DNA of 42,413 bases from Macrostomum lignano (lineage: Eukaryota). The notes under the pieces are model-generated. The model had not been told where the DNA came from. It worked only from the letters and a program-made list of their open reading frames with translations, and made no database searches. The stretch lies in contig NIVC01003553.1 in the NCBI GenBank assembly GCA_002269645.1, positions 1 through 42,413 of the forward strand, written 5' to 3'. Shown in pieces: positions 1 through 42,413 of the stretch (within the stretch, counting starts at the first letter, position 1; each line of letters starts with the position of its first letter). Both the position numbers and the translations under genes were made by a program.

Positions 1-1563
1 AGGATTATTGCTCTTGGCAAAGCCAAGCATTACTGCACTCGATAAGCCATGGATTATTGCTATTAATAAACCAAGGATTACTGCACTCGATAAGCCAAGG
101 ATTATTGCTATTAATAAACCATGAATTACTGCACTCGATAAGCCAAGGATTATTGCTATTAATAAACCAAGGATTACTGACTCATAAGCCATGGATTATT
201 GCTATTAATAACCAAGGATTACTGGCACTCGATAAGCCAAGGATTATGCTATTAATAAACCAAGATTACTGCACTCGATAAACCAAGGATTATTGCTATT
301 AATAAACCAAGGATTACTGCACTCGATAAGCCAAGGACTATTGCTATTAATAAACCAAGGATTACTGCACTCATAACCAAGGACTATTGCTCTTGGCAAA
401 CCAAGGATTACTGCACTCGATAAGCCAAGGACTATATTGCCTTGGCAAACCAAGGATTACTGCACTCGATAAGCCATGGATTATTGCTATTAATAAACCA
501 AGGATTACTGCACTCGATAAGCCAAGGATTATTGCTATTAATAAACTAAGGATTACTGCACTCGATAAACCAAGGATTATTGCTATTAATAAACCAAGGA
601 TTATGCACTTGGCAAACAAGGATTACTGCAATCGATAAGCCAAGGATTATTGCTATTAATAAACCAAGCATTACTGCACTCAATAAACCAAGGACTATTG
701 CTATTAATAAACCAAGGATTACTGCACTCAAAAAACAAGGACTATTGCTCTTGGCAAACCAAGGATTACTGCACTCGATAAGCCAAGGATTATTGCTATT
801 AATAAACCAAGGATTACTGCACTCGATAAGCCAAGGATTATTGCTATTAATAAACCAAGGATTAATGCACTCGATAAACCAAGGATTATTGCTATTAATA
901 AACCAAGGATTACTGGCACTCGATAAGCCAAGGATTATTGCTATTAATAAACCAAGGATTATGCACTTGGCAAACCAAGGATTACTGCACTCGATAAGCC
1001 AAGGATTATTGCTATTAATAAACCAAGGATTACTGCACTCAATAAACCAAGGACTATTGCTCTTGGCAAACCAAGGATTACTGCACTCGATAAGCCAAGG
1101 ACTATTGCTCTTGGCAAACCAAGGATTACTGCACTCGATAAGCCATGGATTATTGCTATTAATAAACGGAAGGATTACTGCACTCGATAAGCCAAGGATT
1201 ATTGCTATTAATATAAACCAAGGATTACTGCACTCGATAAACCAAGGATTATTGCTATTAATAAACCAAGGATTATGCACTTGGCAAACCAAGGATTACT
1301 GCACTCGATAAGCCAAGGACTATTGCTCTTGCAAACCAAGGATTACTGCACTCGATAAGGCATGGATTATTGCTATTAATAAAACCAAGGATTACTGCAC
1401 TCGATAAGCCAAGGATTATTGCTATTAATAAACCATGAATTACTGCACTCGATAAGCCAAGGATTATTGCTATTAATAAACCAAGGATTACTGCACTCGA
1501 TAAGCCATGGATTATTGCTATTAATAACCAAGGATTACTGCACTCGATAGCCAAGGATTACTG
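1..1563. repeat. 24-bp minisatellite, mostly alternating A/B monomers (48-bp dimer); runs off the window start
   Basis: Monomers CCAAGGATTATTGCTATTAATAAA and CCAAGGATTACTGCACTCGATAAG alternate. Variants CCAAGGACTATTGCTCTTGGCAAA and CCAAGGATTATGCACTTGGCAAA also occur. Confidence 0.97.
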
Positions 1564-1573
1564 CGCTTGATAA

Positions 1574-1816
1574 GCTTGGCTACATGTATAGGATTATTTC
1601 TATCCAGGGATGCTTGCTATTTAGGGATTCTTGCTATGTGCAGGATGCTTGCTATCTGGAAGGATGCTTCTACATTATTTGGGGTATGCTTGCTATCTGC
1701 AAGATGCTTGCTATCTGCAAGATGCTTGCTATCTGCAGATGCTTGCTATCTGGGTAGATGCTTGCTAGGAGTATTAGGGGATGCTTGCTACTGGGGGTAT
1801 GCTTGCTGTCTTGGGA
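1574..1816. repeat. Short degenerate array of the (G)ATGCTTGCTATCTG unit (13-17 bp)
   Basis: Repeated TGCTTGCTA core ending in ATGCTTGCTGTCTTGGGA. Same family as 8641-9196. Confidence 0.9.
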
Positions 1817-1853
1817 ATATTTTCTATTTAGGGGTAATGACTAAAATTCATGA

Positions 1854-1911
1854 GAGCTAGCCTAGAGGTAAACAGACTAAACTGCTAAATGCAGGGACGA
1901 TGGTTCGAATT
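1854..1911 (+). mobile_element. tRNA-like (SINE-head-like) remnant, copy 1
   Basis: A-box-like TAGCCTAGAGGTAA and B-box GGTTCGAAT (1902-1910) at tRNA-like spacing. No intact acceptor stem seen. Homologous to 4911-4966. Confidence 0.5.
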
Positions 1912-1968
1912 TTTAGAGAGTAGAGTTTTTTTAATTAAAGCCTTTTAACGCCAAGACAAAAAAAATTA

Positions 1969-3010
1969 TGGAAGCGTCATGTAAACAATCATACAAGCGT
2001 CATGTAAACAATCATAGAAGCGTCATGTAAACAATCATAGAAGCGTCATGTAAAAATCATAGAAGCGTCATGTAAAAATCATAGAAGCGTAATGTAAACA
2101 ATCATAGAAGCGTCATGTTAAAATCATAAAAGCGTCATGTAAACAATCATACAAGCGTCATGTAAACAATCATAGAAGCGTCATGTAAAAAAATCATAGA
2201 AGCGTCATGTTAAAATCATAAAAGCGTCATAAAAAATCATAGAAGCGTCATGCAAGCAATCATAGAAGCGTAATGTAAACAATCATAGAAGCGTCATGTT
2301 AAAATCATACAAGCGTCATGTAAACAATCATACAATCGTCATGTAAACAATCATAGAAGCGTCATGTAAAAAAATCATAGAAGCGTCATGTTAAAATCAT
2401 AGAAGCGTCATGTAAACAATCATAGAAGCGTCATGTAAAAATCATAGAAGCGTCATGTAAAAATCATAGAAGCGTCATGTAAACAATCATAAAAGCGTCA
2501 TGTAAACAATCATAGAAGCGTCATGTATACAATCATAGAAGCGTCATGTAAACAATCATAGAAGCGTCATGTATACAATCATAGAAGCGTCATGTAAACA
2601 ATCATAGAAGCGTCATGTAAAAATCATAGAAGCGTCATGTAAAAATCATAGAAGCGTCATGTAAAAATCATAAAAGCGTCATGTAAAAATCATAGAAGCG
2701 TCATGTAAAAAATCATAGAAGCGTCATGTAAAAATCATAAAAGCGTCATGTAAAAATCATAGAAGCGTCATGTAAACAATCATACAAGCGTCATGTAAAC
2801 AATCATAGAAGCGTCATGTAAAAATCATACAAGCGTCATGTAAACAAGCATAGAAGCGTCATGAAAAAATTATAGAAGCCTCATATAAAAACTAATGAAA
2901 GTGTGTCATTTAAAAAATTAAGAAGCATCATGGAAGAATAAAAGAAGCGTAACGTAAAAATCAAAAGAAGCGTCATGTCAGACATGAAAGAAATGTCATA
3001 TAAAAATTAA
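1969..3010. repeat. 23-bp satellite GAAGCGTCATGTAAACAATCATA (regular to about 2870, then degenerate)
   Basis: About 40 direct copies read from the sequence. Confidence 0.97.
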
Positions 3011-3039
3011 ATGAAGCTATAGTACAGTGCTGTGCTGGG

Positions 3040-3990
3040 GAGAATTACTGAGACGTCAAGGCTCACAGAGAATAACTGAGATTACAGGGGGGTTTCTGAG
3101 ATGTTAAAGCAAAAGTCAGAAGCTACTTCAAAGTACATGTACTTTACTTAAGTTTTTTATTGCATTCTTTGTTGGCTTGCCACGGTGGGGGGGCGCTAAT
3201 AGAAGAAGAGTCATATAAAAATAAAAGGAGCACTATGTATACATAAAATAAAAGTCATGTCAAAGTTAAAAGATTCATTTGGGAATTGCTACGATGTCAA
3301 AGCTTGGAGGGAATCGTTATAGTGCTGTGATTCTTAAAGAAGGAATCACTTAAATGCCAAGGCTTAGGGAAGAAGAATTGCTGTGATTTCAAGGCTTTAG
3401 GTTGGGTGAAAGTTAGGTTTACGTCAGGTTTGGGTTGAGGGTTAGATTTTAGCGCGTTTCAAGGTTAACAGGGGATTTTTTAGATTTCAAGGTTTATGGG
3501 GGGCATCGCTGACATGTCAAGGCTTACGAGGGGAATCTATCTATCTATCTATAGCTGAGATGTCAAGGCTCACGGGGGAATAAATGAGATGTCAAGGCTA
3601 ATGTCAGAAGCTACATGTAGTTTATTGGAAAAAAGTTATTACATTATTTGTCGGCTCCTCACGGGAGGATCGCTGATAGAAAAAGCGTAATGTAAAAAAA
3701 AAAAGAAGCTTCATGTCAAAGTTAAGAGATTCATTTGGGAATCCCTACGATGTCGAGGCTTGCAGGGAATCGCTATAATGCTGTAGTAGTGCTATAGACT
3801 CTTAGAGAGAATTACTGAAATTTCAATGCTTTAGGGTTAGGGTTAGGGTTAGGGTTAGGGTTAGAAAATAGACAGATTTTTTAAGATTTCAAGGCTTGTG
3901 GGAGCATTGCTGAGATGTCAAGGGGGGAGTTGATATGTTAAGGCTTGTGGGGGGGGATTGCTGACATGTCAAGGCTTACAAGGGTACTGG
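3040..3990. repeat. Diverged tandem duplication (period about 490 bp) with internal GCTGAGATGTCAAGGCT subrepeats
   Basis: Paired segments, e.g. GTCATGTCAAAGTTAAAAGATTCATTTGGGAATTGCTACGATGTC (about 3254) versus TTCATGTCAAAGTTAAGAGATTCATTTGGGAATCCCTACGATGTC (about 3710), and GTCAGAAGCTAC in both copies. Confidence 0.75.
3831..3864 (+). repeat. Interstitial telomeric tract (TTAGGG)5 TTAG
   Basis: Perfect TTAGGG hexamers read directly. Confidence 0.92.
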
Positions 3991-4910
3991 TAGCGTACTG
4001 AAGCATACTGGTAGAAGTAGCTCTGAAAGAAGGCAAGTATGGTTGAATTTCAATGTCTGTTATAAAATTCTGCACAAACATGTTTTATTGGTACATAAGC
4101 CTGGAATTAAAATGAGAATTCGATTCCTAGCCCCCCTCCCTAAGAATTTTTTTTCATTTAAAAGGATTCGTCCCTTGCTTATTGGCCACCCCGAAGGCCA
4201 TTTTTTATCAAAAATGATAAAAATAATTTTTATCAAACACGTTGACATATACAGGGCTCTAAACTAAAAACTGTAAAAAGTTGATAGTTTTGTTTTACCT
4301 AAAATGCGTTATTAACGATCTCCAAAAATTCCTATTTTAAGCTTAAGCTTAAGAAAAACACTTAAAGTACTCCTGCTAAAAGGTATATTATATTAGACGA
4401 ATATTAATTATTTCTGCTCCCCGAAGGGGGGCAAAACTTTAGCTAGTCCCATATACTAAAAATGAAATGTCTGTAGCTATGCGATAGATTTCAGAAAATT
4501 GGCTTAACCGATTTTCTTCAAACTTGCACCATTCGATCAGAAATTTTCCTGGGACGGTACATGCATCTTGGCTAAGAAATTGCTCAATGTTAAAGGGATT
4601 AAATATTCGAAAAACATGCTTTTTTGCAAAGGTCAAGCCAAATTTTCGACTTGAAATGCATTGTAAGAATGCTAGAGAAAAAAACTGACTGACTGAATTC
4701 CGATTGTGATAAAGATTGCATCACAACAAGTTGAAAACAGTGCCGAAGAAATGCACACACGCTTTAAATTGAGCTAACCATATTGCTAACTTAAATTGAG
4801 ACTGATACTGGCTGACTGAGAAATTGATTATGTCATAACTTTTTACTCCGATTGACTTGCTGTAAGAATTGAATTATAAGGGCCACAATTCATGTTCTCC
4901 AATTGAAAAG

Positions 4911-4966
4911 AGATAGCCCTGATGCGAACAGACTGGAATGCTATTGTAGCAACCTGGGTTCGAATC
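4911..4966 (+). mobile_element. tRNA-like (SINE-head-like) remnant, copy 2
   Basis: TAGCCCTGATGCGAACAGACTGGAATGCTA...GGGTTCGAATC aligns with 1858-1910 (shared TAGCC, AACAGACT, TGCTA, GGTTCGAAT). Confidence 0.45.
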
Positions 4967-5029
4967 TTAGTAGTACAAAAAAGATATTTTTATTAAAACA
5001 CCTTAAAAAACACAACAAAACTGCTAAAC

Positions 5030-8000
5030 ATCAAAGAAGCGCAATGTCAAACATAGAAGAGCCAACATATCGAACATAAAAGAGTTAACATATCAAACAT
5101 AGAAGAGCCACCATGTCAAACATAAAAGAGCCACCAGGTCAAACATAAAAGAGCCACCATGTCAAACATAAAAGAGCCACCATTTCGAACATTAAAGAGC
5201 CACCATTTCGAACATTAAAGAGCCACCATTTTGAACATTAAAGAGCCACCATGTCAAACAATTAGAAGCCACCATGTCAAACATTAAAGAGCCACCATGT
5301 CGAACATAAAAGAGCCACCATTTCGAACATTAAAGAGCCACCATGTCGAACATTAAAGAGCCACCATGTCGAACATTTAAGAGCCACCATGTCAAACATT
5401 AAAGAGCCACTTTGTCGAACATTAAAGAGCCACCATGTCAAACATAAAAGAGCCAACATGTCAAACATTTAGGAGCCACCATGTCAAACATTTAGGAGCC
5501 ACCATGTCAAACATATATGTGACTTTATGTCAAACATTAAAGAGTTACCATTTCAAACCTTAAAAGCCACTATGTCGAACATTAAAGAGCCACCATGTCT
5601 AACATAAAAGAGCTATACCATGAAGAACATGAAAGAGCCACCATGTCGAACATAAAAGAGCCACCATGTAGAATATTAAAGAGCCACCATGTCAAACATT
5701 TAAGAGCCACCATGTCAAACATTTAAGAGCCACCATGTCGAACATAAAAGAGCTACCATGTCGAACATTAAAGAGCCACCATGTCAAACATAAAAGAGCC
5801 ACCATTTCGAACATTAAAGAGCCACCATTTCGAACATTAAAGAGCCACCATTTTGAACATTAAAGAGCCACCATGTCAAACAATTAGAAGCCACTATGTC
5901 AAACATTAAAGAGCCACCATGTCGAACATAAAAGAGCCACCATTTCGAACATTAAAGAGCCACCATGTCGAACATTAAAGAGCCACCATGTCGAACATTT
6001 AAGAGCCACCATGTCAAACATTAAAGAGCCACTTTGTCGAACATTAAAGAGCCACCATGTCAAACATAAAAGAGCCAACATGTCAAACATTTAGGAGCCA
6101 CCATGTCAAACATTTAGGAGCCACCATGTCAAACATATATGTGACTTTATGTCAAACATTAAAGAGTTACCATTTCAAACCTTAAAAAGCCACTATGTCG
6201 AACATTAAAGAGCCACCATGTCTAACATAAAAGAGCTATACCATGAAGAACATGAAAGAGCCACCATGTCGAACATAAAAGAGCCACCATGTAGAATATT
6301 AAAGAGCCACCATGTCAAACATTTAAGAGCCACCATGTCAAACATTTAAGAGCCACCATGTCGAACATAAAAGAGCTACCATGTCGAACATTAAAGAGCC
6401 ACCATGTCAAACATTTAAGAGCCACCATGTCAAACATATATGTGACTTTATGTCAAACATTAAAGAGCAACCATGTCGAACATTAAAGTGCCACCATGTG
6501 TAACATAAAAGAGCTATATCATGAAGAACATCAAAGAGCCACCATGTTAAAAATTAAAGAGCCACCATGTGAAACATTTAAGAGCCACCATGTCAAACCT
6601 AAAAGAGCCACCATGTTGAACATAAAAGAGCCACCATTTCAAACATTGAAGAGCCACTATTTCGAAAATTAAAGAGCCAGCATATCAAACAATAGCCACC
6701 ATGTCAAACATTAAAGAGCCACTTTGTCGAACATTAAAGAGCCACCATGTCAAACATAAAAGAGCCAACATGTCAGACATTAAAAAGCCACCGTATCAAA
6801 CATAAAAGAGTTACCATGTAGAACAAAAAAGAGCCACCATGTCGAACAAAAAAGAGCCACCATGAAGAACATCAAAGAGCCACCATGTCGAACATTAAAG
6901 AGCCACCATGAAGAACATTAAAGAGCCACCATGTCAAACATAAAAGAGCCACCATGTTAAACATAGAAGAGCCACCATGTCAGATGTTAAAAAGAGCCAC
7001 CATGTCTAACATATATGTGACTTTATTTCAAACATTAAGGAGCCACCATTTCGAACATTAAAGAGCAACCATGTCGAACATTAAAGAGCCACCATGTCGA
7101 ACATTAAAGAGCCACCATGTCGAACATTAAAGAGCCACCATGAAGAACATTAAAGAGCCACCATGTCAAACATAAAAGAGCCACCATGTTAAACATAGAA
7201 GAGCCACCATGTCAGATGTTAAAAAGAGCCACCATGTCTAACATATATGTGACTTTATTTCAAACATTAAGGAGCCACCATTTCGAACATTAAAGAGCAA
7301 CCATGTCGAACATTAAAGAGCCACCATGTCGAACATTAAAGAGCCACCATGTCGAACATTAAAGAGCCACCATGAAGAACATTAAAGAGCCACCATGTCA
7401 AACATAAAAGAGCCACCATGTTAAACATAGAAGAGCCACCATGTCAGATGTTAAAAAGAGCCACCATGTCGAACATATATGTGACTTTATGTCAAACATA
7501 TATGTGACTTTATGTCAAACATAAATGTGACTTTATGTCAAACATATATGTGACTTTATGTCAAACATATATGTGACTTTATGTCAAACATATATGTGAC
7601 TTTATGTCAAACATATATGTGACTTTATGTCAAACATAAATGTGACTTTATGTCAAACATATATGTGACTTTATGTCAAACATATATGTGACTTTATGTC
7701 TAACATATATGTGATTTTATTTCAAACATTAAGGAGCCACCATTTCGAACATTAAAGAGCAACCATGTCGAACATTAAAGAGCCACCATGTCGAACATTA
7801 AAGAGCCACCATGTCTGACATTAAAGAGCCACCATGTCGAACATTAAAGGGCCACCATGTGGAACATTAAAGAGCCACCATGTCAAACCTAAAAGAGCCA
7901 CCATGTCAAACATTAAAGAGCCACCATGTCAAACATAAATCTGGCATGATGTCAAACATTAAAGTGCCACCATATCGAACATTAAAGAGCCACCATGTCT

Positions 8001-8640
8001 AACAATAAAGAGCCACCATGTCGAACATTAAAGGGCCACCATGTGGAACATTAAAGAGCCACCATGTCAAACCTAAAAGAGCCATCATGTCGAACATTAA
8101 AGAGCCACCATGTCAAACATAAATCTGGCATGATGTCAAACATTAAAGTGCCACCATATCGAACATTAAAGAGCCACCATGTCTAACAGTAAAGAGCCAC
8201 CATGTCGAACATTAAAGAACCACCATGTCGAACATTAAAGAGCCACCATGTCAAACCTAAAAGAGCCACCATGTCGAACATTAAAGAGCCACCATGTCAA
8301 ACATAAATCTGGCATGATGTCAAACATTAAAGTGCCACCATATCGAACATTAAAGAGCCACCATGTCTAACAGTAAAGAGCCACCATGTCGAACATTAAA
8401 GAACCACCATGTCGAACATTAAAGAGCCACCATGTCGAACATAAAAGAGCCACCATTTCGAACATTAAAGAGCCACCATGTCGAACATAAATCTGGCATG
8501 ATGTCAAACATTAAAGTGCCACCATATCGAACATTAAAGAGCCACCATGTCTAACAGTAAAGAGCCACCATGTCGAACATTAAAGAACCACCATGTCGAA
8601 CATTAAAGAGCCACCATGTCTAACAGTAAAAAGCCACCAT
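5030..8640. repeat. 23-bp satellite AAAGAGCCACCATGTCGAACATT with higher-order duplications and a sub-array of AACATATATGTGACTTTATGTCA (about 7470-7720)
   Basis: About 155 copies. Identical spurious ORFs at 5277-5468 and 5899-6090 show a 622-bp higher-order duplication. Confidence 0.97.
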
Positions 8641-9196
8641 GTCGCCTGCTATCTGGGGGTGCTTGCTATCTGGGAGAGCCTGCTATCTGGGGGTGCTTGC
8701 TATCTGGTGGTGCTTGCTATCTGGGGGTGCTTGCTATCTGGAGGTGCTTGCTATCTGGGGGTGCCTGCTATCTGGGGGTGCCTGCTATCTGGGGGTGCTA
8801 GCTATCTGGTGGTGCTTGCTATCTGGGGGTGCTTGCTATCTGGGGTGTTTGCTATCTGGGGGTGCTTGCTATCTGGTGTGCTTGCTATCTGGGGGTGCCT
8901 GCTATCTGGGGGTTCCTGCTATCTGGGGTCGCTTGCTATCTGGGGTGCTTGCTATCTGGGGGATGCTTGCTATCTGGGGGGTGCCTGCTATCTGGGGAGT
9001 GCTTGCTATATGGGGGGTGCCTGCTATCTGGGGGGTGCTTGCTATCTGGGGGTGCCTGCTATCTGGGGGGATGCTTGCTATCTGGGGGATGCTTGCTATT
9101 TGGGGGATGCTTGCTATGTGGGGGATGCTTGCTATCTAGGGGATGCTTGCAATCTGGGGGATGCTTGCTATCTTGGGATGCTTGCTGTCTTGGGAT
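8641..9196. repeat. G-rich about 17-bp array GCTTGCTATCTGGGGGT
   Basis: About 33 copies with G4-5 runs, ending in ATGCTTGCTGTCTTGGGA. Confidence 0.96.
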
Positions 9197-9390
9197 GATT
9201 TTTTTTTGCATTACACTTTATTTGAGCAGTTTGTCTGTCGTCTTTGTGAAGGCTTTATTTGGCTGTCTTTTTGTTACTTGTAGAGAACAGAGATTCTATC
9301 CAGATGTCCCCCAACGGGGGGCGAAGATTGCTAGTTATGAGCTAAAGTTGACAGGCCTTTTCAGTCCGGTTCTGCTGTTATTTAGTTTGT

Positions 9391-10010
9391 GTGTCTGAGT
9401 GCTCAGATTTGAGTTGGTTGTCTGAGTGCTCAGATTTGAGTTGGTTGTCTGAATGCTCAGATTTGAGTTGGTTGTCTGAATGCTCAGATTTGAGTTGGTT
9501 ATTTGAGTGCTCAGATTTGAGTTGGTTGTCTGAATGCTCAGATTTGAGTTGGTTATTTGAGTGCTCAGATTTGAGTTGGTTGTCTGAATGCTCAGATTTG
9601 AGTTGGTTGTCTGAATGCTCAGATTTGAGTTGGTTATTTGAGTGCTCAGATTTGAGTTGGTTGTCTGAATGCTCAGATTTGAGTTGGTTGTCTGAATGCT
9701 CAGATTTGAGTTGGTTGTCTGAATGCTCAGATTTGAGTTGGTTGTCTGAATGCTCAGATTTGAGTTGGTTGTCTGAATGCTCAGATTTGAGTTGGTTGTC
9801 TGAATGCTCAGATTTGAGTTGGTTGTCTGAATGCTCAGATTTGAGTTGGTTATTTGAGTGCTCAGATTTGAGTTGGTTGTCTGAATGCTCAGATTTGAGT
9901 TGGTTATTTGAGTGCTCAGATTTGAGTTTTGGTTGTCTGAATGCTCAGATTTGAGTTGGTTATTTGAGTGCTCAGATTTGAGTTGGTTGTCTGAGTGCTC
10001 AGATTTGAGT
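9391..10010. repeat. 27-bp minisatellite TTGTCTGAATGCTCAGATTTGAGTTGG
   Basis: About 23 near-identical copies. These produce the spurious SECSDLSWL ORF. Confidence 0.97.
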
Positions 10011-10970
10011 CGGGTGCATAGTTAGACAAGCATATTATAAATAATACTTTCTAGAAGTTGCAAGAACTGTTTCGCCACTAACAGCTCATATACTCGGTAG
10101 ACGCAAAAACATTTCGTGCCGCTCCTCTTGTCCTTACTGTATTGGAGAATCCCACAAGCTTTACTTCATTATCGCCTCGCCACATGCCTTTATTTGCATA
10201 AATAATCTCATCATTTATTGCTAGTATTTTAACTATGCTCTGACTCTCTATCGCAGCCAATTGTTATTTTCCAGAAATATCTAGAATTGAGGGTCAGTTC
10301 TGCTCGCTTCCCCAATATTTTTATTCCCCAAACGCTGGCCTGTCTGTCAAAGCAGAGTCCAATCTAGACAGAATCCCAGACTCAGCATTGGGATATCGCT
10401 TGGAGATTTTCATCCCATAGGCTCAGGATGCATTTCTCAGAGGCCTTTTCTCTCATCTGGATTAAAAAACACTGTTAGAAATGGGCGCGGGGCCAATCCC
10501 TTGGGCTGATCCTCTCGGATCCCGAGCTCGTCCTTGATCACCCTGCTCTCTATGCTAATGGCTAGGGTGGTCGGGTGACCGAGGGGGGACTCTTGAAGAG
10601 TTGGCTGATGGATGATGGCTGACTTTGGGAGGGGCATTGCAGCTTTGTCAGCCATCTTTTTGCTTCATTATCTTTTCGTGTAATAGGAATAGGCGTTAAC
10701 TGCGCGTTGAGCTCAGGAATCTGGGAGTTCGGAGTCTTAGGGGTGGAACAGCTCGGCGGTAAACGAGTCTGACTTTTCTGGCAGGCCCTTTGACTTTCTT
10801 ATCGCCAGGATGTACAGACTCCGGACCTCAGGGGTTGGCTCTCTAAAATCAATTTAAGATTGAAGATTGCAGGAAAACTAAGAAAAACCCAAATTCTAGT
10901 GCGTGTGCAAAGTGAGAGTTTATTTTTTTCTCTCTTTTGTGCATGTGTCCGCCTTTCACCTCTTTTTTCG

Positions 10971-11110
10971 CTGCTCTCTCATTGGCTGAGCTAGATTGGG
11001 CCTGCCCTCTAGTCTGTGTTTCGTCTGTTTAACTTTGACCTCTCTCCTTACTGCTCTCTCATTGGCTGAGCTAGATTGGGCCTGCCCCCTAGTCTGAGTT
11101 TCGTCCGTCT
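10971..11110 (+). promoter_or_regulatory. 80-bp-period tandem duplication carrying reverse CCAAT boxes, candidate promoter of the zinc-finger gene
   Basis: CTGCTCTCTCATTGGCTGAGCTAGATTGGGCCTGCCC occurs at 10971 and 11051. ATTGGCTGA is the reverse of an NF-Y-type TCAGCCAAT. It lies about 340-480 bp upstream of ATG 11448. Confidence 0.45.
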
Positions 11111-11447
11111 TGCAGTCACTTGTGTACATCGAATTAAATGAATAACTTGCTGTTCCTTCATAACCCCAGGCCCACAAGCCCGTAGGAAGAAGCTTAATTT
11201 TTAGCTGCGACATTAAATTTTAAGTGACAATGCGCAGATAAACTACTGACTACTGCAAGGGACCCTAATTTATTGATAAAGGGTCCCTTGCGTACGCATC
11301 CGGGTGGGTGCTCCTCTGTGTCTATGGCAGCTCATCCCATACCAGTGACTTATTTAAACAACTTTTGCCGTTTCTGCTCAAGCTGCAAATCTGTTAAAAT
11401 AACAAAATACCCTAATTTGAAGACTATTTCAATTCTAACTACCCGAA

Positions 11448-12599
11448 ATGAGCAGTCGGAAGTCGCAGTTGCGGCCCATTGAGGAGCCTGAAGTGGAGAT
11501 TGTATTTGACGACTTCGCCTACCCTGGCTTTGGCGCCGGCGGCGGCGGCGGCGGCGGGGGCCCCGGCTGCAACGACGAAGAGTTCAACAGGCTGCTGGAC
11601 AACTTGAAGCACCGGTTCGCCCCCAGGGCCGGAGCTGCCACCTACCTGTCTTTGTCCGGCGGGCCGCAGGTCCGCACCGGCCGCGGCTCTCGCATGCTGG
11701 TCAAGGAGGAGCCGCTCGATGTTGCGACACCCACCGCGGTGTCGGCGGCTGCGAGCTCTGGCGGTGGCCGACGTATTGTCGGGGCGAACTCGGCGGCTGC
11801 TGCTGCTGCGGCGGCGGCGGCTGCGGCCGAAGCGGCGGAGGCGGCGGCTGCGGTTGACTCGGTGGACGACGCCGCCGTGGACTCGCTGTTCACCCTGGCC
11901 GGCCAGGAGGTTGTGGTCACCTCGGCCGCCACAGACGACGAACTCGACGAGCTGGAAGAGATCGTTGCCGACGAGGACGACGACGGCGCCGGCAGCGGAG
12001 CGGCTCTGATGCGCGCCGGCCGCGGCAGCAACGCGCCAACGCTGAACTCGACCATCTCCCGGCTGGCCAACTACCTGTCCGACAAGCACGGCCAGGACTT
12101 CGGCCCCGTCAGCGCTGCCATACAGAAGACCGCCGCCGCTGCCGCTGCCGCCTCTACCAGTCGGCCTTCGCAGCAGCAGCAGCAGCAGCAGACGGTCATG
12201 GCTGCGTCAGCGTCCCCAGCTGCTTCAACCCTGCTGATGAGCCGCCAGCAGCAGCAACAGCAGCAGCAGTTCCAGCAGCAGCAACGCCAGCTGCTTCAGC
12301 AGCACCAGCAGCACCAGCACCAGCGAGCATCGGTGGCCGTGGTTCGCGCTCGAATGCTCAGCATGGACCGGGAGAAGCGCTTCTCCTGCTACGTCTGCCA
12401 GCGCCGGTTCCACCTGTTTGCCCACCTGCGCAATCACCTGGAGACGCACACGGGAGAAAAGCCGTACGTGTGCAAGCAGTGCGGCAAAAGCTTCGCCACG
12501 CCGACCAGCTTGAAGCGCCACCTGCCGGTGCACCACTCGGACAAGAAGCACCAGTGCGCAGTGTGCGCCAAGACCTACGCCAACCAGGGCTATCTGAAG
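11448..12599 (+). CDS. C2H2 zinc-finger transcription factor, exon 1 of 2 (join 11448-12599,14055-14387; 494 aa; six fingers)
   Basis: Low-complexity Gly/Ala/Gln N-terminus, two full C-x2-C-x12-H-x3-H fingers with a TGEKP linker, and the first half of finger 3. Donor AAG|GTGCGT at 12599/12600, phase 0. Confidence 0.92.
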
Positions 12600-12713
12600 G
12601 TGCGTGTCGAGCTCAATTACACGCTAATGACATGCATTGTGAAGGGGTTATCAACTTGGGCACCTGAGTGGACTGCTGAAGTAAAGATCCCGTCTACTCC
12701 CATCTAATTAACT

Positions 12714-13932
12714 CCCCCTAGATTCGCCCTCCCCTAGATTCGCCCTCCCTAGATTCGCCCTCCCCTAGAATCGCCCTCCCCTAGATTCACCCTCCCCTAG
12801 ATTCGCCCTCCCCTAGATTCGCCCTCCCCTAGATTCGCTCTCTCCTAGAGTCGCCCTCCCCTAGATTCGCCCTCCCCTAGATTCGCCCTCCCCTAGATTC
12901 GCCCTCCCCTAGATTCGCTCTCTCCTAGATTCGCCCTCCCTAGATTCGCCCTTCCTAGATTCGCCCTCCCCTAGATTCGCCCTCCCTAGATTCGCCCTTC
13001 CCTAGATTCGCCCTCCCTAGAGTCGCCCTCCCCTAAAGTTGCCCTCCCCTAGATTCGCCCTCCCTAGATTCGCCCTCCCTAGAGTCGCCCTCCCCTAAAG
13101 TTGCCCTCCCCTAGATTCGCCCTCCCTAGAATCACCCTCTCCTAGATTCGCCCTCCCTAGAATCACCCTCTCCTAGATTCGCCCTCCCTAGATTCGCCCT
13201 CCCTAGATTCGCCCTCCCTAAAGTTGCCCTCCCCTAGATTCGCCCTCCCTAGATTCGCCCTCCCTAGAGTCGCCCTCCCCTAAAGTTGCCCTCCCCTAGA
13301 TTCGCCCTCCCTAGAATCACCCTCTCCTAGATTCGCCCTCCCTAGAATCACCCTCTCCTAGATTCGCCCTCCCTAGATTCGCCCTCCCTAGAGTCGCCCT
13401 CCCCTAAAGTTGCCCTCCCCTAGATTCGCCCTCCCTAGATTCGCCCTCCCTAGAGTCGCCCTCCCCTAAAGTTGCCCTCCCCTAGATTCGCCCTCCCTAG
13501 ATTCACCCTCTCCTAGATTCGCCCTCCCTAGATTCGCCATCCATAGAGTCGCCCTCCCTAGAGTTACTCTCCCCTAGATTCGCCCTCCCCTAGAGTCGCC
13601 CTCCCTAGATTCGCTCTCTCCTAGATTCGCCCTCCCTAGATTCGCCCTCCCTAGATTTGCCCTCCCTAGAGTCGCCCTCCCTAGAGTTACTCTCCCCTAG
13701 ATTCGCCCTCCCCTAGAGTCGCCCTCCCTAGATTCGCTCTCTCCTAGATTCGCCCTCCCTAGATTCGCCCTCCCTAGATTTGCCCTCCCTAGAGTCGCCC
13801 TCTCTAGAGTTACTCTCCCCTAGATTCGCCCTCCCCTAGAGTCGCCCTCCCTAGATTCGCTCTCTCCTAGAGTTGCCCTTCCTAGAATCACAATCCCCTA
13901 GATTCGCCCTCCCTAGAGTCGCCCTCTCCTGT
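12714..13932. repeat. Intronic 18/19-bp C-rich minisatellite CCTAGATTCGCCCTCC(C)
   Basis: About 65 copies filling most of the zinc-finger intron 12600-14054. Confidence 0.97.
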
Positions 13933-14054
13933 ATTGAGAATACTACGGTAGTCATGATTTAAGGCTGTTTTTATTTTTATATTCGTTCATATCCGTTTCG
14001 AGTCCTGCGACTAACCAACAAGTAGGCTGATTTGGGTCCACCGCGTGCCCGCAG

Positions 14055-14387
14055 GTGCACATGCGAATACACCGTGACGAGAAGCCGTTCGACTGCGAGC
14101 TCTGCGGCCGGGCCTTCCGCCAGCTCGCCCACCTCAACCATCACCTGCTGACCCACACGGGCGACAAGCCACACAAGTGCGACCTGTGCGGCCAGCGCTT
14201 CCGCCAGGCTAACACCCTGGAGGACCACATGCGACTGCACACTGGCGAGCGGCCGCACGTGTGCCAGATCTGCGGCAAGAGTTTCACGCACCGGCTGAGC
14301 CTCAAGCTGCACATGAAATACCACGTGGTTGACGTTGAGCGAAAACCGGAGATTACCGCCGACGAAATCGAAATTATCACCGTTTGA
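14055..14387 (+). CDS. C2H2 zinc-finger transcription factor, exon 2 of 2
   Basis: Acceptor CCCGCAG|GTGCAC. Splicing completes finger 3 (CAVCAKTYANQGYLK|VHMRIH), followed by three more fingers with RDEKP/TGDKP/TGERP linkers. Stop TGA ends at 14387. Candidate AATAAA at 15020-15025. Confidence 0.93.
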   Translation: MHMRIHRDEKPFDCELCGRAFRQLAHLNHHLLTHTGDKPHKCDLCGQRFRQANTLEDHMRLHTGERPHVCQICGKSFTHRLSLKLHMKYHVVDVERKPEITADEIEIITV

Positions 14388-14454
14388 TTCTAGTTCGTAG
14401 CTGGCAAAGCAACCGCTTGACAACCTTCTCTAGACTATTGCAGCTGGATAGCAA

Positions 14455-14650
14455 CCGCATAGCAACCACTTATAGCTGCGTAAACCTGCGTTGAAACCAT
14501 ACAGAAACAGGTAAGGAACCACGTAGAAACAGCATAGCAACCACATAGAAACAGCATAGCAACCACATAGAAACAGCATAGCAACCACGTAGAAACAGCA
14601 TAGCAACCACACAGAAACAGCATAGCAACCACACAGAGACACACACAACC
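14455..14650. repeat. 22-bp repeat ACCACATAGAAACAGCATAGCA in the probable 3' UTR
   Basis: About 6 clear copies plus degenerate flanks. Confidence 0.85.
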
Positions 14651-15403
14651 AACCACAAGAAACCCTGAGCCATATTTTGCAGACATTTTCGCCCTTATCA
14701 ATAGCCACTACTCTACTCTGTAAAGACAGTCGAACTTTTGTGTGCGTTTTTCTGTTTGTCCTAATTGGAACTGTTTGGTTCTGTTAGTTCTATACTGGTA
14801 CAGTGAGTGGTACAGCAGCTCCGCTGTACTCTCGGTGTACATGTTTCTCTTGTTTTTCTTGTATAATTATTTTTGCACCGCAATGCGTCCGCTTGATCTG
14901 ACAATGCTCTCTGCTAGCCTGGCTCAGTGCTTGTGTTATCGTTTTATTATTACTAGTAGTAGTATGTACCGCCTAACTCAATTTAAACTTGCTCTGGCTT
15001 AGAAAGATCTCTATAATACAATAAATGAAGAAGCGTATTTAATACCTGTATATATATTACTAACGAGTAGTAGGCAGTGCTTTTATTTGTCTGCACATAA
15101 ATCCAGTGTTAGCGCTACGTACCCCATTCTGCAGCTTATATATATAAACCTTGTTTTTTTGCTATTTTTCTGCCCTGACAAATGTCACTTTGTACGCGTT
15201 TACTCGGTCCTCAATTTAAAAGTTCCTTTCAATTCTTCTCCCCCGCGTTGTCACCTCCCCGCCCGGCCGGTCTGTTTCTGATCTTTCACGAGGGGGGGTT
15301 GCTTGTTTGTAAAAAACTGTCAATAAAAACCAAAATGCCCTTCGGGGGCAGAGACGGCCGGTATTTATTTGACTGTGCAACAAAAATTAAAGCTAAATGC
15401 GCT

Positions 15404-15577
15404 TCAATCTTGGCTTGCACTACTTATCAGTAGAGTAGCGCCAGTATGAATGGCGGAGAAAATTGTGGCGAGGGCGTGGCCGCCTCTGGCACTGCGGAGA
15501 GGGCGCGGGGTGCCGAGTTTCGAAGCGACAATCGTCAGTGGTTCAACTGCTGATACGCGGGGGACTCGGAGCTCGAA
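15404..15577 (-). CDS. Probable terminal coding exon of an unidentified minus-strand gene (FELRVPRVSAVEPLTIVASKLG...LLISSASQD*)
   Basis: Acceptor GCTAATACCGTCGCCAG| and a 57-codon open frame ending in TGA, with minus-strand AATAAA 35 nt later (15364-15369). Upstream GTGAGT donor at 15676. No family recognised; an alternative acceptor at 15618 gives a different frame. Confidence 0.45.
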   Translation of the reverse strand, partial: FELRVPRVSAVEPLTIVASKLGTPRPLRSARGGHALATIFSAIHTGATLLISSASQD

Positions 15578-16264
15578 CTGGCGACGGTATTAGCAGCGGA
15601 ATCACCGGCGATAATCACTGCTAATCACTTCGAGTATTCAGGGGGGAGAGGGGATTAAAGAGGCCAAGCAACTCACCGAGTGGACGGCAGCAGGCAAAGG
15701 CTACTGAATCATATATAACTGTATTTCTTTGTCTGTTTGCAACACACCTGGGACACCCGGGCGCCCTGCTCCCGTCCCGGTTGTCAACAAGCAGGAAGAA
15801 GCGAACAGGCAGGCCCGAGCGTCACTCCGCCCGCTCTGCCTCTTATTTAGGAGGGCACAAAAGGCAGACGGAGGGGGGGTGCAGGGTGGGGAGGCTGGAG
15901 AGCAGCTTGTTAAAGGAAGGAAGGCTTTGCAGCAACTGACTGAGGCTTCACGCATCGAACTGAATGAGCACATAATAATCACGGGGGCGATTGGCTGCTG
16001 GGCTCGGGGAAGCTTCATCACTGATCCTCAGTATTTCCTTCTCCCACCTTTCTTTCTCTCTCCCCCCCCCCTGACTGAGCGGGGGCTGCAGGTGCTACAG
16101 GTGAGCATCGGTGCTGCTAGGGGAGCTTCACGATACCGCGAAGGGGAATTAAAGCAGAGCTGCGCAGCTTTGTCACCCGCGTGCATGCAGGCTGCCGACA
16201 CAGCTCGAAATTGACATCCTGCGATTTCTAGGGCAAGCAGCGGGGCCTCTCCTTGCTGTTTTAT

Positions 16265-16940
16265 CTCCTCATCTCTCAAATGCCTCCCTTTGCCAACTCT
16301 CAGATCTCCTCTCCCCATCTCTCAGATCCCCTCTCCTCATCTCTCAAATCCTTTCTCACCATCTCTCAGATCCCCCCTCTCACAATCTCTCAGAGCCCCT
16401 CTCAAAATCTCTCAGATCCCCTCTCACCATCTCTCAGATCCCCTATCACCATTTCTCAGATCCCCTCTCCTCATCTCTCAAATTCCTTCTCACCATCTCT
16501 CGGATCCCCTCTCTCACAATCTCTCAGAGCCCCTCTCCCATCTCCCAGATCCCTCTCCCATCTCTTCGATCCCCTCTCAAAATCTCTTAAATCCCCTCTC
16601 CCATCTCTCAGATCCCTCTCCCATCTCTCAGAGCCCTCTCCCATCTCTCAGATCCCTCTCCCATCTCTCAGAGCCCTCTCCCATCTCTCAGATCCCCTCT
16701 CCCATCTCTCAGAGCCCTCTCCCATCTCTCAGATCCCTCTCCCATCTCTCAGAGCCCTCTCCCATCTCTCAGATCCCCTCTCCCATCTCTCAGAGCCCTC
16801 TCCCATCTCTCAGATCCCTCTCCCATCTCTCAGAGCCCTCTCCCATCTCTCAGATCCCTCTCACCATCTCTCAGATCCCCTCTCCCCATCTCTCAGATCC
16901 CCTCTCACCATCTCTCAGATCCCCTATCACCATTTCTCGA
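16265..16940. repeat. CT-rich 20-21-bp minisatellite CCATCTCTCAGATCCC(C)TCTC / CCATCTCTCAGAGCCCTCTC
   Basis: About 30 copies, degenerate at both ends. Confidence 0.93.
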
Positions 16941-17264
16941 TTATCAAATCCTGTCCTCTAACCATCTCTTACATTCCCATTCCCAGTCAGCCTTCAGCCT
17001 CCTAATTCTCCTTTCTTCCCCTCAATCCAACAGCTTGCAGATCCCAATCCCAGTTGTGTTAATTTCAATTCACAGAATCCACCCTCAGTAGGATCTCTCC
17101 TGATTGTACCAATCTAATTTTCCATTCAAAAATATAAAAAACCGCCTCAGTGTCTGCGTTAGAAGAATTAAATTTTTATTAGAGTCTGTTTTTTGAAGCA
17201 TTTATTAATTGAATGCACATCGATCTGATGCGCGAAGGGCGCCTCTGCTGGGTTCTGATAGACG

Positions 17265-18055
17265 CTGGGATCAGGGACAATATGAGACACTGGGATCAGG
17301 GACAATATGAGACACTGAATAGAGATACTGGGATCAGGGACAATATAAGATACTTGGATCAGGGACAATATAAGATACTTGGATCAGGGACAATATAAGA
17401 TACTTGGATCAGGGACAATATAAGATACTTGGATCAGGGACAATATAAGATCTGGGATCAGGGACAATAGACACTGGATAGAGACACTGGGATCAAGGGA
17501 CAATATAAGATACTGGGATCAGGGGCAATATGAGACACTGGGATCAGGGACAATATGAGACACTGGGATCAGGGGCAATATGAGACACTGGGATCAGGGA
17601 CAATATAAGATACTGGGATCAGGGGCAATATGAGACACTGGGATCAGGGACAATATGAGATACTGGGATCAGGGACAATATGAGATCCTGGGATCAGGGA
17701 CAATATGAGACGCTGGGATCAGGGACAATATGAGATACTGGGATCAGGGACAATATAAGATTTGGGATTAGGGACAATATAAGATACTGGGATCAGGGAC
17801 AATATAATATTTGGGATCAGGGACAATATGAGATACTGGGATCAGGGACAATATGAGACACTGGGATCAGGGACAATATGAGACACTGGGATCAGGGACA
17901 ATATGAGACACTGGGATCAGGGACAATATGAGACACTGGGATCAGGGACAATATGAGACACTGGGATCAGGGACAATATGAGATACTGGGATCAGGGACA
18001 ATATAAGATACTGGGATCAGGGACAATATGAGACACTGGATAGAGACACTGGGAT
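17265..18055. repeat. 25-bp minisatellite CTGGGATCAGGGACAATATGAGACA
   Basis: About 31 copies. Confidence 0.96.
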
Positions 18056-18069
18056 ACCGGAGAGACAGG

Positions 18070-18235
18070 GAGGGACAGGCAAGGCAGACACTCAGCAGGG
18101 CCGGTAGCCGCAATATTAGCAAGTCAGTCGCGAAGCCTTCGGCGCACCCGTTCTGCTCGACAAAGCGAAAGAGGCAGAGGCGGAGCCTGCGCGACAATCT
18201 GCAAAATCTGTTTGTTGCCGCAATGGCAAGCAGCT
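18070..18235 (-). other. Possible internal exon of the unidentified minus-strand gene (…LSRRLRLCLFRFVEQNGCAEGFATDLLILRLPALL…)
   Basis: GC-rich island between two arrays. The minus frame is open while the in-register plus frame has stops. Acceptor-like TTTTGCAG is present but no convincing donor. Confidence 0.3.
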
Positions 18236-18644
18236 GCATATTGTGGTTGCAAAATAAGCCATACATACACCTTTGTGCTTCCCTCCGTCCACAATCTTCC
18301 TCTCCTCTGTCTCGCGTTTCAATTTTCTTTATGACTACGGCTAATGCACTGGCTTTGTGTAATCCCTGTATAGGATGCTAAGCAAAAAAGTCAGACACGA
18401 ATGCAGGTGGCGAGTCCGTCTCCCTCCCTCTCCTCTCTCTCGTTTCCCGTTTTTCTCCTTCCCCATTCCGATGCCCCGGACTGCAACATATTGATCTGGC
18501 CGATTCTCTTAGTCCGTCATTCTTTATTTCCTTTATTTTGCCTTGCGCTGGGATCTCAAAACACTGCTGGGATCTCTCTCGCGCAAGCTGATTTGTATGC
18601 GGAAATTCTTCCAGTGTGTGAGCTCCTTGCTCCCTGTTTGTCAA

Positions 18645-18935
18645 GGGCCTTCTTTTCCTTTCTGTCAGGTACCTTCTTTTCCTTTCTGTCAGGTCACTTC
18701 TTTTCCTTTCTGTCAGGTCCCTTCTTGCCCTTCTGTCAGGTACCTTCTTTTCCTTTCTGTCAGGTACCTTCTTTTCCTTTGTCAGGTACCTTCTTTTCCT
18801 TTCCGTCAGGTCCCTTCTTGCCCTTCTGTCAGGTACCTTCTTTTCCTTTCTGTCAGGTCACTTCTTTTCCTTTCTGTCAGGTCCCTTCTTGCCCTTCTGT
18901 CAGGTATCTTCTTGTCTTTCTGTCAGGTACCTTCT
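18645..18935 (+). repeat. About 24-bp pyrimidine-rich array TTCTTTTCCTTTCTGTCAGGTACC
   Basis: About 12 copies, each a polypyrimidine tract followed by CAG|GT. Confidence 0.92.
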
Positions 18936-20347
18936 TGTCTATCTCTCAACTCCCCTTTTACCGGTCTGTGAGCTCACACCTTCACTGTCACTTTCCTACT
19001 TGCCCTGTTTTTTGAGAGCTTTCCCATCTCTATAAAATGTCCCTAAACTCCTCAGCTCAATCTTTCTAGCCCAATGCCCTTGCCCCGGACTTTCACCTCC
19101 TTTCCAGTCTGCCGGCATTTCTTTATTCTCCGTCTCCCTCACGCATTCAATGCATGCCAGGGCAAACTGCCTAACCCTAATCTCCCATTAAGAATAAGAA
19201 CATTTGTCCAGCCACATTGCACAATGTGTCAGGGGGACTGTACTCATGCAATCCCTACGGCATGCCGGGAGAAGAGCCAGAATACTTCAATCCTTTAGCC
19301 AAACTTGAAGGATTTTTTTAGCTCGATCTCCCGATATTGCTGGACAAAGACTTGCCACAAGACAGTTCAAAACAAAGGAAGGCTGAAAGCTACAGGAAGC
19401 TCGGGAAGCCGCAGGACTGAGCTCCCGGCCTGCAGCTAAAGAGAAGGCGGAGCTCGAGAGAGAGACGGAGCACGTGAGAAGCAAAAAAATACTTTAAGAG
19501 AGGGGGAGGTCTGAAATCGATGGGAATTCAGGGGGGAGGCGGCTTCCCAATCCCAGTCAGGGGACTCGCAGGAGCACAGCAGGTGGCAGGCAGGAAATGG
19601 CTAAAAGATTATCCCAAACAGTCAATCCTGATGGTTCAAGTCCCCTGCTGCCCTGCTCAGACGGCAGCAAAATTTGAGTCTAATTGGCCTGCTGCCTCCC
19701 CCATCCGGAGAGTCGCGTGATTCGAGCAGCTGGTGACCCCGCGTGACCTCCTGGGCCGGCCATCCGAATGCCGGAAACTATTTTGCGTCAAAACAAAAAA
19801 ATACAGACATTTTTCCTTGGAATAATTCTTACTTTTGACAGACACTGCATTGGCAGTTTGTGTTTCAGATTTATTATACTGAGTATATGTGCAGTTCTGC
19901 CTCAAGCACAATATGATGCGCACAGGTTATGAGCTCATGGATGGCAGAATACGCAATGCTATGACACAGCAGCAAATTTGAATGATTGCACATTGCACAT
20001 TCATGCTACTAATGGCTGTTAAATATTCGAGTAGTATATATATTTACAAACCGCAAGCAGAATAAACTAATTAGTATTCATTAATTTAAGAACTAAGAGA
20101 CGCTGGAGTCAGCGCAGAAACTATTTATGATAAACAGATGCCTGCAATATTCATTTAATAATTACCAGTTCCATTGTACAACTGATAAAACTGGAAGCTT
20201 TATGATTAGAAATTGAGAGGCTGGGCACAAGAATTCAAGGGGAGCTTTGATGCTTTAAACAATCAGCTAAAGTGCATTTATACTGGCCGCTGCGGGGCGG
20301 GCTGTACTGAAAGAGACAGAGCGGGCAGAGAGAGCAGGCTGATTGGG

Positions 20348-20369
20348 GACAGACTGACAGACAGACAGA

Positions 20370-20421
<52 letters not shown>

Positions 20422-20480
20422 CTAAGACAGACACTAAGATAGACAGACAGACAGACAGGCAGGCAGACAGACAGACACTA

Positions 20481-20513
<33 letters not shown>

Positions 20514-20559
20514 GGCAGGCAGACAGACAGACAGAAGACACTAAGACAGACAGACACTA

Positions 20560-20612
<53 letters not shown>

Positions 20613-20690
20613 GGCAGGCAGGCAGACAGACAGACAGACAGAAGACACTAAGACAGACAGACACTAAGACAGACAGACAGACAGACAGGC
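20348..20690. repeat. (AGAC)n microsatellite with AGACACTA and AGGC interruptions
   Basis: Read directly from the sequence. Confidence 0.96.
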
Positions 20691-20739
20691 ACAGACCGCA
20701 CTGGGAGTCTCAGAGCTCAGCTGAGTCAGTCAGTAATAA

Positions 20740-21602
20740 TCAGAGGTCCATCATGTCCGCATCGGTGTCGAAGCCGCTATTTGCATCGGCATCCAGCAGG
20801 TCAATGTCGGAGGTGACGGCCGCGGCATCAGCGGCGCGGGCTTCCTCAGCCTCCATGGTTTGCAGCTGAAGCTCGGGCTGCAGGGCAAAGCCGGCTTGCT
20901 GCTCCTGCTTGCCTCGCTGCTGCTGCCGTTTGTCCCGCCGGACAGCTTAAAGGATGTCGCGCGCGTCCTCGCCAGCTGGCGGCAGCGTCGACAGCTGCGG
21001 CGGCGGCTGCCACAGCACCAGCTGGCGACAGTCGTTGCCGCCAGGCGGAGCGGGCGGGGGCGGCGGCTGCTCGCACAGCAGGCGGCTGGCAGCTGCCACC
21101 CGCTCAGCGATGGCCGGTGGCAGAGCAGCCGCTGACGAAGTCGGCAGCAGAGAAGCAGCAGCGGTGGTGGGCGCGGCCGAGGCAGTAGCAGCCGACGACG
21201 CCTGCAGATCGATGAGGCGGGCAACCTCCGGGCTGGAGACAGTCAGCCGAAGCTGCTGCTGCTGCTGCTCGTCAGTCGCCAGCTGCTCGGCAGGAGCAGC
21301 GGCCGCGGACTCGTCCGTCAGCCTGGCCGCGGCCTCCAAGGACAGCTGGCCGAGATTGGCGGCCACGGCCTCCTCGGTGAGGAAGAGCTTCGTGGCCGGG
21401 GCGGCCGACTCGCCGTCCAGGCTGCCGTGGCGCTTCCGGCAGCAGCCGTAGATGGTGGCGGCCTGGCCGGGCGGCTCCATGGCCGACGAGGCGGCTGGGT
21501 GGGTGAAGCCGGAGCTGATCTGGAACTGCGGCGGTGCAGACAGTAAGCTACTGAAATTCCTTTTCCCAGTGATGTGCTGGCTGTCCAAGTCGGGGTCTCT
21601 GG
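20740..21602 (-). CDS. HCFC1R1/CCDC117-family protein, interrupted by an in-frame TAA at 20947-20949
   Basis: RKR…KLFLTEEAVAANLGQLSL resembles HCFC1R1 KQFLSEENMATHFSQLSL. CRQLVLWQPP resembles the ELLLW/ELVLWKP motif. The frame resumes after TAA and ends DMMDL* (cf. DIMEL*/EEMEL*). Similarities are from memory. Acceptor CTCACAG| at 21603; first ATG in the exon at 21480. Confidence 0.72.
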
Positions 21603-21627
21603 CTGTGAGTGCGAATAGTGCTTTGTG

Positions 21628-22200
21628 GATTGGGATTACGGACACTGAATTGGGATTAGAGATAATGAATTGGGATTAGGGATAATTAATTGGGGTTGGG
21701 GATAATGAATTGGGATTAGGGATAATGAATTGGGATTAGGGACACTGAATTGGGATTAGGGATAATGAATTGGGATTAGGGATAATGAATTGGGATTAGG
21801 GACACTGAATTGGGATTAGGGATAATGAATTGGGATTGGGATAAAGGACACTGAATTGGGATTAGGGATAATGAATTGGGATTGGGATAAAGGACACTGA
21901 ATTGGGATTAGGGATAATGAATTGGGATTAGGGATAATGAATTGACATTAGGGATAATGAATTGGGATTAGGGACACTGAATTGGGATTAGGGACACTGA
22001 ATAGGGATTAGGGATAATGAATTGGGATTAGGGATAATGAATTAGGATTAGGGATTATGAATTGGGATTAGGGACACTGAATTGGGATTAGGGATAATGA
22101 ATTGGGATTAGGGACACTGAATTGGGATTAAGGACATTGAATTGGGATTAGGGATAATGAATTGGGATTAGGGAAATTTAATTGGGATTAGAGACACTGA
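21628..22200. repeat. 20-bp telomere-like minisatellite GAATTGGGATTAGGGATAAT
   Basis: About 28 copies, most containing TTAGGG. Variant unit GAATTGGGATTAGGGACACT. Confidence 0.96.
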
Positions 22201-22819
22201 GCTTAGCTCAGAACTCTCCTGTCTATAGCCTAGCCCATGTAATTTTTCATAAAAATAATAAAATAGAAATTACTGAAGCAAACAAACAAAGTTTACAAAC
22301 AAAGAAAAAAAACTTTGCCAGACGGAACTCGGTTTTAATAATTGAATTAAGTGGGAAACAATGGACGCAGTACGCTGATCTGTTACAATGCTTAGCACGA
22401 TAATAATTCACACAGAAGAAAACAGTGCGAATGACGGAAACAATCGAGAACGCATCTCAAAAACCCAAAGCTGGGGGTTGGTCAGACCTGGGGCACGGAT
22501 TAGGCTTAAGCATAAAGAATATAAGCAGATGCTTTGGCCGCATTATGCAAAAAATTACAAAAATATTAACTATGAAAAGTATACTTTATAAAAGTTTTGC
22601 TAATTAATTAAAAAATAAGCTGCTGAACGTGAAAACTACTTACTAGCCAGTAGTAGTAGTATAATTCGAGCATTATTTTCGTGGAAATTAGAGAGGAGAA
22701 ATGTTTAAGGCAGCTGCTAATGAGCTGGAAGTGTCAGGAGAAACAGCGATTAGCAAATTAAGCCAATTATCCTACGAATAATTCGATGAATAAATCAAGG
22801 TCGACGGGGTCATCTGGGG

Positions 22820-22915
22820 TCAGCAGGTGGACCTGATCACATGATACTGACGCAGCGTGATTCGCAGAGAGCCCAGCTCCCTGTCAATACTGTCCAATCG
22901 TTTCTCCAGCCGTTC
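22820..22915 (-). CDS. MPHOSPH9: MPHOSPH9-like protein, exon 8 of 8 (ERLEKRLDSIDRELGSLRITLRQYHVIRSTC*)
   Basis: Acceptor TTTTTCGCAG|, phase 0. Closely resembles the remembered MPHOSPH9 C-terminus LEDRLERINRELGSVRMTLKKFHVLRT. Confidence 0.88.
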   Translation of the reverse strand, partial: ERLEKRLDSIDRELGSLRITLRQYHVIRSTC

Positions 22916-23044
22916 CTGCGAAAAATTCAGTGCTTAGGATTAGCATTTGCTACTGTGAGTAATATATGCGAGTAGCTAGCGAAACAAGCAAACTAAGAGG
23001 CAGGTAATGACACTCTGGAAACAACGCATGATTCTAACCTGACC

Positions 23045-23515
23045 CAGGAATCTACGCCTGACACCAAGCTATCTGACACCCCGGAATCTATGCCTGACAC
23101 CAAGCTATCTGACACCCCGGAATCTATGCCTGACACCAAGCTATCTGACACCCCGGAATCTATGCCTGACACCAAGCTATCTGACACCCCGGAATCTATG
23201 CTTGACACCAAGCTACCTGCACCCCGGAATCTATGCCTGACACCAAGCTATCTGACACCCCGGAATCTATGCCTGACACTAAGCTATCTGAATCTGACAC
23301 CCGGAATCTATGCCTGACGCCAAGCTATCTGACACCCCGGAATCTATGCCTGACACCAAGCTATCTGACACCCCGGAATCTATGCCTGACACCAAGCTAT
23401 CTGACACCCCGGAATCTATGCCTGACACCAAGCTATCTGACACCCCGGAATCTATGCCTGACACCAAGCTATCTGACACCCCGGAATCTACGCCTGACAC
23501 CAAGCTGACACTCTG
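23045..23515. repeat. Intronic 36-bp minisatellite CTATCTGACACCCCGGAATCTATGCCTGACACCAAG
   Basis: About 13 copies. The unit is itself two related CTGACACC halves. Confidence 0.96.
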
Positions 23516-23863
23516 GAATTTACGCATTATGCCAGGCTGACACTGCATTCCTACATGATTATAATAATTGATACTAAAAGCGACTATAGCTTAAATACAT
23601 AGTCTAAATACTCTTAAAGCAACTAACTACTGGTTAAAGTAGGCAGATTTCTTTTTTGCAGTACTGCCTCTAGTTTTAACAGTCTTTAGCTGATTCTGAT
23701 TGCTTCGATGTTTCTTGCTGTTGCTGCTTTTGCTGCTACGGCGGCAGCGCTGCGAACCCGTTGAGTCCTCAGACACCTTGTGAATAGACGCATTTTTTGT
23801 ATAGAAACAGCCTTTACTCAGCAGTTAAAACGGCCCATTTCAGAACAGCAGCCACCTACTCAC

Positions 23864-24236
23864 CTTGTCCTCGCGACTCTGCCGGCCGTACTTGGCCGAC
23901 CCGACGCTCGGCACGTGATTGAGCGCCGTCTCTACCCGTCGCTTTTCCAACTGCAGCTGATCGTAGCGCTGCTCCAGGGTTCGAATCTCAGCCAGCTGGG
24001 CGTCCCTGTCCCAGGCTGGGGCGCCGCCAGCGCCACCGCCGCCACCGCCCATACTGTCTCTCGCCTGCGGCAGGCTGTCAATCAGCTGACGCCGTTCCAG
24101 ATCGGCCAGAGACTGGCGAAGCGCCTCCGTTGGACTGCGGCGGCCGTCGCTGCCCAGAACGGAGTCCAGACCGGCGGAGAAGCGGGACTGCTCAGGAGCC
24201 TGCTCTTCGCTCCAGTCACCGGATAGGGAGTGAGAC
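23864..24236 (-). CDS. MPHOSPH9: MPHOSPH9-like protein, exon 7
   Basis: Acceptor CTCCCAG| (phase 2), donor AAG|GTGAGT (phase 0). EQRYDQLQLEKRRVETALNHVP resembles MPHOSPH9 ERFFDELTKEKDQIEAALSRMP. Confidence 0.88.
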
Positions 24237-24254
24237 CTGGGAGCAGCGGGGTTA

Positions 24255-26820
24255 GAGAGGGATCTCAGATAGTCAGTGGATTAAGAGGGGATCTCAAATC
24301 GGTCAGTGGATTAGGAGGGGATCTCATCTGTCAGTGGACTGAGAGGGATTTCAGATCAGTCAGTGGATTAAGAGGGGATCTTAGATCTGTTAGTGGATTA
24401 AGAGGGGATCTCAGATCGTCAGTGGATTAAGAGGGGATCTCAGATCGTCAGTGGATTAAGAGGGGATCTCTCAGATCTGTTAGTGGATTAAGAGGGGATC
24501 TCAGATCTGTTAGTGGATTAAGAGGGGATCTCAGATCTGTCAGTGGATTAAGAGGGGATCTCAGATCTGTCAGTGGATTAAGAGGGGATCTCAGATCTGT
24601 TAGTGGATTAAGAGGGGATCTCAGATCTGTTAGTGGATTAAGAGGGGATCTCAGATCTGTCAGTGGACTGAGAGGGGATCTGAGATCAGTCAGTAGCTTA
24701 AGAGGGGATCTCAGATCTGTTAGTGGATTAAGAGGGGATCTCAGATCTGTTAGTGGATTAAGAGGGGATCTCAGATCTGTCAGTGGATTAAGAGGGGATC
24801 TCAGATCTGTCAGTGGATTAAGAGGGGATCTCAGATCTGTCAGTGGATTAAGAGGGGATCTCAGATCTGTCAGTAGCTTAAGAGGGGATCTCAGATCTGT
24901 CAGTGGATTAAGAGGGGATCTCAGATCTGTTAGTGGATTAAGAGGGGATCTCAGATCTGTTAGTGGATTAAGAGGGGATCTCAGATCTGTCAGTGGACTG
25001 AGAGGGGATATGAGATCAGTCAGTAGCTTAAGAGGGGATCTCAGATCTGTCAGTGGATTAGGAGGGGATCTCAGATCTGTCAGTGGATTAAGAGGGGATC
25101 TCAGATCTGTCAGTGGATTAAGAGGGGATCTCAGATCTGTTAGTGGATTAAGAGGGGATCTTAGATCTGTTAGTGGATTAAGAGGGGATCTCAGATCTGT
25201 CAGTGGACTGAGAGGGGATATGAGATCAGTCAGTAGCTTAAGAGGGGATCTCAGATCTGTCAGTGGATTAGGAGGGGATCTCAGATCTGTCAGTAGCTTA
25301 AGAGGGGATCTCAGATCTGTCAGTGGATTAAGAGGGGATCTCAGATCTGTCAGTGGATTAAGAGGGGATCTCAGATCTGTCAGTGGATTAAGAGGGGATC
25401 TCAGATCTGTCAGTGGATTAAGAGGGGATCTCAGATCTGTCAGTGGATTAAGAGGGGATCTCAGATCTGTCAGTGGATTAAGAGGGGATCTCAGATCTGT
25501 TAGTGGATTAAGAGGGGATTTCAGATCTGTCAGTGGATTAAGAGGGGATCTCAGATCTGTTAGTGGATTAAGAGGGGATCTCAGATCTGTCAGTGGACTG
25601 AGAGGGGATATGAGATCAGTCAGTAGCTTAAGAGGGGATCTCAGATCTGTCAGTGGATTAGGAGGGGATCTCAGATCTGTCAGTAGCTTAAGAGGGGATC
25701 TCAGATCTGTCAGTGGATTAAGAGGGGATCTCAGATCTGTCAGTGGATTAAGAGGGGATCTCAGATCTGTCAGTGGATTAAGAGGGGATTTCAGATCTGT
25801 CAGTGGATTAAGAGGGGATCTCAGATCTGTTAGTGGATTAAGAGGGGATTTCAGATCTGTCAGTGGATTAAGAGGGGATCTCAGATCTGTTAGTGGATTA
25901 AGAGGGGATCTCAGATCTGTCAGTGGACTGAGAGGGGATCTCAGATCTGTCAGTGGATTAAGAGGGGATCTCAGATCTGTTAGTGGATTAAGAGGGGATC
26001 TCAGATCTGTCAGTGGACTGAGAGGGGATCTCAGATCTGTCAGTGGATTAAGAGGGGATCTCAGATCTGTCAGTGGATTAAGAGGGGATCTCAGATCTGT
26101 CAGTGGATTAAGAGGGGATCTCAGATCTGTCAGTGGATTAAGAGGGGATCTCAGATCTGTCAGTGGATTAAGAGGGGATCTCAGATCTGTCAGTGGATTA
26201 AGAGGGGATCTCAGATCTGTTAGTGGATTAAGAGGGGATTTCAGATCTGTTAGTGGATTAAGAGGGGATCTCAGATCTGTCAGTGGACTGAGAGGGGATA
26301 TGAGATCAGTCAGTAGCTTAAGAGGGGATCTCAGATCTGTCAGTGGATTAGGAGGGGATCTCAGATCTGTCAGTAGCTTAAGAGGGGATCTCAGATCTGT
26401 CAGTGGATTAAGAGGGGATCTCAGATCTGTCAGAGGACTGAGAGGGGATCTCAGATCGGTCAGTAGACTGGGGGGGGATCTCAGATCTGTTAGTGGATTA
26501 AGAGGGGATCTCAGATCTGTCAGTGGATTAAGAGGGGATCTCAGATCTGTCAGTGGATTAAGAGGGGATCTCAGATCTGTTAGTGGATTAAGAGGGGATC
26601 TCAGATCTGTCAGTGGATTAAGAGGGGATCTCAGATCTGTTAGTGGATTAAGAGGGGATCTCAGATCTGTCAGTGGATTAGGAGGGGATCCCAGATTAGT
26701 CAGTAGCTTAAGAGGGGATCTCAGATCTGTCAGTGGATTAAGAGGGGATCTCAGATCTGTCAGAGGACTGAGAGGGGATCTCAGATCGGTCAGTAGACTG
26801 GGGGGGATCTCAGATCTGTC
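24255..26820. repeat. Intronic 30-bp minisatellite GATCTCAGATCTGTCAGTGGATTAAGAGGG
   Basis: About 85 copies, with variant blocks (GACTGAGAGGGGATATGAGATCAGTCAGTAGCTTA) recurring at 24991, 25201, 25591 and 26281. Confidence 0.98.
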
Positions 26821-26850
26821 GGTGTACAGTGAAGGAGTCAAGCGACTCAC

Positions 26851-27368
26851 CCGACGCCCCGCTCCCTGTTCCGCAGAAACATTCTCTCCGACTCTGCCGC
26901 GGCCAGCCGGCGCCTCAGCTTGTCAGTCTCGGCGCGGGCCTCCGTCAGCCTGGCGCGCAGCCGTTCAGACTCGGCGCGCTCCCTGGCCAGCGCCGTTGCG
27001 TGCTCGCGCCGCACCGAGGCGACGCCTTCGGCGGCTTCTTTTAACGCCGCGTGCGCAGCCTCCAGCTGGTGGCGCAGCTCCGCAGCGCGCGACGCTTCCG
27101 CCCGCGCCTCGCGCAGCTCGCGCAGGAGATGGCGCCGCTCCTCGTCAAACGCAGCGGCGGCGTTGGCGCCATCCTGACGCTCACCGGCGCCCAATCTTGA
27201 CGACGCCGACGGATGGTTGCGGCGCCTCCGGCTGACGGCTGCGACCTCAGCGTCGAAGTTGTCGACGGCTTCGGCCGGGCTGAGCTGGTGCAGCAGCGAC
27301 AGCGGCGGGGGTTCGCTGCCGCCGCGCACGCTTGGAGGCGACGCGGCTGAAGCCACGGCCGCGGAAAC
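26851..27368 (-). CDS. MPHOSPH9: MPHOSPH9-like protein, exon 6 (coiled coil)
   Basis: Acceptor CACCGCAG| (phase 0), donor GG|GTGAGT (phase 2, matching exon 7). E/R/A/L-rich heptads. Confidence 0.85.
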
Positions 27369-27446
27369 CTGCGGTGCGGGGAGTTTAGCAGAGGTACAAA
27401 AAATAATAATCCTACACTAAAATGCTACTTGTAGTAGCAAACGCAC

Positions 27447-27562
27447 CGGTGACGCAGACGAGTGGCCATTGTACCGCCTATTGGCGCCGCGCCCGACGCG
27501 GCTTTTGAAGTCTCCGTGCTCTGCCAGATCGTCGAAGGAATGTTGATCGACTGCGTAATGAC
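27447..27562 (-). CDS. MPHOSPH9: MPHOSPH9-like protein, exon 5
   Basis: Acceptor CTTGCCAG| (phase 1), donor CCG|GTGCGT (phase 0). A 78-bp intron separates it from exon 6. Confidence 0.78.
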
Positions 27563-27629
27563 CTGGCAAGGTGGAATCGAACCAAGGCTCTCGAATAAGA
27601 TGGAGAAACAAGTTGATTAAAATTCAATA

Positions 27630-27880
27630 AGAATCCCAAATCCCCAACCATGGCTCACAAATCCCAGATTAAATAAAAATCCCAAATCCACCCCGAATCC
27701 CAGATTCAATAAAAATCCCAAATCCACCCCAAATCCCAGATTCAATACGACTCTCAAATCCCTAACTCCCCGATTCAATACGACTCCAAAATCCCCAAAA
27801 TCTCAGATTCAATACGACTCTCAAATCCCAAAATCCCTGATTCGATACGACTCAAAAATCCCCAAAATCCCAGATCCCTA
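27630..27880. repeat. Degenerate intronic array AATCCCAGATTCAATACGACTC / AAATCCC
   Basis: About 7 imperfect 30-35-bp units. Confidence 0.8.
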
Positions 27881-27919
27881 ACTGCCCGAACAGCACAGAT
27901 CCCCAGTGCAGATGCTCAC

Positions 27920-28438
27920 CGCCATTAGCAGCCGCAGCTTCTCCCCGCTCTGTGGGGCTGCAGCCCAGCAGGACGCTCTGGTTAAAATAGTCGCTGGTCT
28001 CCTGCTGGTATCGCCGAATGCGGTCGCTGACCCCGGCCAGACGCTCGTGAGTGCTGCGAACGAGGGGTCAATGCCCTCCTCATAGCCGTCAGAGTCCGGA
28101 GCGACCTGCGCAAATGGAGCAGGATCAGCCACCCGATGGCGGTACGGCGGCTGCCGCTGCTGCTGACGTGGCCGCGGCTGCGGGGGCGGCAGCGGCGGCT
28201 GCTGCTGCTGCTGCTCTTCAATGGAGGCGCGAGACAGCCGCTGGCGAACGTCATCTAACAGACGGAGCTCCTCGGAAGTCAGGGTCGACGGCAGAACTCG
28301 GTGCTGACCAACGGCGGAAGTGGAAGCGGCGCCTTGGCGGGAGGACAGCATCTCGGCTGGCAGGTAAGACCGGACACTGTTGTCCGGGCGCAGGTTCAGC
28401 GCCATGTGGATCGGGTTGTCCAGAGTCAGGCGGGACGG
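27920..28438 (-). CDS. MPHOSPH9: MPHOSPH9-like protein, exon 4, with an apparent 1-nt deletion at the G-run 28064-28067
   Basis: Acceptor TTTACCCGCAG| (phase 0), donor G|GTGAGC. One extra base gives ...EEGIDPLVRSTHERLAGVSDRIRRYQQETSDYF... and the phase 1 needed for exon 5. Confidence 0.72.
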
Positions 28439-28449
28439 CTGCGGGTAAA

Positions 28450-30320
28450 GCAGTAGGCCCTTTGGGTCAGAGTGGGTGTGCAGTAGGCTCTTTGGGTCAG
28501 AGTGGGTGTGCAGTAGGCCCTTTGGGTCAGAGTGGGTGTGCAGTAGGCCCTTTGGGTCAGAGTGGGTGTGCAGTAGGCCCTTTGTGTCAGAGTGGGTGTG
28601 CAGTAGGCCCTTTGGGTCAGAGTGGGTGTGCAGTAGGCCCTTTGGGTCAGAGTGGGTGTGCAGTAGGCTCTTTGGGTCAGAGTGGGTGTGCAGTAGGCCC
28701 TTTGTGTCAGAGTGGGTGTGCAGTAGGCCCTTTGGGTCAGAGTGGGTGTGCAGTAGGCCCTTTGGGTCAGAGTGGGTGTGCAGTAGGCCCTTTGGGTCAG
28801 AGTGGGTGTGCAGTAGGCCCTTTGGGTCAGAGTGGGTGTGCAGTAGGCCCTTTGGGTCAGAGTGGGTGTGCAGTAGGCCCTTTGGGTCAGAGTGGGTGTG
28901 CAGTAGGCCCTTTGGGTCAGAGTGGGTGTGCAGTAGGCCCTTTGGGTCAGAGTGGGTGTGCAGTAGGCCCTTTGGGTCAGAGTGGGTGTGCAGTAGGCCC
29001 TATGGGTCAGAGTGGGTGTGCAGTAGGCCCTTTGTGTCAGAGTGGGTGTGCAGTAGGCCCTTTGGGTCAGAGTGGGTGTGCAGTAGGCCCTTTGGGTCAG
29101 AGTGGGTGTGCAGTAGGCTCTTTGGGTCAGAGTGGGTGTGCAGTAGGCCCTTTGGGTCAGAGTGGCTGTGCAGTAGGCTCTTTGGGTCAGAGTGGGTGTG
29201 CAGTAGGCCCTATGGGTCAGAGTGGGTGTGCAGTAGGCTCTTTGGGTCAGAGTGGGTGTGCAGTAGGCTCTTTGAGTCAGAGTGGGTGTGCAGTAGGCCC
29301 TTTGGGTCAGAGTGGGTGTGCAGTAGGCCCTTTGGGTCAGAGTGGGTGTGCAGTAGGCCCTTTGGGTCAGAGTGGGTGTGCAGTAGGCTCTTTGGGTCAG
29401 AGTGGGTGTGCAGTAGGCCCTTTGGGTCAGAGTGGGTGTGCAGTAGGCCCTTTGGGTCAGAGTGGGTGTGCAGTAGGCCCTATGGGTCAGAGTGGGTGTG
29501 CAGTAGGCTCTTTGGGTCAGAGTGGGTGTGCAGTAGGCCCTTTGGGTCAGAGTGGGTGTGCAGTAGGCCCTTTGGGTCAGAGTGGGTGTGCAGTAGGCCC
29601 TATGGGTCAGAGTGGGTGTGCAGTAGGCTCTTTGGGTCAGAATGGGTGTGCAGTAGGCCCTTTGGGTCAGAGTGGGTGTGCAGTAGGCCCTATGGGTCAG
29701 AGTGGGTGTGCAGTAGGCTCTTTGGGTCAGAGTGGGTGTGCAGTAGGCCCTTTGGGTCAGAGTGGGTGTGCAGTAGGCCCTTTGGGTCAGAGTGGGTGTG
29801 CAGTAGGCCCTTTGGGTCAGAGTGGGTGTGCAGTAGGCTCTTTGGGTCAGAGTGGGTGTGCAGTAGGCTCTTTGGGTCAGAGTGGGTGTGCAGTAGGCTC
29901 TTTGAGTCAGAATGGGTGTGCAGTAGGCTCTTTGGGTCAGAGTGGGTGTGCAGTAGGCTCTTTGGGTCAGAGTGGGTGTGCAGTAGGCCCTTTGGGTCAG
30001 AGTGGGTGTGCAGTAGGCCCTTTGGGTCAGAGTGGGTGTGCAGTAGGCCCTTTGGGTCAGAGTGGGTGTGCAGTAGGCCCTATGGGTCAGAGTGGGTGTG
30101 CAGTAGGCTCTTTGGGTCAGAGTGGGTGTGCAGTAGGCCCTTTGGGTCAGAGTGGGTGTGCAGTAGGCTCTTTGGGTCAGAGTGGGTGTGCAGTAGGCTC
30201 TTTGGGTCAGAGTGGGTGTGCAGTAGGCTCTTTGAGTCAGTGGGTGGCAGTAGGCTCTTTGGGTCAGAGTGGGTGTGCAGTAGGCTCTTTGGGTCAGAGT
30301 GGGTGTGCAGTAGGCTCTTG
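28450..30320. repeat. Intronic 30-bp minisatellite CAGTAGGCCCTTTGGGTCAGAGTGGGTGTG
   Basis: About 62 highly homogeneous copies. Confidence 0.98.
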
Positions 30321-30391
30321 GATTTGTATGGGCGTGCAGCAGACGTGTTGACGCGCAATGGGTAGTCAGTGCCGATCCCCAAACTTCTCAC

Positions 30392-30499
30392 CCTGTCTTC
30401 GCCAGCCGCGGAGTCTCCCGCAGGCAGCCCCTGCTGCCGTCGGGCCAGCCGCTGGTCCAGCTGGCGCTTCTCCTCGGCCAGCTCGCGACGAAGATTTGA
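30392..30499 (-). CDS. MPHOSPH9: MPHOSPH9-like protein, exon 3 (SNLRRELAEEKRQLDQRLARR...)
   Basis: Acceptor CCCTGACCGCAG|, donor AGG|GTGAGA. 108 bp, phase 0/0. Confidence 0.82.
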
Positions 30500-30600
30500 C
30501 TGCGGTCAGGGAGGGGGCAATGCCTCAAGTACATAAGTGCGACACCCGGGAAAGTGATGGAAAACCAGATAATTCACGCCTCCCTCATCAGTGGACGCAC

Positions 30601-30684
30601 CTGCAGCTGATCTAGTTCGCGTCTGTGATTGTCCAACTGGCGATCGGCCTCATCACGGCTGTGTGACTGGCTGTCACGCTGGTC
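30601..30684 (-). CDS. MPHOSPH9: MPHOSPH9-like protein, exon 2 (DQRDSQSHSRDEADRQLDNHRRELDQLQ)
   Basis: Acceptor ATACCCGCAG|, donor CAG|GTGCGT. 84 bp, phase 0/0; a 101-bp intron follows. Confidence 0.8.
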
Positions 30685-30697
30685 CTGCGGGTATCAG

Positions 30698-31105
30698 GAT
30701 CATGCAGATATATTCTAGAGTGTCAGGATTGGGTCATGCAGATAGATTCCCGGCTGTCAGGTTTGGGTCATGCAGATCGATTCTAGAGTGTCAGGATTGG
30801 GTCATGCAGATAGATTCCCGGGTGTCAGGTTTGGGTCATGCAGATCGATTCTAGAGTGTCAGGATTGGGTCTTGCAGATAGATTACTGGGTGTCAGGATT
30901 GGGTCATGCAGATCGATTCCAGGGTGTCAGGATTGGGTCATGCAGATCGATTCCAGGGTGTCAGGTTTGGGTCATGCAGATAGATTCTAGGGTGTCAGGT
31001 TTGGGTCATGCAGGTAGATTTCAGGGTGTCAGGTTTGGGTCATGCAGGTAGATTATAGGGTGTCAGGTTTAGGTCATGCATATGTTCCAGGGTGTTAGAT
31101 TCGGG
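30698..31105. repeat. Intronic about 34-bp minisatellite GGGTCATGCAGATAGATTCTAGGGTGTCAGGTTT
   Basis: About 12 copies. Confidence 0.94.
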
Positions 31106-31150
31106 TCATGCACAGTCCATCAAATAGCCATAAGCCAAAAGCCAACTCAC

Positions 31151-31594
31151 TCTATCAGACGAGTCAGTCTGCTGCCGAAGACTCTCTGACAATTGCTGCA
31201 ACAGAGCAGCTCCATTCTCGTCTTCATCATCCTCTTGATCTCCATCTTCGTTGCCGTGGTCATCCTCCTGCTCGGCTTGATGAGGCTCCTCATCACAAAC
31301 TCCCCGGTTCACTTCAGCATCTTCATCTGCTTGCTGAGCAGCATCGGCTCCATTCTGAGGAGGAGGCTGGGACTCCTCAAGATGGTCTTCTGCATCATCC
31401 TCTACATCAGAGGCGATAGGGGAAGGTGCTTCAACTACTGGCATTGGCGGAGGCACTTGGCCAGTTTGGCCTTCATTTGCTGCCTCATCTGGCGCAGCAG
31501 CCTCCTCTGAGCTTGGGGCAGCAACTTCTGTTTCTGCATCAACCAAATCTGAATTACTGTTGGCTGCCTCATCCTCCATAATGGGATCTTGCAT
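31151..31594 (-). CDS. MPHOSPH9: MPHOSPH9-like protein, exon 1 (acidic, disordered N-terminus); true start uncertain (ATG 31594 or 31579)
   Basis: Open D/E-rich frame and donor AGA|GTGAGT (phase 0). Linked to the downstream exons by phase only. Confidence 0.7.
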
Positions 31595-31973
31595 GCATTG
31601 GTTTCAGATTATTAGAAATACAGTAGCTAATAGGTATGGCATAATAGCATTGGCTGCAAATGGCAATGCTTCTATTTCTAAAAGTGAATTAGAAATTAAG
31701 CATATTTGTATAGGTCCCAGGGGCAAACTCTGGCCTACTGGGCCACATGCAGCCTACCAAGCCTCTATCTGGCCCTTAGGTCCTTTGAAACTTCACAATA
31801 GCAATCTGGCCCACTTTAAGGTTTGTCCTTTCCTTTTAGCCTATAGCTTTTTATTAGTTTTTTATCTAGCAAATTAAAGTAAAATAATTGGACTTTATAG
31901 GCTAGTATTATAAGTAGCTAAATAGTGACAATTATTTTACCAATGCTAACTAATTAACTAAGCATACATGTGC

Positions 31974-32605
31974 AACCTTGGGAATCACCCAGCCATTTCT
32001 ATTGGCAACACATATATATAAGTTGCTATTGGCTGAGAGCAGTCACATGACTACTATTCTATCCAATAGCAACTTATATATGTTGCCAATAGACCAGGAT
32101 GGAATTCTTGCATGAAAATTGCAAAGCGCTTTTGCGTTCGGGAAAAAATTGTGAAAAATTAATCAATGCAAAAAAAAATTGCACACCTGTATAGGCTGCA
32201 AAAAATGCGAAAAAATTGCGAATTCTTTTGCGACTGTTTGCATAGTTTAAATTACTGACTTTACTGTATTAAATGTAGACGAATTACTACAAAAACGTAA
32301 CATTTATAGTTTGTTTTTATGAACTGTTCAAATTTAATTTTTTTTACTTCAAAAAACAAAGATAATCAGTCTAATATATATTGTAATGAGTCGTCAAAAA
32401 ATGAAAGTATGAGACTATCCCGAAACATTTTTTTGACAATTGGTAATGCCAAAAATTGCGCCACTAAATTTTGTTTAAGATTGTAAAAATTGCATTTGGT
32501 TCAATATGGAATTGCGCACCAAAAAAGTCACAATTTTCCGTTTTATATGCCAGATGCAAGAATTCCATGCTGGCCAATAGAAATGGCCAAGTGAATCCCA
32601 AGGTT
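31974..32605. mobile_element. Non-autonomous TIR (MITE-like) element; left TIR interrupted by an 88-bp hairpin
   Basis: The reverse complement of 32554-32605 (AACCTTGGGATTCACTTGGCCATTTCTATTGG|CCAGCATGGAATTCTTGCAT) matches 31974-32004 plus 32093-32112. No TSD identified. Confidence 0.65.
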
Positions 32606-33159
32606 AGGCCCAAGCATATAACTAAGTAAGCACTAAAAACAATTATTATAATATTATTATATTTATTATTACATAAAATATATATATTGTTGTTTCTAGC
32701 CACTTCTGCATTTCAGTAATGGCCACTTTGGTAATAAGTAATTACTATTTTAATAAATCACTTTGGTAATAAGCCCAATAGTCAATACTAAAATAGCCAC
32801 ATTGTCAACTTCAGTTAAAATGATTATTCCAATTGTCATAATTTAAAAATTAAAAATAATAGATAAACAATGATTAGTGGCTTATACTCTAAATCAGATG
32901 CAATAATAGAATAAAATACAAGATTTTACAGTTTAAAGTTGCTATATACAATACAATATATCAATGCATACAAACAATAACTATTAGGCCAAGTTTCGAA
33001 CCTTCATATATATTGAAGCCAGTTAAGTTCATTTAGAACTAGCACGTTTAATTAATGAAAATCTGAGTCAAACGAAGCTCTGAAGTCAGCATAGATTAGA
33101 TCGTGACTAACCTATATAACTAAACCTGAAAAGTTTCTATCTATGTACGTTATCTATAA

Positions 33160-33480
33160 ATCTATACACTAATTTTGCACTGTTTGTCTGTGTGTCTGTC
33201 TGCCTGTCTGTCTGTCGTTAATTTTTTCGAGTACCGTCTGGCCGATTTTTTCATTTAGCAAATTATAAAATTGTGGACAGTTATTTTGAAAATGTGGTAA
33301 AGCTGAAATTTCTGGAAATTTCGAGATATGTGTCAAATGTATTGTTTAAACGCCTTTATTTTAAAAATAAAATATATATTTAAACTAGCTGTCGAGAGTT
33401 TTCAATTCTAGCAAAATGGTTTGCTTAAGTGCTTGTATTTTTTGTTTTATTTGATGAGCCCTTACTTTTAACACCCGGCG
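33160..33480 (+). mobile_element. Possible non-autonomous Helitron/DINE-like remnant
   Basis: A^TCTATAC start, TGTC microsatellite and CCGATTTT motif. No clear 3' hairpin/CTAG pair. Confidence 0.3.
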
Positions 33481-34827
33481 CAGCCTTCCTTTTAAATTTT
33501 GCATATTCGACTGTACTTCTATGTTTCTTTACCTTGCTTTACAATTTCATGACTGGTCTTTATCTGATCGCTCGAATCTTAATGAGTTAAATTTTAATGT
33601 AGATAGCAGCATCTCATTTGAATAGCTCAAATTTAGCAACAGTCTATATACTATTGATATATCATGATCCAGCATCTTAATCAATGGTAACAAGTATTCC
33701 AAACCGTACAATGCCTAAGTATACATGAATCTTGCGATGGCCGATGAAAGCTGAAGGCCTTTTTAAAGCCTATTCTATAAATAAAATCATCGAAATCGAA
33801 AACTACAGATTAATCAATTTTATACGCACGCACGCACGCACAAACATATATATAATATAGTAAATAGAATTTCACGGATATCTCTACAATCTGTATTTTT
33901 GTGCCGAGCATGCGTTTGTCAAAAAATTCAGTTGTATTAATAACTAATTTCAACATAGATGATATTTGAAAAAAAAGTTAAAATGATTACATTTAGCGAC
34001 ATCGAAAAGCTAATAAGCAGTGTCGCAATACAAACAGCAGCTGTGCTGACGCGAGGCGCAAAACATTGAATAGAAAAGGAATATGAAATTTACATGTATA
34101 TCGGTACGGGGAGATTTTGTACACAAAGTGTGCAAGCCATGTAGCATAGCGCAGGTTGATAGGTTTTTTATTTCAAGTGAAAATCTTGCATTTATTGTAC
34201 TACGCAGATCAGTTTACCAAGCGGACAACACAGACATCGGCTTACGCCGGTTGTTCAAATAAAAATCTTAATTGCGCTCAGCTGTTTAACGAGATTACGA
34301 CGGATATTCTAATAAAATATGTTTATAATAGCCATTATCGTACTGCTTTAAAATATAAAAGCAATTGGACGATTTCTGCCAAGCTGGAATAATAATTTCT
34401 GAGAAAATACATTGCAACTTTATCCTGACTAGATGAATTAGAAACTTATTCAACTTAAAATTGCGAGTTAATTAAACAAAACACAAAGTATTACTACTAA
34501 GTAGCAATGAAAGCGAAGTATGCACAGTAATAAACGTATATAACGCTTCGTTGACACGCGGATAAGCCTATTTGAAAACAAACAACACTTGGTCAATAAA
34601 ATATGCAAACATTAATTAGTAAAGCAAAAATACTCGGCAATGTGGAATACAGAACACTTTCTAGGGGAGACAAGAGCAAAGCGGCAAAAGGGGCTGATGG
34701 AAAAATTGTCAATTGAAATTAATAATGATAATTGATCTCTCACGCTCAGACAAAGTTTAATTATGTCCCAATACTCAGAGTGTACGTAGCCATGCCCAAA
34801 AGTCACACATGATTCCCCCATGCCCCA

Positions 34828-35244
34828 ATGTACACACGCGATTCCTTAATGTACACACGCGATTCCTCAATGTACACACGCGATTCCTCAATGTACACAC
34901 GCGATTCCTCAATGTACACACGCGATTCCTCAATGTACACACGCGATTCCTCAATGTACACACGCGATTCCTCAATGTAAACACGCGATTCTTCAATGTA
35001 CACACGCGATTCCTCAATGTACACACGCGATTCCTCAATGCACACACGCGATTCCTCAATGTACACACGCGATTCCTCAATGCACACACGCGATTCCTCA
35101 ATGTACACACGCGATTCCTCAATGTAAACACGCGATTCCTCAATGTACACACGCGATTCCTCAATGTACACACGCGATTCCTCAATGTACACACGCGATT
35201 CCTCAATGTACACACGCGATTCCTCAATGTACACACGCGATTCC
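34828..35244. repeat. 21-bp minisatellite AATGTACACACGCGATTCCTC
   Basis: About 20 near-perfect copies, each with CGCG. Confidence 0.97.
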
Positions 35245-35964
35245 CCACGCCCCAGAGTACACACAGTACTCACCCACCCTAAAAGCCCTTCACCTTTAAA
35301 ACTTACTTTTTATATACAAATCACTCCACATGTTGCTTGTGAAGGGTGTCAAAGATGACAAATCTGGCTACATTGAATTATGCTTAGTCCAGATGCAATA
35401 AACAGATGGTATTTAAATCTGCACAATAAAACTCACAAGATACGTGCACAAAATGTGGCGGCAAGTGTGCAATGGCTGAGTGAAGCGATAAAAACTGTGA
35501 AGCTGCATAAGAATTGTTAGTACATATCAAAAACATTGCGCAAATTTGTGATGACAATTATTCGACATCAGGCCAGTGTGACTATCTTAAAACGAAGTCA
35601 ATTTTCAAACACAAAAAATCGTTGCAAACAAAACAGAAGCACGCCGGGAAGGGTCAGAACACGTGAAATAATTCAATACAGGCTCGTAAACACGAATTAT
35701 GCAGCTAAAACTGATAGGACGCTGTTTGTTGCAGTAAAATTTAAACTTGATTGAACAGACGGGACCGAGACCAACACGCTCAAGAACAGATTTCCCGTTG
35801 AAAAAAACTCCGTTGTGAAAAAATTCAAGTATAAAAACTTGCATGCCCGACGAGGAGGCTGTTCAGTGGAGACCGCGGTGACCAAAAGTCCCGGGTTCGA
35901 TTCAAGGGCTCAAGTGTCTGATCTGTATGTTTGTACCGACACAATACCAGGAAACACGAGTTCA

Positions 35965-36222
35965 TCAGGCTGGCGCCGAGTCCCTGTAGAGGCTGATGGC
36001 CGCGGACTCCCCGATGCCGCCGGTGCCACTGACGGCGCCCGCCACTCCGCCGCCGATGCCGCCAGTGGAGGCGGAGCGCAGCGCCCGCTGCTGCTGTTCG
36101 CGCTCGTCCTCCAACAGGTCGGCCTCCCATTCCCTGTCGGCGTCAGCTGGATCGAACTGGTACAGCGGCATTAGGCGGTGGCGCAGCTTGTCAAGGCGGA
36201 GCTTCCGCATGCACAGCACCAC
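35965..36222 (-). CDS. C3orf18/SMIM29-family single-pass membrane protein, exon 2 of 2
   Basis: Acceptor AATTCAG|. RKLRLDKLRHRLMPLYQFDPADADREWEADLLE resembles C3orf18 [33 protein letters not shown] (from memory). Confidence 0.88.
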   Translation of the reverse strand: MVLCMRKLRLDKLRHRLMPLYQFDPADADREWEADLLEDEREQQQRALRSASTGGIGGGVAGAVSGTGGIGESAAISLYRDSAPA

Positions 36223-36275
36223 CTGAATTGGTGGGGCATGGGTTGGCTGGCCTCCGTACTCAGATTTTTACTGCC

Positions 36276-36838
36276 TACCTGAGGATCTGGGAAATTTGCA
36301 GGGTCTACCTGAGGATCTGGGAGATTGAAGTGTCTACCTTAGGATCTGGGAAATTTGCAGTGTCTACCTGAGGATCTGGGAGATTTGAAGTGTCTACCTG
36401 AGGATCTGGGAGATTTGAAGTGTCTACCTTAGGATCTGGGAAATTTGCAGTGTCTACCTGAGGATTTGGGAGATTTGAAGTGTCTACCTGAGGATCTGGG
36501 AGATTTGAAGTGTCTACCTGAGGATCTGGGAGATTTGAAGTGTCTACCTGAGGATCTGGGAGATTTGCAGTGTCTACCTGAGGATCTGGGAGATTTGAAG
36601 TGTCTACCTGAGGATCTGGGAGATTTGAAGTGTCTACCTGAGGATCTGGGAGATTTGAAGTGTCTACCTGAGGATCTGGGAGATTTGAAGTGTCTACCTG
36701 AGGATCTGGGAGATTTGAAGTGTCTACCTGAGGATCTGGGAGATTTGAAGTGTCTACCTGAGGATCTGGGAGATTTGAAGTGTCTACCCGAGGATCTGGG
36801 AGATTTGAAGTGTCTACCCGAGGATCTGGGAGATTTGG
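36276..36838. repeat. Intronic 30-bp minisatellite TGTCTACCTGAGGATCTGGGAGATTTGAAG
   Basis: About 19 copies. Confidence 0.97.
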
Positions 36839-37678
36839 AGTCAGTGAGACAGTGACTACCTGGGATTTTTTGGTATAAATTTTTTTCATTGTATAAAATA
36901 TCGAATATATTTATAGAGAACTTTAAGTAACGACATTAGCTGTGTACTTAAATAGGAAAGCTCTCAGACTCCCGAGAATGGCCAAGGAAGCCTAACAAAG
37001 GGGCCCAGCAACGATATGGCTTCATTCTATCGTGGCCAGATCACAGAATTTCAATTCCCTTGTCTGGGGTAGAGTTGAAGCCCTATTCTGGCAGGTGGTC
37101 AACAGCGCCAAAGTCATTCACAATACAATATAATCAAATTAGTTTTACTTTTAATTACAGTTTAAAAGACAGCTTGAAGCTATAAAAAATCAACCAATCT
37201 CTCCCATATTAAGGATTCTGAATTAAAATTCCTCTTGATTTCGAAATTAGCTTTGGATGTTTAGATATTGACTTGGCATCACTTAGCTCTATTCAGGCCC
37301 CGTAGCAATACTATAAATGCCTTTAACCCTAAACCCTTAACATACATGCGCAACACCCGGCCGAGCCGGCTGGCAAGGGGCCCAGCCAAGGTAAGTCGCA
37401 AAAATGCCCACTTGAAAATCTGCACGGGGTACTAGTTAGATGACGAGGCATTCAGCCTTAATAAGACAGTAATAGTTACTCCTGCCGTTTACTCAAAATT
37501 ACGTTAATTTTGCTTGGGTTTCTTTCAGAGATAAGCCGCATTTTTTGGTCAGTGTAAATCAGGGAGGTGGCGCATGTATGCCCCTTTAACCCTATCTCTA
37601 ACCCCCTAACGCCTAACTTTTAGGCAAGCTGCAAATACAAGCACAACAGGGGCCTTGTTACAAGGCGCAGAGCCTCAC

Positions 37679-37894
37679 CACAAAGCCAACAAACAGCAGG
37701 AACAGCAGGACCAGAAGTGGTATAATGACAAACAGCACAAAGTGCGACAGTCCAGCAGGATGCTCTGCACCAGCCTCTGGCTTCAACGTTTGAACAGCAG
37801 GTGTGGTGACAGTGTATGGGATGTGCTGAATAGTCAGGTCGTCACTTTTATTGACATTTAAGCTGACAATGCTGACCATGATGTTTGTTACCAT
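37679..37894 (-). CDS. C3orf18/SMIM29-family protein, exon 1 (short ectodomain plus TM helix); about 157 aa in total
   Basis: Hydrophobic FVLFVIIPLLVLLFLLFVGFV and donor GTG|GTGAGG (phase 0) joining exon 2 in frame. Start may be ATG 37894 or 37879. Confidence 0.8.
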
Positions 37895-39479
37895 CAAGCA
37901 AAATAGTTACTTTTTAATATATACTTCAGTAAGTAAGCAATTGCTAGCCAGGCTCTTGAAAGAAACAAGATATGACTAAACATAAACAAATTAATATCAA
38001 TTCATACTATTTCAGTTAAAAGAGTTAGTTCTTTCATATTTTGTTTCTATAATAATATTTTGGCTATTCACAAAGGTTAATATTTTGAGTCATAAAACAT
38101 GCCTGGCTAATGGCTCTATTTGCATAGCCATCCATAGCAGAATATTTCAAAGTATAAAATTTAAGTTAAAGAAGTTGACTATCTTAAGGGAAAACCAAGC
38201 TCCCTCTCTAGTTGTGCCCTTATTTTAGTTCTAGTCTAATTTGTAACAAAAGTTCAATGATTTATAATATATATACCAATTTTGGATAAATTAGATAGAA
38301 AAATATAAACTTTATTTAAGTTTTTTTAGTTTTTTGCTATAATTATTTTTTTTAGATTTCTGTTTAATATTTAGGTATATTAATTTAGGCATGATAAGCA
38401 AAGCTTTATAACAAATATAGTATCTTATCTATAGACTAGAAAAATCTTAATAAAGGAAAGAAAGAATCAACATATAGCAACTAACCAATTTAATATTATA
38501 TTATTCTATTGCCTATGTATTTTGTCTAATTATAGACATTGTCAAGGCTAGATAAATTTATTAAACAAAAAATAAAATTGTTCATATATTGAATTAAGAC
38601 ATTATCGATAGTGTTGAAAGTAAAAGTCAAGTATATGTGCAGGGCCCCTCCCAATTCCTTTATAAAATTGATAATTGTATAACTCATTTCGAATGCATGC
38701 CAAATCTAGGAAAACACATTTGTTATAAAACATGTATTTTTCATAATATTTTATGTGAACTAATTTTTGTTAAAACTAGCAGTAAATTTTAGTATAAATA
38801 GAAGCGTTTTGGCAGAGGAGAGATCAACCTCATGCATTGCAAAGCCAGTATCGAATAGTAAGAGTTCCGAGTAAATGTTATTGAAGATTGTTTTCTGAGT
38901 TGATTTATTTTATAAAGTGAAGTGAAGTAGATAGAAATGTATGCAGTATATACTACTGAGAAGTGGAATCAATAAGAGAATACAAAGTAGATCCTAAATA
39001 AATACATGCAAGAATAACTGGAGGCTGACCCTCTGATCTTGGTAATACTTAGGACTGGAAATACATAAAGTACATATACCAGTAGACCAATATACTGCTC
39101 AGGCCAAATTATTAATAGAATGCTACCAGAACAATAGTAAACAATACCAGAATAACAGGAGAACAATACTTGTAAGGGCTAAATATAATAGTATTCTAAG
39201 AACAATATACTCAGACAAATTTTCAAATATATACTCAGACAAATACTCAGATATGTACTCAGACTTATTCTAAGAATCATTTTTTTCAAACTTATTCTAA
39301 GATTAATAAAACTCATAATTTATTAATAGAATAGTCTTAGTGGCAGCTATCAACATTTATAAAGACAGAAGTTAAGCCCTGTTATAACTTTGGTGACCTC
39401 AGTAGGATTTTTAATAGAGAGAAGCTTTAGCCCATTACATATATAGATATTTCTAAGTATAAAATTGTGGGTAGATATA

Positions 39480-40470
39480 TGAGGGGTGTCCCAAAAGTTG
39501 GTGCACTTTCTTCACTATAGCCTTTTCTGACCGATCAGAAATATTAAGTCTGTTGCAGTTGAAAAGAGAATTATCTGCCCATTAAAATGACTTTCTGTTT
39601 ATTTCTGTATCTGCTGGCATTCTTAAAATATGAGCACTTTTCTGCCTCATCCCCTGTGCTACTTTACAAATTGCCATAGACTAAAGCTTTGTACCTGATG
39701 CATGAAACAATGAAACATTCAACGAATCAACAAAACATCCACAACATGAAAGCTGAGGAAAGAACAGTCAAAAGTTAATCATCAACATTGTCCTGAGGCT
39801 TCTCCACATAGTCATTACTGCGCTGCACACTTCTGCCATTGGCTGTGCATGTTGTCAATGTCATCAATCAGCAAAATCTGAGCACTGCATCTCATGAAAG
39901 AGAACTTGGCAAGTCAATGCTTCCAGGCTCCTACAACAAGCAAAGATTTGTCCATGCAGTAGCTTCTTCCTCTTTGAAAAAAGGCAAAGTCAGCTGTTGA
40001 CAAATCAGGAGAGTAGGGTAGCAGTGAGAGCAGCACAAAATTTTCCTGCTTGATTGTCTTCTCCATTTTCTTGGCCATGTGGGACATGCCTTGTTGACAT
40101 GCATAGCCAATGGCAGAAGTGTGCAGCGCAGTGGTGACTATGTGAAGAAGCCTTAGGACAATGTTGATAATTAACTTTTGACTGTTCTTTCTTTAGCTTT
40201 CATGTTGCTGATATTTTGTTGATTTGTTGAATGTTTTGTTGTTTCATGCATCAGGTACAAAGCTTTGGTCTATGGCAATTTGTAAAAGTAGCACAGGGGG
40301 TAGGGCAGAAAAGTGCTCATATCTCAAGAATGCCAGCGGATATAGAAATAATCAGAAAGTCATTTTAATGGGCAGATAATTCTTTTTTCAATTGCAACAG
40401 ACTTAATATTTCTGATTGGTCAGAAAAGGCTATAATGAAGAAAGTGCACTGACTTTTGGGAAACCCCTTG
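39480..40470. mobile_element. Palindromic non-autonomous mariner (Tc1/mariner superfamily) element, about 375-bp inverted arms, TA target-site duplication
   Basis: TA|TGAGGGGTGTCCCAAAAG ... CTTTTGGGAAACCCCTTG|TA. Arms align over 39480-39853 and 40097-40470. Decayed WQKC..GDYVEK and FFLF motifs of the mariner transposase C-terminus are present. Confidence 0.9.
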
Positions 40471-41380
40471 TATACAACTTTTATGTAATAAACTTTATAA
40501 TTAGCTATATTGTTGGCATTAATTTTTATTGTTTACAGTGTCCTAAATCAATATATGAACAATTTGTTTTTTTTAAATAAATTTAACTAGCCTTGATCAC
40601 AGATACTAGAATAACTAGATAGGCCATTCAGCACATTTGCATGCAGGCTACTTTCAGCTTAGTAGTAAGTTAAATAGAAGCATTTTTATTTATTTTTAAA
40701 GCCAAGGCTTATTATTTATTGGCTCTTATCCCCAGCTTAAACCTTCCAACTGCACCCCTCCACACTACTCTCTACCTTTCCATCCAATTTCATTGCCTTT
40801 CTTGGAATTCTATTCTAAAGCTGCCATGTAAAATATATAAGCAACACTTTATTGAAGCCTAAGCCTAGTATAAGTATACACTCAGCTCTATATATATTGC
40901 CTATATACTCTACATATATAATCGATATATACTGTAGAGCCTAAAGCCACTAACTAAAAGATGTAATCTAAAACACAGGCCTGTTTTCCCTGTTTTCACC
41001 ACATTATCCATGAAGATGACAGTAAAGATCTCGATCTGCCTAATCTTTTACTTATTTCCTCTCTTCTCATTAAAAACCGAAAATATAGTAAAAATTATTA
41101 AATAAAATTACAAAGTTGAGACAGCATCAATAATTATTTATACAGTTCAAAACGATTAATCTAATGTCAATGAATCACAATAAATATAAGTAGAAGAAGT
41201 ATATAAATATAATAAATGATGTATACAACAAAATTAAAACGTAAGTGTGTAATTAAAGTTGGAATTTAAAAAATCAAAAGCATATTTTATGTAAAAGTTT
41301 CTTAAGGGTAATTTTAGCCATAGTTTGTTAACGTCAAACTTGAAGATACAAAAGTAGATATATTTAGTTATAACTATATT

Positions 41381-41394
41381 GCTGCTATAACAAC
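41381..41394. promoter_or_regulatory. X-box (RFX)-like motif upstream of CCDC151
   Basis: GCTGCTATAACAAC matches GTTGCYATRGCAAC at 12 of 14 positions, about 820 bp upstream of the ATG. Confidence 0.3.
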
Positions 41395-42185
41395 GCTAAA
41401 AATTTAGATTGTACAATTTACAAAGATTAGAACTTCTATTAACTTCGTAATTTCTGCAAGCTGTAGTAGCAAATGTTTGATTTCTTTGGCCAAGCAATTA
41501 AACGCAAGAAGACGCTTCCTATAAAACTTTTCGATTGCGAAACTTCTAGACACAACCCCTACTACTCGTACATATGAGCGTAGACTCAAAAAATGAACTT
41601 TGTACCTTTTACTGTATCGCAGTGTTTGAACATTGTCGAAAATCCAACCGAAAACTATTGATTTAATGTTTGGATCTTTTAGTTTGCTTGATTAGAATTT
41701 GATAGAATTATTAAATTTGGTAAATTAATAATTTTTAATTATAATGGCTTAAATCCAACGCAATTAATGGGATTAGAGAAGGAAAGTATTTGTTTGCTTC
41801 ACCAGACACTTACCTAGTGATATATTTTATGATGTTCTATGGTTATATGGCCTATTAGAAATTATACACTTTTAGTTGATCAAACAATAAATAGCATGGT
41901 CTCTTAAAATAAGTATACTCGCTTATGCAAGAACATACTATTTTAGGACATGCAGCAGAATTTATACTTGTGCATATAGTTATATTAAATATGTTAAGCA
42001 GTCTCCATTTTAAATGCCAGCTACTCGTATGTGCTTTTCGTCTGGTAAATTTTATGAAGAGAAAGAAATTTTTTAATTAACAAAACTTTCAGTTTTAAAG
42101 TATCAATTTTCCGATACGCTAGATAAGCAGATGACTAAAATTTATTTGAATTCTTCTATAAAAATGTCTGTTAATTCGCTTTTAA

Positions 42186-42413
<228 letters not shown>

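Follow-up and report, generated by a model that had tools for sequence, protein, structure and literature searches.

The DNA examined here, a 42,413-nt contig of Macrostomum lignano (NIVC01003553.1 of assembly GCA_002269645.1, referred to below as the window), carries on its minus strand a gene that occupies positions 22820-31594 and that we modelled with eight exons and seven GT..AG introns. Exon 1 (31151-31594) starts with an ATG at 31594 and encodes an acidic N-terminus, exons 2 through 5 lie at 30601-30684, 30392-30499, 27920-28438 and 27447-27562, and exon 6 (26851-27368) encodes a coiled coil. Exon 7 (23864-24236) is followed by exon 8 (22820-22915), which closes an MPHOSPH9-type C-terminal region and ends in a TGA stop codon at 22820-22822. 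The splice junctions are supported because independent M. lignano protein models (P0001-P0005) agree with them. Residues 2-348 of P0005 are 100% identical to the gene model across the junctions of exons 1 through 4 and so span introns 1-3, P0002 is 100% identical over exon 2 (30684-30601), and at exons 2, 5, 7 and 8 a start or end of the P0001-P0004 HSPs falls within a few nucleotides of the modelled border. Exons 3, 5, 6 and 7 are likewise drawn from the gene model together with protein-model HSPs. Exon 4 contains a 1-nt frameshift in a run of C residues at 28064-28067, which reads CCCC in the window; CCCCC is implied by other M. lignano models, and both P0004 and P0005 read GIDPLVRSTHERLAG at this site. 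An intron inside exon 4 was considered as a way of repairing the frame, and no convincing candidate was found. A 1-nt homopolymer change, probably a sequence error, accounts for the frameshift.

The identity of the gene is supported by protein matches at its 3' end, and the label "MPHOSPH9-like" holds for only the last ~75 residues of the protein. This segment, residues ~672-750, aligns with the very C-terminal ends of MPHOSPH9 proteins of amphioxus (Branchiostoma), fish (Albula and Aplochiton) and a snail (Biomphalaria), with E values of 1e-9 to 1e-6. For the protein upstream of it, similarity was detected only to M. lignano sequences, and a Pfam search of the protein was empty. The MPHOSPH9 homologs stop exactly where exon 8 stops, and for this reason an eighth intron implied by the UniProt models P0002-P0004 (22840-21529, enclosing an array at 21629-22191) is probably the product of a two-gene fusion. 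Frameshifts, or fusion with the next open reading frame downstream, affect several of the UniProt models for the gene.

Tandem Repeats Finder (TRF), applied over the window, called a single array in each of five of the seven introns. Together with the gene model, these calls reproduced the intron lengths and the split into five array-bearing and two array-free introns that a sequence-only reading of this DNA had described. The introns measure, from 1 to 7, 466, 101, 1953, 357, 78, 2614 and 948 nt. Introns 2 (30500-30600, 101 nt) and 5 (27369-27446, 78 nt) are free of arrays by TRF; over the gene as a whole, 85% of the intron sequence is array, and individual introns are stretched up to 30-fold.

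Introns 1, 3 and 6 are almost entirely array: on the donor side 26-72 nt stay free of repeats, and on the acceptor side 11-17 nt. In intron 1 (30685-31150), a 413-nt array at 30700-31112 consists of 12.2 copies of a 34-nt unit with 86% matches (sense unit TCTGCATGACCCAATCCTGACACCCTGGAATCTA), leaving a non-array residue of 53 nt, and the acceptor is supplied by the last partial repeat unit. Intron 3 (28439-30391) holds 1870 nt of array at 28450-30319, with 62.4 copies of a 30-nt unit and 96% matches (sense unit ACACCCACTCTGACCCAAAGGGCCTACTGC); the residue is 83 nt and the array edge lies 11 nt from the acceptor. The largest array, 2571 nt at 24254-26824 in intron 6 (24237-26850), has 85.8 copies of a 30-nt unit with 91% matches (sense unit ACTGACAGATCTGAGATCCCCTCTTAATCC; main unit variant ACTAAC), and leaves a residue of 43 nt, split into 26 nt beside the donor and 17 nt beside the acceptor. 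The array in intron 4 (27563-27919) is 218 nt long (27658-27875; about 5 copies of a 33/36-nt unit, 81-85% matches) with a residue of 139 nt, 44 nt on the donor side and 95 nt on the acceptor side; its ~33-nt units are G/T-rich and telomere-like, and decayed copies lie on either side. Intron 7 (22916-23863) carries its 465-nt array in mid-intron, at 23042-23506 (12.8 copies of a 36-nt unit, 94% matches); 357 nt separate it from the donor and 126 nt from the acceptor, and the residue is 483 nt. Direct repeats beside this array are decayed units, and a search of its surroundings for inverted repeats found none, which speaks against a transposable element as the carrier of the intron-7 array.

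Chance can be excluded as the source of these arrays because they are long and adjacent copies show 81-96% matches. Their organization is that of minisatellites: units are joined head to tail with TRF periods of 30-36 nt and 5-86 copies, and variant maps reveal interspersed variant units, decayed edge copies and duplicated multi-unit blocks, such as CDCEA four times and GHC twice in intron 6. Furthermore, five of the ten array flanks resemble their own unit and not other units, including the 3' flanks of intron 1 (P=0.02) and intron 4 (P<0.004). When a single unit is added to the residue, introns 1, 3 and 6 come to 87, 113 and 73 nt; for comparison, array-free introns measure 78 and 101 nt in this gene, and those of a paralog are 90 and 104 nt long.

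Arrays also abound outside the MPHOSPH9-like gene. An array in a zinc-finger intron had been described from the sequence alone, and one was found: the sole modelled intron of a C2H2 zinc-finger gene on the plus strand (12600-14054, 1455 nt) holds a 16/31-nt array at 12716-13926 and a non-array residue of 244 nt. The C3orf18-like gene of the same description was not identified. A special tie of arrays to introns is not supported, since arrays cover 43% of the whole 42-kb window, gene-free stretches included, and form about two-thirds of the sequence between 1 and 11.4 kb, where no gene was detected. The description of each array as private also fails. The units of introns 1 and 7 are homologous over their full length in inverted orientation, in arrays 7 kb apart, and the units of introns 6 and 4 have relatives outside the gene, at 16264/36275 and 21629/17323, respectively. 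A 19-mer core common to the intron-1 and intron-7 units gave 24 matches, all within these two arrays, with 0.06 expected; a metagenome scan with the same 19-mer returned four single chance matches in microbial contigs and none in arrays. Three loose unit families join intronic arrays to arrays outside the host gene within the 42 kb, CAGAT is present in 9 of 19 units, and 7-mers are shared by 29 pairs of units, against 13.2 expected from real non-array DNA (P<0.003).

The inverted homology of introns 1 and 7, the loose families and the 7-mer sharing, along with a weak similarity of the intron-3 unit to arrays at an unlinked locus (z=4.5-5.1), favor a model in which dispersed minisatellite or satellite families gave rise to the arrays, either with mobile elements as carriers or through array fragments that reinserted into introns and expanded there. 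We regard this model as unlikely on several grounds. Strong similarity between units is mostly regional, with z>5 for 3.5% and 6.1% of unit pairs within loci, compared to 0.9% between loci and 0% in a shuffled control. The window units had no BLAST match in 23 kb of M. lignano sequence from unlinked loci (L005-L007), and a search of translated units against 5.8 billion proteins, a weak negative, returned no trace. The flanks in introns 1, 3 and 6 are too small to accommodate element termini, and the intron-7 array is not bounded by inverted repeats. Finally, a constant distance of 11-17 nt to the acceptor, combined with a branch-point motif in the sense orientation, is not expected from random insertion.

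This motif, CTGAC in the sense orientation, resembles a branch point and is carried by the arrays in introns 1, 3 and 6, whose closeness to the acceptor means that the branch point must sit within the array. In acceptor-abutting arrays each unit has one sense-strand CTRAY motif, and the sense strands contain GT 1, 0, 12 and 0 times and AC 44, 310, 170 and 73 times; GT is absent from all 1870 nt of the intron-3 array. Avoidance of GT, and with it of decoy donors, in the sense orientation is true of the four CTGAC-type arrays, but as a rule it is broken by a 53-nt array in the paralog that contains seven copies of GTAAGT. The association between acceptor proximity and sense CTRAY (4/5 versus 1/5 arrays; one-sided Fisher test, P of about 0.10) is only suggestive.

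One sense CTRAY per unit would also fit a model in which the arrays are retained for RNA processing, whether as branch-point reservoirs, as splicing regulators or through pairing of the intron-1 and intron-7 arrays that leads to back-splicing of exons 2-7. The predicted duplex between 140-nt pieces of these two arrays, at -136.9 kcal/mol versus -63.7 +/- 5.9 kcal/mol for shuffles, is consistent with such pairing, and the C. elegans intronic minisatellite CeRep25B has been associated with complex alternative splicing (PMC4039745). We nevertheless find it very unlikely that an RNA-processing role accounts for the arrays. The gene-free DNA of the window is full of similar arrays, copy number is free to vary between near-identical copies (see below), and the introns at equivalent positions in the paralog show no homology to those of the window gene and hold unrelated arrays or none.

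The same design recurs elsewhere in the M. lignano genome. In a caspase-like gene at the unlinked Mlig_3_7 locus, a 645-nt intron consists of 41 nt, a 589-nt CACAATCCCCTGACC array and 15 nt, and two array-bearing introns in the paralog of the window gene measure 302 and 461 nt, of which 103 and 72 nt, respectively, lie outside the array. At L005, a 34-nt unit includes the acceptor AG, and two genomic copies of the intron, of 458 and 700 nt, differ by ~7 units; the first ~105 nt at the 5' end of the two introns are identical, and the sequence around them is 97-99% identical. Repeat counts of 9.9, about 16.5 and 17.6 were found at the unlinked locus, giving the 458- and 700-nt introns, and further arrays are unequal in length in copies that share 99.8% identity over 15 kb. 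It could be argued that long-read assembly created the arrays or distorted their lengths, and the window does contain at least one probable homopolymer error, the one in exon 4 at 28064-28067. This explanation is hardly credible here, however: the variant maps are structured and not noise, arrays of the same kind occur in three separately assembled contigs of GCA_002269645.1, and independent gene models omit the same intervals. In addition, the high tandem-repeat content of the genome is published, with simple and tandem repeats amounting to 15% (Wudarski et al. 2017; PMC5730564).

We conclude that the arrays are probably ordinary minisatellites of the VNTR type that were born in place in short introns of about 70-110 nt. 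As intronic minisatellites in a genome already reported to be rich in tandem repeats, they are a known kind of unstable DNA. Growth by local amplification, as the sequence-only reading had proposed, is the best explanation for most arrays, considering the size of residue plus unit, the decay of the arrays into their own flanks, the block duplications and the 458- versus 700-nt copies; where that proposal went too far was in treating the process as specific to introns and all of its products as private.

The observed anatomy of the arrays, their relatedness and the length change between copies at another locus lead us to infer the following order of events and repair mechanism. A 15-36-nt piece of an intron would first be duplicated in tandem, and the resulting array would then grow, and continue to change in length, by out-of-register exchange or repair that includes multi-unit blocks. 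Selection would spare only the splicing signals, namely ~26-70 nt after the donor and the module from branch point to acceptor. Where the 3'-terminal module itself was duplicated, the array would come to abut the acceptor, with each unit carrying a sense CTGAC-like branch point or a decoy acceptor. An array may also seed a related array nearby, and the intron-7 array could have arisen in this way as the inverted relative of the intron-1 array. Because the same process would also fill DNA outside recognisable genes, the intron pattern can be viewed as the local face of a general property of non-coding DNA. Introns 7 and zinc-finger keep residues of 483 and 244 nt, and therefore not all ancestral introns would have been ~80-100 nt long.

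A broader proposal, which we offer tentatively as a possibility short of probable, is that intron length in M. lignano is set mainly by in-place minisatellite growth and not by transposons. Introns with a base length of ~70-110 nt would have been inflated repeatedly from internal pieces, in many cases the branch-point/acceptor module, the spliceosome would regularly need to pass over tens of decoy branch points or acceptors, and inverted sister arrays such as those of introns 1 and 7 could pair in the pre-mRNA. If general, this would be a transposon-free route to intron and genome growth in a regeneration model, and one whose genome is hard to assemble owing to repeats. The arrays raise the question of how the true acceptor is chosen with 10-86 near-identical branch-point or acceptor decoys directly upstream, and they flag error-prone spots in M. 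lignano gene models and assemblies.

Several known systems provide useful comparisons. Classical minisatellites and VNTRs, intronic ones included, share with the M. lignano arrays the head-to-tail units of 15-53 nt, interspersed variants, decayed edges and block duplications, as well as the differences in copy number between near-identical copies that were seen at the unlinked locus. The M. lignano arrays differ from them in density (43% of the 42-kb window and 85% of the gene's intron DNA) and in lying 11-17 nt from acceptors. The amphioxus-type "mirage," in which an exon-intron boundary is duplicated, is similar in having tandem copies of an intron end beside the real splice site, decoy signals and unstable length. 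The 34-nt array at L005, which repeats the acceptor itself, is mirage-like in this sense, as is the acceptor of window intron 1, drawn from the last partial unit. However, the window units are purely intronic and reach far higher copy numbers, up to 86. A mirage reading of the window arrays was rejected, since the units are unlike the first or last 40 nt of their own flanking exons (P=0.21-0.95 for adjacent exons; P=0.48 for the start of exon 7 against the intron-6 unit) and the intron side alone is repeated.

A further comparison is with the intronic minisatellites of C. elegans, among them CeRep25B, with a unit of ~24 nt in a minisatellite that is mostly intronic (PMC4039745). CeRep25B is, however, one family on particular chromosomes, whereas nearly each M. 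lignano array has its own unit and loose regional relatives only. The repeats in the introns of Drosophila Y-linked fertility genes are simple satellites common to heterochromatin. These gigantic, satellite-filled introns are reported to reach megabase size, and they resemble the M. lignano introns in that tandem repeats, and not transposons, dominate intron length (PMC6508621). The M. lignano introns differ in their size of 0.4-2.6 kb, their units of 30-36 nt and their gene-dense setting.

Combining the Tandem Repeats Finder (TRF) arrays with the minus-strand gene model shows that five of the seven introns of the MPHOSPH9-like gene carry one minisatellite array each and that introns 2 and 5 (101 and 78 nt) carry none, as the sequence-only reading had it; its intron and array figures were accurate. 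Numbered in gene direction, intron 1 (466 nt) holds a 413-nt array of 34-nt units at 30700-31112, leaving a residue (intron length minus array length) of 53 nt; intron 3 (1953 nt) holds 1870 nt of 30-nt units at 28450-30319 (residue 83 nt); intron 4 (357 nt), 218 nt of about 33-nt units at 27658-27875 (residue 139 nt); intron 6 (2614 nt), 2571 nt of 30-nt units at 24254-26824 (residue 43 nt); and intron 7 (948 nt), 465 nt of 36-nt units at 23042-23506 (residue 483 nt). Arrays thus make up 5537 of the 6517 nt (85%) of this gene's intron DNA. The neighbouring zinc-finger gene, C2H2 by Pfam, also has an array of its own (12716-13926) inside a 1455-nt intron (12600-14054), as claimed; a C3orf18-like gene was not identified in the window. 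The array-filled introns are a real and striking feature, of a known kind, and intron 7, the zinc-finger intron and a 766-nt intron of a paralog show that factors besides arrays also lengthen some introns. Tandem repeats in the window's exons occur only as in-frame triplets; exon 1 of the zinc-finger gene contains coding (CGG)n at 11791-11853 and (CAG)n at 12246-12329, giving poly-Ala/Gly and poly-Gln.

The host gene model comprises eight minus-strand exons (31594-31151, 30684-30601, 30499-30392, 28438-27920, 27562-27447, 27368-26851, 24236-23864 and 22915-22820) separated by introns that are GT..AG in 7/7 cases. The borders of exons 2, 5, 7 and 8 lie within a few nucleotides of the tblastn HSP ends of the M. 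lignano protein models P0001-P0004. In a protein search the translated exons had high-score matches only to proteins of Macrostomum lignano, a free-living flatworm, and residues 2-348 of the spliced gene model, a stretch that crosses introns 1-3, have 100% identity to the model P0005 (UniRef A0A1I8IGS3); the window is therefore eukaryotic DNA, from M. lignano. GC content is 53-73% in exons and falls to 26-40% outside the GC-rich coding blocks. The MPHOSPH9-like label holds for a C-terminal domain: over its last ~75 residues the protein matches the very C-terminal ends of MPHOSPH9-named proteins from Branchiostoma, Albula, Biomphalaria and Aplochiton (E 1e-9 to 1e-6), and therefore the true stop of the gene is at 22820-22822. 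No Pfam domains were found in the protein. The exon-8 stop is the end point of the MPHOSPH9 homologs, unlike that of the UniProt models P0002-P0004, which splice after RQYH (donor CAT/GTGATC at 22841/22840, acceptor at 21529/21528) and read on through an ORF ending at 20947 (20947-21528). The extension probably reflects two neighbouring genes fused together, or else a polycistronic transcript. A 20-nt-unit array (21629-22191) lies between the exon-8 stop and the downstream ORF. Exon 4 has a 1-nt frameshift at 28064-28067 (minus strand), with CCCC in the window and GIDPLVRSTHERLAG in P0004 and P0005, implying CCCCC; either the homopolymer was misassembled or this copy carries a genuine lesion.

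The proposal that each array was amplified from its own intron's interior appears largely right for most arrays, but overstates both their privacy and their specificity to introns. The residue plus one unit comes to 87 nt for intron 1, 113 nt for intron 3 and 73 nt for intron 6, in agreement with the 78-104 nt of array-free introns (78 and 101 nt in this gene, 90 and 104 nt in the paralog); the residues alone are mostly below any array-free intron seen. Of ten array flanks, five resembled their own unit (P of 0.02 or less) and not other units. Intron 1 terminates in a partial unit, TCTGCATGA-TCCTGATACCCGCAG, and its acceptor therefore lies in the last array copy. Introns 1, 3 and 6 are too tightly filled to accommodate transposon ends, and the intron-7 array was found to lack flanking inverted repeats. 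The arrays of introns 1, 3 and 6 stop only 11-17 nt from the acceptor, so the branch point must be in the last unit, and the amplified piece therefore took in the branch-point region. Their sense strands are C-rich, with CTGAC or CTAAC present once in every unit, and are nearly devoid of GT, AC being far commoner (GT vs AC: 1 vs 44 in intron 1, 0 vs 310 in intron 3 and 12 vs 170 in intron 6); avoidance of decoy donors by arrays is not general. Sense-strand CTRAY is carried by 4/5 arrays close to the acceptor vs 1/5 of the others, a suggestive link only (about P=0.10, Fisher, by our own arithmetic). In the variant map of intron 6, blocks of several units recur (CDCEA four times, GHC twice), a signature of out-of-register exchange. 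In the proposed mechanism, arrays would be born locally, would grow by out-of-register exchange, and would sometimes seed new arrays within kilobases.

Direct evidence that minisatellite copy number alters intron length comes from an unlinked locus, reached through the paralog P0040 (BOX15_Mlig006072g1) and present on three GCA_002269645.1 contigs (L005, L006 and L007). An upstream gene there has a 34-nt unit that includes the acceptor (units end CCCAG/AC, the real site being GCCGCAG/AC), so that the real site is preceded by 10 to 18 decoy acceptors. This intron is 458 nt in L005 (5967-6424) and 700 nt in L007 (5736-6435), with the first ~105 nt at its 5' end identical and its surroundings 97-99% identical. 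Likewise, despite 99.8% identity over 15 kb, L005 and L006 have three further arrays (17-nt, 12/36-nt and 60/117-nt units) of unequal length, and a 29-nt indel lies at the edge of the paralog's 22-nt-unit array. The paralog's introns measure 90, 104, 195, 302, 461 and 766 nt; the 302-nt intron carries that 22-nt-unit array (residue 103 nt) and the 461-nt intron a 53-nt-unit array (residue 72 nt). For a caspase-like neighbour, only one splice solution reaches the annotated 313 residues, and its 645-nt intron has 41 nt in front of a 589-nt array of CACAATCCCCTGACC and 15 nt behind it, with CTGAC on the sense strand and GT absent. Taking together all 16 introns whose splice sites were mapped, a non-random sample, arrays make up ~75% of intron DNA by our own sum.

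Contrary to what had been supposed, the arrays are not all private. Placed in inverted orientation, the intron-1 unit aligns end to end with the intron-7 unit (28/36 positions, z about 8), and the 19-mer CTGACACCCNGGAATCTAT, allowing <=3 mismatches, has 24 matches, all within these two arrays and on opposite strands (0.06 expected). The two arrays fit common descent, since, as we read the sequences, the decayed copies at the edges of the intron-7 array (TTCCAGAGTGTCA) are nearer the intron-1 consensus than is its homogenised core. TCT[G/C]AGATCCCCTCT is found in both the intron-6 unit and the array at 16264, and the array at 36275 has a shorter core in common with that unit; the intron-4 unit has a telomere-like TGGGAT..GGGAT core in common with 21629 and 17323; and a further pair of arrays, at 1608 and 8647, is near-identical. 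Among the 19 window units, 29 pairs share 7-mers, vs 13.2 for real non-array segments (P<0.003), and CAGAT/ATCTG occurs in 9/19 unit consensuses, where the null drawn from real non-array DNA reaches at most 5.4 (P=0.003). This motif could be a common core of the kind known from human minisatellites, or could be left over from shared ancestry; CAGATAG(C) is present in four window units. Strong unit similarity is mostly regional: pairs with z>5 amount to 3.5% within the window, 6.1% within L005, 0.9% between loci and 0% in shuffled controls, and BLAST of the window minisatellites against L005-L007 gave no match. CTGAC-type arrays of different loci have only a short core in common, on a C-rich background, and independent origin from branch-point regions would explain them better than common descent. 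High-copy dispersed families are not indicated by the sequences of the window and L005-L007.

The inverted homologous arrays of introns 1 (30700-31112) and 7 (23042-23506) bracket exons 2-7, and 140-nt pieces of them are predicted to form an RNA duplex of -136.9 kcal/mol, vs -63.7 +/- 5.9 for shuffles. Inverted Alu pairs flanking exons promote back-splicing, and the arrangement here is similar.

Nor are arrays specific to introns. They fill 18.2 kb (43%) of the window by TRF, including about two thirds of 1-11.4 kb, where a search found no convincing ORF; the unlinked 23-kb locus is 22% tandem repeat, and the published genome contains 15% simple and tandem repeats, with a mean intron of 1.1-1.4 kb (Wudarski et al. 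2017, PMC5730564). Because of these proportions, the intron arrays are one facet of a property that runs through the genome's non-coding DNA. At 3831-3864 there is a pure interstitial (TTAGGG)5.7 tract, and TTAGGG-like or TGGGAT cores occur in the units of three minisatellites (21629-22191, 17260-18048 and 27620-27890); these may be decayed telomere-like seeds. Outside any recognised gene, arrays 1600-1767 and 8647-9194 have near-identical 18/17-nt units and arrays 1960-3007 and 5026-8643 loosely similar 23/23-nt units, the two pairs being ordered A B ... B' A' on one strand, which may point to an old duplication or to the splitting of a composite array block. Long (GACA)n/(ACAG)n microsatellites (window 20348-20688, 86 copies; L005 19311-19795, 123 copies) lie, in either locus, immediately beyond a coding region that was called or inferred. 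The sole non-microsatellite DNA common to the two loci is a dispersed repeat at 40598-40830, probably a transposon fragment, with 79% identical copies at L005 1772-1997 and L007 878-1104.

By every criterion that could be tested the window arrays are minisatellites; copy-number differences were seen in arrays of their kind at the unlinked locus. The high tandem-repeat content of the M. lignano genome is already published (PMC5730564); a literature search found no paper on minisatellite-inflated introns in Macrostomum. In C. elegans, CeRep25B forms just one family (PMC4039745), and satellite-filled Drosophila Y-gene introns are described as megabase-sized (PMC6508621), vs 357-2614 nt for the array-bearing introns of the window's gene. 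Of the special cases on record, the amphioxus "mirage", in which an intron-exon boundary is duplicated in tandem (PMC3087553), is the nearest. The window arrays differ in containing no exon sequence, its defining feature, whereas the acceptor-repeating array of L005 comes close.
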